This document shows positions 1 through 64,000 of a DNA stretch of 64,000 nt, in pieces. The translations under genes and the position numbers were made by a program. The stretch is taken from contig CM114271.1 in the NCBI GenBank assembly GCA_050084515.1, forward strand, positions 42,470,001-42,534,000, in the 5' to 3' direction. Numbering within the stretch: the first letter of the stretch is position 1; each line of letters starts with the position of its first letter. The notes beneath the pieces are model-generated. The model saw only the letters and a program-made list of their open reading frames with translations, did no database searches and had not been told where the DNA came from. This DNA comes from Blasia pusilla. Its lineage: Eukaryota.

Positions 1-2882
1 GCGGGGCAACAAATGAAGGCAATGGTCTTTGCAAAAGTGTCCCTCTAGGACCTGACTGAGGTCGTGTGTACCCCCACGACTCCCACTACTACTACCACCA
101 CCACTACTAGGAGATTTTGAGGTGGACTGCTGAACACGAGAAGTAGTAGTTGTATCCCTACTGAATACGGATGTCACCACTCTCTCCTCCACCATGTCAA
201 GCTCAATCTTCTCAAATAGAGCAAACACATGGGTCAATGTGGGTGAATCATCACTCATAAGAGTAGCATCACGTACCCTACGGCGCAACTCTCTGTTCAA
301 GATCCCATACCAAAACTGGACTGTCTGAGCCTCAGTCACACCCTGGGTAACTGAAATCAAGCGTCGCATACGAGTTTATGCCTCATGAAGACTCTCACCA
401 ATCTTTCGCTCAAATTCGTGAAGACTCCTCTACTTCTCTGTCTTCACTCCCTGATAGTTCTTCTTCAACCTCTTGAAGAACTCTGCAACCGAGCTGAATG
501 ATGGTGGGGCAATAGTACCTCCACTAGTACCCCCACTGGTACCTCCATGGGTACCTCCACTCGTACCCCCACTACGGCTCGTACTCGTACCACTCAACGT
601 CGGGCTGGCTGGCATAGTAAAAGCACTACTACCAATACCACAAAGGTGATAGACATATAGCCTGGAGACCAATATTGTCTCCACGCCTCAATCTCAGCAA
701 CATGGTCCTTCCTGAACTCATGTTAATCATCCATGGGTGGTCCGTCCAAGTGCTGAAACAACCCCTTCCAAACCAAGAAAGGTGTAAACAACGTGGCGTT
801 CCGCAACATCTGCATATCACACCACGTATCAAACTCAATCGTGCCCAGTGCACTCGAGTATCAACCTCCTCGATCAATCCATACTTTTGGTATCTACACC
901 CATCAAGTGCCAAACTCACCGTCATTATAGAGCGGCTGGCTGGCTTCGCAAATCAGAATGGAATGGATTACTGGCGGACGCAAAATGATTCATAACATGC
1001 CGTATTTCCATGCCGATATTCAAACGTCGAAAGACATAATTTCCTGCCGCGTCATGAACATCTAGCGAAGTTTCGGACTTGTATCGGACCCTAGAAATTT
1101 ATTGACGTTTCGAATCTGAATCACTCCGCCAGAGATGTTTCTTGACTGGAACAAGATCCACCTCAATTCGTGTAGTGGGAGGAATGCATATGGTGGTGGC
1201 GGTGGCGGTGGCCTTGCGTTTCACGAGTGCAACCTAAACTCGATCCGTTTCTGTTGTCCTTGCAACCAAGCATAGATGCAATCCAGACTTATGGATTGTA
1301 TCTGTCTAGAATACCAACCTTGATTCGATAACAATAATTGTCCTCAGCTGCTTCCATGCATGCATAGCTGGAGTCCAGACTCGATAGAAGCAACTTTTTC
1401 GTAATCAATACTCGCGATCAGCCAGGAGGAAACCTACAGCAAGGTCGATCGACGGCAGCAGCGGAGTGGAAAGAGGAATGTGAAACAGTTGGGAATGAGC
1501 CTACATTGCTGAAACTGGAAGTGTATGGCTCCTGGACTCGATCGACTCGTGTTCTTAGCTTACTTTCGTGCACGAATGGCTGGGATCCAGACTCGGTGGA
1601 TGCCCGCTCTGTCTAGTGGAGACTCTCATTCCAACCTGACGAACCATTCCACCGCAAGTTCGATCGAGTGAGCTGCTCCACAGACGGTTTTTCAATTGGA
1701 CGGAATCCAGGCTTCGTAGACGCCCACTCAGTCTACCGTAGGTCTGGCGGGCACTCTCGTTCCGACCCATGCACCGTTCCCACAGCGATGTCGGTCGTGT
1801 GAATGTCTGGGCTGCACTGGCGGCACTGCAAAGCAGCTGCAGCGTTTGCACTCTACATACAAGTGCCACGGACACCTAGTGCATGCCCAATTCCGAGCAC
1901 TCGCTACTCTCGTTTCCCACAGACTGTCCTCGAATCCTCCCTCGCTGGCTGCCCGCCATGAACCGCGTGCAAATATCCGATTCAGCAGTTTGGCATTCGC
2001 GGGCCTGCATTCTACTTACAAACGCCACGGCGCTTCACGGCGCCACGGCCAAGGTTTCGGCGCTAGATATTACTCTACCATTGGTAGTACATCCAAATGC
2101 ACCCTTCAAGTGAGTTTGCTGGGATGTCGATATTACACTTTGTGGATGCCAACTTTTCAGGAGTCGACACCGTAGTTCCCACTAAGTCTACCGCTGCATC
2201 CGCATGTGGATGTCAACTCACCTCTATAAACATTAGGTGCTTTATTCGTGCCATCAATTCTTGTGGCCAAAGTGGAACTTGAGTAAGTGGTGTTGTATCA
2301 GTGAAGGTTACCTACCTTCCACACAAATTTCCTCTTTTAACTTTGGACGTCCGGTTATATCCACTCGGCTTATATCCATTGAACGTGATTGTGTGATCAG
2401 ATAAGGCACCTTTGGCAGGTAGTCAGAGAATTGGCAGTAAATACGCAAGCGAAACTCCGAGGATTTACACTCCCAGATCGAGATCTAGAAGTGACTTACT
2501 GTAGTTACTGAATTTCTGAGAAGAGCTAGAGGTGTGAATAGGGAGGTTGTTGCTATAAAACACGTTGAAGTTGTAGGTGGGTAAATCTTGTGTGAAGAGT
2601 TGGTGTCATCCAAGTACTCTCAATTAACTTTATCCCCGCATGTTATTGTACTTTCACTACTACTTCCTATTAGAAAGAGAAAGATGGGAGGGAATAGAAG
2701 TGTGTGGAAATCACAAACTTATGTGCTCAATTGTCTAGCACCATTCCCAAGAATTAGTTTTCTTTGTGTGTGTGGTGGTGAGTTCACTCATTTTGATCTT
2801 CCTTCTATGAAACGATCAATCAAGAGTCATTATCTCAATTGATCTTCTGATGTTTGTCTTCCAAATCCTCAGGTAGTCGTCA
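1..2882 (-). mobile_element. Ty3/gypsy LTR retrotransposon 5' part (degenerate gag plus probable leader/LTR), truncated by the window edge; same gag lineage as the DNMT-bearing element at 25.6-33.8 kb
   Basis: Minus-strand translation across stops and frameshifts gives EFDTWCDMQMLRNATLFTPFLVWKGLFQHLDGPPMDD and VTQGVTEAQTVQFWYGILNRELRRRVRDATLM. These align by eye with QFRSWCDSQRARNSREFNPFRAWNGMFEHLEGAPMDD and WYVMLERTLRTRVREGMLLM in the gag at 31.6-32.2 kb. Right boundary is approximate. Confidence 0.7.
513..596 (-). repeat. 12-bp tandem repeat encoding (SGGT)n inside the gypsy gag
   Basis: Repeated gtacc(t/c)ccact units; ORF 430..684 reads SGGTSGGTHGGTSGGTSGGT. Confidence 0.8.
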
Positions 2883-2967
2883 CGACCACTACCATTGTTA
2901 AAGAAGCATAACCCTAAACCCATACCTAAACCCATCAGTTATGCTTCTTTAGCAGTTTTCAATGCAT

Positions 2968-3259
2968 TGCTAAAGAAGCATAACTGATGGGAACACTCAC
3001 ACACCACCATGGAGAATAAAATTTGCAATGAGAGAATGAGTGGAGACTCATCCCCTTCTCAATTATATAGGATATGTACAAGCAACCCTAACCCTAACCT
3101 TAACCATAGTCTTGAGTTAGACTAATTGTGATTAACTAAACCTAGTTAAGATAATCGTGCTTTACTGACTAACCAAGATTAAGCTTCCCTACTTCGTGTG
3201 AGTACCAAATGTAGCAGTTCAGGTGTCTCATGAGGTTGACTGTAACTCAATCTTCAATA
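2968..3259 (-). repeat. 3' LTR of the copia element
   Basis: Directly follows the PPT (TGAGGGGGAG); matches 7849-7972 and, in inverted orientation, 34021-34250. Confidence 0.85.
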
Positions 3260-6200
3260 CTCCCCCTCAAACTCATATCGATATCTCTAACGCCTAAATC
3301 ATTTCTAAACATCTCAAACTTATCTCTAGACAATGCTTTTGTAAAGATGTCAACAATTTGTTGATCTGTACTTATATACACAAGATTAATTTCTCTTGTA
3401 AGCACTTTCTCTCTGATAGAATGATAGTGCACCTCAACATGTTTAGTACGAGCATGAAACACAAGATTATTAGCAAGCTTGATGCTATTAATATTGTCTG
3501 CATATATTACACTAGGTCCTAAGTTACTAACACCAATCTCAACAAGTAATCGATGAAGCCACACCGCCTCACATGCTGCATTGGTTGCTCCTCTGTACTC
3601 AGCTTGTCTTGAAGATAAATCAAATGTAGGTTGCTTCTTTGAAGCCCAACTTATAGGTGCGCTTCACAAAGTAAAGGAATAACCAGATGCGGAATGTCGA
3701 TCAGACACGCTTCATGCCCAATCAGCATCTGTGAATCCATGTAATTGAAAACTCGGAGAAGGTTCAAATTGAAGCCCAAATTGAATAGATAATTTCACAT
3801 ACCGCATATTCCTCCTCACAACATCAAGGTCAGGGTTTCGAGGTGCTTGCAAAAACAGGCTCACTAGACCAACAACATAGCTCAAATCTGGTCTGGTATA
3901 GTTAGATATATCAAATTTCTAACCATGCGCCTATACATATTAGAATCTGCAAGTAACTCTTCTTCATCCACTCTTAGCTTCACACTCTTGTTCAACGGTA
4001 TAGAGATTGGCTTACAAGCCTTCATACCTTATTTTGAAAGCATATGAAGAGCATATTGTCGTTGTAATAACCACATGCTCTCTCTAACCTTGATAAACTC
4101 TATACCAAGGAAGTACTTGAATTCTCCCAAGTCCTTCATATCAAATTCTGCTTGTAACTTAAGCTTGACTTGTTGTACCATTTCTTCAATATTCCCAGTA
4201 ATCCTGAGATCGCCAACATACAACACAATGAGAACCGTATGATCTTGTCCTGTTAAGACATATAACGAAGAGTCAGAATCACATATCCTAAAACCCAATT
4301 CTTGTAGGACGTATGTAATCTTGCCATACCAAACTCTTGGAGCTTGTTTAAGCCCGTATAGAGCTTTCTTCAACTTGCATACGCGAAATGGAAACTTGGG
4401 ATGCTCATATCCAGATGGTTGAGTCATATATACCTCCTCGTATAGATCTCCATTCAAGAAGGCATTCTTGATATCCATATGATGTAATCTCCACTTCTTA
4501 CTTATTGCAACTGTAACCACTGTTCTCGTAGTCGCCATCTTTGCAACTGGGCTAAATTTTTCCTCATAATCAATGCCATATTGTTGTTCATAACCCTTAG
4601 CCACCAATCTCGCTTTGTATTTGTTAATTATACCATCTTGATTGCGCTTGATTTTGTAAATCCATTTGCAACCAATAGCTTTTTTACCAGAAGGTTTATC
4701 AACCAGCTTCCATGTCTGTTGTTGTCTCAATGCAGCAAGCTCTTCCTCCATAGCTTCAATCCATTCCACTTTACTTGCAACTTCTTCAAAAAAACTCATC
4801 TCCTGTTCTTGAAGGATAGTCATCATATGTGCATGATGATTCCCAAAGAAACCTTCATTTATGAATCTATGAACTAGATGTGTAACTCTATTTGATCTAC
4901 AAAGTCGTTGTTAAGAGGTAGATGCCTCTGATTCTTGACTCGAGCTCTGACTAGTGTCAACAGACTGGATACGTACTCTTCCCATCCATGGACTCACGGA
5001 TTTAACTGATGAATCTAGGACCTCTGCTAATCTTGCACTAGTACTTGGGGAAGTTGAAGACAATGTTTGTTGGTTTATAGTCATATTCTCCCCCTCAACA
5101 GATGAGTTTAGAGGTGGAATAGGCTCAGATGGAATTAATCAAAGACAATATCCCGACTAATGTTAAGCTGCCTAGAGGATGGAATATAGCACTTGTAACC
5201 CTTAGTTCAATCATCATAGCCTATGAAGATATATCTTTCAGACTTGGGGTCTAATTTCTGATGTTTCTCAGAAGGAACATGAGCATAACAAATACAGCCA
5301 AATACTTTCAAGAAGGAAAAATCAGGTTTACTTCCTATGAAGACTTCGAAAGGATTTTTATCATGAACTCCTGCTCTTGGAGTTCAGTTGATTAACAAGA
5401 CTGCACATGCTATAGCCTCTACACAATACACCTTATGCATGTTCTTCTCATTTAGCATAGCTCGCGCCGCTTCAACAATATGTCGATTCTTCCTCTCAGC
5501 CACTCCATTTTTTTGTGGAGTGTAACGGCAAGTCACTTGATGTTGGATGCTATTCTGACGTAAATAGTCATAAAACTCTGTTGAAAGATACTCTCCTCCT
5601 CCATCACAACGCAATGTCAGAATGTGTTCTCGAATCTGCTTCTCTACTAGAACTCTCAATGTTTGGAACATTGAGAATACCTTTGACTTGGCTTTCAGAA
5701 AGTATACCCATATATACCTAGAGAAGTCATTAATAAATGAAATAAAGTACTGGCAACCACTAAGGCTATGTTGTGATGTTGTCCATACATCATTGTAGAT
5801 CAACTTCAATATCCTGGATGTTCTTCTACCTTGCTTTGGTAAAGGAAATCTAGTTTATTTTCCAAATTGGCAAGCAGGACATACCTTTGACGTAGTATGA
5901 CTCGCTAATTTAGGGAGTCCTATTACTATATTATATGATGAAAGACTCTGTAATCTTTGAAGATTCATAGTCCAATTCTTTTATACCACACATTTAGATG
6001 TGAAACTTGTTGGCCCGTTTGACCATACATTGTTGTTTGAATCTCTGGCATAGAAACATCTAATTTGAACATTGTGCCAGGTCTAGTTCCTTTGGCTATC
6101 GTAGTCAGGTCATCCATTGTTTCAATGAAACAACCATATGCGTTAAACTTCACTTGATAACCCTATTCTACTATATGTCCTACAGAGATCAGGTTTCTTG

Positions 6201-7848
6201 CAATGGTAGGAACATAGAGAACATTTCCAAGAGCACAAAGACCATCTGATGATATTTGAACTTTACCAGTATGCGTGATATGATGGTGAGTGTCATCTCC
6301 TGTGAGCACAATTGCACGATCTTTTACCGGCTCCAAACTGCTAAATGATTTAGCTTGTAAGGTCATGTGATTTGATGCACCAGAGTCAGTGTAACAATCT
6401 GTTGTCGAGTCTTTCTTGACCATTGCTCCCATATGATGAGTCATGACCAAGAGATGTTCCGTTTGTGAATGTTGTTGTTCTTGAAGCAAAAGTTTGCATA
6501 GTGATCCTTTATCTCACAGTAATTGCAAGATCCGGGGACCCTATACTGCTGATCTCGACCCCAATGGTTTCTACCATCACCACCTTGAGATTGTGTCTGG
6601 TACTGGTTCGTAGTTGATTGATTGACGTTATATTGAATGCCTCTTCCTCCATATGCTTGATATCCACCACAACCACCGAAGTTTCTGTCGCGATCCTTGC
6701 CTCTCTTTGATCCATAACCTGCAAATAGCGCACTCTCTTGCAGACTAGACGAGCTACCGCTGCCTACTAGGCGCATATCTTTACTGATTAACAGAGGGAC
6801 TAACTCTTGAAAGGTTGGATACTTCTCTCTCACAGAGATAGAGGTCTCAAAAGACTTGTAATCCTTTGGAAGGCCTTGAAAAGTGAACAAAATGAGATCA
6901 TCATCTTCTACTGTCACTCCAATGCTATTCAACTGATCAACAATATGTTTGATACACAAAATATAATCATTGATGCTCTGCAATCCTTTTCTCACTTTGT
7001 TCAATTGTTATTTCAATTGAAGATTTTTGGCCTTTGTAGATGTCTGGAATATCTTTTTCAATGCATCCCAGGCCTTCTTTGGAACATCAACATTTTGAAT
7101 GTGACCTATCATTGGCAAACTGATCGTTATTGAAAAGTAGTGGATTACTTGCCGTTTGTTCCAAGCGCGAACATTCAAGTCTGTTGAGTCATCTTCTAGC
7201 TTGGCCTCATTACCTGTGACAAGCTCCCACGGTTCTTGATCCATGAAAAATTATTTCATGCGAAACTTCCAAACATTGTAATTCAACTTATCTAGCTTAT
7301 CGCCTGTGATTGCTATTGATGAATACTCCATAACGAACGATTTCACTCATAAAAACATAATTTCAGGCTCTCCTACTACTCCAATTGAAGCATAGACCAC
7401 TCCTACACAGAAATTGATTTGAAATTTGCCAAAATTGATCAACTATAAGAAAGAACTAGTCGAAATTGGCATGTAGATAGCAAACTGTACAACTTTTGTT
7501 CACTAATTGCACTTTCTTACACTGAAATTGCAATTGAAGGAGCTCAGAATGTCAGAGTCGAGAGATTTTGGATACTTTGGAAAGCTCTCGATGAGATCTA
7601 CAAGACGGCTGAAGCATGCTCTTGGAGTTTTTCTAGCTATTGCGGACCTAGATGGCTAAATCAACCTAGAAAGCCCTCAAAAATGCCTCCAAAGTTTTAT
7701 CACCGTCAAAGCTCCACCTGAAATCTGCACCCATTGAGCTCTGAACATAATTTCCTTCTCCCGAAATGAAATTGTGCCTTCTCTTGCCTCTCTTTTCTCC
7801 TGAAACATGAAGAATTTCAAGTGATGTTCTCCTACCGCTGTGATACCA

Positions 7849-7972
7849 TATGGAAAACTGCTAAAGAAGGATAAGCGGTGGGAAACGGCTCTCACACTCA
7901 CACACCACCATGGAGAACGAAATTTGCAATGAGAGAATGAGTGGAGGCTCGTCCCCTTCTCAATTATATAGG
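7849..7972 (-). repeat. Truncated 5' LTR of the copia element
   Basis: Adjacent to the PBS; matches the 3' LTR over ~80-120 bp, then similarity stops abruptly near 7972. Confidence 0.8.
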
Positions 7973-9826
7973 GTACCTGCTTGCTAGCTGCTTGTACAGT
8001 CCAAATGATATAGCCCGGGGCATGTCCAAAATCAGCAGGATGGCACTGGATTTCACCAGCTCTAGAGTGTTTGCCTAATGCATCTTCACCACGTTCGTTG
8101 CATTCTACATGTCCATTTCTACTCAATTTGCACCTTCAATTCCTCCTCTATCTTCCTCGTCTCAAACATCCACGCGTTTTGAACGTTGAGAGAAGATATT
8201 TCCTTGGCTTCTCACAAGCTCGTCCATGGCGATGAATAAGCCAATTTCATTGAGTATCCATCTTTGGATCACTCCGTCTCAAACAGAAAGGTCAATTCTC
8301 TGAAGTTTCTCAAGTCCAACGGAATTAGGGTTCAATGGCAATGAAGGTGCTAGAGGTTGCACAAGGATTTCAACATGGTTCATGCACAACATGGCTGACA
8401 TATAATATCAAGATTAGTAGTCAAGAGATCCACATGGCGATTGCTATTGTGAGTCTCGACAAATCCCTCTAGACTTCACCTCGGATCCTATGCTATAGAT
8501 GAGCATAGCACGGACGTTCTTACCAATAGTGTCACCACTATGCGGCCCTCGTGTTGGTTTTTTTTTAAATCCAAGAAATACTAACAAGGTTTGGAGAAGC
8601 ACTAATATAGCAGAAGACAGTAACATGGCGTGGAGAACATAAGTTAGAGAGCACTGAGATGGGAAGCAACACTACTAATACGAAAAAAAACCTAACTAAT
8701 ACTAACACGGAGTGAGTCAAAATGGCTCACATGTCTATTCTCATCCAATTCACATTACTCTCACCTAATTCACATCCGATTCACATTATTCTCATCTATC
8801 GTTGCAGAAGTTGCGTGTGCACTCCGAATCGACTCCCCAAAATTCCACAAATAATTCGTGGCAACATGCGAAAGAGAAAGATTACCAATTAATATGGATA
8901 GTTATCCAATGTATTCCCTTCAAGTTCCGTTTTTCATACGCATAGTATGTTATATGGATTCTTAGATCTTGCTTGTGTATTTAATGGTTGAGCTTTCCAT
9001 TTTCCACTGCTATAATGAAATATTATCAAAAGCTAACTAATTGTTTTTTCCATTTGGCACAAAAATATGCATTGGTAGATCTTGATCCTAGATCCTCCTA
9101 GTTATGCTTTTTAAGTAGGGCTACATTACCAATGCTATAATTAGCAGTTAAGTGTTGGAACTTAGTCAATTCCATTCTAACTTTTAGGGGAATACCCCTT
9201 AGGTATGGATTCTAGTGGTTATACTTGTGCTCTTCATGTTCGAAAATTAAGTTCTTTGATGTTTGGTGGAACCTTTTACTTAGATTAATGCTCTTACATG
9301 ATATTCTTATCTATCTCGTACGTTACCATTGGCCAAGGGTTTAGGTTTATTTCAATTTAAAGATTAATTTTTTTCTAACTAAGTCTTATAAAACATGTAG
9401 GTTTTTGTAATATTTTAGCATTATCAAAAAAATATCAAGAAATAAATATTACTTGGTATGGCGTTAAAAGAGGGAAATTGATGAGTTTTCAATACTACTC
9501 TACAATATTACTGAAAATTGCATGCATAATAATGAGAAAAATATTACTACAAGTTTCTTAATGGAATTATAGAGAAATCATTTTTCAAAATGAATATGTG
9601 GATGTGATACTTGAATGAAGAGATGAAAACGAAAGTGGTTCAGATCCTACATCCCACAACATTCCATAACATTTCATGTCCAAAAAGAATGAGAAAATCT
9701 TCAACCCCTTGCTATATCTCGACCTTAATTGTGAAAAGTAACATTATTATGCCAAAATATTATAGTGACACACAATTTGATTTCATATCTATTCTCTTGG
9801 AAAATAGAAGTCTTTCGAATTAAACA

Positions 9827-10450
9827 CTAGTAATGTCTTGCCCGCGCGATGCACCGAGTGAGATGATTGGGAATGAAAGGACTCACATATGGAGGATGAT
9901 TATGTGAAATTAGTGGACATATGATGAATAAAGTTTAATTTTTGACAAGATGACAAAAAATAAGAAAGAGAGATTTTTTTTAATAATACATCTAACTTGG
10001 CTCAAGAAAATTTTTCATATATTTTCCTTTATTAATTTTGGAAAAAATATTTTATCCTTGTCCAATCCCCATCTTTCAATAAGTAAAAGAAAATCACTTA
10101 TTTTGATGAATTTTTTCCCCAAAAGAGTGATTAAATTTTTCTCCCAATCTAAATTGAAAATTAAAACGAATATAGAAATAAAATTTCTTCCATTATTTTG
10201 AAGAATAATTATTTTCCCGTTAGTGTCCTATTATCCTTTCCATTTTTTTCCCACAAGGAAAATTAATTTTCCCTCAAAAATGAACTTTAAATTATTTTTT
10301 TATAATTTTTCTGGCATGAACCTTGGAAAATTAATTTTTACTTTTTAAACAAGAAAAGATAATAAAAATGAAAGAGACATTAGAAGATTTCATCGATGCA
10401 GATTTTTTATTCTGGTTTTATTTTAATTAATTTTTAAAATATTAATATAA
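9827..10450 (-). mobile_element. Non-autonomous Helitron (3' end)
   Basis: Minus strand ends ...CTCGGTGCATCGCGCGGGCAAGACATTACTAG|T (GC-rich subterminal hairpin, CTAG, then T). The AT-rich body is homologous to ~48400-48853 in inverted orientation. 5' end not defined. Confidence 0.75.
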
Positions 10451-10943
10451 ACAACCTAATTATTCAAACCTTACCCTCCTTGTTTTCTGTTTAGTATAAG
10501 GTAAAATTAAAAGAAAAAATTGTCATGAATTGGCTTCATGGATAGGTGTCATTCATTCCTTTTATCTCCAAAATGAGCTAAGTCAAAAAGAGCTAGTATG
10601 ATGATGAAATGTAATTATACACGAATGATATGAAAGGTGCCACGGAAATAATTTACCAGAGTGAAAGGGCACACCACAAAATGAAACACAACTTACAAGT
10701 AATGAGCATGACTCCTATATTCCATTGAAAACATTCGAAAATTCATTCATCACCCAAGATAAATAAACTCATCTTGAGTTCAAGTTCTTGCATGTAGTTG
10801 ATATATTATTCTAGGAAAAAAACTTAAGTTCACGAAACAAAGCGCGTGCATTGCAGGTGGAAGATAGCTTGGTGAGAAGTGGATGGCAAGAGTGGCAGTT
10901 CTTCGGATTCCATCGGATTCGGTGGCATCTCGGTTTCATGGCT

Positions 10944-11150
10944 GGTCGCGAGGAATCCTCCTCGCACAGATCTTATGAATTGAGAATTCAAATTCGATGC
11001 TCGGTCGCGACGAATCAGGTTGGCATAGAGCTGCTGGATTGCTAATTTAAACTTCATGGATGGTCGCGAGGAACTATGGCCTCACAGATCTGTCGGACTG
11101 TTAATTTAGGGTTGATGGCCGGTCACGAGAAACCATGGTCTGTTAATTTT
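10944..11150. repeat. Degenerate 59-bp tandem repeat (~3.5 units)
   Basis: GGTC(G/A)CGA core at 10944, 11003, 11062 and 11121 (exact 59-bp spacing), with shared CA(C/T)AGA and AATT submotifs. Confidence 0.75.
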
Positions 11151-14012
11151 AGCAAGGAAGCACGGCAGAAATTTGTATAGTCGCACGTTTCTCAGATTTA
11201 GAATGAATGACAAAATGATAGCAACATTTGTGCGAAGGCCGGCTTGCATTTAATTGAACCACTGCACCCTCTTGGGATTTAGATCTTGTCTCCAAATTTT
11301 GAAAGGCTGTCGTTATCACAGGAGTTCATGATTTCCTCCTGATTCGGTGCATTTCCGGCTGAGGGTTTCGTCATTTGTCTCTGATGTCGGGAGTCGATTG
11401 TTTCTCGTTAGCCTCAAAAGCTGACGCAAGCTATGGTCGCTGATGAATCTGTTTTTTGGCGCAGGAAGAGTGAATTGAAAGGGAGCTACTTTGATAACTT
11501 CTGGGACCTGTAGAAAGGTATGTGCTGGTCATCCGTCACGATCGCTTACTCATACCCGCTTGTGCGTCATTGTTTCCTTCAAATTCAGCTGGGTTACCAG
11601 CAGCAAGGTTTCGCGGTGGTAAAGGAGTAGCATCCCGCCGTTGGAGCCTGCATTAGCTGCACATCTTGGAAATTATAGTTGCCACCAAGGGTGTTCTAAA
11701 CTAAAGTAACAAACACAAGTACTGAGCTTACTGGACAGTTCGCACCCGAATTCCTCTTGAAGCGAATTACAGAGAAATAATCTCTTCTGGGTCCGGTTTT
11801 GAGTTCTCGTGCAGGCCGAGAAGTCAATCAAGCGTGCTCAGCTGGCTTTGTGGAACGCAGGGCAGTAGATGGGCTTATCAGGATCACGATGCGGCCAGTG
11901 AATCGTTAAGGGAACTTAAGTCAGAGACGACAACATCCTAAGACAATGGGATTGGCCGCGTCTTGTCAAGGTGGCAGTATATCACAATTTTAAGGTACGT
12001 TTTTCGCGGAACTCGCGCTTTTAGCTCTCACAAATCAGAACCCGGTACCGGTCTAGGATCCAGGGTTATTCCCGCAATTACGAACTTGCACTACTTCCGA
12101 AGAGATATTCATTATCCGAGCAGTTCCCAACAAGTCGGTGTTAAACAGGAAAATTTTGTTTGCTTGGCCTTTCCAGCAAGTGCACAAGTATTTGTCTCAC
12201 TAACGATTGTGGGCAAACTAAAGGCAAATTTGTCAGTTAGGACAACTCATGCTTGGAATGCAATAAGGGGTTGCAAAGACGAGATAGTGTGGTGAAGTGT
12301 ACACGGCCTTATCGGGCTTGAACTGTTCCTGGAAGATTGATCTGTGTGGCTCAGCTCGAGAATCTCTGAGCTTAAGTGTCTGGATAACTTGTACATAAAA
12401 TTTGGGCGCTCTCTCGCATGTTTGGTCTCGGCAGCCGTGCCATACTCGTGGGATTGGAAGTTGGCCAGTGTGGTAGATGGTTGCAGAGTGTTATTCGGTG
12501 TCATGGCTCTGTAACTTTGACCTCTTTGCATCTCTGTGGACCATTTATTTCACACTCTCTCTTGTCATGATGTAGAAGATGGTCGAGTCTTGGGCTCAGC
12601 CATTCTCAGATCATTGTCCTCCGTGATGATTGTGAGATAATCAATTATGAGTAGCGTTTGAGACAGTGTCTTTTGAGCAGACTTTCTTAAATCTTCCTCC
12701 ATTAATTCTCTGCAAACTACACTCATACATAAGTAAATGATGTGAAAGTTGGTAATTCTGGTAACTGGATAAGTCTGGATTTACTGGTGAAAGAACTTAA
12801 GCCACACATCAAAGACCGATTTTTTACCGTTGTCGTCCTGTTGGACATAGATGAAAAGGATAACTTTTCTACTGGTGCAGGTCTCATTTGTGGATTACTG
12901 GGTTTTGTCTCTTCCAGGCATCAAAACTTTACTGCCTTGGGACAATTCAATCCCCTGTTTATACCCATGAAATCAACCCATGAAGAAAAAAATTGTCCTT
13001 ATGGCGATGCATAGTTTTATCGGAAAGAGCTAGCAATTCCAAATATTCTGGCGGGGTACACATGCATGATATCCCATATGCATGATACCCTAAACCCATG
13101 CAAAACTCCTCTTTGGGTATCTCAGAGGGTCTGTTGGACCTTAACAACTTAGGGTTGGAGGTAATAAGCAAGCTGAATGTCTGGATCAGGTAATGTTTCC
13201 ACCTATAGATGTCGGGGGCCTAGAATTTCTTTTCTAAACGCTGCAGTAACGAAGCCCTTGAACATGTAGTTGTGTTACGGGTATGAGTTCTTTGGTGACA
13301 GGAAGAGGAGATTGATACAGCATGCGAGTGGATTTGCAACGTCGGAAGAGCTTTCATCCATGACTCCCTCAACATTACGACTTCTTAATGAGAACTAATT
13401 GCAGAGGTTTCTGTGCAGTTGTAAGAGACTAAACGACCTTCCGAATCGAGCCGTGTACTGGGCTGCTTCATAGACCTCTCCCCGGGCATAATTCAACTTC
13501 CAAGAGACAACCAGTATCGGGAAGCCACTCAACAATCACAATTCGAAAGCCACTGTTATACCCAGAACAATATGAAGTTCACCGTTGACCTGATGCAGTT
13601 GCGTTACCAAAGTACCAATACGGATAGGCTGCTAAATAGTTGATGCCTACCAAATAGGTCTAACGACAATCTCTACTATCTGGGGAGAATCAATCTACGC
13701 CGTTGGTAAAAATGGAAGAGTTCTTCTTATCAAATTACAGGGGATAGTCAGTTATGAGGGCTGTGGGGTTAATCTAGTTCCAGTTAGTGCCTAGAATCTG
13801 TGTACTCGATGCCTTTTGACCCTTTTCCACACACTCAGATGAAAAGGGCGTGTGGATATGGGCGAAATTTCTGCTGCTTAGAACGAAACAGGATGGTTCA
13901 GTTTTTACTCATGCACAAACCAGCAGGCCAAGTCTAAAAGAATGCACCGATTCTGGAGGTCAAAAACCGGTGGATTCGCTGAGCTGGGTTGTTTGCAGCG
14001 CTAATGGGGGTA

Positions 14013-14330
14013 GGAGAGAGACTGTACTCATTAAGTAGTGCCTGCGACCATAGACCCCGCGCCCTGGTTGGACGGTGCTTGAGACTGGGATGGGTGTAGA
14101 GAGAGAAGCAAGTGAAGAAGGAGTGTCAACCAAGAAACTCTTCACCACACCTTCTACTTTACCTGATTGGGATCCCCAATAGGCATTACTTACCAGTGCA
14201 GCAGCTTTGGGCAATGAATCAAGGCTACTGAATGGGAGTAGGAGAGAGAGAGACTGTACTCATTAAGTAGTGGCTGTTTTAGCCTTGCGACCATAGACCC
14301 CGCGTCCTGGTTGGACGGAGAGAGAGAGAA
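14013..14330 (-). mobile_element. Two tandem 5'-truncated LINE 3' ends (same family as 38.8-40.3 kb)
   Basis: AGAGAGACTGTACTCATTAAGTAGTG...CGACCATAGACCCCGCG.CCTGGTTGGACGG occurs at ~14015 and ~14245 and recurs at ~38808 and ~40053. ORF 13960..14214 (PKAAALVSNAYWGSQSGKVEGVVKSFLV) matches the LINE ORF2 C-terminus at ~39.0 kb. Confidence 0.8.
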
Positions 14331-16189
14331 AAAGTAGCGATGAGCGCAACAACATTACTGAATCAACTGACTCTCAAACAGTAGTACCCGATCAAGATTA
14401 GGAATTTCCTTGAGGAGATTCTTAAAGACTGCTGTCACCCCGATTCCTGTGTAGTGACATGGAGGGACCACACTCTTATCCCTACTGACTACTTACTACT
14501 TACTCAAGACAAAATTGCCATCAAACTTCACAATTCCTACTAGTCAACTACCAGAAATTATATCCAAGGCTCATCGAGAATCCCACAAGTTTTTCCCAAG
14601 CAAACCCAGAAGCCAAGTTTCGAATCAGAATTGAAGCCCTTTATCCACGATTGGCACTTGAACGTGTGCTTCAGATATGGGAACTCCGTAGCTGCATCAT
14701 GGCTTATCTAGACAGTCAAAACACTACTTAGTGCCGTGACGGAGTCTGTCATGCACGGTCCTCTCTTGTGAATACGCCCAGAGCCTACCCGTATTTGAAC
14801 GTTTAGGAACACGTGTCGTGTTCCGGAGGTGTCATCTTATATAGAGTCATAGAGGAAACCCCTCCCAAATTATAATATAGATTTCTGCTCCAAGCACTTG
14901 CGAGGCAATAGAAGATAAAAATTTAAATAGTGAATGATAGGCCCGGCTAGTATCAGCGAGGCCATTATTGTTTATTTATTTGCAAACAACTCTCTTTAGG
15001 ACACATGCTAATTGATAGAAAATTAAGAAAATATTTTATGAAAAAAAAATAAAAAAATCGTGTGTCTCAAAAGTAGTTTTTCATGAGCTATTTGGACACT
15101 TTAGGAGTTTCGTTTCTTTTCCATCGTACGATACGAAAAAAAAATCGTGTTTTGAAATGGAGATATCTCAACAACTTCCACGGGACTGAATTTGATACGC
15201 CCTATACACTAAGAACATTCGTCGCATGTTCTTTGTCTATAGGTCGCGCCACGACAAAATCTTCAAACTGCTCATATCCACTTGTCCCGTCTTGTGCTGT
15301 GTGAGCGAGGTCTAAAAGAACTGGGTTTTGTGGACTGGAAACCGACGACGTCACTGGTGGAAGGATGGAACCGGCATCCGAAGGTTCAACACGTAAAGGG
15401 CCGGTCGAAAAGGCGAAGTGGACTCCCGCCGGTGAGTCCACTAACCGGCAGGTGCGGCCTGCAAGACTCCTACGCAAATTCGTCGGCATGCGTTACTAAG
15501 GCTTCTGTCCGGTAAAACGCGGGATAGCGCAACTGTCCTTAGATCTGAGACGTTGAAAACCGGATTTGATGGGTGATCGTGAAGATTGTCGCGCGTGGGG
15601 GAACAAGCGATGAGGGACACGTCCCCGAGAAATGCCAGACTCCAGGGACCCGGATGCCGGAAATATCTCCCAGAGTTCAGGATATTCGAGAGAGTACGGC
15701 ATTTGAGATGATAAAGCAATGAGCAGATGACACGCAAGCTTGACCCTCCGACCCCTCGAAGAACTAGTCGTGCGCAACGGCCAGACCCTCCGTGGGCTCC
15801 TGGCATCTGCATCATTCCTCCCCGAAAGTACTCCCTTCTGTTCAAGTTAGTGTAAAACAATAATGTTAATTATTTCTTTTCGTTTTGGTATTTTTTTTAG
15901 TGAAGAAATTTTTTTTTATTTTGAGATCATATTTCTTTTCATATTTTTTTGTGAAGAATGTTTTTTTAATTTTGAGATCATCTGTCTTTTCACACTTTTT
16001 TTAATCAGTATAATTTTTTTAATTAATTGTGCATTTAGGAGGAGAAATTACAAATTATATTTCGGTGTATTATATGGGTTCCAACTAATTTCTTATTGTT
16101 TCATACCTATCCTGGATAATGCCTTTGGTATTTTAGGGACTTGAGTTTGAGGATTTTTTTAATTTGTTCTAGATTAGTTCGGATATAGA

Positions 16190-17100
16190 TCTCTCCTACT
16201 TAAATATGTGTCTTGGGGAAGACAAGGACTCCATTGCCCTAAAGTTTTCTTAGAGATCCCATGTATATGAGGCTAGGGCTGTTCTCTCAATTTCTTCTCC
16301 TTGGTTATTATTTAAACTCTAGGCTCCAATATTCTTTTATGCATGCCTCGTTTGAAATTGTTTTAGATGCACTATATGTTAATCTTCTTGGGAGATTTCC
16401 AAGATTCCTTGGCTCCTTGTTTCAACATTATATATCGCACAAATTACCTTTAACACATCAATGGGATTATGTTTGGGCCTTCCTCAACTATCTATGGTTG
16501 GTTCAACATATCGTGAGTGTCGTCTGAGTTTGGAGTCTCTTCTTGTGCATTTGGCACGATTTCTAGTTGAGAGAGGAAAGCCAATCGGGATATTGTGTGG
16601 TATACCATTTTAAAGATTTCTCACAAGGGTGTCTTTCATGTATGTGTAGAGCAAGTAGAACTACTCCTTGTGGGATTCCTTCATTTGATCGGATCTATAC
16701 ACAAAGCATGATACTAATGTAATGTTGGTCAATATCATAGTTGTAGATCCTACGTGAGACTCTACCATGTGGGCACAGATGATTGCAACATGAAGTTGCT
16801 ATGTGGAGCAACGGCGCCAGGGAAAAAACCTCAAATTTATGGTCATTTTCAATAAGGACATCGCTTCATCTTATTAGATGTTGAGAAATATGGGATGTTA
16901 TGAAAGAGGTTCGATGCTTTCCTTAATAAGTGTGTCCATATTCTCCACTTGAGAAATGAGTTTTCTTTAGCTAGCGTGCTCTTATATTAAAGAAAACACG
17001 TATTTTATGGCTTTAAAGTGTTTCCAAGCCAATAGGCTTCTACGAGCGGCTCAAGTTGTGCCATCGTTAGAGGCTCGTCCCAAATAACTAAGTCTAAAAT
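16190..17100 (+). mobile_element. Heavily decayed 3' part of a CRE-like RLE non-LTR retrotransposon
   Basis: 16800-16920 (gcaacggcgccagggaaaaaacc...ttcatcttattagatgttgagaaatatggga...gagaggttcgat-like) resembles the reverse complement of 56810-56940, the endonuclease region of the CRE-like element. Boundaries approximate. Confidence 0.45.
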
Positions 17101-17164
17101 GCTTACATTCGTGGGGATCTTACAGGCAAGTCATGATCGCGGGTCAAAGGAGGATATGCCTTGT

Positions 17165-17800
17165 TGTAATCCATCAAATCCAAAACCTATACTAACTAAT
17201 TATAAGACTAGATTGGGCAGTGGCATCTACCTCAAGACTGGCGTTTCTTGGTCAAGATGGATGACCACCTTGAGACTAACCTTAAGACAAAAGGGCCATA
17301 GACACTCACGGAAATGGAGGACTAGGAAAGGGAGGTGAAAGACTCTTAAGCCAAGTTCCAAGTCAAGGGTGAAAAATTAAGGAAGGCAAGAATAGTTGAG
17401 ATGGGTGAGATGCCATGAGGTTAGTCGCAAAATACAAGGATGAAAAAGACAACCATGAGACGCCAAATAGAGAGAGTTAAGACAAGCTCTAGCCATGAGA
17501 CGCATAAAATATGGGTTGAGGTTCCAAGATTATTGGGGGGAAGTCAAGATAGTCTTAATCTAACTGGAGACTACCCCAAGCCATCTTAAGGATTAACTAC
17601 TGAAATGTAGTTTTATGAGATGCACACCATGTTTGGGTTCCGGGCCATAAGGCCCACAACCAAGGGCCGTTGGTGCATATTGGGAAAAGTGGGGTTCCCT
17701 CATAAAATCCCAAAATTTCTTTTAGGAAAGGACCCCTTTCTCCATATCTGCTCTAGAACTAGTCTTGGAAAAAGGGTTTAATCATGTTTCGTATTTGGGG
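17165..17800 (+). repeat. LTR-like dispersed repeat fragment; related copies at ~23620-23700 and ~54400-55144 in the opposite orientation
   Basis: 17405-17475 is the reverse complement of the CCTTTGCGTTTTG(C/T)(A/G)ACTAGTCTC-type motif at ~23665 and ~54825. Putative TGTAA starts at 17165 (+) and 55144 (-). Confidence 0.5.
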
Positions 17801-18198
17801 CATGTTTGTTACTTGAGTAAGGAACCATGCAAGACGCACCTTGAGAAATTAATCGTCAAACTCCCACTTAGGTGAATAATTGGGGAATATAGGTTGAGAC
17901 TTGAGGAAGAGACTTTGTAGGGAGACTATGTGCACCTCGAGGGACTTGGAACCAATAATTTCTTGGTGGCTTCACTAACTCAATTAAGGAATGCACTAAT
18001 ATTTAGACTTTTCAGACTCAACCCACATCTTCTACTCATATAGCTCAATTTTGGGATTGATCTTTTCGTCAGCTAGCAAGAAGAAGTAGAGGTTCAACTC
18101 AATGAAAAGGCCCTCTTTATTAAATTCATGTGTCTTTAGCTATCATTAATAGTTTTCCTATCATTTGTGAGGTCAGATTCTAAGAGTTTCACCTTTTT

Positions 18199-18242
18199 TC
18201 ATCACGCCTAGTTAGGTATGTCATCACGCCTAGTTAGGTATG
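18199..18242. repeat. Perfect 22-bp tandem duplication
   Basis: TCATCACGCCTAGTTAGGTATG x2. Confidence 0.9.
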
Positions 18243-18566
18243 CCTTAGATATATGTTCCCAAGTCTTCTAAGTCTCCCATCCTTATAATTTCAATGGTTT
18301 TGCCCATATCTTTTTAATTAATTCACTATATTCCTACTGCTTTACTAGATACTTTTATTTTCATTATTTTCAAATTCATATCAAACCTTTATGGTTTTTG
18401 TCTTATCTTTTTGGATATTATTGTGTGTTGAATTAAGAGAAGTTAACTACTCCATCCCTAGAAGTAATTTGGGAAGGCTAAAATATTTATATGTCATAAA
18501 ACAAACGTGTGCACGAAAGAGAGAAATCATTGGATTTTGATTCAGATCTTGATTTGTAAATCAAAA

Positions 18567-18684
<118 letters not shown>

Positions 18685-19007
18685 AAAACTCACTCTCCTA
18701 ATGAGAGACTTAGGTTACTTAGAAGACAAGGAGAACCATAGCTCCACCACCTCATGCTAAGAGGTTTAACAAAGAGAGAATGAGGCCCAAGGCTCCCTTT
18801 CTTTGCATATACCCTCTTCCCTCTCCCGAGCTCTCTCCACGATAACCGGTGCTTGCAAATTTCCTCCTTGGCTCTTAAACCTGTTGTAGGCGTTGAAGGA
18901 CCACTTCCCAAATTGGAAAGTGAACTACAGTCATAATATCAACTTACTCAAAATATTAATTTTCTTAATATATATCCAAATGAGCCAAAAGAAAGGGGAA
19001 TCCTACT

Positions 19008-22000
19008 CAACGTCCGGAGAGAACCAGCAAATAGTGTAAAGTTGGTGTGTTATAATCCGAAATTGACGATGCCCAAGAAATTTAGATGGATGAGATTCCG
19101 ACTTCTTCAAGGGATATTCCGGCAACTGGATGGCCGGAAATGTGCCGCTTGCCGGTCACGTCCCCCGAATTCTTTCCGGATTGCATTTTACGAAGGTCGG
19201 AATTTTTCTGGACGATTTTCAGGTGGTCGAAATAGAAGGTGAGAACCGTTAGATTCTTATCAGGAGATCTTGGCCATCTGAGGTAGGGCAACCGCAACGT
19301 TAGGATTCACAGTGGACTCGGGAGTCGGGAGTCACGATCGTTCAGAACTTTGGGGAGAGTTAAGGCCCAGGAGAACGAGTCACCGAGGGTTGCGAGGCCG
19401 CGAGGAGTCCATTCCTCAGAATACAGACTTTGTGCTCGAGCGAATCGAGCGACTCAAGCCTGGAATGTCATTTACGTCTCCACTCTACTATGTCTCCTGA
19501 GTCCCGTGCACATTATGCTTGTCCAAACTTTGAAGTGCCGAGTTTTTTTAGAGTTTCCAGTCAATTCCTCATAGTGAGTCCCTTACGCGGCTACTGCGGC
19601 GAAGCCCCACTAGAGAGTCAAGTGCTCGCGAGTTGGCTTCTTCGGACCAGTTTAGCTAGCTTTTCTCTATTTTTTCTGCACGAGCCTCAAATTTCATTTG
19701 CGTCTGCAGTGTCTTCCGAGTCCCGTGCACACTCCTGTGTGCGAAGTGCTGTTCCAAAGTTCTAAGTCTCTTCAAAATTTTGAGTCCCTGTTCGATTCCT
19801 CACCCTAGTTCACTGACACAGCTACTACGGCGAAGCCCTGGTCGAGAGTCGAGAGGAGGCATCCTGGGGGTTTTTTGGTTGTTGTCTAGGTTTCTGCTCG
19901 AGTGCTCAAGATTCGGCGTCCCGGGGCCTTTTCTACTATTATCCTTTTTATGCCCGAGCGTTGGGGACTTGGGAGTCATATTTTGGGGCCTTTCCGGGCT
20001 GTTCTCACTTTTTCTGCCTTGAGTTTCTACACTGATTAGTGCTCGGGAGTCCGCGTACTCGGGCCAGCTCGACTCTTTTGAAATTTGGCTTTTATCTTGA
20101 GAGTCCGAGAGTGTGGAGTCTGAGACTGAGTGCCGAATCTGTAACCTTGTCACCTTGCTTGAACTACTCAGACCTCGAGTGCTCGTTCTATAGCTTGAAG
20201 CCTCGACCACCACGTCTTATGTTGCAACTTTACGTTTTTTTGGATATTGCACTCTAGAGCTTTCATGTTTACACTTTCGTGATAGGGTTTAGGGTGCTTT
20301 GTTCGACTTGCCTAAGTTTCCTCTCAGCCTTAGCTTTGCTCTACTATGGAGAGTCAAAGGCCCTATTTTTCGCTCTTGATCTTGGTTCTGGGTCTGATTT
20401 GCTCTCGGGTTTGGCAGCACAAAGTGATTTTGCTTAGAGTCTCGAGTTTTCGACTTCGGCCTTTTGCTTTGAGTCTTGGACTCTTGACTGCCACCTTTCT
20501 TTTACTGTCAAATAGTTTTGCTCTTGTCCATAAAACGAGGCCTTGTGCCCTGCTCTCGTTTAGACCGAAACCTTTGTTAACCATTCATTGTCTCATACAT
20601 GGCTAAGAGACAGCGAACCATGAGCGAGATGTTGACCAAAGACGTTAGCCAAGACTTTCAAGAGAACTCAAGCCGGTCAGGGTCCTCATATGGGAGGGAA
20701 GTTGAGAATTTTGGTACTCCTTCCAGTAGTCTAATTGAGAAGAATCAACTGGCTTGGAAGGATGTCTAGTATAGCTTATTTGACTGGATAGAGTTTCATG
20801 CAAAATCTGGTAGAATATTTTGTAAGGTTTGTAGACAAGGAAAGGGTAAGAATTTCTTTGCAAGGTATGGTGCCATAAACTGTAAGGTTTCAGGCTTTAC
20901 AGATCATGGCAAATCCATTGAGCATATGAAACTTTCTTGGGATGCTAACATAGGAAACAGGTCGATGGCCAAGGCCATTGCCACTAATAATCGGACTTGT
21001 GACCAAGCCTTGTTAACATTGTTCAAGTGTGCATACTTCATTGCTAAGGAATCATTGGCTTTTGCGAAATTCCTGAATCTGTGTAAGTTGTTACTTTTAG
21101 TCAATATACCAATTACCCGAGATTTATACCAAGATAAGAAGACTTGTGTTGATATGTGTTATTATATCAGTCAGGTAGTGCATAGAAGGATACTTTTAAA
21201 AGTTCAAAAATCTCCTTTCTTTGGGATCATGATTGATGAGTCCACTGATATTTCAGTAACGGGCCATCTCGTTGTATTTGCAACTTACTTATTAGAAGGG
21301 CAGGTTGAGAATTCGTTCTTAGGATTGTTGCAATGTCCATAGAAGTGTTCAAATGCCATTACTAACAATCTTTTGGAGTTGATCAAGGACTCGAGACTAG
21401 AGAGTTCAAAGATGGTGGCTTTTGGATCAGACGGAGCCTCAACTATGGTAGGTAGTCAGAATGGAGTAGCATCTCAGTTGAAGTTGAAGGCAAACCCTTT
21501 TTTGCTCTCTGTTCATTGTGTTGCACATAGGACCAATCTTGCTTCTTTGACAGCAGCCAAAGGACCAGGTTGTAAAGATGTATCTATAGAGATTTATTCC
21601 ATCTTGAATTGTGTAGCTGGATATTTTAGAAGGTTCTCAAAGAGGAAGTGTGCTCTTGCAACTTTGCAAGAGAAGTTGAATGACTCTCAGAAGGTCATGA
21701 AGAGATATCATAAAATTCGTTGGTTGTCTCGATGGCAAGCCGTGACTACTTTGTGTAACTCCCTGGAATCTATCCTAGCCTATTTTAGGGATATTCCCCG
21801 TTGTGAAGACGATGGTAATGCTACTAACATGTACAATAAGTTGAGATCATTTGAAATGATCTATCAATTGTACTTTTTGGCAGACATATTGTTTATCCTT
21901 GCTAATTTGAGTAAGGTTTTCCAATACAAATTTGTAGATATCAGTACTATTGGTAGTATTGTGAATTTTGAGATTGCCTCTATTATAATAAACTTTGTAA

Positions 22001-23319
22001 TGGAGAATCATGACTTTAATGCTTCTACATTCTCTGAAGAAAGAGGTTTTCATCTCTTACATGATTTTGGATCCCCTGGTGGATACTTGAAACGATTGCA
22101 ATATGAGATTAGGGGTAGAAAGTTCCATAGCATTGAAATGTTGAGAGATCGTACGGGAAAGGATTTACATGCTGCTCTAACTTTCCAGAAGAACTTTGCT
22201 GAGAATGTATGTGTACCCTTACATGATAGATTTAGGGACAATAGTTTGATAAGTGCAATGAAAATTATGAATCCTCTTCATATGCCCTCAAGGTTAGTAG
22301 GATTGAATAGTTGGGGTTGCAAGGAAGTGGATGATCTTTGCGCACAATTTGGAAGGGAAACGCCTTTGAGGGTTCACTTGCAACCACTTCTTATGAATTC
22401 AGCAAGTGTGAAGTCAGAGTTTCAATCATTTAAGCTCATGGCCACCACAGAATGGAAAGATATAAACTTTCGAGATTTTTGGGCAATAGTTAGTTGGAGC
22501 CCAACCAATCGATTGACGACTAAGAATTTAGATGTTGTTCTCAAGATAGCTTTAGAGGGTAAGATACTTGATTATGAGGATTTGTTGGTAGAATCAGTAA
22601 TCCTTTGAAAAAATTCTGCTAACTTTAGATATGTGTATTCTAATCCAGAGAGATATGTGAATGGTAAGGATGATACTCCAATAGAGGTTGCAAATATAGA
22701 GGATTCTCCAAGTACACCAATTTCAAATGTTTAGTCGGTGGGAAGAGAGAGATATGAGAGGTCCCTTTTATAATACATTAAAGATTTGTTCTAAATCTTC
22801 AATGTATTATGAAGGGGTAGGATCCGTGGCTCCCGGTTGGGTGGAGTCCTCGCTAGGTTCAATTCTGCCAAGGATGTTAAATGTGGGTTATAGCAAGGGA
22901 GGAAAGAGTTTAGGGACCCAAGGAGATGGAACTGGGAATTAGAAGAATTTAACATGGAGTGAACTGCGTTTCTTACTTATGTTTATAATGCAGAAATTCA
23001 TTGAATTGAATTTCTGCTTCCTTATTTCATTTTTTTGAGCAAGAAATAGCAAAGGTGAAAATGTACACTGGGAAGAAAAAAAAAGCCGGTTGAAATTCTG
23101 GCGGCCGGAAATTTTCGGGGTTGTCTGAAAAGTTTGTGAAATCTACCGGGGAAATTTTTAAAAAATCGGATAATCACTGGAAAATAAATAAAATCTCATA
23201 AATTTTCCGCCTAAAAAAGTCGTAGCCTTTTTTTGCCGACTATCTTTTCCCAAAAACCGTTGTACTTAAAAGCTTACTGGCAACCAGCGGGTTTCCGCCA
23301 AAAAGCTCCCTGGACCTTG
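19008..23319 (+). mobile_element. hAT-superfamily DNA transposon with both termini
   Basis: Perfect 8-bp TSD ATCCTACT at 19000-19007 and 23320-23327; imperfect TIRs CAACGTCCGGAGAG / CTCCCTGGACCTTG; CCGG-rich subterminal regions; internal transposase. Confidence 0.92.
20599..22734 (+). pseudogene. hAT transposase (ZNF862/DUF4371-like with N-terminal TTF-type zinc finger), inactivated
   Basis: Single frame from ATG 20599: FDWIEF...IFCKVC...H..S..H zinc finger, FGIMIDESTDIS, FGSDGASTMVG, SVHCVAHRTNL, IRWLSR. In-frame stops at ~20767, 21340 and 22606; the segment that normally carries the CERGFS motif is missing. Confidence 0.88.
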
Positions 23320-24075
23320 ATCCTACTCTCTCAAGTTACATGAGGCCTCAACAAGTCATCTTCGATCTTTTGAGGTTGTCCTCCAAACTTCTCAAAGGTG
23401 CACTGAGAATACTCACAATCCATCCTAAAAGATGTATCTTCTCCCTAAGAAGCCTTGGATAATAACCTTTGACCATTCTCTCAATGTTTCTCTCTTAAGA
23501 CAAAGTAGAATAGTTAATCCCTTGATATGCCTTCCGAATAGTTTCTTAGCTCCCAATATCCAATATATATGGTCATACAAAAATGTGGTTAACTCATAAT
23601 TCCAAGACTCAAGTGGGTGCCCATCTTGACGTATGTCATTTAGGATCACATGGTTGGTCTTTTCATCCTTTGCGTTTTGCAACTAGTCTCATGGGGTTGT
23701 TTCCCATCCCAGTGTTGAAATCGAAATTTTACTTCTCTCAGATCTCACTTTTAACATTTTCAAAGCATAGAAAGAGAGTAGATCTCTACAAGATCTTCCA
23801 CTGAACCATGTACATGAGGGTAATCACTTACAAACCTGAAAGAGCAAATCTAAAATAGATTGCATGCAGAACTAGTCCAAAACTTCTTTTGAGAATTGGG
23901 TGCTTGGAAAAGCAACACCTTATTGTAATATACAAGACTTGAAGAGAGGTGGTTGAAATCAAGATACATGAGTATGTGGGAGATAGGTTCTTGGAGCATT
24001 CTCCACACCACTACATTCCTTCTTAGTTAATCAAGCCACAAACAGGGGTTCAAATATGTAGGAGCTAATCTTAAG

Positions 24076-24079
<4 letters not shown>

Positions 24080-24158
<79 letters not shown>
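24080..24158. repeat. (AG)n microsatellite
   Basis: About 39 AG units. Confidence 0.98.
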
Positions 24159-24163
<5 letters not shown>

Positions 24164-25599
24164 CTAGAAGGTGTTAGCTGAAGGGAAGGTGCAAGGACCA
24201 ACATTTTTTATAGGAGGAGACCAACACATCAGGCCAATGCACCATACATAAGCCAACACACTATGGGCAAGGCAAGACATTAGGCCAACAGACCAAGAAC
24301 ATGCCAACACATCATGGCTAATACACACGCAACATACCAATACAATAGAGGCATGCCAACACATCATGAGCACAATCAACATAATCAAAACTAACAAGAA
24401 TGGTTAAGAAATAACAAGTAATCTAAATAAAGTGAGAGACTTACAACCATGGTGAACTTCCTACCATAGTTTGTAGAACTAACCATAGTTAAAACTTGTC
24501 GTGCGAATAAATATCGCTGCCAACTTACTTCAACTATCATGAGCACAAGTCTAAACAAGATCCATCTAACTATGAATCCTAACATATTTACATTTAAATG
24601 ATTGGAAAAACCCAATATAAAGTTGATATGAACTTTAAACTCTAGTGAAATCTGTCATGAACCATGCTTCATCCAAACATCCATATCAATGATATAAATT
24701 GTTGCAACAGTAGGAGAAAGTATGCAAATAACTCTAAATGCGTGTGATCTTCGATCAATCCTAGCTTATTCTTCAAAAGAGAATCCAAGCTCAATATTTG
24801 CAGGTTGCAATGTATCAAGGATCCCAACATGGGTTTGATCCTAGGGAAGATGAGCTTTGAATGAGCTTCATCCGAGGTATGCCTCCTAGGAACCTCCATG
24901 GGTGACATGTACACATAGGTAACCTCCCTCCTAGAAGGTCACTAATGACATGTAATACAAAAGGTACTAACTCCCTAACAACTGCACATGTGATCTTCTC
25001 TTGAGACCAACTACCAACTTATCCTTGACCATATGGCTCCATATATGTATAGGAGGGTCAACCTCTCCAAGGTTACCACTCTTCATAAAGGAAAGGATGA
25101 CCTACTCTCCTAGGTCGTCTCCTAAGAGCAAGTCACACATGACCTCTCAAAATAGGGAAATACAAGACCCTTCTAGGGCCTCGATACTATCTCACCCTAC
25201 GCCTCATCTATCATGACAAATTAAATAAAAAAATTAAGGAAAGGTTTAGAATAGCAAAAATTTTATATGAAATCCTAACGTCCAACTACTCTTAACTCTT
25301 GTGTTTCTTGCCTTTACGTAGGAACTTCACTCAAAGATCCTCCACTTAGCGTTGGCCCCTATCTCCTAAAACTAGACTCGGCTTTGGTGTGTTTCACCAA
25401 AGTTGATTCTCCTTGGATCTCCCAGTATAACTCATATTTTGGGCCCCCGCTAGCATGAGTGCCATAGCCATCTATCCCTACCTACCATGACATACATCTC
25501 TCGGATGCTAAGAGCAAAAAGGCCGGGTGCTCATCGCCCCATCATTAGTCGCCTTCTTATCATCCATGTCACATACACAAGTTGGAATCTAGAACTACC

Positions 25600-25760
25600 T
25601 AATCTATGTACATCTGGGGCACATCCATCGTTCTCGAGGAACCCTAGTGAGAGATGGCGTTTAACATGCCATATGCCATCCTCTCGAACATCCATCATAA
25701 ACTAGCATAGTGGCTGCACCATAGGCGGAACCACTCAACATACATCGCAAACCTACAGAA
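25600..25760 (-). other. Degenerate PHD finger at the C-terminus of the gypsy integrase
   Basis: RCMLSGSAYGAATMLVYDGCSRGWHMAC, then after a frameshift PSLTRVPRERWMCPRC; fits the C4HC3 spacing of PHD fingers with two Cys lost. Confidence 0.75.
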
Positions 25761-28659
25761 ACTACTGCTAAGCTCGGATCAATTGTACCGTCAATGTTAG
25801 GAAGATGACATGGCGCACAATTACGCACATAGTCCTTCCAAACCATATCATTGCATCCCTCCAATAAGAAAGCACCATATGGTAAAACCTCATGCACTCT
25901 CAAGATAGTGCACCCTGGAGTCACATTCAACGTCATGGGTGCCGTCTACTGCAAGTAGACATAATCTTCCTAATGAAACCTCATGATAATAGGTCGATAA
26001 CCACCTCCCCGAATAGTTGCATACCTCAACGTATCCCGATGCTACGCAATGGCCAAGTTCTCAAACGCCATGGGCATGACTCTCCGAAATGACTCAACCC
26101 TCTAAGAACATGCTCGCATCCATACATCAGGGTCATTAAGGTTCAACACCTCACCAACATCTCGACAAATGGTCGTAGGTAAATCTGGCTCTCGGCCATA
26201 AAGCAATAAGTACGGTGAGAAATACGCTAAGGATGTCTACTTGCTGAATCTGTATCCCATCGCCAGCCACGACAATAGAAGGTCCCAATCTCCTAGGTTA
26301 CCTCTTTGCAAGCCATACTTGCGCAATCCTCTCTTCACCGTCTGCACAACCCTCTCCGCTAGTCCATCTCGCAAAGTGGTGTGGTGGTTGATCAACGCCT
26401 TATCACACAAGGATTGAAACTCCCAACGAAACTATGTACCTTAGTCTGTCAACACTTCAGCTGGTATGCCATAATGACTCAACACTCAATCTTGGAAGGC
26501 ATACGCTACTCCCTCACTATCCACTTCGAGAAATGCTCGAGCATCACCAACACATAACGACTATGATGCTCCGTCAAAGATAAAGGTCCAGCAAAATCCA
26601 AACTCCATCTATAACCTAAACCAAAGATCAAAAGTGGATGCAACTATGGAGTCGGAGCATTGAACAAGGCCTAGACCCGATCACAAACCATACACATGGC
26701 AATAAATTTGTGAATGTCAGTTTGCATGCCTCGCCACCAATATTGTATCTAGAGCAAGCTATACGACCACTTCACTCCAAAATGACCCAACTCCTCGTGA
26801 GCATGACATACCAAACGTGCTCTCTGCAAAGGATGAGGTAGTAAATACACTCTATCATCCTCCCAAACTTGCAAGAGATGTGTCCCCTCCCACCGAAACC
26901 GTCTAGCTCGCTATAGGATCTGATCTCGCTCTCTAGCACTCACTATGCTCGCAACGCTGCCAATACGCAAGTACTCCAAGACTACTCCATCGTCGTGAAT
27001 ATCTCCGCCACCAATCGTCACCGGCCTTTGGATCTAAGGACTCTCCATCAGACCTCACCATTGAAGTCTCAGCAATCTGGCTCTCCATAGCCAACAAGCC
27101 GAAATAGGCTAACGTGTGCCATCCTGGCACCAACTTCTCATCACTCTCTCCATGCCATCAAGATGTAGTCGCATCTCGCCGACTCGGGCATGGGTTACGC
27201 CTCAAACCATCTGCATCCTGGTTGAGCATCCCAACTCTATGCACCACTGGAAATCATACTCCTACAACAACAAAGCCCACCTTGCAAGCTTCCCTGCAAG
27301 CTTTTTGGAATCCATCAACCACTTAAGTGGTTGGTGATTAGTAATAATGTTAAAGGATTGCCGAAAAGATAACAATGAAATGTGCAACAGCCTACACTGC
27401 AACCAAGCACTCATTCTCATACGAGCTATATTTTGCCATTACAACGTTATTTGAGCGACTAGCCACCACGAACTCTTTACCATCATCGTCATGCTGGATG
27501 AGCACGGCTCTAAGCTCCAACATACTCCAATCAATATGCAACTGGAAAGGACACCCCGTGATTGGTCTCCTTAGTATGGGCGGGGACATCAATCTATCCT
27601 TGGATAGCTGAAATACTCTCTCCTGCTCATCCCCCCAGTGCCACTCGTGATCCACCTTGGTCAGCAAGGTCAGCGGCTTTGCAATCGAACTGAAACCCTT
27701 GACTTACCGTCAATAGAAGTTTGCCAATCCCATGAATGCATGAACTCGACTCATATTTGTAGGGCGTGGAATGCGTGAAATAGTCTCTACCTTTGTCTAT
27801 TGCACACCAAGGCCACCTAGGACCTGGGTATATCGTATGACCCAGGTACTCAATCTTGTCATAGAAGAACTTGCACTTGCTTGGATGTAGCTTCAGCCCA
27901 TGGAACTGCAATCGTCGAAACGCCTCCTCTAGATATCGCTCATGCTCCTCAATTGTGGCGCTAAAGACTACAATGGCATCAATTTAACACCTAGCAAAAT
28001 CCACATCCATGCTTGCCATGCACATCCTTCTTGGCAAGCATGGATGCATATTCTCCATGCGACATCTCCACTAGTTCTGCTCCAACCAATCCTGGCTCCT
28101 ACTCTGAATCAGAGCCCTCTCCATATCACTGTACCTACAGGGTCGTCAAAAGATCGACATTTTGCTCGACAAATCAATGCGGATCCTTGGACCCTTTAGC
28201 AACCCAAATCATGCATGCTAAATGCAAAACAACTCTAATAACTCCTAAGGAATTGATGTATCCGGCGCTACTCTCCTCCTATTAACTTAGGGCCCATATT
28301 TGGCTCCCAAGTCTCCATCGTGACTACGGTAGGACTCTTCGGCGCACGTGTTGGTGGTTGCTATGGTGCAATCCCGAATCTAACAGTAAAACTTGGCTGC
28401 TCCCCTATAGCCACTTGCAAACTCTGATCTCCTCCATGTACAGTACTTGGAACCATGCTCAATTTTGTGGCTATCATCTCCTGGAAAACCTGCAAAACAT
28501 CCCAAGAAGTCCAAAGGTGTCTCTCCTGATCATTCCTGGTGTGTCGATCTCCTCGCGTCTTGCCCCCAACCACTACCTCAATCATCTTGGTAGGCATGGG
28601 GCTCACCAACGCAACAATTGTAATCTGTCGCAACCTCAAACGACGTTGCTCAGCTACTC

Positions 28660-29625
28660 TGAAGTTGTAAATCCATGTCAAGCAGTTCAGGTCCATTTCC
28701 TGACCCAAGACATGATGTCGTAATGCCTCTGAAAGTGACGATACTTCCGTCACTTCTGTGGGGAATTCCATTGCTCGCTCTCGCTCATCGGCGTTGGGCT
28801 CCACCAACCGTTGTACTTGATCATCCCAAACCAAGCCGGGCCCAACCTCCTTGAATGCATAGGAAGCGTGAAAACTCACAAATGTGGGAAAGGCTGCTCG
28901 TGGCATGCCAATCTTGTTAACCACAATCAACGGCGGTCGATCATTGTGCCTCACCATCTGTGATCGACAATCTGGATCTAGAATAGAATCCACCAACAAA
29001 TGAGAGGGGCGCTCCACTCTTGTATACGCCCTCCGCAAAACCTCATGTGGCACCAAGTTGGTCCACCAAAGACACATGCAATGTACTCGTGAACCTACAC
29101 TCTCCGCATCCAACAACATTTTCGGGCTAATCCATGCGCACACCTGATGTGCACTCGTCACCACTCGAATCCTCGAATCGCCCAAAATTGACACATTCTC
29201 TAGAATGTTTGTTGGAGAACGGGACTGATGCTCATGCAGGTGTTGCAAGATCTGCATCATCTCCCAAAACAACATGGACCGAGAGTCAGCTAACACGCTA
29301 CCTTGGCCTTCACTCGATTGGCCTTGACACGACCAACCACCAATGACCAAATTTGTGGTCCCTACCTGCTCCAAGTCATGCGCCCCCAACAATGAAATGT
29401 CCCTCGGTACGGAACGCTAGGATCCCTAGATGGCACACATATACAACAAGTCGGGAAATCGGAGGCGTAACTGCGCCATATGGTGAAGTGAAGCACGGCT
29501 CGCAACATCATCAATCTCAACATATAGGTACTGTTGCACGCGCACTCCGCCTGCAAAACAACAACTAACCCAGTGTTGATCCCTCCAAAGAGATCCAACA
29601 CGCGAATACCCTCCTCTAGGATGCA
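28660..29625 (-). pseudogene. C5 cytosine DNA methyltransferase domain (DNMT3-like) inside the gypsy pol
   Basis: Motifs in canonical order: I IRVLDLFGGINTG; II YLYVEID; III RDI; IV LVIGGWSCQG (GGxPCQ); V SRSMLFWE; VI ILENV; VIII LLDA...SRVHCMCLWWTNL (cf. DNMT3 IDA..SAAHRARYFWGNL); IX ERERAMEFPTEVT (cf. EMERVFGFP..T); X RHHVLGQEM (cf. RQRLLGRSW). One frameshift and two stops near the N-terminus. Confidence 0.9.
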
Positions 29626-32600
29626 CCACACAATCGGGGTGGTGTCCTAAGGGGTCATAGTAGCACTCTTGGCTACCTCGGGTTCCTTTGACCCGTCACG
29701 CTCTGGTGCAAACGCCTCACTCCACGCCGTCTGCATGTGCTCATCAACTAAACGTCAGAGCTCTTTACTCCAGCCCCATAGTGCCACCTCTCCTCCACGG
29801 ATGATGCGGCTACCATAACACTCCTCTCCCTAGAAGTGTGAGGCGCAGGGTTGTCCTTTGCATGGACATGCCCCTCAATCAAATCATAAGGCCACATGAT
29901 GGCACTACTAAATGCTGCTTAAGTTGCCATCTCTCCTCGCCGTCCCTCAATCACTCCATCCGTGAATCGCACAGGTAATGAACAAAGTCGTCCATCACCG
30001 GACTACCATCCTGGTCCGTAGGACGCTGACTCCTCCCAATAATCCAAAGAAAACCCCATCGGGTGCAACACTGCTCCCCCAACCAAGACGTCGTAGGACT
30101 CTACATCGGTCACGATCACCTTGGCTCGCACCACATACTCATGTGTAGGATGTCTGTATCCTGAAGGGACAACGCTCCACATCGGCTCTCGTCAAGCCCA
30201 ATCCTCTAAATGTCGCTTTCCCCAACATCAAGGGTTGTGCTCCCAAATCCAACAAGACACGTTGCGGACTAAAAAATCTACCTCCTCGAGTCATCAATTG
30301 GAAGACCTTTCCCCGATTGTCCAGCAACACAACACGAGGAGAAGCCATGGCAAGCTCTATCGTAGGTCTAGCGGGCATCTCCGCCATCCTTGCAGCCACA
30401 ACCTGCCATGAATCTGAGGTGGACAGCCCGAGCATCGGCTCCAAGGGCAGATCCATCACCTCCTTTGCAATCACCTCTGAATATGATGCATGAACACCAT
30501 CTCCACACTCATATAGCGTAGCGGCCGACCGGAAAACCTCGGCAGGCATACCTCCCAACGTCATAACATCGGAAGCAGAAAACAAAGGAGCACGGTACAC
30601 CATCGTGGCCGCCCCCAACATCATGCTTGACACATGCTCCTCCCAAACATTAACAATAGGATTCGTTGCACTCGCTTCTCCCATCGCCCTCTGTGCTGCA
30701 CACCAACACCATCAAGTCTCCGAGAACTCTGATCATGACACATCGATGGGTTCCTCATCACCTCGAACAACGCGAAAGACTGAGGAAGCATGATATGTTT
30801 CTTGGCTTCCCCTCTTTGTGGATCCAACTCGACGGCAGCTCCATGTGTAACAACAATGGTTGCCTCCAAGTGAATAGTCACACACATCCAGCCAGGATCC
30901 TCCATATCTTCGGCTGCTCCATACGACGTCGATGCCACGGATTTGGCATCGGATAACCTCAATGCCATAGTGGAAATCTACTCTTATAATTTTTGTATCC
31001 GAGGAGCCATCCTAGCCTCACACCCGATATCTCCCTCGACGCGTCTAGGTGGTGGAACTCTACCTCCTCCATGGGCAACTCCACCAACCCCTCGGGCAAC
31101 TCCAGCTCCTCGTCCCCCAACGAGACCACCTGGTGCACAACCTCTAGGCCCACTCGGACCGACAACTCGTTCTTGTGCCCTCTCGGGCCCTCGGTCTGGA
31201 CGTAACTCAAGGTGTAGGCTGAAACACTTGGCGCGTGTGTGACCGTACCTCTGACAATAGTCACACTGATAATCCCCTGGTGCAGCACCATCTTCTTCTC
31301 CATGTTGAGGCACACATCCATGACCCTGATGATTGCAATCGCGTTGGTGATGGGCTCCACCACATGCCCAACAAATAATCATAGGCAGATGTTGTTGAGC
31401 CATATATGAAGGCACAAGTCTCGATGGCACAGCCTCCCGATATGCTCCTTGCGCTCGTGGTGCCACAGACCTATCTTGGAATCCACGTTGCTGCATTGGT
31501 GGTGCGAGCAATCGTGATTGCTCTCGCCTAGAACTCATGGTGGCTACGCTCTCCTCTGCCATGTTGCGCTCAATGATCATGGCGGTCCTAAAAACATTTC
31601 TGAACGTGGCTGTGGTGTTCATAAGAAGCATCCCCTCCCGCACCCGTGTGCGCAGAGTTCGCTCTAGCATCACGTACCATGACTAGATAGCGTGGGACTC
31701 GGTCACCCCTTGAGTGACATTAATCAACCGGTGCAAGCAAGTGTAGGCCTTAGGAAAACTCTCAATCGGGTGCCTCTGGGAGTTGTGGATGCTCCGCAAC
31801 TTCTCCGTCCGAACCCCTGGTAGCTCGTCCTCACCTCCGCAAAGAGCTCAACCACAGGGTTGAACTTGGGACAAACCTGACTAAACGATGCAACTGCTCT
31901 AGTGCAAGTTGGCCCTCCTAAAACATCACTAGTGGAAGAGGAAGAAGCCTCTTCTGACTCCTCCTCCTCATTGGGAAACAGTTTAGTCCGTGACCTATAA
32001 TATGGATCATAGTAGAGTCGCCATGCCTCAATCTCCTGGGCATATATGTGGGAGAACTCAAGGTAATCGTCCATGGGCGCCCCCTCTAAATGCTCGAACA
32101 TACCGTTCCATGCTCTAAATGGGTTGAACTCTCTGGAGTTCCTAGCTCGTTGTGAGTCACACCAACTCCTAAACTGTGCAATAAAGTTGTGCAACTCTAT
32201 CGTGCCTATAGCACGCGAAAACCTATGCGGTCCTCTATCCCGGTTTTCCATCTTGTATGCCCAACTTGTAGGACCACTAATGTGTGCGGTGAATCACTAA
32301 CACACTCCTCTACACGCTCCCCCTCTTATGAAGACGACACAAAAGGAGTCAAGGTGGTACCTCACGTGGAGACCCTTGAAACCTCGCGCCACTCCGCGTA
32401 AATCCTCTAGAGCTACCCTAAGGTCCACCACCTCGCCTCTCAAAGTCCCGAAAGGACTTTGAGAGGCAAGGTGGACCTGCGGCACGAGGGTCATCACGGC
32501 GTGATGACCCTCATGCCCCTCTCACACGATCACTCTCAATCTTGCGAGTAGTCACTAAATCACTCAAACTAACATGCGACACTCAATCTACACTCTCTCA

Positions 32601-33814
32601 TAGAGACTTGTGCTGTGCGGCAACAAGCGACATGGTGCGGCAAATCGACTGATCTATCATCTCATGGACAAAACATATCCTCAACTCTGGATATCCCACA
32701 CAGGTCTATGTCCCCTAAACCCACACATCAATGATGCTCTCTATATCTGCACGAAACCCAATATCCCCAAATAACTGCCAAATACCCAAAATTCCCTAAC
32801 AAGTGCAGGGAAAAAGACCAGAATGGGTAACCTGAAAAAATGTCAATCGCTCCTCAGTAACTGAAACCTCAACCCCAACTCGGTCATGAAGAAAAACTCC
32901 TCCAATCAGCAAGTATTACTCCCCTAGTACTGACGATGCTCAAATTTCCTCAATGTGCGGTGCGGGTCCAACAGTACGGTGTGGTACTGGCGGCACAGAA
33001 CGACACATCACTCAAGAATGGGGTGCAGCACTCAGCGGCATATCCTCCTTTGTAAAAAAAACAATCTGATGTCCATTGATGGAATGGCTCTACGATCGAG
33101 ACGGTGCGGTGCGGTGCGGCCACAAGCGGCACCGCGTGACAATCGACGGCGCGTTGCGGCTACGGGCATCACAGCACGGTACTCGATCATCGGCAAGCGG
33201 CTGCCAATCACTATACATAGCGGAGCAAACAAGGAACCCACGACGCCATCAATCAAAATGTCACCTCAAACATCACGGCCGAGTTGGGGTCGAGAGAGAG
33301 CTTGAGAGCTCATTCTCTCTATGTAAATCAATGACATCTCTCTCAACATCTCACACCAAGCTCTCCATGGTGTGCACTCTCTCTTATGTCAAACCAAACC
33401 CACTCTCCTAATAAGAGGCTTGGGTTACACACACAAGGCAAGGAAGACCATAGCTCCGCCGCCTCATGCCAAGAAGTTCAACAAGGAGAGAATGAGCTCT
33501 CAAGCTCTCTCTCTTGGAGGTATATCCCCTTCCCTATCCCAAGCTCTCTCCTCGGTAACCTATGTTCCTAGGTCATCTCCTTGGATCTTGACATGCTGTA
33601 GCAGGTCAAGGGCAAGTTCCCAAAGTAGAAAGTCAACTTACTCGAAATAGTAAGTTTCTCTATATGGCTCCAAATGAGCCGAAACGAAGGTGGAACCTGC
33701 TCTCTCATGTTACTCGTGGCCTCAGCAGGTCATCCTCAATCCCCTGAGGTTGTCCTCTAATATCTCCGAAGGCGTTTTACTAGATCTTGTCAATCTATCC
33801 TAAAAGACGTAACA

Positions 33815-34260
33815 TTGTGTTTCATGCTTGAACATAATATGTTGAGGTGCACTATCCTTTTATCATAGGAGAAAGTGCTTGCAGGAGAAATTGATCTCGT
33901 GTATTTACCCACTCATCAGTCAATTTCTAATTTCTTTACAAAGGCATTTTCTAGAGATAAGTTTGAGATGTGTAGAAACAATTTAGGTGTTAGAGACATC
34001 AATTTGAGTTTGAGGGGGAGTATTGAAGACTAAGTTATAGTCAAACTCATTGGACACTCGAACTGCTACATTTGGTACTCCCATAAAGTAGGAAAGCTTA
34101 ATCTTGGTTAGTCCGTTAAGTGGGACTATTTTAACTAGGGTTAGTTAATCATAATTAGTCTAACTTAAGACTATGGTTATGGTTGCTTATACATACCCTA
34201 TATATTTGAGAAGGAGACCAGCCTCCATTCATTCTCTCATTGCAAAATTTGTTAATGCAT
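33815..34260 (+). mobile_element. Copia fragment (RNase H end, PPT, 3' LTR), same family as 2968-7972
   Basis: Reverse-complement match to ~3020-3465; PPT TGAGGGGGAG ends at 34020 and the LTR starts TATTGAAGA at 34021. Abuts the gypsy LTR terminus. Confidence 0.88.
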
Positions 34261-35728
34261 ATTGATGCGTGAACTTAGAGATCTGCAGCAGTTTTGTTGT
34301 GGATTGGATTGTGGACCTTCTCCATTGCACACAAATATTTATCGCTAAAACTCCGATTGGCATTTCCTTCATGGGAAGAACAGAAAGCATACTTATTGAT
34401 GGCCGGTTCATCCTGTGCATGCTCTAGGTCTGTCATTGCGTATTGCAACCAGCGAACAAAAGAATGAGAGGGAGGGACTCCGAGTGAGTGAGTGAGATCC
34501 CCTCCCTTTCATTCTTTCGCCATCTAGTGTGAGTGAGAGAGGGATGGGTAACAACTCAGTTAGTTATGGTTACACAAAGCACACGTCATTGGGGGTCCAA
34601 AGTGTGTGTAGCATTTTGACGTCAATGAATGGGCGAGAGAGAGAGGAACAGAAGTACGTACGTCCGCTCTACCCCCACTCGACAACAACAAACGCGACAT
34701 CCTATGACTGTGTGAGTGTTACTAGAGTGTTACCCTCATTTCCCGTCTGTTCATGTATTGCGTACGAGTGAGGCAACTCAGGAAAGGAGGCTCAAAATTT
34801 GGAGGTACCTCTAATCTTACACCCTCATGCACAGGTACTGCCCCTCTTGGTTCGGATGTGCCTCTAGTCTCTCCCCGATCAACCCTTAATTTTCCTCCCA
34901 ATCAAGTTTAATTAAAACTCAAAACCAGGGCCGCATAGTGGTTAGAGGGGACAAGTGTCACAACATAAAGCCACCCAAAGAAAAGGTGTAATCTAATAAT
35001 AATCTATTAATTTAAATTACTTATTTTCGGGGCAAAAGAGAAACAGAAAGAAACACGAGAGAAAGTGCGAAAAGAGTTCCCACTCGAATGGCATCTTAGA
35101 TTCTTATCATCTCTATTCTGTCGCGCATTGAGCGCGTTCCCGATCTCTGCGATCGATCGAATCTTCGATCCAGCGAGCGCGTCAGTGCGGGCGGCGAATG
35201 CCATAGCCACTCTCCGTGGGCGGGGCGGGAATTCCCCGTTTCGGGGTGGCCGTGTAAGTTTACGGGGACATAGAGTGATTTCCGATCCGTGTCAAACTGC
35301 GGGAGCTTTTTGCTCCCTCGAGCGCTCTCTGCGGCCCAATCCTAGTGAGTTGCGTAAGTGCAATTTCGGGGGAGGGCTGGGAGTGCATTTCGTCGAAGGA
35401 GTTCGACATGTGCGACGCCAATTGTTGGGAGTGTGGGAGGAACGGGGCAATGGAATTGCGGAATTGATGTGACCGCGTACTGGTTAGGGAAGCAGGCAAG
35501 CAGCGCGGAATGATGGCGAGGAGGAATTGGGCATGAGTGAGCGTGTTGCCTGGCAGATCTTGGTTGGTTGGACGGGTTCCGTAGGGGGAGGGGGCAGGGG
35601 AGATGGTGTGATTGGAGGACGGAAGGGCTGCCCGATCAATCGCCGCATGGTGGTTGTGGAGCTGTAGAGTCGGAGCTCCTGTGCAGTGGGTACTTTGGCG
35701 CAGAGGAGGACCCCTGGAGACACTGGCA

Positions 35729-38700
35729 ATGGTGAGCGGCTCATCCTCTTGCCCGCTGCTTCCGGAACGCGCTTTGCTGCAGGGATCGCGCAAGTGGCTG
35801 CACTCGTCGCCGGTGCATGGCCCGAGCAGTTTCAGCCTCCCGGGTTTGGGAATTTGTCGACGCTACAGGCCCGTGACTTGTAGATTAAACGGGGAGGAAT
35901 TGGGCAGCGTGAAAGTGGGCAAAAAGTCGAAGCGGAAGGGTGTCGATGCTGCTGAGAGAAACCTGCACTCTTCTGAGATTGGTTTGGGCCCTTCCAATCG
36001 AGGTGTGTCCACCCAATCCGTAGCAGCTCCTGCTGAGGACATGGGGACCTTGAACGAGGATGAGATGGACGTGTCTGACGATGACGAGCTGAGGGCCTAC
36101 AGAGGTCTAGTTCTTGACGTGACTTACAGGTAGTCTCCACATATCAACGGGAGTCAGGCTTCAAGAGTGGACCAGGAGAAGCTGAAATGCATGCCCTGGA
36201 GCTTGATGAAATTGAACTCTGTTTCTGGAGTTGATGTCTGTCCGCACTTTTTGGTATTACTTGGAGAGAATCCCCATCAACACGTATAAGGAGGTTTTTT
36301 TTCTTCCTTATTAAGAAACCTGAGTGGTGTTGGTATGCACTCTTGGTGTTCCAGCATTTTCGAGACATGGAGCTGAGGGGCTTACACTGCTTTCTTTTTG
36401 TGTTGTTAGGCCTATCAACGTGGTGAACTGGAAGCGCGCGTTGTGTCTTGACATTCTTGAGAAGGTGGATGAATGCATTTTCTGCCTTGCTCTGTTTGTC
36501 GAAATACTTTGTGCCACTCACTACTCACGTGTTCCGTCAATTTTAGGATGACATGAAACTGTGCTCGTGTCATACAAACATCGTCCGTATTACAGAATCT
36601 AGCATAGTTTCGGTGGTTAGAGACTGTACTCCTTATAGGTTCTCACTTGGCTCCATTGCGGCTGCGCGTGGCCTACTTTTCATTGAGTCTTCTTAGTCCT
36701 CCTCTTGAATCTTCCTTTCAGGGTTTCTTCCCATCCCTTGGTTTACATCAGTGCTTTCCGCCTTTTCAGATTTTTTCCCTGACATATGAATGATCTCTTC
36801 TCTCGATCCACTCTTGTTTCATCTGTCTTTGGTATCCATGTGCTAGTTTGACTTTGTTGGAATGATTCTCAGCGGATTGTGCTCTGCATTTTGTTACAGG
36901 CTGACGTACTCGAGTACTACGATCAAGCTGTATACTCTCCAAACAGAGTATTCTTCATTCCAGCAGTTCTGAAAGTAAGCATGATTCATTTAAGTGTCTC
37001 TACCTGTGAAGTCATAAAGCACTACATAATAAATTTTGGCATTGATTGTACAGCTAATCAGGCTGGTTGATGTGCTCTTTTTGGGTATGATAGATTTATG
37101 TAATTCAGGGAATGATTTGAGGATCAATACACGTTTCATAAAGCAATATAAGAGTGCATGATATATAAGGTTCAGAAAAAAGACAAAACTGTCAGTCATC
37201 TACTGTAATATCCATCTATATAAAATTGTCCCCTCTGAAGCCTAAAATCACTAGGTTAGTTTAGTCTTCGAGCCTGCAATTCTAGTACTCAGAGTGGGAA
37301 GACGAAATCTTGTCAGTTGGAGAAGTGTGGCAAGCAGTTTTGCAATATGGATTGTGGTTATTCAGTTTTGTGCCCCACGGCTGACGCTCCTCATTTGTTG
37401 CTCAGGTGTGCAACTTTGTACATTCTCCCAAGCAAAAGATGGTGAGGCTTACCCTCAATCGAAACAACATCTTTCTAAGGGACAAGTTTAGATGCCAGTA
37501 AGTTTCTGCTATGTAGACATCTCTGTGACAAACGTGCTCAAACATGACATATCAAATCTTAGTTACGCACTTGCTTCATAGATGTTTTAGCATGACCCTC
37601 AAAAGAGATGAAGATTTCAATTAGGATTAATCTTGTCCCTTATTTTCTTGCTTTCCTGAGTTACAACTGAACCGCATATGCAGTTTTCAAAAAGTGTTCA
37701 GCTCAAAGAAATAATATGTGTGTCTTGTCTATCTATATATTGTTGCAGAGTGCCCCTTCAATTTTCAAACTCTTCTTCTTTTGACACCTGGCCTCAGCCA
37801 ATAAGATCGCTCGCTCTCTCTCCAAGCCAATAGGATTGCTCAAAATTGATTCAAGGGTGTTAAGTCCTTAAATCACATTTTTACCCGTGCATTGAACAAG
37901 CGTCCACCAGTGTGTGTGTGTATCGATTGCAACAAGACATTTGCTGACTTTGACTTCTGTCGAGCAGGTACTGCGGGGCCCGAGATAACCTCACCATTGA
38001 TCATGTCTATGCGGCTTCGAGAGGAGGTGGTTGGACGTGGGACAATCTCGTGAGCTCTCATTTCTGGTTGACTGCATGGATGTCTCAAAGTCCAGATTAT
38101 TTGTGTTTTGAGTGTCCGTTGAGATTCAAAATCATGTTGTTGGATTCTGATATGGAGCTCCTGCTGTGTTTGGAGCATCCTGGAGGCACAGAATATGTGA
38201 TCCATACTATATTCAGCCAGGAGCTTCGGCCTCTGGCAGATTATATAGTGTTAGTGCAGAGCTTTCACTCATACAGCAACCACCACTTTGCTATCAGCAA
38301 GGTAACCATGCTCGGATCGTCCTGGAGGTGCATAATATATGAGTCATTCTATACTCATCCTGCAGCTTAAGCCTATTGACAAGTTATATAGACTGTTAAT
38401 GCAGAGCTTTCATGCCTACAGCCACCAACTCTTTGCTTTCAGCAAGGTAGCCAACGAGAGACTGAAGCTAGTATACTAGCCCTTGACACAGTGCGAATGT
38501 GGAGAGTCCAGGTGTCTCAGCTCAAACTACCTTAACTGAGTTTCGATCCCAAGACACATTATGTACCAGGGCAGCAGTTTTAGCGTTTAGTTGAAGGTCT
38601 TTCAGAGAAATCAGGAAGATGAACTAGGTGGGAATGGAGATGGACAAGACCAAGTTTTTCTGTAGGGATCAAAGTGTAGGTTAAATTCTGGGCAAATCAA

Positions 38701-41128
38701 GTGAGATGAACTTCAAGAGCATGAAGACCGTCTGTGAGGGTTTTCCTTAGCTTCTGCCTTATTGCCAGCTCACCTTTGGTCTCCCAGTTCAATTTGTTTA
38801 GCATGAAGAGAGACTGCACTATACAGTTGTTCCTGTCGCAGCCTTGCGACCATAGAACCTGCGCCCTGGTTGATGGTGCTTGAAACTGGGATGGGTGCAG
38901 AGAGAGGAAGAAGTGAAGAAGGTACTATATGAGAGGAGGGAAACACTCTCATATAGTGTGAGTGCTGACCATACAACGTGTTGGTGTAGAGCTTTCAAGT
39001 GTCTAACCAGGAAGCTCTTCACCACACCATCCACTTTACCTGACTGGGATCCCTAATAGACATTACTTACCAGTGCAGCAGCTTTGGGCAGTGAATCTAG
39101 GCTACTGAATGTGTTGAACAATTCTGGTGTTACCAACTTAGCAATATCAGCATATGCGCTTGCTCTGTGTGTTATGAATTTTGTGCAGGAGACCAAGTAG
39201 CGACTAGAGGTTTCATCCCCATCATCACACAAGGTGCAAGAGTTTGGTTTTGTTCCCATCCTGCTTTTCTTGTGGTTCAAGGGGATTGCCCCCATCCTAA
39301 ATTTGAACTTATGCCGGGTTCCCAAACAAGGTGTTCCCTTCAAATAGTTCTTCAGTTCTGCCTGTTCAGGATATATCGTCAAGAGAGAGAGGTCAGACAT
39401 TTTCATGGCTTCCTCTGTGTTGTTCTGCTGTGAGCGTTTGCCCACTGCTTTGGTTATGGTATCCACAAATGGTTTCTTATCTTGCTCCCACACTTCAGGC
39501 CCTGCAGGGAGCTGGGTTGCTTGCACAATGTCTTAAACCTTTTTTGTCCAAGATTTGGCCTGCTTTACAGGCCTTCTTTCTCCATCACCTCTTTAGGATA
39601 GCAAAAGGAGTCCATTGCCTTCAACTGGCTCTGCCATTTCAACTTGGCAATGTCACGTCTATCCTCCAGGGGTTCCACTCCAAGTTCTGATCTCACACCA
39701 ACTCTGGCCGTTGGTTAGGTAGCTGACATCATACCCGAAACACACTTCAGCTCCACAGCTTGAAGCTTGTTCCTTTGTTTGGTGTTGGCATCCCACACTG
39801 TTGTGCCATATTCCAGTGAGTGACGAATGATATGCAGAATGACAGAGCGCTTTACTTCTGATGTGATGTGCCGGCAGTGTAGGAATCTCGACAGTCCATT
39901 GACCTTCTTGTGGCCTTGCTCAGTAGTCTTCTCAATGTGGGCATCCCACATGCAGTCTTCTGAGGGTGCATGTGGGATGCCCACATTGACCCTGAGCTGT
40001 TGTCCACGCAGAAGCCTAGTTCACTGTCCTCCATTTCCTCCAATAGGGAATCAAGAGAGACTGTACTGATTAAGTAGTGCCTGTCGTAGCCTTGCAACCA
40101 TAGACCTCGCACCCTGGTTGGACGGTTCTTGAGACTGGGATGGGTGTAGAGAGAGGAAGAAGTGAAGAAGGTATCATATGAGAGGAGGTAGACACTCTTA
40201 TATAGTGAGTGCTGACCATATAACGTGTTGGTGCGGAGCTTCCAAGTGTCTACCAACAAGCTTGTCACCACACCATCCACTTGAACTAATTGGGATCCCC
40301 AATAGATATTACTTACCAGTGAGAGTGCTCACACCTGATGTTATTGTTCAAATCGTGAATCCCTCCTTGTCCATGCTACAAAACAAGATCTGACTGATCT
40401 GAGTAAGTTTCATTGCTGAATCAGGTGACAGCATGTTCTAAGTGTAATTTGCATAAAGCAGATAAAACCGTGGAAGAAGCTCACATGAAACTAACCAGGC
40501 CCCCAATGGTAAGCTTTCAAACTCAGTCAGATCAACAGTTTCTCAAGTCTAGTTATGAAGGATGTGGAACACTGATACTGAAGCAACTGGCTGGTAGTCT
40601 CACTGAACTAGATGTGGTTTCCAAATAGAGAATTTTGTTAGCTTGTGAAATCAGTGAAAACATTTGTAACCTCTTTGTTGACTTAAAGACAAAAGGAACA
40701 TGAGCACAGTTGAGAGAGCTTGGAATGCAGAGGATTTTTTCTTTCTTCCTTTTCTGTGTACACAGGATCTATAATTTGAAAGTCCATTTATTGCCATATC
40801 TTTTGATGTAATTAGAGGATGAGTGCTCATTTGAAGTATCAAGATCCCAGATCAACTTAAAATGCAAGCGTGTGTTGTATTGTGGAACTTGTTTATTTCT
40901 CTGTGGGTGGTGAGGTGGGGACACTTGGGTTTGGGTTTTAGGTTTCATTGTCCTGTTAGTGAGCAATCTGTCTGATTAAGACAGGATGGTTGTTTGCAGG
41001 AACCGCAAGCAATGAACAGCGTGAACCTGCCACCAAACTATAAAACCTATAGATCTTTGACACGCAACAATGGGACACCAGTACAATGGCTGGATTACCT
41101 CCCAACTGGTCACCCAAAGTTTCAGTGA
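35729..41128 (+). CDS. HNH endonuclease-domain protein (plant At2g23840-like family, probably plastid-targeted), ~305 aa; exons 35729-36129, 36410-36464, 36900-36974, 37406-37497, 37968-38049, 40425-40508, 41000-41128
   Basis: All introns GT-AG and frame-consistent. Spliced protein has GLVLDVTYRPINVVNWKRALCL...NIFLRDKFRCQYCG...LTIDHV...GGGWTWDNLVTACSKCN (HNH with two CxxC). Ser/Arg-rich N-terminus resembles a transit peptide. Start codon is the least certain element. Confidence 0.9.
38808..40325 (-). mobile_element. 5'-truncated LINE fragments (ORF2 thumb, C-terminal zinc knuckle and 3' UTR; second 3' end at ~40053) in intron 5 of the HNH gene, antisense
   Basis: WDAHIEK...IIRHSLEYGTTVWD (RT thumb motif); KFRMGAIPLN...CTLCDDGDETSSRYLVSC (C-terminal CCHC-like); repeated 3' terminus ending in a (TC)-rich tail. 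Confidence 0.82.
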
Positions 41129-43443
41129 CTCTTAGTTCCCGCCATGTGGTTTCATTAGACCAGGGCATCTCTTTTCACTGACTGCACATGGACTTCCTGC
41201 TAAATCACTTAGCTGGTTGCCTACCTTTTTTCTGACAGCAATGGCTGCTGTTCAAACTTTAATTGTACATACTGTTGGCCTCACTAAGAATGTAAATTGC
41301 GCTGGGCACCTGGACGTTTGTTTGCAGTCACTCATGTAGTTGTATGCTAATTTGTCTGTTTGACTGATGTCCCCTTCGGTGTACTTGTTTCTCAATTAGA
41401 AACGATTAAATAAGTAGGAAAGATTCATATTAACGGATGGAGCACAAGAGGATTTAGTTGAAAATAAAATGCATGTTTGTCAAACAATTACTGAAGATGT
41501 GTATTGTGACTGACAGTTTGAAAAGCATAGTTAGGTGGGTATATTGTGAACATGCTGGAGTTTCGAAGGTGTCTGGTTGTTGGTTTTCAGTGGAGGATGT
41601 CACGAGGGGATGTTACTGACGTTCTTCAGGAGTGGAAGGGTGCTAAGAATTCTACGGGGATTAAACTTACAGAAGATTCCACCGCGAATGGAATGATTTT
41701 GTACAGAATGGGAAAAGAGATGGACCGTCACATAGCTTGGTAGCAGCAACATTACCGAAGAGTAATGAAGAGACTTTGCCAGAATCCGGAGATTGCTCTG
41801 TAGATTGAGACCAACTCACACGTAGTGATGCGATTTCATGGGAAGAAATTCTACCCAAAATTAAATGAAATAACAAAAGAGATAATCGCCATTAACTATT
41901 ATGTTCTTTTCGTTTACTACCATCAACCATCTTCTAACTGTGTTTGCCCGAGTAATATAAACACTACACTCTATATCATGACACTTCCAAATTTCTCTTC
42001 CTGTCCTGTGCTCATTACCACAACCCTTCGTGCTCCCGGCAGCAAAATATCGCGCTTCTTACAGATCGCCAAACGACAGATGAAATGGGCGGGCGGCTAG
42101 GATTTTCTAGCAAACAGCCACTCTATCCGGGGTTCCTTACGATTATTTTGCATCCTCAATCGGGGACAATTGCACCGCAGACGGCCTCCACCGTCTCATC
42201 CGCCAGACACCAAGGACAAACACTTAAAAGTTAAAAGTAGCTGGAAACAAACGTAGAGAATGGTTTCAAGATAAGATCCGCTAGGGAATACGCTTTGAGG
42301 AAACGACTGGGAAATTCCATCATGAATCCTTATGCCGTCATACAAGATCTAGCACAGGGTGAGTTACGCAAATTACCAGCACGGTGCGAATTTCCCACAA
42401 GGCGGCTAGCCCGCGGATTTGAACGAGGCAACTACCAGAACCAGAACATATATGCTGACATATGGCCACAGCACAGGAAACTACGAGAGTATTCAAAAGA
42501 TGTACAATCACACTTTAAAAGATGTCCAACTTGAGAGTTCGAAGTGTAAATGAGACCGGATCGCCAGCAGTAGGATAAGAAAAAGCCACGTTCCCACGTT
42601 CCCACGTCCCCGCATACCGTTGTCCTTCGCTGCAGAGTGTGAACGACAGGAACTGTCAGCAGACCGTCGCCCTCTACCTGCTACCGCCATATGGAGCAGA
42701 CATGGACCATCTCAGCCTAAAGCTTTGAGTAGCCCTGCCGATCAGGTGTCGACTCTTCCGAATACTACAGTGCACATGTCCAACATTTCAGAGGCACTTA
42801 GGCAAGAAAGCATATTCCGATACAGTCAGTTCTGGCATTCAACCCTCAATCGAGCAATGTCCTGCTGCCAATCGCCATTCTGACAAAACTTAAGGCCATC
42901 ATGTACTTGGCCCAGCATTTTCAGCACATTCCAAAGTGGATTTCGCCTATACTTTTGCAAGTCCACTAATTACAACACTCCGCCTTTGCAAGGTCTGTAA
43001 CTACGACATTGGGGCTGCCACATAATGTCTGTCTATCGTAAGGGCTACGATAGGAGCTACTTAATCCAGGCATCCAAGTGCGCAGCCCTATTCGGGACAA
43101 GGTTTATGGTTGCAAACCTGCATCGTGAGTGAACTACCTGCCTACCTTCATGCAGTTCTTTCTCCTTTCCCTCTTTCTTGCACCCACGTACTATACCCAT
43201 CCGACCAGATCAAGGGTTCTCGATTCTGCCAAGCTAAGACGTGCATTACTGAAGTGCTTGATGAGTAGTGTCCATGAGGCAGCTCCTGACACAGTGAAGC
43301 CATATCCTTCACTTTTTCCTACAAAAGTGGTATTTACAAAGCCGGAAACTTCAGTTCAAAACCCCCAGGATCTATGTTCGTATCCTCAACATGTTAGATC
43401 CTTCCCGAGTGCAAGACTTTGGACAAATTCGAAATTTGGAGTT

Positions 43444-46400
43444 TCAGCTTGGGCCAGCTATCCTCCTCTTTTTCACTGGCTTCTTATACTTCTCAACCAG
43501 TGAAACAAAGTGTTGGATAACCTCTGCCAAAGATGCTTCCTTGTTCGTCTGGAAGTTCCATGGCAGATGGACAATATAGCGACCACTGGCATTGTGCGAT
43601 TCGATCTCCTGGAGGGCAGTTACTACAGTTTGTAATACCTCTGGGCCCAGCTCCAGCTTCAACTGAAAAAGGTCCTCGTCATTTTCATCAACCTTCCGCT
43701 GTTATCATCAAACACCACATAGGACACACTTGTCAGGTCACACCCTACAACATTCATTTCAGATCCAAGTGATCTCCAGGATGCATTCACCAGTACAGAA
43801 TCAAAATCTAACTTGTCACATGCCGAAAAGGAAACAAGACAAAGACAATACCTCCCACTTGTCATCCTCTATCCTTCCCACTGGCACCGTCTTGAAAGGG
43901 CTGAAGTTTGGGTCCATCAGCTTTCCCTCCCAAAAACTTAATTTCGTTTTGAAAATCACCTCCCATCCATCTGTATGCTGTTCGTAGACTCTTTTGCAAG
44001 CATTCGCCCAAGGTGCTTGATCAATTTCACCCATTTTCTTAACAGAGATACTGTCTTTAGCTCCATGCTTGACCAGTGCCTGAAGGACAATCACGACTTA
44101 GAAGACTGATGGAGGGAAAAAAAGTCCACAGCTTTTCTCTTTGACCTTAATTCAACAAAAGCTAGAGGCTTGACTAGACCTCACCTTAACAGCAACCTTC
44201 TTTGCATTTTCAATCTCATCCACTGATGTCCTTTGAATCGTGGTCAAAACATTCAGCTGCTTCTCAAAGAATTCTTGTGTTTCTTTGACATTCTCTAACT
44301 CCTCCTTGTATTCTTCATTCTCCTTTTTGACAGACTCCATCTTGCCCTCCATTTCCTTGGCCTGGTTCCACATCTCCTCGATGGTAAAAGTTTCAGTAAG
44401 TTGCGTGAACTTTTCGGCATCTTTTCTCTCTCCCAATCGTTGATCCTGGAGCTCGCTCTCCTGTTTGAGAGCTAAGCGGAGATTCAGAGTTTGTATGTAA
44501 TTTGCCAGCTTCTCACTTTCTTCCTGCACCCAAAAAAAAAAAACTCAGTGTAGAGCAGCAAAAAGAAATGCCAAGGTGCAAGGAATCTAGCAGTTTTTCA
44601 ATGATCAGCGACTGCCCATGCGGGGGAGCCTTGCATCAATCCGAATCTTCTGACTTAATCTACCCTTCAATCCATGAGGAGGCATGTGGATTTAGAAGAG
44701 ACCACTACTGTCACTTCTCTCGATACAATGAAAATTCTACCTCTTGTGTAGTGAAAATTCTACCTCCTGATCAATCGGAACCATCCGCTTATTCACAAGA
44801 TATCGGATGAGCATGTGCTATACTCTTTCCAAACCAGCTGGTCTACGACCATTTGAAGAGGATAATCAATCCAAGGAAGAGTTTAACCTGGTGCTTTTTT
44901 CTGAGCTTCATTTGAGTGGCGTGGTGTCTTTTCTGCAAGTCCGACTGCTGCTGAACAATATCTAATTGCAATCGATTCTGTAGATTCAACAGAGATTTAT
45001 CGTTACTGTATTAACATAAACAGGAGGCCAAACGTACACTCCAAGGCATCAGAAGGGTATGCTGCAACCTCATTGTTGCCCGATAGAGAGGTGAGAAAGA
45101 AGCAGCTGGGCCTTATCTCACAGAGCGTGCAAAGGTCAGAGAGCGTTTTAATGCTGGAAACCTACAGTCATTTTCTCCTGTTCCAACCGAGTTCTGTCCA
45201 CTTCGCTTTGCATCAACTTTTCTCTCGTCTCGAGCTCCTTGCAACGCCGTTGGAGTGAGTCCATAGTTGCCTGCAACCTTTCGTTGTTTGCCTCCATACT
45301 CTTCTTGTGGTCTTCCGCGAATTTCTGAGCTTTCAATCGCACATCCTCTAATTCTGCAACAGGTAAACAAACATTTTGACATTTCAACTTTCACATCCTC
45401 TAATTCCGCAACGGGTACAAAAACCTCCGTATGAATCGATGCTGGCATGCGGGTGAGCGTCGTTAAGCTGCACGAATATAACATCAGGTCCTCGAGTTTT
45501 GGGCCCAAGAGCGAGATCCCGTGAGTGATAAAGACAACTCTCCGATTGAGCCGAGATCTCAAGGGTGAAAGCTCTACCTTTTCTGTGCTTCTCCTCCAAC
45601 TGACGCTTATACTCGTCTGACTTTCTCCTTTCAATCTCGACCTCGAGCAGCAGATTCTGAAATTCGTCGGTTTTCCTGCTGACAGTCTCCGCAAGGTTGT
45701 TCAAGCGCTGATCCTGCATTTTCTTAATTTCATCGCCGATCATTCCTACGTGCTTGAGATCCCCCAAATCCGTCAGGTACTTGGACACATAAAAGTCGTC
45801 CTTGATTTCCCTCCGGCCCTCGCGATCCTCTCGGCGAGCGAGCCATCCGTAAAGCTCGGACCCGGGATTCGATCGCCTTCTCTCCCAATCTCTCCGGCCA
45901 TGACCTCGCTCTACGAACCACTTCTCAAATGCTTGCGCATCGTTCAGGGCCTCCAGAGTTCTACCGAAGGTGATGACCGCCAAACCGGTGTGCCCCATGG
46001 GACTCCAGAACACCTTCGCAGACTCAGGATTGAAGACATGGAAATGCTTCTTGATTTCGGCCTGTCCGGGACCAACCCTTCGCCCATCGTCTCCCCGTTT
46101 GCTATTATCCACATTATAAATTAATCCTGCCCATGGACAGACAAGGAAATCTTCTTTCCCATTTCTCTGAGGAGCTGACATTTCCAACTTGTGAATTCGC
46201 TCTGCCGGGGGAGTGGCGAGAGACTCAAGATCTGTCTTCAAGAACTTGGCCAGCGCACTGTGCTTGCCCCCGGCTTCAGGTCCCCTCTTTCCTTTCGCAA
46301 CTCCCTCCGCATGTTGCAGAAGGTCTCTGTATGGGTAGGCCTGCTTCTTCCGACTGGGACTGAACGGGCATCGCAAAGTCCCATCGGCATTCTTCACAAC

Positions 46401-46484
46401 TAGCTCTCCGTCTCTCAGAGACTTCAGAGCCTCCTCCTCGAAAGACGCCGCGTCGTCATCTGAATACTCGTCTATCTCATCCAT
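43444..46484 (-). CDS. FDM: IDN2/FDM-family dsRNA-binding RdDM factor (zf-XS, XS, coiled-coil, XH), ~668 aa; exons 46484-45578, 45353-45166, 44977-44888, 44523-44185, 44079-43852, 43698-43444
   Basis: zf-XS LRCPFSP...YRDLLQHAEG...HSALAKFL; XS VCPWAGLIYN...GHTGLAVITF...FEKWF...GRRDW...LYGWLAR; XH IS VKKMGEID...W...DPNFSPFK...ALQEIESHNASGRYIVHLPWNF. All GT-AG and frame-consistent. The XH domain separates it from SGS3; the paralog cannot be assigned. Confidence 0.93.
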
Positions 46485-47899
46485 TCTAACACTCTTCTAT
46501 CGTTCACTTCGACCTTCGCCTTCTATCCGCAAGACTCTCGGCTCCGAATCGAAGCCGCTTACAATGCCCTTGGGATGACGGTCAGCAATTCTGTCGCAGA
46601 AACAGCGGGAGGACGTTAGCACCGTCGATTTCAACACCTCAGCGAAATGAAGGGGGAGGCTGCATTCAACAAATCCTCAGTTCTCTGGCACCTGTGAATT
46701 CCATAGCAATGTGTGAATAGGAGTCGACAAATGGTCAAACACTTATAATAGATGTAGAACGAGACTATAATTGGAAAAGAATATTGTCAGCTGATCACCC
46801 AGTGCTCCTCCTCTGCGCTTCCGAACAAGAAACTGCGAGACCGAACTCGAACAGACCCAAACCCATTGAAATCAAACTCGAAAGCTCGTAGCCCAAATCC
46901 TACCTTCCCTGTCGAGTCGTCGCACATCGAAAGGAGGTTACGACAGCAGTCAGCAATCCACCTTCAATAACGGGGAGACGCCAAATTGGCTCCTGGAAGC
47001 CTATAGAGAACACCCAGCCCGTCATTAACCGTTCCTCAGCGCACCAATTCACAGGGAAGCGCAGCAAACCAAACACGATTCTCTCTATATCGTGTAATTT
47101 CACAAAAGAGAAGCAAAGCAGACTTTATAAAGAGAGCAAAAGAAAAACAAGCTACAAAAGCGACCACCTCACCACCTTTCGGCCTCCAATCTGAAACCCC
47201 ACAGGCAGACCTCAGTATGGCAGCAAAAGGCGTCCAATCGCAGGAAACGACAACTTTCTCGTCGCACGAGCACGAGCGGAACGACAGACGACTCTCGGCA
47301 CTGGCACTGCAGAGCCGAAGAGGAGCTTTACCCAAATCTTCGCAAATCTCGAAGGGACGGAAGAGACGAATGGGACGGGCGACCGGGCGAGAGAGATGGA
47401 CGGAGGAGTGGGTCGTTATGATTATGACACATTAATGAATTGAGAGCGGGCAGCCTTGCGGTAGCGTTCCTTAGCCGGGCAGTCATGCCATGCCATGGGA
47501 CGGGTTTCGATCAATGGCCGGGGACAACCGGGGATAAGTGTCATAGCCGGTTAAAATCAAGAATTCCCGCTCATCCTTCCTAAGCGCCGGTAAAAAGTAG
47601 TCTCTTTGTATTTGATGTCAACTAGCCGGCCAGAACTGAGAAAACTTCTGGAATCATCGTCTTGCCGGTAGGAATACCGGGAAAGTGCCGGTTCCAGGGA
47701 AAAGCTCTCCGGGCGTAAGTTTGGATAAGATTAGTACGCCGTTGCAGACCGTCCAACGTGAAGAACTTTTATGTCATGTCTCAATGAGGCTAAGCAGCTA
47801 CATCATATCATACTCGGAGCATGGCTAATAGGCTCCGAGTGAACGCCACGTGTGAAAGTGACGGTTTAATTTAACTAAGCTAACATTTGAATAGAAACG

Positions 47900-48853
47900 A
47901 GGTATTCAAATAATTTTTACTTTTGTTTTAGATGAATTTAAATAAAAAATCGAATCTCAAATTCTTTTTACCTCTTTTTCAATATCAGTTTAATTTTCAT
48001 TTTTAAAAATAAATTCTTATTTCAATATGTAAGAAAAAAATCATAAATTTTAATTTTAAATTAATTTTGGAAAGGAAATTAATTTAGAAGAATGTTATTT
48101 AATCTCTTTTTCAAGCTTCAATTTTGAGGGATTTTTTAAGAATATTTTGAGATAAACTTTGGATCACAATGAGTGAATTTTTTTACTAATTGAGAAAATT
48201 TTAAGACCTTATCAAATTTATCCATGAATTCTAGAATTTTTAAATTTTCACCCTAAAAAGAATGGGTAAAGTTTTATTAATAATGAATTAATTATAATTA
48301 ACTCAAATTCAAACATCTTCCATGATGAAATCTTTTAGAGTCTTTCGGTCTTTTTAATCTTTCCTCATTTGAAAATTTAAAATTATTTTCTTAAGGTTCA
48401 TGTAAACGAAATTGAAAGTTTAGTTTTGAGCGGAAATTAATTTTTCTTTTGGGAAAAATGAAAAGGATAATAGGAAACTGATGGGAAAAGAATTATTCTT
48501 CAAAATAAAGGAAGAAATATAATTTCTCTATTATTTCCAAGTTAGATTGGGGGAAAATTTAATCCCTCTTTTAAGTGATTTTCTTTTATTTATTGAAAGA
48601 CAGGGATTGGAAAGGGGATAAATTAAATTTTCAAAATTAATAAAGGAAAATATATGAAAAATTGTCTTGAGCCAAGTTAGATGTATTATAAAAAAAATTG
48701 ATCTATCTTATCTTTTTTCATTTTTTTTTAATTAAACTTTATTCATCGTGTGTCCTCTAATTTCACATTATCATCCTCCATATGCGAGTTTTTTCATTCC
48801 CAATCATCTCACCCCGAGTCACCCAGTGCATCGCACGAGCAAAATATTACTAG
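47900..48853 (+). mobile_element. Non-autonomous Helitron (3' end), same family as 9827-10450
   Basis: Ends ...CCCAGTGCATCGCACGAGCAAAATATTACTAG|T; very AT-rich body; 5' end approximate. Confidence 0.75.
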
Positions 48854-49849
48854 TGTCCATAAAACCTATTACATACGTGGGTTCTCATTTGGTAAAATAA
48901 CGTTCAAGAATTTATTAGTATGTGACTAATGACATTTACTTTCTCCATGGATATATATATCTTTCACCATAACCCAAGGATATAAGTAGTCGCCCACCAC
49001 TTTATAAAACTTTGGCGCCCCGTAGAAATGAGGCGGCCAAAAATCCAAACCTCGAGATGGCTCCATGAGTGGTACGAGTCCGTACCGTTATTTCATGTTT
49101 ACGCAATAAATTTATATATTTTTTACACACTATTAGATCCACATACAAAGACCACACAATCAATTAGAAGTGAAAAGGGCATACGCGACCAAATCCAATC
49201 TCAAGTTATATATTGTCATCAAGCCACATCCACTCCACTGTAAACCCTAAATCCACATCCATCCTCTTTCATGAAGGAAAAGGGTGGATGTGGGTTGGTA
49301 CATTCGGACTCTCACATCCGAGCTCCTACCAAATCCTAGAAGGAATAGTATTGCATCAACTCAACATGAGAAAGGTGGCTTTTGAAAGTCATATCTTCAT
49401 CTCTTATATTTTTGGGAAGAATCAAGAGAAACCTCCCCCAAATTTAGCGAAAATCAGTACTTAATCGACATGTGAACTAACCTGAAATAGAAAAATAGGA
49501 AGTTTTTTAGGAAATATCTAACGCAAAGAAATTGTAACTAACCTCATTTGATCACTCAAGACAAAGACTCATTATTCCCCAATAACATATACATTCCCTA
49601 CACGATTGATATTATAAAACTCCATCTTCACACCAATAATGTTGTGAGAATTGTTGTATGTATACACATTGCTACACACTCTACATGAAATATTTGTTTG
49701 TTATGTGGATATGGACAAACAATCAAATAGAGATCTTCCGAGCACACTCGTAGATCCATCCACTCACACATGTACACCAAGACCATACAACGATCCCCTA
49801 ACTAGAGATTAGGTCTTCTAACTTCATTTTTCTATTCATCACATCTTAC

Positions 49850-50075
49850 TTAGGACACACCCATCGTTTCGTAGGAACTACATCAAGAGAGGGAATCGAG
49901 AATGATGTACGTCATCCTCTAGAAGAACCATCACAAAAACCAATATGTTTGCTATGCCCCTCTTAGATCCACACAGCATACACCACAAGTGTGTAGGTAC
50001 GATTGGCAAGCTTAGATCTATTCTCCCATCCATGTTTAGAAGATACCATGCATATGCTTTGTGCATATGTGTCAA
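49850..50075 (-). mobile_element. Remnant of gypsy integrase C-terminus/PHD, same lineage as the DNMT element
   Basis: NMDGRIDLSLPIVPTHLWCMLCGSKRGIANILV aligns with NIDGTIDPSLAVVSVGLRCMLSGSAYGAATMLV at ~25.7 kb. Confidence 0.7.
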
Positions 50076-50199
50076 AACCGAATTCCATCAATCATGTTTG
50101 TTTAGCAATTTTCTACATGATATCAAAGTGATAGGAAAACATATATTGAAATTCTTGGGGTATGAGGAGAGAAGAGAGGCAAGAGAATGAATTCTTTTT

Positions 50200-51760
50200 T
50201 AGTTTGGGCCAAGGAGATTTCAATCAGAGCTTAGTGGTAGAAGATTTCAAGTAGAGATGTGAAGGTGACGAAAAAACTTGGAGGCATTTTTTAGGGCTTT
50301 CCCAATCAATTCAATAATCTAGATGATCAAGAGATAGGACAATGCATATGCCTTATTTTTACCATCTTATAGAGCTCATCGAGAGTTTTCCAACACTTCT
50401 AAAATCATTTTATTCTAACATTTTGAGTTGCCACAATAGCAATTTTAATGTAAGAAAGTGTAACGAGTGAACGAATGTTGTGCAATTTACTCTCTATATG
50501 CCACTTTTTACTAGTTCTTCCACTACACTAGTTCTTTACTTATTATTAGTTGTGATGTTATTTTTGATGAATTGAAGTCATGGTACGCTCCATTTGAACT
50601 TACTCCATTTCTATATTTTTTTTTTGAGGGGGAAACTATGACTATAAACCAGTAGATATTGTTTAAAAATTCTCCAAGTACTAGTGCAGGGTTAGAAAAT
50701 GTCTTACACTTTTCAGTTAAATTTATAAATTCATGTTTGAAAAAAGTAGAGTAACACATTCTTTTCATAGATTCATAAATGAAGGATTTCTTGCAAAACA
50801 TCATGCATATATGATGACTTCCCTTAAAAAATAAGAACCGAGTATTTTGAAGAAGGTGCATGTAAGGTTGAATGGATTGAAGCCATGGAGGAAGAGCTTG
50901 CTCTATTAAGATATCAACACATTTGGGAGCGGGTCGATATACCTTTTGATAAGGAAATGACTAGTTATAGATGGATTTACAAGATCAAGCATAATCAAGA
51001 TGGTATAATGAAAAAATTAAAAAACCAAGCTAGTAGCTAAGGGCTTTGTACAACAATGGACTATGAGGAGATATTTACCCATGTTACAAAGATAGTAATT
51101 ATGGGAATAGTGATTGTAGTTGTAGTTAGTAAGAAGTGGAGACTATATCCTATGGACATCAAGAATGCCTTGTTGAAAGGGGATTCACATAAGGAGGTAT
51201 ACTAAGGTTGCATATGGAAAAAATTTGTGTACGCGAACATGTCCCGAGACATGTCCATGTCCATGTCCATGGACTTATTGGGCGCACGATATATAACTCA
51301 TCCTTGCCACATAAGTGGTGGGAGACCAAAGCATGTTCCTCCTATAGGAGGAATTTTCCATGTAGGCCCCATCTCTCCCTTCTTTCTCATCCCCCCACCC
51401 CACTTGCCTTCGTGATCCACACTTTCCCGTTTCTACCTCCTCCCATCTCCACTCCCTCCCCCCTTATTGCCCTACCCGCCCTTATATTGCCTTCCGTTGT
51501 GAACTATAAATATGGGCCCCACCTTTTGTAATCCATGTCTATGGACATGTCTAAACTTATCCGGCCATGCTCATCTTAGGGACGGACTTGTCAATTTCTA
51601 TGCAACCATGAAGTATACATGGTTTAACCACCAGGATAGGAGCATCCAATCTTTCCACTTCGTGTATGGAGATTAAAAAAGTTCTATATGGGCTTAAGCA
51701 AGCTCCAAGAGCTTCATATGGCAAGATTACACACGTCCTACGAGAGCTTGGCTTTAAGGC
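50200..51760 (+). mobile_element. Decayed, internally deleted copia fragment (leader, INT-RT linker, RT), same family as 2968-7972
   Basis: WIEAMEEEL..., WIYKIKHNQDG, KKVLYGLKQAPRASYGKITHVLRELGF; nucleotide match to the reverse complement of ~4290-5100 and ~7440-7690. Confidence 0.8.
51203..51610. mobile_element. hAT-type MITE inserted in the copia RT
   Basis: TIRs TAAGGTTGCATA / TATGCAACCATG; 8-bp TSD AGGTATAC / AAGTATAC. Removing it restores the colinear copia RT sequence around EVYM. Confidence 0.75.
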
Positions 51761-54700
51761 CGCTTGCAACTTACCAAAGCAACAAAATCTAACAATCACC
51801 AATGTAATTATTAAGTTGGGTTCTCATACGACAACTATGAAATTAGAAAGCAGTCAGCATGATATGTAGTGATTAGTCAAATCGACATCACAACCAGAAA
51901 TGGAAAGATACGCAAAAAGAAAATACACTCATAGATAGATGATCAAAAAGACAATTGGAAGCAAACCGATCACTATATTGCATCAAAAGAAGCGCTTAGA
52001 GCAATACCTTCATTGGATTTGAGCCTCCACTATAAATTTTTCAATCCGTACTTAAGTAGTTTATATATGTATATATATGATATAAAGAAAGAATGTTAAT
52101 AACATCAATACAAAGATTCTATCAAATTATAGAAAATACTTCACAATGATATATTGGCTTATCTAAATTATTTTGGCTATCATTTAATCATAGTTGAAAT
52201 AGGTAGAGGTTTTGACAAATATGCATAACTATATGAGAAGATAAAATTGAGCACAAAAGAAAAAAATTGAGACGTTTGACGTGAGGGCATCGTGACAAGT
52301 AACTTTAAAAAAATTACCATATGGGGACAACGAAGCTCTATGTTTCTTTGTGAACAAGACTATAGAAAACAAGATAGTAACTATTGCTTGTCAAAAACAG
52401 CAAGAGAGAACATATGATGCAATAAAGTTGATCGACTATTCTAGACTTTACACAATTGAATACTCAAAAAGTAACGTGAAGTAGATGTGTGATTAAGACT
52501 TAGCTCAAAGTAGAGTTGTTGAAGTTAGTTTAGTATATAGTTTCCGATATAGGTCAATTCAATTGGAAATGTTACGCCAATGCTGATGCAAACGCACATG
52601 TAGTCATTTGGGTAGCTGCTACAAATTAGGTGCACTAAATATATACGGATACTAGAGGTGACACAAATATGTGAATGAAATAGCCTGATTGCAAGAATGA
52701 AGACCTGCACCACTTTTGTAGAGAAGTAAGTTCAAGTAATGAATGGAAAAATGAACAAGCGAGACAACTACATGTACAAGTTACCAAAATCTTACTCGGT
52801 GCCACACATCTTTCTCACTCATAAAGGCGAATACACACTACAACATTCCACTTGGCCTTACATATAAAGCTTAATACTCTTAAATAGATTAAGAAAGACA
52901 CTAAGAACAATATGCAAATGGAGAAACACTCAAAAGAGAGGCCAAGGACACAAATATTTATCAAGTAAGCCAAGATCAACTTTATTATAAAAACAAGAAG
53001 ATCCTAGGAAGATCTCTACTATTATAAGAATAATAGACCCCCTCATCTATATGGGGCACATGATCCATCAAGATATTTGCATCTCCTTGAAGAAATCTTG
53101 AAGTTATAATCGAGGAAACCAAATCCCATTTCCCTAGAAAGATGTTGGTGTAGATGCAAATATGGAAGAAAGTCCCACACATACAAAAGAAACAGGCAAG
53201 ATAATTGTCGTGAAGCCAAGACACCATCATCTCCCTTACATGTATTTAGACCAAGAAGTTGATCACAATTTGCCATGGTAGAAGTATCAAAAGAGGCCAA
53301 GTGATCTATCAAAATATCTCCAATCACTCCCCTAAATGGTGGTTGGGTCCTTGTAACTCAAGATAGCCATCTATCTCTCTACCTACTTGTAACATACACC
53401 TATATGATGCTAAGGGCAAGAAGGCATAATGCCCATGTCGCCCCATTGATAATAGCCTTCATATCATCCATTTTAAGATGTAAGAATTGTAAGTGGGAGG
53501 ACAAGTGCGAAGAAGGTAGGACAAACATTGTAGAGAAAAGTGGGAGATAATCCAATAAACCATCTAGGGATCCCCTAGATAAGATAACGAATGAAGTCAT
53601 TCTATATATCTTTGGAAAGGGCCTCATCTAAGAGTTTGGATATATAGTCTATGAAGCCAAGTGGGACATCAAGGACCCGACTCTCTTTGATATAAATGGT
53701 ATTATCAAGAGTAGGTGGGATGAATTTTGAGCGAAGGCATGAAGGAGATCATACCCGACATCTACTAGGTTGGATTTTAAGGTTTAAGATAGAGAGTTAC
53801 TCCACAAAATGGGTATAAGTAGATACCATTACAAAAGAAGGACGTATATGTAGATATCATTAAAAATAAAAGGGAAGAGACAAGATCGAAATGCTTGGGA
53901 TGATGCTCTAAGGATCATCCATAGGATCACCTTAGCATGTGCCACATGCATATGGTTGGAGAATATGTATTCTTTGAAAGTAGCATGGTGAGAAATGATA
54001 ACGGGCATATTATTGGAATAAGAGTGGACAAATGTATTGGGAATTGCTAGGTATTCTCTTGCCGGGAATAACTCTATGAATATGATCCACAAGAAATTGA
54101 AATGTGCAAGCTAATTGAATGAGCATGCTTAGCGCAAGACAACATTTGAACCGCAGTCAACACCAACTTCATTCGCTTGCCAACAAAGGGTCAGCCATTG
54201 CGCTAGGTCTGGGAGGTCATATTGATGTTGTGCCCAAAACCCATAGTTAGTCACAACCATGCAATAAAGGCTTGCCTAAGGTAGGTTCTAGCCTTAGGCA
54301 CTTTGGACCTGCAAGATTTGGACTGTGGCTGCAAGTGGCTAAAGGAAATTTAGAAAGAAAAGAGTAAACCCATAATGCTAGCCTAGATGAGAGAGAAAGT
54401 GACTCTCATGTATTTTGATGGTGTTGACTACAACCTTGCAAATAAGGTGTTGAAGATGTATTGCTTCCTTTTTTATGTCTTAAGGTTACATGTTGGCCTT
54501 GTAATATAAGCAAGACGTAGTTCAACCTCTACTTGCTTTACACCAAAGCACTAGCGACTTTGAGCTTTGCAAGCATAAGTCTTGGGTTGAGTCTCAAAGA
54601 CTTAATTGATTGCACTTTCCATAGGTAGTCAACAAGCACCAAGGGCTAATAAAATCTGAGTTTGCCCAAGTGCTTACCTTCTCCCCATGAAGCCTCTTCC

Positions 54701-55981
54701 CTAAGCCTTGACCAACCTCCTCCAAGTTTCTTGCCTATACGAGAGCGTGTTGGATAATTCCTCAAGGTGTGTTCCGAATGGTTGATTGAATCTTGCCGTT
54801 TGGCGTTTCATAGTTGTCTCGCTACCCTTTGCGTTTTGTGACTAGTCTCGTGGTGTATCATCTTTTGTGGCTACTATTGTGTTCCTTGTTTCTCGCCTTT
54901 AAGTTGGAGCTTGGCGGATCTTACATCTTACTTCCCTCACATTTATCCTCGCAATAGTTATATATACCCTTTTTTTTTTCTTGGTCCAAGCCCAGTCTTA
55001 AGGCTCAAGCACATCTTGCCTAGCATTAGTCTTACGGTTGATTTTTCTGCCATCCCTAGTCTTGCGACTAGCCAATGTAGGTTCCGACTTTGGTGGGTCA
55101 GATCAAGTTCTCTTCTCCTTGTGGTGCACATATGAATCGTTACACAATACACATCGCTAGTCACATCCACACCACACAACACCGATCTTCCCAAAAACAA
55201 GCATTCCTAAACCATTCAAACTTATGACATTTGCATGTCATATATTCTTCATTTATCCAATGCATTGTCCTTGCGTACGTGAATGCTCGAATGCATTACT
55301 TTCAATGCAATTTCACTTCGTACCAGACATCATGTACAAGTCTTCTCCAAAATCCTCCTCTTGACATTTTCAATTCATAAGATTTTACATTCTAAGAACC
55401 ATCAAAATTACTTAAAAATAATAATTAATAATTATTAATGGAAGTTGCTTAATCCCATGAACAACATCGACAAACTATTGAAATAGCTAATCCAAAACGT
55501 ATACACGTGGAGACGGGAGGCCAAGTCGCTTATAATCCGTAAGTGGGCTAATCTATGCTAACTTGTGACGCCGGTCCGTTCCAACGTTCCCGCTCTCCCT
55601 TTAGACCGTGTTAGCAACACATTCGAACGGATTAGCCCTTGACAATTAATCGATAGGAATTATCATAGATCGAATAGGGCCACTTACTGCCGGGGTTGGG
55701 AGGCCCTTGGGAGTCGTGGCAACGGCGAATGCCCGTTTGAAGAATCGGGTACCTACACACGGCTTCCGTTTTTGGGAATGGCAATTTTTAGGGATGTCCA
55801 AAAGAGATTTTTGTCCTCTTTTGAACGATATAAAATTTTAAATTCTTATTTATAAAAAGTTATTATTATTATTCAATAAAATCCACTCGTATGAACTACA
55901 CGGGAATTTCCTCCGTCCCCGTATTTGTTTCCCGTCGGGAGGAAATGAGTGGCCGTAATAACGGTAATTGGGACTTCGAGC

Positions 55982-56300
55982 CAGGGTCCGGGGAGTTTTT
56001 TTTGTGACAACCGGTACATTTCCGGTTTCTACAAAACCGAACGGAAAATTTTCAAGTTTTCGTCATTCCAGCCGACTAAATAGATACGAATACAAAGGAC
56101 ACCCTCCCTGAACCTTCGGTTTTTGGCCGGTAAATGACGAACTGAATTGGAAATTCTCAATTTCTACCGGCCAGCCCAACACGTAACCGCAGTTCTCCCC
56201 GGACATTGCTTCGAGCAACGGACGAATTCTACAATCCGTCCGTAGATTCAACGGGCAGACCATAGTTAGGTCTGTCCATTGTCTAAGAAGTCCTTCATCC
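55982..56300 (+). mobile_element. Left end of a hAT-like element related to 19008-23319
   Basis: Begins CAGGGTCCGGGGAG, matching the hAT TIR, followed by CCGG-rich subterminal sequence. No matching right end found. Confidence 0.5.
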
Positions 56301-56499
56301 GCCACATTCATTCAGTGGTCGACCGCTACAAATTTAGCTGAACGAACATGCCAGACCTTGCTGATCCGAAGCGCATTAGGCTAGACCCTACCCTAAGCGA
56401 GCGACCCTTCATTGCATGGCCGTAGCTATATATGGCCTTCGGAAGGCTGAGAAAGAACTATGGCCTCCGGTCGTGCCAAGGGAGAAAAGATGCACTTCG

Positions 56500-59400
56500 A
56501 TAAAAACGAGTGATGGAAAATTCGGAAGTTTAAAAGAGGGGGACTCAAAGAGTCAAAACACGAAGGCCACAACACGAAGAAAAGGAAGAAGGGGCATTCC
56601 CCCTAACAAAAACTCACCAACAAAAGAGACAATATCAGCAACAACAAGAGAGCTATGACTACTAAAGTGGGCCTAAAAGCGCGGCGTCTCCCCAGACTGA
56701 GCCGCAAAATCCCATTGGGGATGCGCAACGCTATGGAGACCCGCGCCACAGGATCGCGAGTAGCTAAGGACAACCCATTTGGAGTGGAGATGATGGGCGT
56801 ATTCGTTGAACGAAAGTCGAACCTCTCCCCCATAGCCCCATACATCTCTATGGCAAATGTATTGGGGATGAAGATGTGACATAAACCTCGTAGTCGATCA
56901 GTAGATATGTGTCTTCTTCGCCGCGCCGCCCGCCGCCGCCGGCCGTATTCCTTGTAGCATTCGCCCTTGGGCCACCACTTGGGCTATGAATATGATCCAC
57001 GCGAGGATGTGACTAACGTCCGCCACAACCACCTTAGCCTCAGCGTGTCATGTAGAGATCAACAATGAGGGAATCCCGCAAGGAGTAGTGCCTCTCTCTT
57101 GCACATGGAAGCCACTCTCCGAGCAATATGAACATGATATCCGCGACCATTGCGTCGTGAGTGGCTATCCTCTCATAATTGATGTTGTGCCAAATGCACA
57201 CCAAGTGGATCAGGCTCAACGACACTGCAATGTGTCGAACCAACCCCGATGGTTGGGGAGGCCAAGCGGAACTTTGCATCGCTGTGGTATAGGTAAGTGG
57301 TGCGCACGGAAAGCTGGAAAGGGCGCGCCCTAAACCCATGAGCCTGCTTTCGGAGCAAGAGCGAAACGGGCCCTAACCTCCATGGGGATATTCCCGTCGG
57401 ACATAGTGCCTCTAAAACGCCTCAAAGTGGGCTTCCATCAAGGAAGATTGGAGCCAGGATGACCGGAGGTAACTAAGGAGGAGAAAGTGGGGAGAACGGC
57501 TGGCCTCAACTCGAAGGGAATCTCTACAAGTGTGAGTGAAGACCGGAAGGGAAAGAGCCATCCTCGACACGGGAGCGTAAGTGTAGAAGGAGCGGTCTAT
57601 CTCTAACCAAAAATCGGAAGCAAAGGAGGGATGCCACTATGGCCCAACTCCTAAAAAAGCGGAGGGCGCCACTAACTCGGTCGAGAGAAGACCTACTCCA
57701 CCAAAAGAAATCGGCCAAGAGGCCTGTCTGAGCCTAACTCCCCATGGGGCACTCTAAGGAGCCGGGTCCTAGAAGATCCCCAAACACTGCATGAGCTTCC
57801 TATCAAAGGATCTATAGGGAAGAAAGGTGACTAGATGTCTCGACAGTTCTAGTGAGGTAACCAGGTCTCTGAGCAAAACAAGAAGAGAGAATGCCGAAGG
57901 CGACTTGAGGGTCACCAATCCTCGTAAGATCATCAACGTGGAGAAGATCCTCGGTAAGAGCCGCCACGAAAGTCGATACAAAGTCCTGGCTCCCGGCGGT
58001 ACTCCCAAGACTCGAAGCCCTCATTTACAGTCGCAAGAAGCCGTCGGGTAAATGTAGATCATCACGTAGGCCTAATGGAGACCAAGCCTTGCACTTCCCC
58101 ACCTTCACCGCCAGGACCGACACGTGCTAGCAATTGTCTTGAAAAGTGCTCGAATGCAGGGACAACCAGATCTCGGGACCAACAATATGAGTATCATCCG
58201 ACTTTGTGAAGGGAACATGCAACCCGGAAAGCCTCCACCGTGAGAAAGAACGGCTCGAATGAGCAACTTGACAAACAAACGCGCCACCCAGAGGGTCACC
58301 CCGACGAGTCCCGGTAGCGGACTCCAAGACCGTGACCTCCTCCTCGAATCGACCATGGTGGAAATAGAGGGCCGAAGGGGCCCCATAAAAAGCCTTGCAC
58401 AAGGAATGAGGCTCGCCATGGGGCCACCCACGTCCCTCAACTCTGTGAATATAGTAGCCCGAGATACAAGTTGAAGGCGTTCTCCACGCCCACTTGGAGA
58501 ACCACCCACTCTGGATGTACATCTAGACAAGCCCTCAAACCTAAGGCAACCGACATCTCACATCAATGGCGTGGCAACTTGGTGCGGACTCAGAACCATG
58601 AAAGCCTCACGGAATTGCAAAGCGAGAGTACGACTCACCAACCGCAAGAGCACCTCACCTATGGCAATCGGACGGATACCACCACCCCTTTGACAACGCC
58701 AAAAGTCGCCCCGCCCCTAATACTTGGGCCATTTTGCTGTTGGCACTCTCCTCGAAGCTAGGTGAGAGGCAACTAAAGCAATTCCGGAGGCTTAGCGGTG
58801 TCCTCGGAAGAAAGCAATCACGAAGGTGTTCGTACATCAAACCAGACAAACCTCCGCCGCAATCCTCGGAGAACGCCCGAGAGCCCGTGCAAAGAGGGAC
58901 GTGAGGGTCAAGGCATATAAGCCGTGTCGGGGTGGAAGTCACGTGCAAAAAGCGGAATGTCAACCGATGGACGAGGATGTAGCCTCGGAGGGCATCGATG
59001 GTAACGTTTGAAGAAGGAGCCATGTCCATCGGGCGAAGAGCACGTCGTTTTTGGGCAGTACTTTTAGGGATGTCTACATCGCCGCTTTTGGCGCTCCAGG
59101 ATCGTGCACGGAAACCAGGTGGACTACTACCTCTGGCGAATGCCACAAACTCACTTAGAGACTCCCAATCACCTCCTAAAAGCGTCTCGGGCGTGCTATA
59201 ACCTCTCTATGACCGGCCTTCCCTCCCCGAGTGTAACGAAGACACCATCGTGGAAGGAGAAGTAGTAGGTACCACGAGAGCTCATCCATAGGATCAAGGG
59301 GATCCTAGCGAGGGGAAGGAGGAATGCGTGGCGGAGGTCGTCCCCGAATAGCATGGGGATCCTATGAAACAACCTCGGGCAGGAAAACGGGTCTCGAAGA

Positions 59401-60090
59401 GAGACCTATAATCTTTGCCAGGTGGGACCTCAACCACTCCCATGCCTCAGGGGGGCGATGATGCGAGAAGCACCGGAGAGCATCCATGGTCGATAGGAGG
59501 GACCACCCATCCAAATCTATCAAAGTTAGGATGTTTAGCCGCTAAGTGGTTCGAATTCTGAGCAGTGAAGAATTCGGGACAACATGGGCATTTAGTATCC
59601 GACTAGGCGACCCACGGGTCCCCACACGGGGAGCCAATGCGGGTCGAGGCATGGATGCAACTCACCAAGAAGAGGATATGGCCCCCTCCAATAAAATCGT
59701 GCGACAATCCCCCGTCAATAACAGTCATGTCATCCCCATTCGAACGAGCGGTCCTGGCAAACCACTCTCTTCCCGTCCACGGTAATGCTCCCTCTAACAT
59801 AAACTCTCACCTACCAACATCACCTAGGACTTCTAGTCCCAACCCCCTCCCAAAAATAAACTCATGAATACGTAGAGTTGCTAAGAGTGTGAAAAGATCA
59901 TGGGCCCTTCGAGATAAAATAGATGAGAAGAAAAGTGTATGTACGGGAAGGGTAACAAATACAAACGAGAATCGAACCAAAATGAGAAGCACATACGACA
60001 AATACGACAAACAAGAAAGGACTTGGGAAAGGAGGGAAGGGTGGGTGAATAAGGGTCGTGCCATAGTTCTCTGCATTCTTAGATGACGTG
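56500..60090 (-). mobile_element. CRE-like non-LTR retrotransposon (RT plus restriction-like endonuclease), degenerate
   Basis: GLSGLMYEHLRDC; GRLLALSKG followed by an IRPIAIGE-type motif; GTRRGDPLGG (GxxQGDPLG); SDDTHIVG (YxDD equivalent); LGVPPG; GDPQVAFGIL; C-terminal Cys/His region and LIVD of the REL domain. Many frameshifts; boundaries approximate. Confidence 0.75.
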
Positions 60091-61030
60091 TCATCCCAGA
60101 AAATAAATACGAAATTTATAGACCTTTAGTAGGGGCCATTAACAAAGTACCCGTACCTGGACTTGCGACCACCAAGTACTAACCAACGCGTACACCGTCA
60201 AATTCCTGACGGCGCCGACCTCTCTCGAGAACGATGCCGCACACGGAACCTACTGTCCTATCAGTGGAGCCCACCTCAGGTTGGTTTGCGTCGGTGCGAG
60301 CAGCGATTGTACTTACTACTACTACTTAATTAATGCTTTTGAGTCGGTGAAGCCACTTTTCGACCAATGATGATGCCCAGGCACTACACCTTAGTTTTAA
60401 TGATTAATTAGTTCAGATTATCTGGTCCCTTACTAGTAAGCCGTGCGTTTTATGGAGCCCACTGCCATACACACATGGAAGGAAAAAGATGTTCTCCCAC
60501 AAAAAAACGGAGAAAATCGAGATTCGGCGAGGACTGTGACGACTGTATGGTTAAAATCGCGAATCTAAAGAATCGCGACCTGGAGAATCGCTTCTGCGGT
60601 TGGTAGCATTTCCCGGTGTTTTCTTTCGAAGAAGAATGAAGGATCACTGTCCCTTTCAAGAGCGAGCATTTGTCTATTCCGTCATTTAGTCGTCTTGAAT
60701 CGGCCCTATTCAAAAATTAGAGGGACGCCGGGCAAGTTTCGAGCCTATTCTTCGCATTCAGAGATCAGTGCACGTTTGGCAGCGGGGCGTCCATTCTGCA
60801 CTTTCTGGGAGGCGGTTTAGTAGGAGCGGCAGTTCAAATTTCAAACCGGAGTGGAGAGGAGAGGAGAGGAGCGTATAAGATGGATTTATCGTATATCCTC
60901 CTTCATCAATCAGCTTTCCACTCGTCTCATTCCAGCGTTCTTTGTGCCAATCGTTTATTGAAGGGAGGGACTTTGAAGGGAAGCTGTTCTTTCTGCTGTG
61001 GTGTCGTGGTTTGTTATCGGGTCTGCAGCG

Positions 61031-62786
61031 ATGGCCCGCCCATGGGGAGTGGGATTTGGAGGGATTGCGATTATGATGTTCGTGGTGACATTGCGGTGCT
61101 TGGTGGCAAATGGACAAACAGGGATCTGGAATCTGGTAGATGAAACTGTTGATCAAATGGGGATCGGGGCGACTGGAACGAGGCGAGCAGTGCCTGCCGT
61201 CTACATATTCGGGGACTCGACTGCAGACAGTGGCAACAATAATAAGATGGCGACGATTGCACGCAGCAACTATCCTCCTTATGGTCGTGAATTCGACACG
61301 CGCCATGCCACTGGGAGATTTAGCAATGGTCGGATGACGTCCGATTTTATTAGTAAGTCCTCTCTGTAGAAACTCAATTCTCCTCAATGACCTCCTGCCA
61401 TTTCTCCGCACAGTCTCTTCAGCGCTTCCGCCATATTATTTTTATGTAGGAACGTGGTTTCTCGTAATACACACCTTCCGCTTCGATGATTGATCGCTTC
61501 AGCCTTTTGATTTGATTTTCGTGTTTCATGAGGTGTAACTCTGGAATTCTCACCTCGGATCGTCTAAACTGCAGCCGCGTTCATGCGCATTCCAATCGTG
61601 CCGCCGTATTTAAGCCCAGAGGCAGATATGTACAATTATCAAGGGGCGAACTTCGCTTCGGCGGGCGCTGGTATCCTGAACCAAACTGGCAATGTCTTGG
61701 TAGTGCTCTCGAATATCCTTTCCAAACTTCACCCAACTACGCGACACAAACCACTGAGAAAGAAAAGCTGGCTATGATTTGGTCCTTTCGTCTTTTCTTC
61801 ATAAAATCCCGGCTTGAAGTTTGAGGCGATGACATTGTCTTGCACTGATCCTAGTAATGTTCGGATTACCCTGCGTTTTGATCTGCAGGGAGCTAAGATT
61901 TCAGGGTGGGAGCAAATTGAGCTTTTCCTCGAGAAACGCGACAAGCTGGTTCAGCTCATGGGTGAGGAGAACGCTGCGAAGGCACTTAGGCATTCAATTT
62001 TCTATTTCGCAACTGGCGGGAACGATTACATCCACAACTATGTTACCAACGACACAGACGCTGCACTCCTGCCCCACGAGGCATTCAATGCCCTCCTCCT
62101 CACGACTTTTGAAGCCCAATTGAAGGTTAGATCTACTCGAAATAAGTCTAAAAGACCGCGGAAGCTGCTACTAATGACTACTCTCGTGAAGCTTGCTTTT
62201 ATGTGAGAGACCAAATGCCTGACTGACTGTCGAGATATACCTTGGATCATTTGGCCACAATGTTCTGAGCTTTCAATTGGTTGTGATGTGCAGACGCTGT
62301 TTTATGCGGGAGCTCGCAAGATTGTTGTGCTCGGGATCGGGCCTGTGGGATGTGCTCCTCACTTTCTGTGGGCTACCGGCACGACAACCGGCGAGTGCAT
62401 GACGAAAGTGAATGGGTATGTATCCGAGTACAACGATGGACTGAGAACTATGATCGGGACCTTCAATGAGCAGAATCGCGGAGCTCATGTCATATACCGA
62501 GATATCTACAACGTTGTCTATCAGCTCTCCAAAAGCCCGCTCGATCACGGTGAGCTCCTCTGACAACAGCATGGGGACTTGTTTGTAGGTGTCCGTCACA
62601 GGTGGCATTTCAAATCTGAACTTCAGATTTGCTCGAATTTGTCGGGGTCTGTTCACCCGCGACATAGAAATCTTACCCTCACCCGCGACCTGGCCATTGT
62701 AAAATTGCTGCGACGCGGTCGGAGAAGTTTGTGTGCGATCTACTAAACACCCGATGTGTCATGCGGTGAGCGTGGATCGAACACGC

Positions 62787-62829
<43 letters not shown>

Positions 62830-63209
62830 CCGCGCATGTCTTCTTTTTCCTTTGTCATTCTATTGAAATAACTATTACTGAAATGATCGCAGGTTTTCTC
62901 GTTGGATCCACGGCATGTTGCGGTGCAGGGCCTTACGGGGGCGGCAATCGGTGCCTAACTCCTCTCATGGCGTGCTCCAATCCGTCGCAGTACGTCTGGT
63001 GGGATTTGTACCATCCTTCTCACCGTGCCAATCACTTCATAGCATCTCAAATCTGGAACGGCGTGGATCCTGCTTTCGAGATCAACACACCTGCTCCTTC
63101 ACCTTCTACCGATACCGGCGGTCTAAGCAACAGCACCATGCGCAAGCCTACCATCACCTTCATGACTCTTCAACAACTTGCGCTTCTTGACTTGGGCGAT
63201 ACGGACTGA
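61031..63209 (+). CDS. GDSL (SGNH) esterase/lipase, ~418 aa; exons 61031-61352, 61575-61699, 61889-62125, 62294-62549, 62893-63209
   Basis: Signal peptide; block I VYIFGDSTADSGNN; block II TGRFSNG; GANFASAGAG; block III GGNDY; GARKIVVLGIGPVGCAP; block V WWDLYHPS. Five-exon layout typical of plant GDSL genes, all GT-AG and in frame. Confidence 0.95.
62762..62833 (-). tRNA. trnF-GAA: tRNA-Phe (GAA), in intron 4 of the GDSL gene, antisense; one G short in the acceptor stem
   Basis: Reverse complement GCGGGATAGCTCAGTTGGGAGAGCGTCAGACTGAAGATCTGAAGGTCGCGTGTTCGATCCACGCTCACCGCA matches plant cytosolic tRNA-Phe, with intact A and B boxes. Confidence 0.92.
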
Positions 63210-63789
63210 TCTCAAGCTTCACAAACTCTTCATTTCAAATGGGCCCCAAAATAGCTCATGAGCTGCCGTAAGCGACTGAAATGGTTCACCGTGAACAATT
63301 TTTTCATGCAAGTCCATCTTAGTGTTATTCTTTATGGTCGATTTTCGCTTGGGCAGGAAGTCTCCGTTTTGAATGTAGGAAACCAACTTTGTATGAGTAA
63401 CAGAAAGTTAATTTCGCCATGAGTGCGGGCAGTCACGTTGAATGTCAATAAATGTACATGTTTCTATTCGGATTTGATCGATTGGGCCTGGCTGTGCGAA
63501 CGGGCCATCTGCGTAGACAATTTTGGGACACTCCGCAACATTTGCAGACATGAAAATCGGGACGAGGATATTTTTTACGAGACAGCAACCATCCTCTGAG
63601 AGTCCCGAGACGTGTGGAAGGTCCACACGGTATGAAAAGCATTGCATATACCCTGTGCATCCTCCCATGACATGAAATGCTTCCCCAGGTTTGGATTCAC
63701 CTTAACAGCACGAGGTCGAAACTGGGTCCATATCTAGTTGTCATCCGGAAATTGTCGATCCGAGTCCTTATTTCCTATAAGGATTACGG

Positions 63790-63877
63790 ATGTCGTACAT
63801 TCGTTCGAAGCTTTTCTTCTATCATCCGCTAATGTCGTACATTCGTTCGATGCTTTTCTTCTATCATCCGCTAATGT
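63790..63877. repeat. 42-bp tandem duplication
   Basis: ATGTCGTACATTCGTTCGA(A/T)GCTTTTCTTCTATCATCCGCTA x2 with one mismatch. Confidence 0.92.
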
Positions 63878-64000
63878 GGTATGTACTTAGTGGTCAAGGA
63901 AGAGCCTTTAACGGACCATGTTGAGTGGGCTCCGTATCTCACATAAACCAACACATGGTGGAAGAATTTCTCACATCGCACTGCAGGTAGCTTGGATATT

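Follow-up and report, generated by a model that had tools for sequence, protein, structure and literature searches.

The 64,000-nucleotide stretch of Blasia pusilla DNA analysed here (the window) raises the question of whether a Ty3/gypsy retrotransposon of a land plant encodes a cytosine-5 DNA methyltransferase (DNMT) of its own. The first-pass annotation, made from the sequence alone, had placed a Gypsy element at 25560-33814, with such a domain between its protease (PR) and reverse transcriptase (RT). The answer proposed here is that the feature is very probably a dead, 3'-truncated Ty3/gypsy copy, belonging to a family that encodes a DNMT3-like C5 methyltransferase between PR and RT, and a PHD finger behind the integrase (INT).

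Layout and state of the window copy

On the minus strand, tblastn, Pfam and read depth together outline a Ty3/gypsy element at ~25,464-33,850 in the order gag-PR-DNMT-RT-RNaseH-INT-PHD (Table 1), which is the Ty3/gypsy pol order PR-RT-RNaseH-INT with gag upstream, the DNMT separating PR from RT. Family-level likeness in read depth runs from 25464 to ~33850, close to the span originally annotated, and tblastn with Marchantia proteins as queries bears out the position of the DNMT, with PR upstream (30630-30148) and RT downstream (28309-27825), all on the same strand.

Table 1. Features in the window assigned to the methyltransferase-bearing family
Feature	Position	Strand	Basis
5' terminal region, probable 5' LTR	33416..33850	-	DNA read-depth peak ~1620x vs 140-1070x in element interior
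gag, with zinc-knuckle-like CX2CX4HX4C stretches	30741..32236	-	tblastn, Marchantia P0080 residues 9-488: 37-41% identity, two frames
Aspartic protease (retropepsin)	30148..30630	-	tblastn, P0080 residues 514-671: 44% identity
DNMT3-like C5 cytosine methyltransferase domain	28496..29646	-	Pfam, homologue searches, tblastn, family alignment, profile comparison
Reverse transcriptase remnant, three frames, ~300 nt of related elements absent	27825..28316	-	tblastn and Pfam RVT_1
RNase H	27152..27814	-	Pfam RT_RNaseH_2 (2.7e-14), RT_RNaseH; tblastn
Integrase, H2C2 zinc domain and core	26400..27003	-	Pfam Integrase_H2C2 (8.5e-11); tblastn P0092-P0094, 33-39% identity
PHD finger, C-terminal end of pol	25610..25717	-	Pfam PHD E 8.4e-5, 23 bits (cut-off 24)
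Short 3' untranslated tail up to truncation point	25464..25609	-	Genomic reads
Second element, gag, other subfamily of same family	5..860	-	tblastn, Marchantia P0080 (gag-PR-DNMT protein): 67-77% identity

The 5' terminal region is read as an LTR by analogy, since the LTRs of related elements measure 307-342 bp and lie ~4.2 kb upstream of the DNMT; to the right of 33850 the read depth drops to ~115x and then to ~2x. A copia-LTR-like fragment begins at 34086. At the other end, 1712 genomic reads diverge from the window left of 25464, where depth falls from ~490x to ~34x. The sequence with which those reads continue beyond 25464 was absent from the window, and neither a 3' LTR nor an LTR pair for this copy was found within it.

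The gag ORF at 30984-31682 gave a weak Pfam zinc-finger match. The protease ORF gave none; its active-site stretch reads LLDLGAQ, against LLDSGAQ in Marchantia relatives, and Pfam Asp_protease_2 is found at the equivalent position of P0136, an intact relative. The RVT_1 match covers only profile positions 153-205 of 205. The gap in RT lies between 28013 and 28001, corresponding to 11496 to 11807 of the related element L004, and 910 genomic reads diverge from the window sequence at 28003. A PHD finger after the integrase is found also in the related element L051 (33.3 bits) and in relatives of a second layout, clade A (28-46 bits). The second element listed in Table 1, whose pol extends past the left edge of the window, resembles the main copy at the DNA level only in two short parts of gag, one of 57 nt (75%) and one of 96 nt (69%).

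Motif names in the DNMT domain were assigned by reading alignments. Motif I (VLDLFGGINTG) lies in the ORF 29362-29646, and past one frame change the frame 28361-29551, which has two in-frame stops, carries motifs II (YVEID), IV (GGWSCQG), VI (ILENV), VIII (SRVHCMCLWWTN), IX (ERERAMEF) and X (LGQEMD). The domain is interrupted by that frame change, near 29548, and by the two stops. Relative to the family alignment, PC in motif IV has become SC and both motif VIII arginines have become cysteine, changes that fall at near-invariant catalytic positions of the family; the catalytic cysteine is retained, as are motifs I and VI. With the stops written as X, the domain finds 76 proteins of near length at an E-value of 1e-3 or below; the closest match (5e-114) covers 89% of the query at 54% identity, a likeness far above chance. 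The C5 methyltransferase-like domain stands where it was first noted on this strand. The Pfam DNA_methylase model (PF00145), which the first-pass annotation had proposed as a check, gave a divided answer: the 351-aa window ORF scores 20.5 bits (E 3.6e-4), under the gathering score of 22, and family relatives score above it (Marchantia P0080 and P0083, 35 bits; P0136 and P0266, 46-48 bits). Overall, the window copy has at least 11 frame changes, has lost ~300 nt of RT and is without a 3' LTR; judged by its sequence it is dead and unable to make the enzyme.

The family in this genome and in other plants

Whole-genome reads of at least 88% likeness cover 25170-33849 at 140-1620x, against ~1-2x over 34284-36000. 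The depth over the element is thus 100-1,000 times that of the single-copy flank (~1.4x), the DNMT segment included (140-370x, similar to 225-393x over gag). Partly fitting reads make up 43,413 of the 51,283 behind the depth data, so copy numbers are rough, but the family is present in roughly hundreds of copies in this liverwort genome. That the host is a land plant, as had been supposed, is borne out by the neighbouring XS-domain gene, whose nearest relatives are in Riccia, Calypogeia and Marchantia. Stranded reads from three RNA runs cover the element at 1-86x, nearly all in one orientation, taken as sense by the usual library convention and not from a calibrated gene; their source could be a few copies, or read-through. 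Unlike the window copy, the family is not dead: it has many copies and is transcribed.

At 678 positions an A or T in the window faces G or C in the reads; the opposite holds at 242. The CpG observed/expected ratio is 0.70 in the element copy, 0.95 in the neighbouring host gene and 0.45 in a copia element in the window. C-to-T/G-to-A changes predominate in the decay of the copy, a bias that a methylated and silenced insertion would be expected to show; since the copia element reaches its low ratio without a DNMT, such a bias requires no element-encoded enzyme.

Twenty longer homologues include 11 Marchantia gene models, and one of these, P0083, reads PR-DNMT-RT-RNaseH (PR by blastp, the rest by Pfam). 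P0136 (2188 aa) and P0266 (2327 aa) run gag-PR-DNMT-RT-RH-INT in a single open polyprotein, with the Pfam domains zf-CCHC, Asp_protease_2, DNA_methylase, RVT_1, RNase H, Integrase_H2C2 and rve. The PR-DNMT-RT layout is present also in proteins of Marchantia, Calypogeia, Sphagnum and Closterium. When 1.84 billion representatives were searched with a profile, 413 clusters matched at E <= 1e-30, and every classifiable one of the best 150 matches was a retroelement form; no Klebsormidium sequence appeared among the named matches of the homologue searches. In a tree of DNMT domains, the window copy falls in a 13-row clade (100% local support) with element domains from Marchantia and Calypogeia. The two layouts lie on opposite sides of one branch, with 99% local support each, so that one layout change is enough to account for them.

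The metagenome elements L004, L040 and L051 are colinear with the window, including across the PR-DNMT-RT junctions; each has a pair of direct LTRs (307-342 bp) that lie ~8.7 kb apart and are 90.8-94.5% alike. Both LTRs of L004 and of L040 start TGTCATGACC, and hence with TG, and TTTTCA closes those of L040 and L051; for L004 the repeat as reported falls short of this end, the locus itself running no further than the 3' LTR. No matching flanks that might represent a target-site duplication were seen beside the printed LTR ends of L040 and L051. Extra repeats outside L051 resemble a host element in which it is nested. An uninterrupted DNMT domain occurs in only five of 63 metagenome loci, and most inspected copies are broken. 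The dN/dS ratio of the domain is ~0.8 between the closest copies, which points to neutral decay, 0.4-0.6 at dS 0.15-0.3, and 0.14-0.21 between subfamilies, the last resting on saturated dS values of 1.6-2.3; there are signs here of past purifying selection. The lineage is old, being common to Closterium, liverworts and Sphagnum.

Affinity and possible role of the domain

Compared with structures in the PDB, the family profile matches DNMT3A best (1.8e-17), followed by DNMT3B (6e-15) and DNMT3C (1.2e-14), and then by DRM (4e-8), HhaI (2.4e-5), DNMT2 (1.6e-4 to 3.5e-4) and DNMT1/ZMET2 (~0.3). The motifs follow one another as in DNMT3A: three stretches of the profile, positions 1-35, 67-183 and 273-302, align colinearly with chain residues 9-43, 58-171 and 236-265, whereas DRM aligns only over chain residues 233-350, which hold its C-terminal motifs I-VI. 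The order is non-permuted, unlike that of DRM. An AlphaFold model of a relative, P0003, rather than of the window copy (pLDDT 88.1), gave Foldseek matches of which those listed, ranks 1-49, were all DNMT3A/B/C (best 1.4e-18), with target TM scores of 0.78-0.85 against DNMT3 chains consisting of the catalytic domain only; identity to the human DNMT3 enzymes is only ~20-23%. The family alignment keeps LDLFGGI, AGWPCQG, ILENV, GSRAHRPR and ERERAMGF, and there is little or no variation at the Cys-Gln of motif IV, at ENV or at the arginine of motif VIII. The stretch from motif VIII to motif IX is longer in the family than in DNMT3A (~90 profile positions, 183-273, against ~65 residues, 171-236). 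Pfam found no PWWP or ADD domain in the window, P0080, P0083, P0136 or P0266. By profile and predicted fold, then, the closest solved relatives are DNMT3 enzymes, in keeping with the DNMT3-like, non-permuted domain originally suggested.

It is tempting to suggest that in intact copies the DNMT domain would accompany RT and integrase in the particle or pre-integration complex, and would there methylate fresh cDNA, or DNA of the insertion site, de novo, so that a new copy would arrive in the genome already bearing the mark used by the host itself; the PHD finger may read the state of the histone H3 tail and steer integration as chromodomains do in chromoviruses. We infer this joint mechanism for intact relatives only, as a tentative proposal slightly less likely than not to hold as it stands; the window copy itself performs none of its steps.

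Several other readings bear on this proposal. That the DNMT stretch is a one-off, either a captured fragment of a host DNMT3 gene or a separate sequence with a DNMT that has inserted into an ordinary Gypsy element, might be suggested by the fact that in the window it is out of frame with the neighbouring domains, and by the poorly conserved PR linker, where 1126 reads diverge at 30147. This is extremely improbable, and was rejected, given the open polyproteins P0136 and P0266, the same order in Marchantia, Calypogeia, Sphagnum and Closterium proteins, the colinear metagenome elements, a DNMT depth close to that of gag, and the grouping of the window domain with liverwort element domains; the same polyproteins, gene models and depth uphold the earlier view that the DNMT is part of pol. 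A domain that is kept but does not methylate DNA, acting instead on element RNA in the manner of DNMT2 on tRNA, or serving as a non-catalytic DNA- or chromatin-binding module for targeting or particle assembly, is unlikely. Its longer motif VIII-IX region would fit such a role, as would the report (PMC5890265) that the DNMT domain of a Klebsormidium Gypsy element did not methylate DNA in yeast and its authors' suggestion of RNA methylation for a LINE-type DNMT, but the same source calls the yeast test inconclusive and describes human DNMT3B as likewise inactive in it. The near-invariant Cys-Gln, ENV and motif VIII arginine would not be needed by a mere binding module, and the nearest solved relatives in sequence and fold are DNA enzymes, DNMT2 being far weaker at ~1e-4.

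If the domain does methylate DNA, its benefit might lie in self-restraint, or in a gain to the host, rather than in stealth: the element would silence its own new copies, do less harm to the host, and so persist as a lineage. This option is offered in PMC5890265, and the age and spread of the lineage, together with the biased decay and lowered CpG ratio of the window copy, would agree with it. Hundreds of copies and continuing transcription are unlike strong restraint, and the copia element has an even lower CpG ratio without a DNMT, so self-restraint is judged unlikely. A wider claim, that liverworts and Sphagnum harbour an old, still transcribed Gypsy lineage encoding an active de novo DNMT3, shared with Zygnematophyceae (Closterium), undescribed in land plants, and with the DNMT placed differently in pol than in its chlorophyte sister lineage, must be considered doubtful. 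If it were true, an enzyme encoded by hundreds of element copies would contribute to the methylome of the host, or shape it. The advantage to a transposon of encoding a DNA methyltransferase could then be tested in a genetic model plant, since Marchantia polymorpha has members of the family.

Comparison with known systems

The presence of an intronless DNMT3-like domain in a Gypsy-type Pol ORF of a streptophyte host assigns the element, on sequence grounds, to the Gypsy-DNMT3 kind first described in the alga Klebsormidium (de Mendoza 2018, PMC5890265), where Dnmt3 lies in Pol and is under purifying selection. The first-pass annotation knew of no description of such elements among land-plant LTR elements. 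No literature text describing them there was found, but public databases already contain proteins of the family from Marchantia, Sphagnum and Calypogeia, and two recent papers use the phrase 'streptophytes (Gypsy-DNMT3)', so novelty is lower than was then supposed.

As far as the text of PMC5890265 allows comparison, KnitGypsy-Dnmt3 of Klebsormidium nitens shares the non-permuted, intronless domain in a Gypsy-type Pol of a streptophyte, conserved key catalytic residues, evidence of purifying selection, and copies silenced in the host. It differs in that the host here is a liverwort, in copy number (hundreds here, whereas K. nitens 'has fewer copies'), and in its DIRS-like terminal repeats (Fig. 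4c legend), as against the single direct LTR pair of L004, L040 and L051. The sister clade, clade A (RT-RNaseH-DNMT-INT-PHD), found in Haematococcus lacustris and many metagenome proteins, likewise combines a Gypsy-type RT, RNase H and integrase with a PHD finger that follows the integrase; its DNMT is homologous (30-40% identity) but lies between RNase H and integrase instead of between protease and RT. SymbioDIRS-Dnmt3 of Symbiodinium also has a DNMT3-type domain in a retrotransposon Pol and, according to the same source, provides the sole transposon DNMTs with demonstrated de novo CG methylation, in yeast; it has a DIRS backbone with tyrosine recombinase and a dinoflagellate host, and the authors judge its acquisition independent.

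Host DNMT3 enzymes of animals and early land plants, such as PpDNMT3 of Physcomitrium (Yaari et al. 2019, PMC6453930), resemble it in the catalytic domain, which is nearest to DNMT3A/B/C by profile and fold, and in its non-permuted order, whereas the element domain is without PWWP/ADD and introns, is embedded in a polyprotein, and combines a longer motif VIII-IX stretch with the low identity to human enzymes given above. Chromoviruses likewise fuse a chromatin-reader module, for which a role in targeting is cited in bioRxiv 10.64898/2026.05.21.726589, to the integrase C-terminus; here the reader is a PHD finger, which by analogy may play a similar part in targeting.

A decayed Gypsy element with a DNMT3-like domain in pol

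The main copy in the window is a Ty3/gypsy-type retroelement on the minus strand, at about 25.5-33.9 kb. Its parts, located by tblastn with related proteins and by a Pfam scan of a three-frame read in which stops were taken as X, are collected in the table together with neighbouring features. The first-pass annotation had proposed a DNMT3-like cytosine methyltransferase (DNMT) with non-permuted motifs, lying between protease (PR) and reverse transcriptase (RT) on the same strand and forming part of pol. The tblastn order places it exactly there, and the same order in P0136 and P0266, two open polyproteins from database searches that contain a zinc knuckle, aspartic protease, DNA_methylase (46-48 bits), RVT_1, RNase H and integrase, shows it to be part of pol. 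In the window, PF00145 matches a 351-aa ORF (28361-29416) with E 3.6e-4 and 20.5 bits, slightly below the cut-off of 22; motif I (VLDLFGGINTG) lies in ORF 29362-29646, and motifs II-X in another frame.

Features of the main copy and its surroundings in the window
Feature	Coordinates	Strand	Evidence
gag	32236-30741	minus	tblastn
Protease	30630-30148	minus	tblastn
Linker	to 29548	minus	tblastn
Methyltransferase	29569-28496	minus	tblastn; DNA_methylase PF00145, weak Pfam match in three-frame read
RT	28309-27825	minus	tblastn; Pfam RVT_1, C-terminal part only
RNase H	27814-27152	minus	tblastn; Pfam RT_RNaseH_2, 2.7e-14
Integrase	27003-26400	minus	tblastn; Pfam Integrase_H2C2, 8.5e-11
C-terminal part with PHD finger	to 25610	minus	tblastn and Pfam; PHD finger 8.4e-5, 23 bits against a cut-off of 24
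gag of second element, same family	5-860	minus
Copia-type element	about 2968-7975	minus	RVT_2 7.6e-72, rve, copia gag
Direct repeats flanking copia element	2968-3074 and 7859-7975		84% alike
Adjoining ORFs, 190 and 421 aa	20770-22608	plus	190-aa ORF: zf-C17orf113 zinc finger, 2.4e-9 (Pfam)
Transcribed flank	23434-24735		RNA reads at least 99% alike, orientation opposite to element reads
65-nt skip	23841-23907		all three RNA runs, also the DNA run
(GA)n run	24074-24160
Copia-related fragment, inverted, adjoining Gypsy 5' end	34086-34253
Transcribed flank	35586-36000		RNA reads at least 99% alike, orientation opposite to element reads
Host gene	45113-46500 (ORF 45384-46496)	minus	XS and zf-XS domains

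A search with 28361-29551, read with stops as X, matched 76 proteins at E <= 1e-3; the top match (5e-114) is 54% identical and covers 89% of the query. Among longer proteins, 20 homologues were found. A profile built from alignment A1 (the window and 13 homologues) and run against all PDB sequences ranked DNMT3A (1.8e-17), DNMT3B (6e-15) and DNMT3C (1.2e-14) first, followed by plant DRM (4e-8, only via its C-terminal permuted motifs I-VI), M.HhaI (2.4e-5), DNMT2 (1.6e-4 to 3.5e-4) and DNMT1/ZMET2 (about 0.3). The aligned segments run in the same order as in DNMT3A, so the motif order is non-permuted, as proposed. An AlphaFold model of P0003, a relative with an intact DNMT domain that is 57% identical to the window read, has a mean pLDDT of 88.1 and a pTM of 0.88; Foldseek searching of the PDB with this model gave DNMT3A/B/C at all ranks 1-49 among the matches listed, with a best match of 1.4e-18 and target TM of 0.78-0.85 against chains comprising the catalytic domain only. 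Look-up of P0003 in the ESM Atlas returned nothing beyond generic DNA_methylase clusters. Judged by profile ranking and by the fold ranking of a relative's predicted model, the window domain thus classes as DNMT3-like, in agreement with the earlier proposal.

The window copy itself is a fossil, of value for the family to which it points. Best tblastn matches, in a defect map guided by Marchantia proteins, reveal at least 11 frame changes along gag-pol, and the DNMT domain has one frame change and two stops. (P0266 was rejected as a guide for counting defects, being so divergent that its matches pass through wrong frames.) Motif IV reads GGWSCQG, against AGWPCQG in 13 of 13 relatives; motif VIII reads SRVHCMC, against SRAHR.R in 12 of 13; and the protease active-site stretch is DLG, against DSG in Marchantia relatives. 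The RT lacks about 300 nt found in related elements, window 28013 to 28001 standing opposite 11496 to 11807 of the metagenome locus L004. At 28089, 28201, 29548 and 29800, a one-base length difference separates the window from the reads of other copies (from 37% of reads, at 29548, to 75% at these four places), and since these differences coincide with the frame breaks, the latter are private or sub-lineage changes. The window has A/T where reads have G/C at 678 places, against 242 of the reverse, and the observed/expected CpG ratio is 0.70 in the element versus 0.95 in the neighbouring host gene; this bias and the low CpG would fit deamination of methylated cytosines following insertion. The ratio is 0.45 in the copia element of the window, although this has no DNMT.

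Repeat finders and sensitive blastn gave no LTR pair for the main copy, the sole repeat match being a direct one of 121 nt and 72.7% identity between 23319-23436 and 33693-33811. The left arm was rejected as the element's 3' LTR because read depth there is low (about 11-13x), whereas the right arm lies inside a peak of 1620x; the left arm appears to be an old remnant of a related LTR, and the right arm is probably within the 5' LTR of the main copy. A metagenome scan yielded 63 loci with related elements, among them L004, L040 and L051, which are plain LTR elements with direct repeats of 307-342 bp, 90.8-94.5% alike and about 8.7 kb apart. The repeat starts with TGTCATGACC at both LTRs of L004 and L040, and ends with TTTTCA in L040 and L051. 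L004 and L051 are colinear with the window from gag to the end of pol, and L040 from the gag/PR boundary, with 64-87% nucleotide identity. The geometry of these relatives predicts that the 5' LTR in the window begins near 33.8 kb, and it is there that read depth reaches its peak before collapsing. Left of 25464, 1712 genomic reads depart from the window sequence and depth falls from about 490x to about 34x. The 3' LTR is absent from the main copy, and the continuation of the reads beyond 25464 was not found in the window, where the 30-letter continuation of other copies is unmatched at up to 3 mismatches.

Abundance, transcription and neighbours in the Blasia genome

One whole-genome shotgun (WGS) run and three RNA runs from the same species were mapped to 23000-36000 with a minimum likeness of 88%. 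WGS depth is about 0.8-1.9x in the right flank at 34284-36000 (both orientations summed) and 140-1620x in the element bins at 25170-33849. The four DNMT bins, at 372, 343, 140 and 300x, resemble gag (225-393x) and are lower than RT/integrase (423-1069x). Of the mapped genomic reads, 94% fall below 95% likeness and hence derive from other copies. The genome holds hundreds of copies or fragments, a rough figure since most reads (43,413 of 51,283) fit only in part. Over the element, RNA first mates have a depth of 1-86x on the plus strand and 0-7x on the minus strand. This bias is reversed in the two expressed flanks, so the libraries are stranded, and by the usual library convention the element RNA would be sense.

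The neighbouring gag at the left edge of the window, whose pol lies beyond that edge, is 67-77% identical to P0080, a Marchantia gene model, while the main copy's gag is 37-41% identical to it. At the DNA level this gag and the main copy share only two short stretches (57 nt at 75% and 96 nt at 69%), so that at least two subfamilies are present in this genome. The XS/zf-XS host gene, 12 kb from the element, belongs to the IDN2/FDM ('factor of DNA methylation') type. Among named relatives the closest are those of Riccia fluitans (56%), Calypogeia fissa (47%) and Marchantia polymorpha (42%), against 28-36% for flowering plants, which places the genome among the liverworts, in a species other than these three. 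The nearness of the gene to a DNMT-bearing element is probably chance. The pair of adjoining plus-strand ORFs, the 421-aa member of which has no Pfam match, may be a DNA-transposon-derived gene.

Two layouts of a wider family

Named homologues include 11 Marchantia polymorpha gene models, among them P0080 (gag-PR-DNMT) and P0083 (PR-DNMT-RT-RNaseH), and others from Calypogeia fissa, Riccia sorocarpa and four Sphagnum species. The suggestion that such a system reaches land plants is thereby borne out, by an element abundant and transcribed in a liverwort and by relatives in Marchantia and Sphagnum. In a profile search of 1.84 billion representatives, E-value limits of 1e-3, 1e-10 and 1e-30 admitted 8178, 1772 and 413 proteins, respectively. 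None of the best 150 of the 8178 has an E-value above 5.3e-59, and there are many polyproteins of 1000-3456 aa among them. When 156 proteins were classed by blastp against domain segments, 85 had the DNMT either after RT/RNase H or immediately ahead of integrase (layout A, RT-RH-DNMT-INT-PHD), 20 had it behind gag/PR or before RT as in the window (layout B), and 51 showed only the DNMT. Cluster names for layout B include Closterium sp. NIES-54 and NIES-68, with NIES-53 a member of a layout-B cluster, and for layout A Haematococcus lacustris. One layout-A cluster at 90% identity (P0251 and P0298-P0306) has ten members, all of 2487 aa and on ten contigs, and looks like a recently active family. 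In the metagenome locus L055 (5883-12341), a layout-A pol, open over 1576 aa, stands beside a second open ORF of 2153 aa, which has no Pfam match at E <= 0.001.

An unrooted FastTree phylogeny of 145 DNMT domains excluded 26 rows with a DNMT match under 290 residues or containing X, including Closterium P0237. It splits into sides of 37 and 108 rows, each with 99% local support: the former comprises 16 layout-B, 8 unclassed and 13 fragmentary rows of unchecked layout, the latter 82 layout-A and 26 unclassed. The window falls in a 13-row clade with Marchantia and Calypogeia domains (support 100). On this tree a single change of layout would suffice. A PHD finger stands behind the integrase in both layouts (23 bits in the window, 33.3 in L051, 28-46 in layout A), although L004, P0136 and P0266 gave no PHD hit. 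We read this as a single backbone within which the DNMT probably moved. The alternative is that similar genes were captured twice.

The DNMT domain is uninterrupted in 5 of the 63 metagenome loci. Nei-Gojobori dN/dS, with stop codons skipped, was calculated for 12 of the 63, hand-picked as full-length single matches with 0-3 stops, and has a median of 0.49 over 66 pairs. Values are about 0.6-0.85 at dS about 0.06, 0.34-0.82 (mostly 0.4-0.6) at dS 0.10-0.31, and 0.14-0.21 against one distant subfamily, for which dS is saturated (1.6-2.3). Values of this kind are usual where neutral decay of dead copies overlies purifying selection along an active lineage, and they suggest such a history less strongly than a likelihood test would.

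Possible function and precedent

Cytosine methylation is the main means by which plants silence transposons, so that a transposon with its own de novo methyltransferase presents a paradox. In intact copies the DNMT domain would be made as part of Pol and could act either at the insertion site or on the cDNA, with integration perhaps guided by the PHD finger. That the enzyme methylates the element's own new DNA de novo is a tentative reading, which we place just short of probable.

To our knowledge, the alga Klebsormidium has provided the only plant-lineage example in print since 2018. DNMT-bearing Gypsy elements are as a kind already known, and are called a streptophyte feature in passages of PMC12344493 and bioRxiv 10.64898/2026.05.21.726589. 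Full-text searching yielded no DNMT retrotransposon from bryophytes or other land plants; nor is there a land-plant case in the passages checked of PMC12344493, bioRxiv 10.64898/2026.05.21.726589, PMC6453930, bioRxiv 10.1101/363937 and PMC11982613. Bryophyte copies may be present in the DNMT trees or tables of the supplements to PMC5890265 and PMC12344493, and the family's proteins, being publicly deposited, may well be familiar to specialists. No PHD-finger integrase in algal LTR elements was found in the literature. Possibly new are the land-plant hosts with high copy number, the two sister layouts of the DNMT in pol, and the PHD finger behind the integrase.

According to passages of de Mendoza et al. 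2018 (PMC5890265), the DNMT3 domains of SymbioDIRS elements produced CG methylation in yeast and the Klebsormidium Gypsy domain gave no signal there, a result that its authors regard as inconclusive; activity of the algal enzyme could not be demonstrated, and copy number in the alga was low. The Klebsormidium element is described as having a DIRS-like arrangement of repeats (PMC5890265, Fig. 4c legend), whereas L004, L040 and L051 do not show one. The Marchantia members bring in a transformable model plant for studying activity, PHD targeting and effects on the host methylome. With abundance and transcription in a liverwort, relatives in Marchantia, Sphagnum and Closterium, and a probable move of the DNMT within pol, the comparative set becomes much wider.

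What the first reader, a model, noticed from the sequence alone, without database searches (positions are those of the whole stretch)
25600..25940. PHD finger rather than a chromodomain on the integrase of the DNMT-bearing element
Seen: a C4HC3-like pattern follows the GPY/F-like module, and I see no chromodomain after it. Known: PHD fingers read histone H3 tails, and animal DNMT3 uses a PHD-like ADD domain. Inference: one element carries both a chromatin reader for integration targeting and a DNA methylation writer.
Basis: partly seen in the sequence, partly recalled or inferred. Interest (0 to 1): 0.7.

Follow-up and report, generated by a model that had tools for sequence, protein, structure and literature searches.

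The report
Bryophyte retrotransposon: methylase, leaky stop, PHD
This is a broken copy of a very abundant jumping gene of a moss-like plant that carries both a DNA-methylating enzyme and a histone-reading PHD finger, but a conserved leaky stop codon separates the two, so the enzyme is probably made in bulk with the particle protein while the PHD rides only on the rarer integrase.

Summary
The PHD finger is real (Pfam PF00628 above cut-off) and ends the integrase frame; no chromodomain follows. This copy is dead: 6 of 8 ligands and an internal stop. 17 of 30 genomic copies have all eight. The PHD is not special to this element. It marks a green-lineage Ty3 clade, from chlorophytes through Klebsormidium and Coleochaete to Marchantia, and a PHD is published for a Chlamydomonas Gypsy. 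The element fits the KnitGypsy-Dnmt3 kind (DNMT3-like domain, DIRS-like split repeats), here in a land plant, with at least 1,730 junction copies and transcripts. That stop is kept, with synonymous variants, in diverged relatives; a Klebsormidium-like branch has TGA-CGG instead. The PHD lacks an H3K4me3 cage and at best reads the unmodified H3 tip. New variant of a known kind; readthrough, targeting and methylation are inferred, not measured.

The parts
33309..33814 (-). 5' terminal repeat A1 of the split-direct-repeat element (begins TG)
   Evidence: blastn to both A repeats of other copies, about 80% identity
30738..32293 (-). Gag-like region with zinc knuckles, broken by a frameshift and stops
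   Evidence: tblastn with a relative's ORF1; CCHC-like motif
29880..30300 (-). aspartic protease region, frameshifted here; in frame with the DNMT in 5 other copies
   Evidence: Asp_protease_2 in relative L104 ORF1, below cut-off
28364..29637 (-). DNMT3-like C5 cytosine methyltransferase and linker; motifs I and VI present, motif IV Pro changed to Ser in this copy
   Evidence: PF00145; best solved matches DNMT3A/3B
28355..28363 (-). family-wide in-frame stop TAG followed by CAA CCA (CARYYA readthrough context)
   Evidence: relatives
27300..28315 (-). reverse transcriptase and RNase H, with a deletion of about 310 bp near 28005
   Evidence: Pfam RVT_1, RT_RNaseH; gap against other copies
25970..26900 (-). 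integrase zinc finger and DDE core, one frameshift near 26520 and several stops
   Evidence: Pfam on an open copy; fold matches foamy-virus and Ty3 integrase
25805..25969 (-). beta-strand module at the position of the integrase C-terminal (SH3-like, GPY/F-position) domain
   Evidence: AlphaFold strands at model residues 242-292; intasome alignments span about 300 columns
25610..25744 (-). PHD finger, C-terminus of Pol; 6 of 8 ligands, internal TAA at 25663-25661; terminal stop at 25606-25604
25464..25603 (-). 3' untranslated remnant; likeness to the family ends here, so polypurine tract and B1-A2-B2 repeats are lost in this copy

Best explanation
The window holds an old, dead copy of a Ty3/Gypsy-type retrotransposon family of a bryophyte (probably a liverwort), of the KnitGypsy-Dnmt3 kind: A1 - gag - protease - DNMT3-like - leaky TAG - RT - RNaseH - integrase - PHD - B1 A2 B2, inserted with 4-bp target duplications. 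SHOWN: domain order, family-wide in-frame stop and its context, purifying selection on PHD and DNMT between families, split repeats, transcription in the element's sense. INFERRED: (1) most ribosomes stop at the TAG and make Gag-protease-DNMT; a minority read through (about 10% in TMV) and make the RT-integrase-PHD extension. (2) The DNMT is therefore packaged in excess and most likely methylates the element's own cDNA in the particle or at insertion. (3) The PHD stays on the integrase after proteolysis and tethers it weakly to nucleosomes through the unmodified H3 tip (A1-R2), biasing insertion away from H3K4me3 promoters, with little K4 selectivity in this branch. Reader and writer act separately.
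For: Stop: 1,730 exact genomic matches with TAG at the junction against 28 + 22 with other codons (49 sense, 1 TGA; TAA and TAY not counted); 147 of 150 protein matches have a stop inside. Relatives: of 80 metagenome loci 57 reach the RT start; of the 33 at 50% identity or more, 8 have TAG-CARYYA, 20 TAG/TAA-CAACCC, 3 another stop, 2 end at the contig edge; one more TAG-CARYYA lies below 50%. Four variants occur (CAACCA, CAACTA, CAGTTA, CAATCA) where the hexamer's background is 0.13-0.26%. L104 has 1,369 open codons (protease, DNMT), TAG CAGTTA, then 1,047 open codons ending in the PHD. No Met is conserved after the stop. UAG-CAR-YYA and UGA-CGG are the type I and II readthrough motifs (PMC3542737; PMC2754532). 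Two loci have TGA-CGG after the DNMT; one is 93% identical to K. nitens KFL_015960010 over integrase-PHD. RNA: 4,230-4,786 reads per run in 3 runs, strand-biased, over the whole element; none of the 15 joints shown (of 17) removes the stop and keeps RT. Selection: PHD pN/pS 0.065/0.64 and 0.22/0.69; DNMT 0.11/0.65 and 0.23/0.90. PHD keeps the equivalents of KDM5B L325, D328, P347, G349, W351 (G349 is Glu in the window copy); 0 of 206 homologues have Trp two before the His. Complex prediction with the host's own H3 tail: weak support, score 0.34, best of 3 controls 0.01, runs agreeing in at least 85% of contacts, partner pLDDT at least 53; this mark was reached by 51 of 78 solved and 2 of 108 mismatched pairs, but at 0.60 or under by only 5 of those 78 and by all 4 mismatches that passed of 180; like complexes are solved, so it may be memory.
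Against: No readthrough, binding, methylation or insertion map was measured. The commonest relative context, CAACCC (20 loci, one branch), misses the last consensus base and is followed directly by ATG, which allows reinitiation; this family also has a Met 15 codons after the stop. P0003/P0121 inside the same clade, P0004, and a 10-row sister clade have no such stop, so it is dispensable in the wider lineage. Many metagenome loci are near-duplicates; independent branches with TAG-CARYYA number about four, on a quick tree only. RNA structure after the stop is inconsistent (z -4.4 to +0.2 in 6 sequences). The family's PHD is basic (net +3 to +6) against a median of -4 in the longer, mostly algal set, and lacks the equivalents of KDM5B D308 and E321, each worth 6- to 12-fold in affinity. 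KnitGypsy-Dnmt3 showed no activity in yeast, called inconclusive (PMC5890265 section 10). CpG is not clearly depleted in young copies (o/e 0.80-0.87, window 0.68). Within-genome DNMT pairs are near neutral (pN/pS 0.053/0.062 and 0.053/0.038). The RNA runs are from an organism carrying the family; only 14-30 reads per run are 99% or more alike to the copy used, and many reads come from decayed copies.
Confidence: 0.68

Rival explanations
1. Reader-writer coupling: the PHD guides or activates the element's DNMT as ADD does in animal DNMT3, so that integration site and methylation are linked.
For: Both domains co-occur widely: DNMT in 114 of 120 long homologues, PHD in 102 of 120. In 80 of them the DNMT lies between RNase H and integrase, close to the PHD. 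The DNMT is DNMT3-like.
Against: In this family an in-frame stop and about 2.7 kb separate them. The PHD resembles KDM5/CHD4/BHC80-type fingers, not ADD. PHDs occur in many Chlamydomonas transposons (PMC8557442 passage), and no DNMT is listed in the Gypsy-7a figure legend.
Confidence: 0.12
2. The stop is a true ORF boundary and Pol is made by reinitiation or from a separate subgenomic RNA, not by readthrough; DNMT and PHD are then never on one chain.
For: ATG right after CAACCC in 20 relative loci; Met 14-15 codons after the stop in this family and L105. RNA depth rises towards the 3' end.
Against: Frame is kept across the stop and four synonymous CARYYA variants recur. L102 and L104 have no Met before the RT start. 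No cluster of RNA starts near the stop is listed (table 6). The 3' rise is also what poly(A) selection and truncated copies give.
Confidence: 0.15
3. In this branch the PHD no longer reads histones; being basic, it binds DNA or serves as a structural end of the integrase.
For: Net charge +3 to +6 in 30 copies; acidic residue at Cys3-6 in 1 of 16 nearest homologues against 60 of 102 in the longer set.
Against: The A1 pocket and R2-binding Asp are conserved (Asp after Cys3 in 191 of 206 homologues); weak pass with H3.
Confidence: 0.2
4. The junction stop is a lesion inherited from a defective master copy that spread non-autonomously.
For: Copies in this genome are decayed, with many stops.
Against: The same stop sits in families only 53-79% identical in Pol, including otherwise open ORFs; downstream domains are under purifying selection between families.
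Confidence: 0.03

Closest known systems
KnitGypsy-Dnmt3 of Klebsormidium nitens (de Mendoza et al. 2018, PMC5890265)
   Same: Intronless DNMT3-like domain in a Gypsy element, DIRS-like repeat structure, purifying selection on the DNMT. K. nitens proteins KFL_015960010 and KFL_005000010 carry integrase plus PHD and are 51-55% identical to this family.
   Different: Here in a land plant at thousands of copies. The paper places the DNMT in the Pol ORF; here it is on the Gag side of an in-frame stop. The text and the three supplements held as text do not mention PHD; Fig. 4c, which I could not see, may draw it.
Gypsy-7a_cRei and REM1 of Chlamydomonas reinhardtii (PMC9940879; REM1 paper not held, known through citing passages and recall)
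   Same: Gypsy element with a PHD finger, proposed to act on chromatin; Gypsy-7a insertions were intergenic 2.6 times more often than chance.
   Different: No DNMT is listed for Gypsy-7a; ordinary LTR pair; position of its PHD not seen. I did not compare sequences with either element.
Chromoviruses (Tcn1, Chlamyvir and others, REXdb, PMC6317226)
   Same: A chromatin-reader domain at the integrase C-terminus.
   Different: PHD, not chromodomain; no DNMT, PHD or split repeats in the REXdb main text (0 occurrences of PHD or methyltransferase).
TMV-type (UAG-CAR-YYA) and type II (UGA-CGG) readthrough; retroelements with in-frame stops (MuLV, Tca2, SIRE1, RIRE2)
   Same: Single in-frame stop with a readthrough context setting the ratio of structural to replication proteins.
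   Different: The upstream product includes protease and a DNA methyltransferase; two different signals occur in one lineage.
EpiLTRs and DAM-LTRs (bioRxiv 10.64898/2026.05.21.726589); CopiaMBD (PMC6673714)
   Same: Retrotransposons that combine methyltransferases or methyl readers with chromatin-targeting domains.
   Different: EpiLTRs use a chromodomain and a DNMT4-sister enzyme, stated to be distinct from streptophyte Gypsy-DNMT3.

Membership tests
PHD finger (PF00628) | score above Pfam gathering cut-off | tested here: met
   29.1 and 32.5 bits in the window, 33-35 in two open copies, cut-off 24
PHD finger (PF00628) | eight C4HC3 ligands in the window copy | tested here: not met
   6 of 8 and an internal stop
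PHD finger (PF00628) | eight ligands as the family state | tested here: met
   17 of 30 copies complete; each ligand is the majority residue, lowest Cys3 19 of 30
H3K4me3-reading PHD | aromatic cage with Trp two residues before the His ligand (position recalled) | tested here: not met
   0 of 206 homologues; Gly in all 30 copies
unmodified-H3 reader, KDM5B PHD1 type | A1 pocket (L325, P347, G349, W351) and R2-binding D328 | tested here: met
   gap-free match to 2mny with residue roles from PMC4225485; Asp in 29 of 30 copies
unmodified-H3 reader, KDM5B PHD1 type | acidic residues for K4 (D308) and T3 (E321) | tested here: not met
   small or non-polar residues at both places
unmodified-H3 reader, KDM5B PHD1 type | binding to H3 peptide | tested here: inconclusive
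   weak support only, 0.34 against best control 0.01; peptides are outside the tool's calibration
ADD domain (DNMT3/ATRX) | sequence likeness to ADD and position next to the catalytic domain | tested here: not met
   no ADD chain among 60 shown of 86; opposite side of the stop
Chromovirus | chromodomain after the integrase | tested here: not met
Chromovirus | RT placed in the chromovirus clade | not testable with these tools
   no REXdb or GyDB reference set available
KnitGypsy-Dnmt3 kind | intronless DNMT3-like domain in a Gypsy element | tested here: met
KnitGypsy-Dnmt3 kind | DIRS-like split direct repeats | tested here: met
   A1...B1 A2 B2 in genomic copies and in relatives L157, L171, L173, L177 (4 of 27 loci examined, most truncated); absent at the 3' end of the window copy
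KnitGypsy-Dnmt3 kind | purifying selection on the DNMT | tested here: met
   between families pN 0.11-0.23 against pS 0.65-0.90
KnitGypsy-Dnmt3 kind | DNMT in the same ORF as Pol | tested here: not met
   same frame but separated by TAG; hence filed as a variant, not a plain member
KnitGypsy-Dnmt3 kind | DNMT phylogeny with the published K. nitens copies | not tested
   published sequences not retrieved; link rests on K. nitens integrase-PHD proteins and locus L134
Type I stop-codon readthrough | in-frame UAG followed by CAR YYA | tested here: met
Type I stop-codon readthrough | measured readthrough product | not testable with these tools
   needs a reporter assay or proteomics
Phygy (REXdb) | insertion preference for NCGN | tested here: not met
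   0 of 8 exact 4-bp duplications fit NCGN (read; motif)

The most novel reading that the evidence does not exclude
An ancient green-lineage Ty3 clade, not described in the plant LTR survey text I searched and perhaps missed because of its split repeats, survives in liverworts at thousands of transcribed copies. It twice evolved a readthrough stop (UAG-CARYYA and UGA-CGG) exactly between its DNMT3 and its RT, so that an active de novo methylase is produced at capsid level. The element would then pre-methylate its own cDNA and, in excess, could write methylation in the host genome, while a PHD steers the integrase to H3K4-unmethylated chromatin.
Probability: 0.3. Interest if true: 0.8.

Novelty: new variant of a known kind. 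Interest (0 to 1): 0.56.

Why it matters
Transposon-borne DNMT3 in Gypsy elements was described from one alga with few copies, and its role is open. A high-copy, transcribed land-plant family, with a remnant in the model liverwort Marchantia (gene model Mp7g09570 joins protease end, DNMT, integrase and PHD pieces), makes the question testable. The stop position predicts which product carries the methylase and in what ratio, and so favours cDNA methylation in the particle over PHD-guided methylation. The PHD alone is an ordinary accessory domain of this clade and would score low.

Tried and rejected
Pfam on the uninterrupted 94-aa ORF missed the PHD. Reading the window's A-like repeat at 23436-23319 plus 19008-18666 as its 3' repeat: 72% identity to A1, about 2 kb too far, no B repeats; left unassigned. 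24492-25222 belongs to a sister family. Splicing around the stop: no joint shown yields RT. Conserved RNA structure after the stop: inconsistent. CpG depletion as a sign of self-methylation: not seen. The careful tree did not finish in two runs; only the quick tree is cited, and the junction labels on it were assigned by me. Pairs with L040's DNMT contain frameshifts and several pairs are saturated at synonymous sites; these were not used. The first ligand count had an index error for three columns and was redone (corrected in 65). The run search listed no indexed holder on record as RNA; raw-read runs were laid instead. Earlier findings of this scan: three look-ups, nothing. The REM1 paper is not held. 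Literature searches that did not turn up a land-plant Gypsy with DNMT and PHD, or a readthrough stop in such an element; the library lacks most subscription papers, theses and figures, and preprint supplements are closed.

Full report
Observation. The - strand of 25744-25610 reads as a PHD finger once its internal TAA is read as X: PF00628 at 29.1 and 32.5 bits, cut-off 24. The copy is dead. Cys2 and Cys3 are lost, RT has a deletion of about 310 bp, frames are broken, and likeness to the family stops at 25464, before the polypurine tract. The family is large: 150 of 150 scored matches from 10,814 candidates. Of the best 30, 17 have all eight ligands without a stop, and 28 end one residue after the last ligand. 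One copy has RNaseH, integrase and PHD in a 786-codon frame with no chromodomain. An AlphaFold model of a natural 360-aa piece (mean pLDDT 82.6) shows an integrase core, a long helix, a beta module and a confident PHD; its best fold matches are foamy-virus and Ty3 integrases.

The element. Order in the copies: gag, zinc knuckles, protease, DNMT, RT, RNaseH, integrase, PHD. The DNMT's best solved matches are DNMT3A and 3B. Termini are not an ordinary LTR pair: a 515-bp A repeat starts the element with TG, and after the polypurine tract come B1, A2, B2, ending in CA. Of 12 copies whose two ends I could read, 8 have an exact 4-bp target duplication, 3 have one mismatch and 1 has two. A1/A2 identity is 92.5-99.0% in 7 copies, so some insertions are young; the window copy is about 80% identical to them. 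The legend of Fig. 4 in PMC5890265 (sections 9-11 read in full; passages; three supplements searched; figures not visible) describes KnitGypsy-Dnmt3 as having DIRS-like repeats and Gypsy domains, which matches.

Distribution. Integrase-PHD homologues number 216 and 364 in two searches, 120 listed each. A strict C4HC3 is present in 102 and 104 of them, and none lists a Chromo domain (accession PF00385, recalled). Named ones are Tetrabaena, Pleodorina, Volvox, Scenedesmus, Hariotina, Klebsormidium nitens, Coleochaete scutata (74%), Marchantia polymorpha Mp7g09570 (68%) and Calypogeia fissa (85% over 68% of the query). The host is therefore probably a liverwort (inference). A DNMT is found in 114 of the 120 long proteins: 80 between RNase H and integrase, 5 before RT, 29 unplaced. 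The DNMT-PHD pairing is thus old and clade-wide. PHDs in algal retrotransposons are in print: Gypsy-7a_cRei (PMC9940879, section 13 and passages), and passages in PMC8557442 and PMC6673714.

The stop. Between DNMT and RT, in frame with both, copies read TAG CAA CCA: 28 of 30 further loci, one TAA and one TCG; 1,730 exact genomic matches against 50 with another codon, TAA and TAY not counted. In 80 metagenome loci, 57 reach the RT start. Among the 33 at 50% identity or more to the query, all 31 with readable flanks have a stop within 35 codons: 8 TAG-CARYYA, 20 TAG/TAA-CAACCC, 3 other. Among the 24 below 50%, 19 have none in that span, 1 has TAG-CARYYA, 3 another stop and 1 ends at the contig edge. 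Many loci are near-duplicates. On a quick RT tree of 62 rows the TAG state falls in one 28-row clade (SH-aLRT 100) that includes this family and Coleochaete, with P0003/P0121 as stop-less exceptions (careful search unfinished). L104 has 1,369 open codons, TAG CAGTTA, then 1,047 open codons. L133 and L134 have TGA CGG just after the DNMT, about 106 codons before the RT match; L134 is 93% identical to K. nitens KFL_015960010. Both contexts are the textbook readthrough motifs (passages of PMC3542737, PMC2754532, PMC2194720). Against: CAACCC is followed by ATG, RNA folding after the stop is inconsistent, and nothing was measured.

Expression. Three RNA runs of an organism carrying the family gave 4,230-4,786 reads each on one copy at 88% likeness or better, covering all 30 bins, mostly with the first mate on +, which by the usual library convention is the element's sense strand. 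Depth rises from 10-40 at gag to 110-180 at the PHD end. Most reads are 90-95% alike, so many decayed copies contribute. Of 15 joints shown (17 in all), none removes the stop and keeps RT; one GT-AG joint from the 5' leader into the integrase core has 8 reads.

Selection. Between families, PHD pN/pS is 0.065/0.64 (L104-L105) and 0.22/0.69, 0.24/0.66, 0.30/0.62 (own copy against L130, L129, L104); DNMT is 0.11/0.65 and 0.23/0.87-0.90. Within the genome, DNMT pairs are near neutral, as expected from decay after insertion.

What the PHD could read. The nearest solved fingers are CHD4, KMT2C/D, KDM5 PHD1, KAT6, DPF, BHC80, AIRE, BAZ2, UHRF1, ATXR5 and ORC1b; no ADD is among the 60 shown of 86. That most are unmodified-H3 readers is recalled, except for those named in PMC4225485 (passages). 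Against KDM5B PHD1, gap-free from Cys1 to Cys8, the family keeps the A1 pocket and the R2-binding Asp but lacks the acidic residues for K4 and T3, and it is basic. No homologue has the cage Trp (0 of 206). A complex prediction with the host's H3 tail gave weak support: 0.34 against a best control of 0.01, at the mark's edge, where a pass is more often wrong than right and solved look-alikes exist. I put H3-tip binding at about even odds and H3K4me3 reading as unlikely.

Mechanism and verdict. Most likely, Gag-protease-DNMT is the bulk product and RT-integrase-PHD the readthrough product; the DNMT acts on cDNA (as proposed in PMC5890265, where the K. nitens enzyme was inactive in yeast, inconclusively) and the PHD tethers the integrase. 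The PHD is known in kind. The land-plant, high-copy, transcribed family and the readthrough boundary were not found in ten literature searches; the exact-name search returned only the 2018 paper and a 2026 preprint (preprint passages, supplements closed; PMC12344493 and PMC6317226 passages). New variant of a known kind, interest 0.56.

Noticed in passing
L031-L045, B1-A2 junction (e.g. L033:9115-9125): The internal B1-A2 junction reads CA, two bases, TG, like the circle junction of integrase-type cDNA ends, while the polypurine tract abuts B1, not the TG end. This hints at a replication route through a circular or permuted intermediate; unexplained.
   Followed up: partly
window 19009-23318: Insert holding a ZNF862/hAT-like transposase remnant (20770-22608; zf-C17orf113 E 2.4e-9), flanked by a 9-bp direct duplication, splitting an older A-like repeat at 18666-19008 and 23319-23436.
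   Followed up: partly
window 24492-25222: A+B unit of a sister split-repeat family; in L066 it follows an integrase 67% identical to the window's.
   Followed up: partly
window 1-860 and 53307-53471: Further fragments of the family: a gag piece (89% to L046) and a piece of the 3' untranslated end.
   Followed up: no
P0172 (Marchantia Mp7g09570): Annotated as a host gene, but made of protease-end, DNMT, integrase and PHD pieces of this element: a mis-annotated or domesticated remnant.
   Followed up: partly
P0005, P0007, P0048 and other chlorophyte homologues: 89 homologues have a tail of 250 aa or more after the PHD; 36 show a methyltransferase motif-I-like word, and P0048 hits MethyltransfD12 weakly (E 0.003). 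Possibly elements with 5mC and 6mA enzymes plus a PHD, akin to the EpiLTRs of the 2026 preprint.
   Followed up: partly
L031:2054-8817 and 3075-4147: RNA joints: a GT-AG skip from the 5' leader into the integrase core (8 reads), which could give a short integrase-tail-PHD product, and a 1,071-nt skip inside RT (46 reads).
   Followed up: partly
P0010, P0018, P0043, P0083, P0115, P0218: G-patch family PF01585 (name recalled) listed in six homologues.
   Followed up: no
L034, L038, L044, L050: Several copies are nested in, or abut, other copies of the same family.
   Followed up: no
window 3015-3464 / 33815-34253, 4287-5133 / 50589-51759, 9824-10432 / 48286-48856: Pairs of other repeat fragments in opposite orientation, 72-82% identical.
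   Followed up: no
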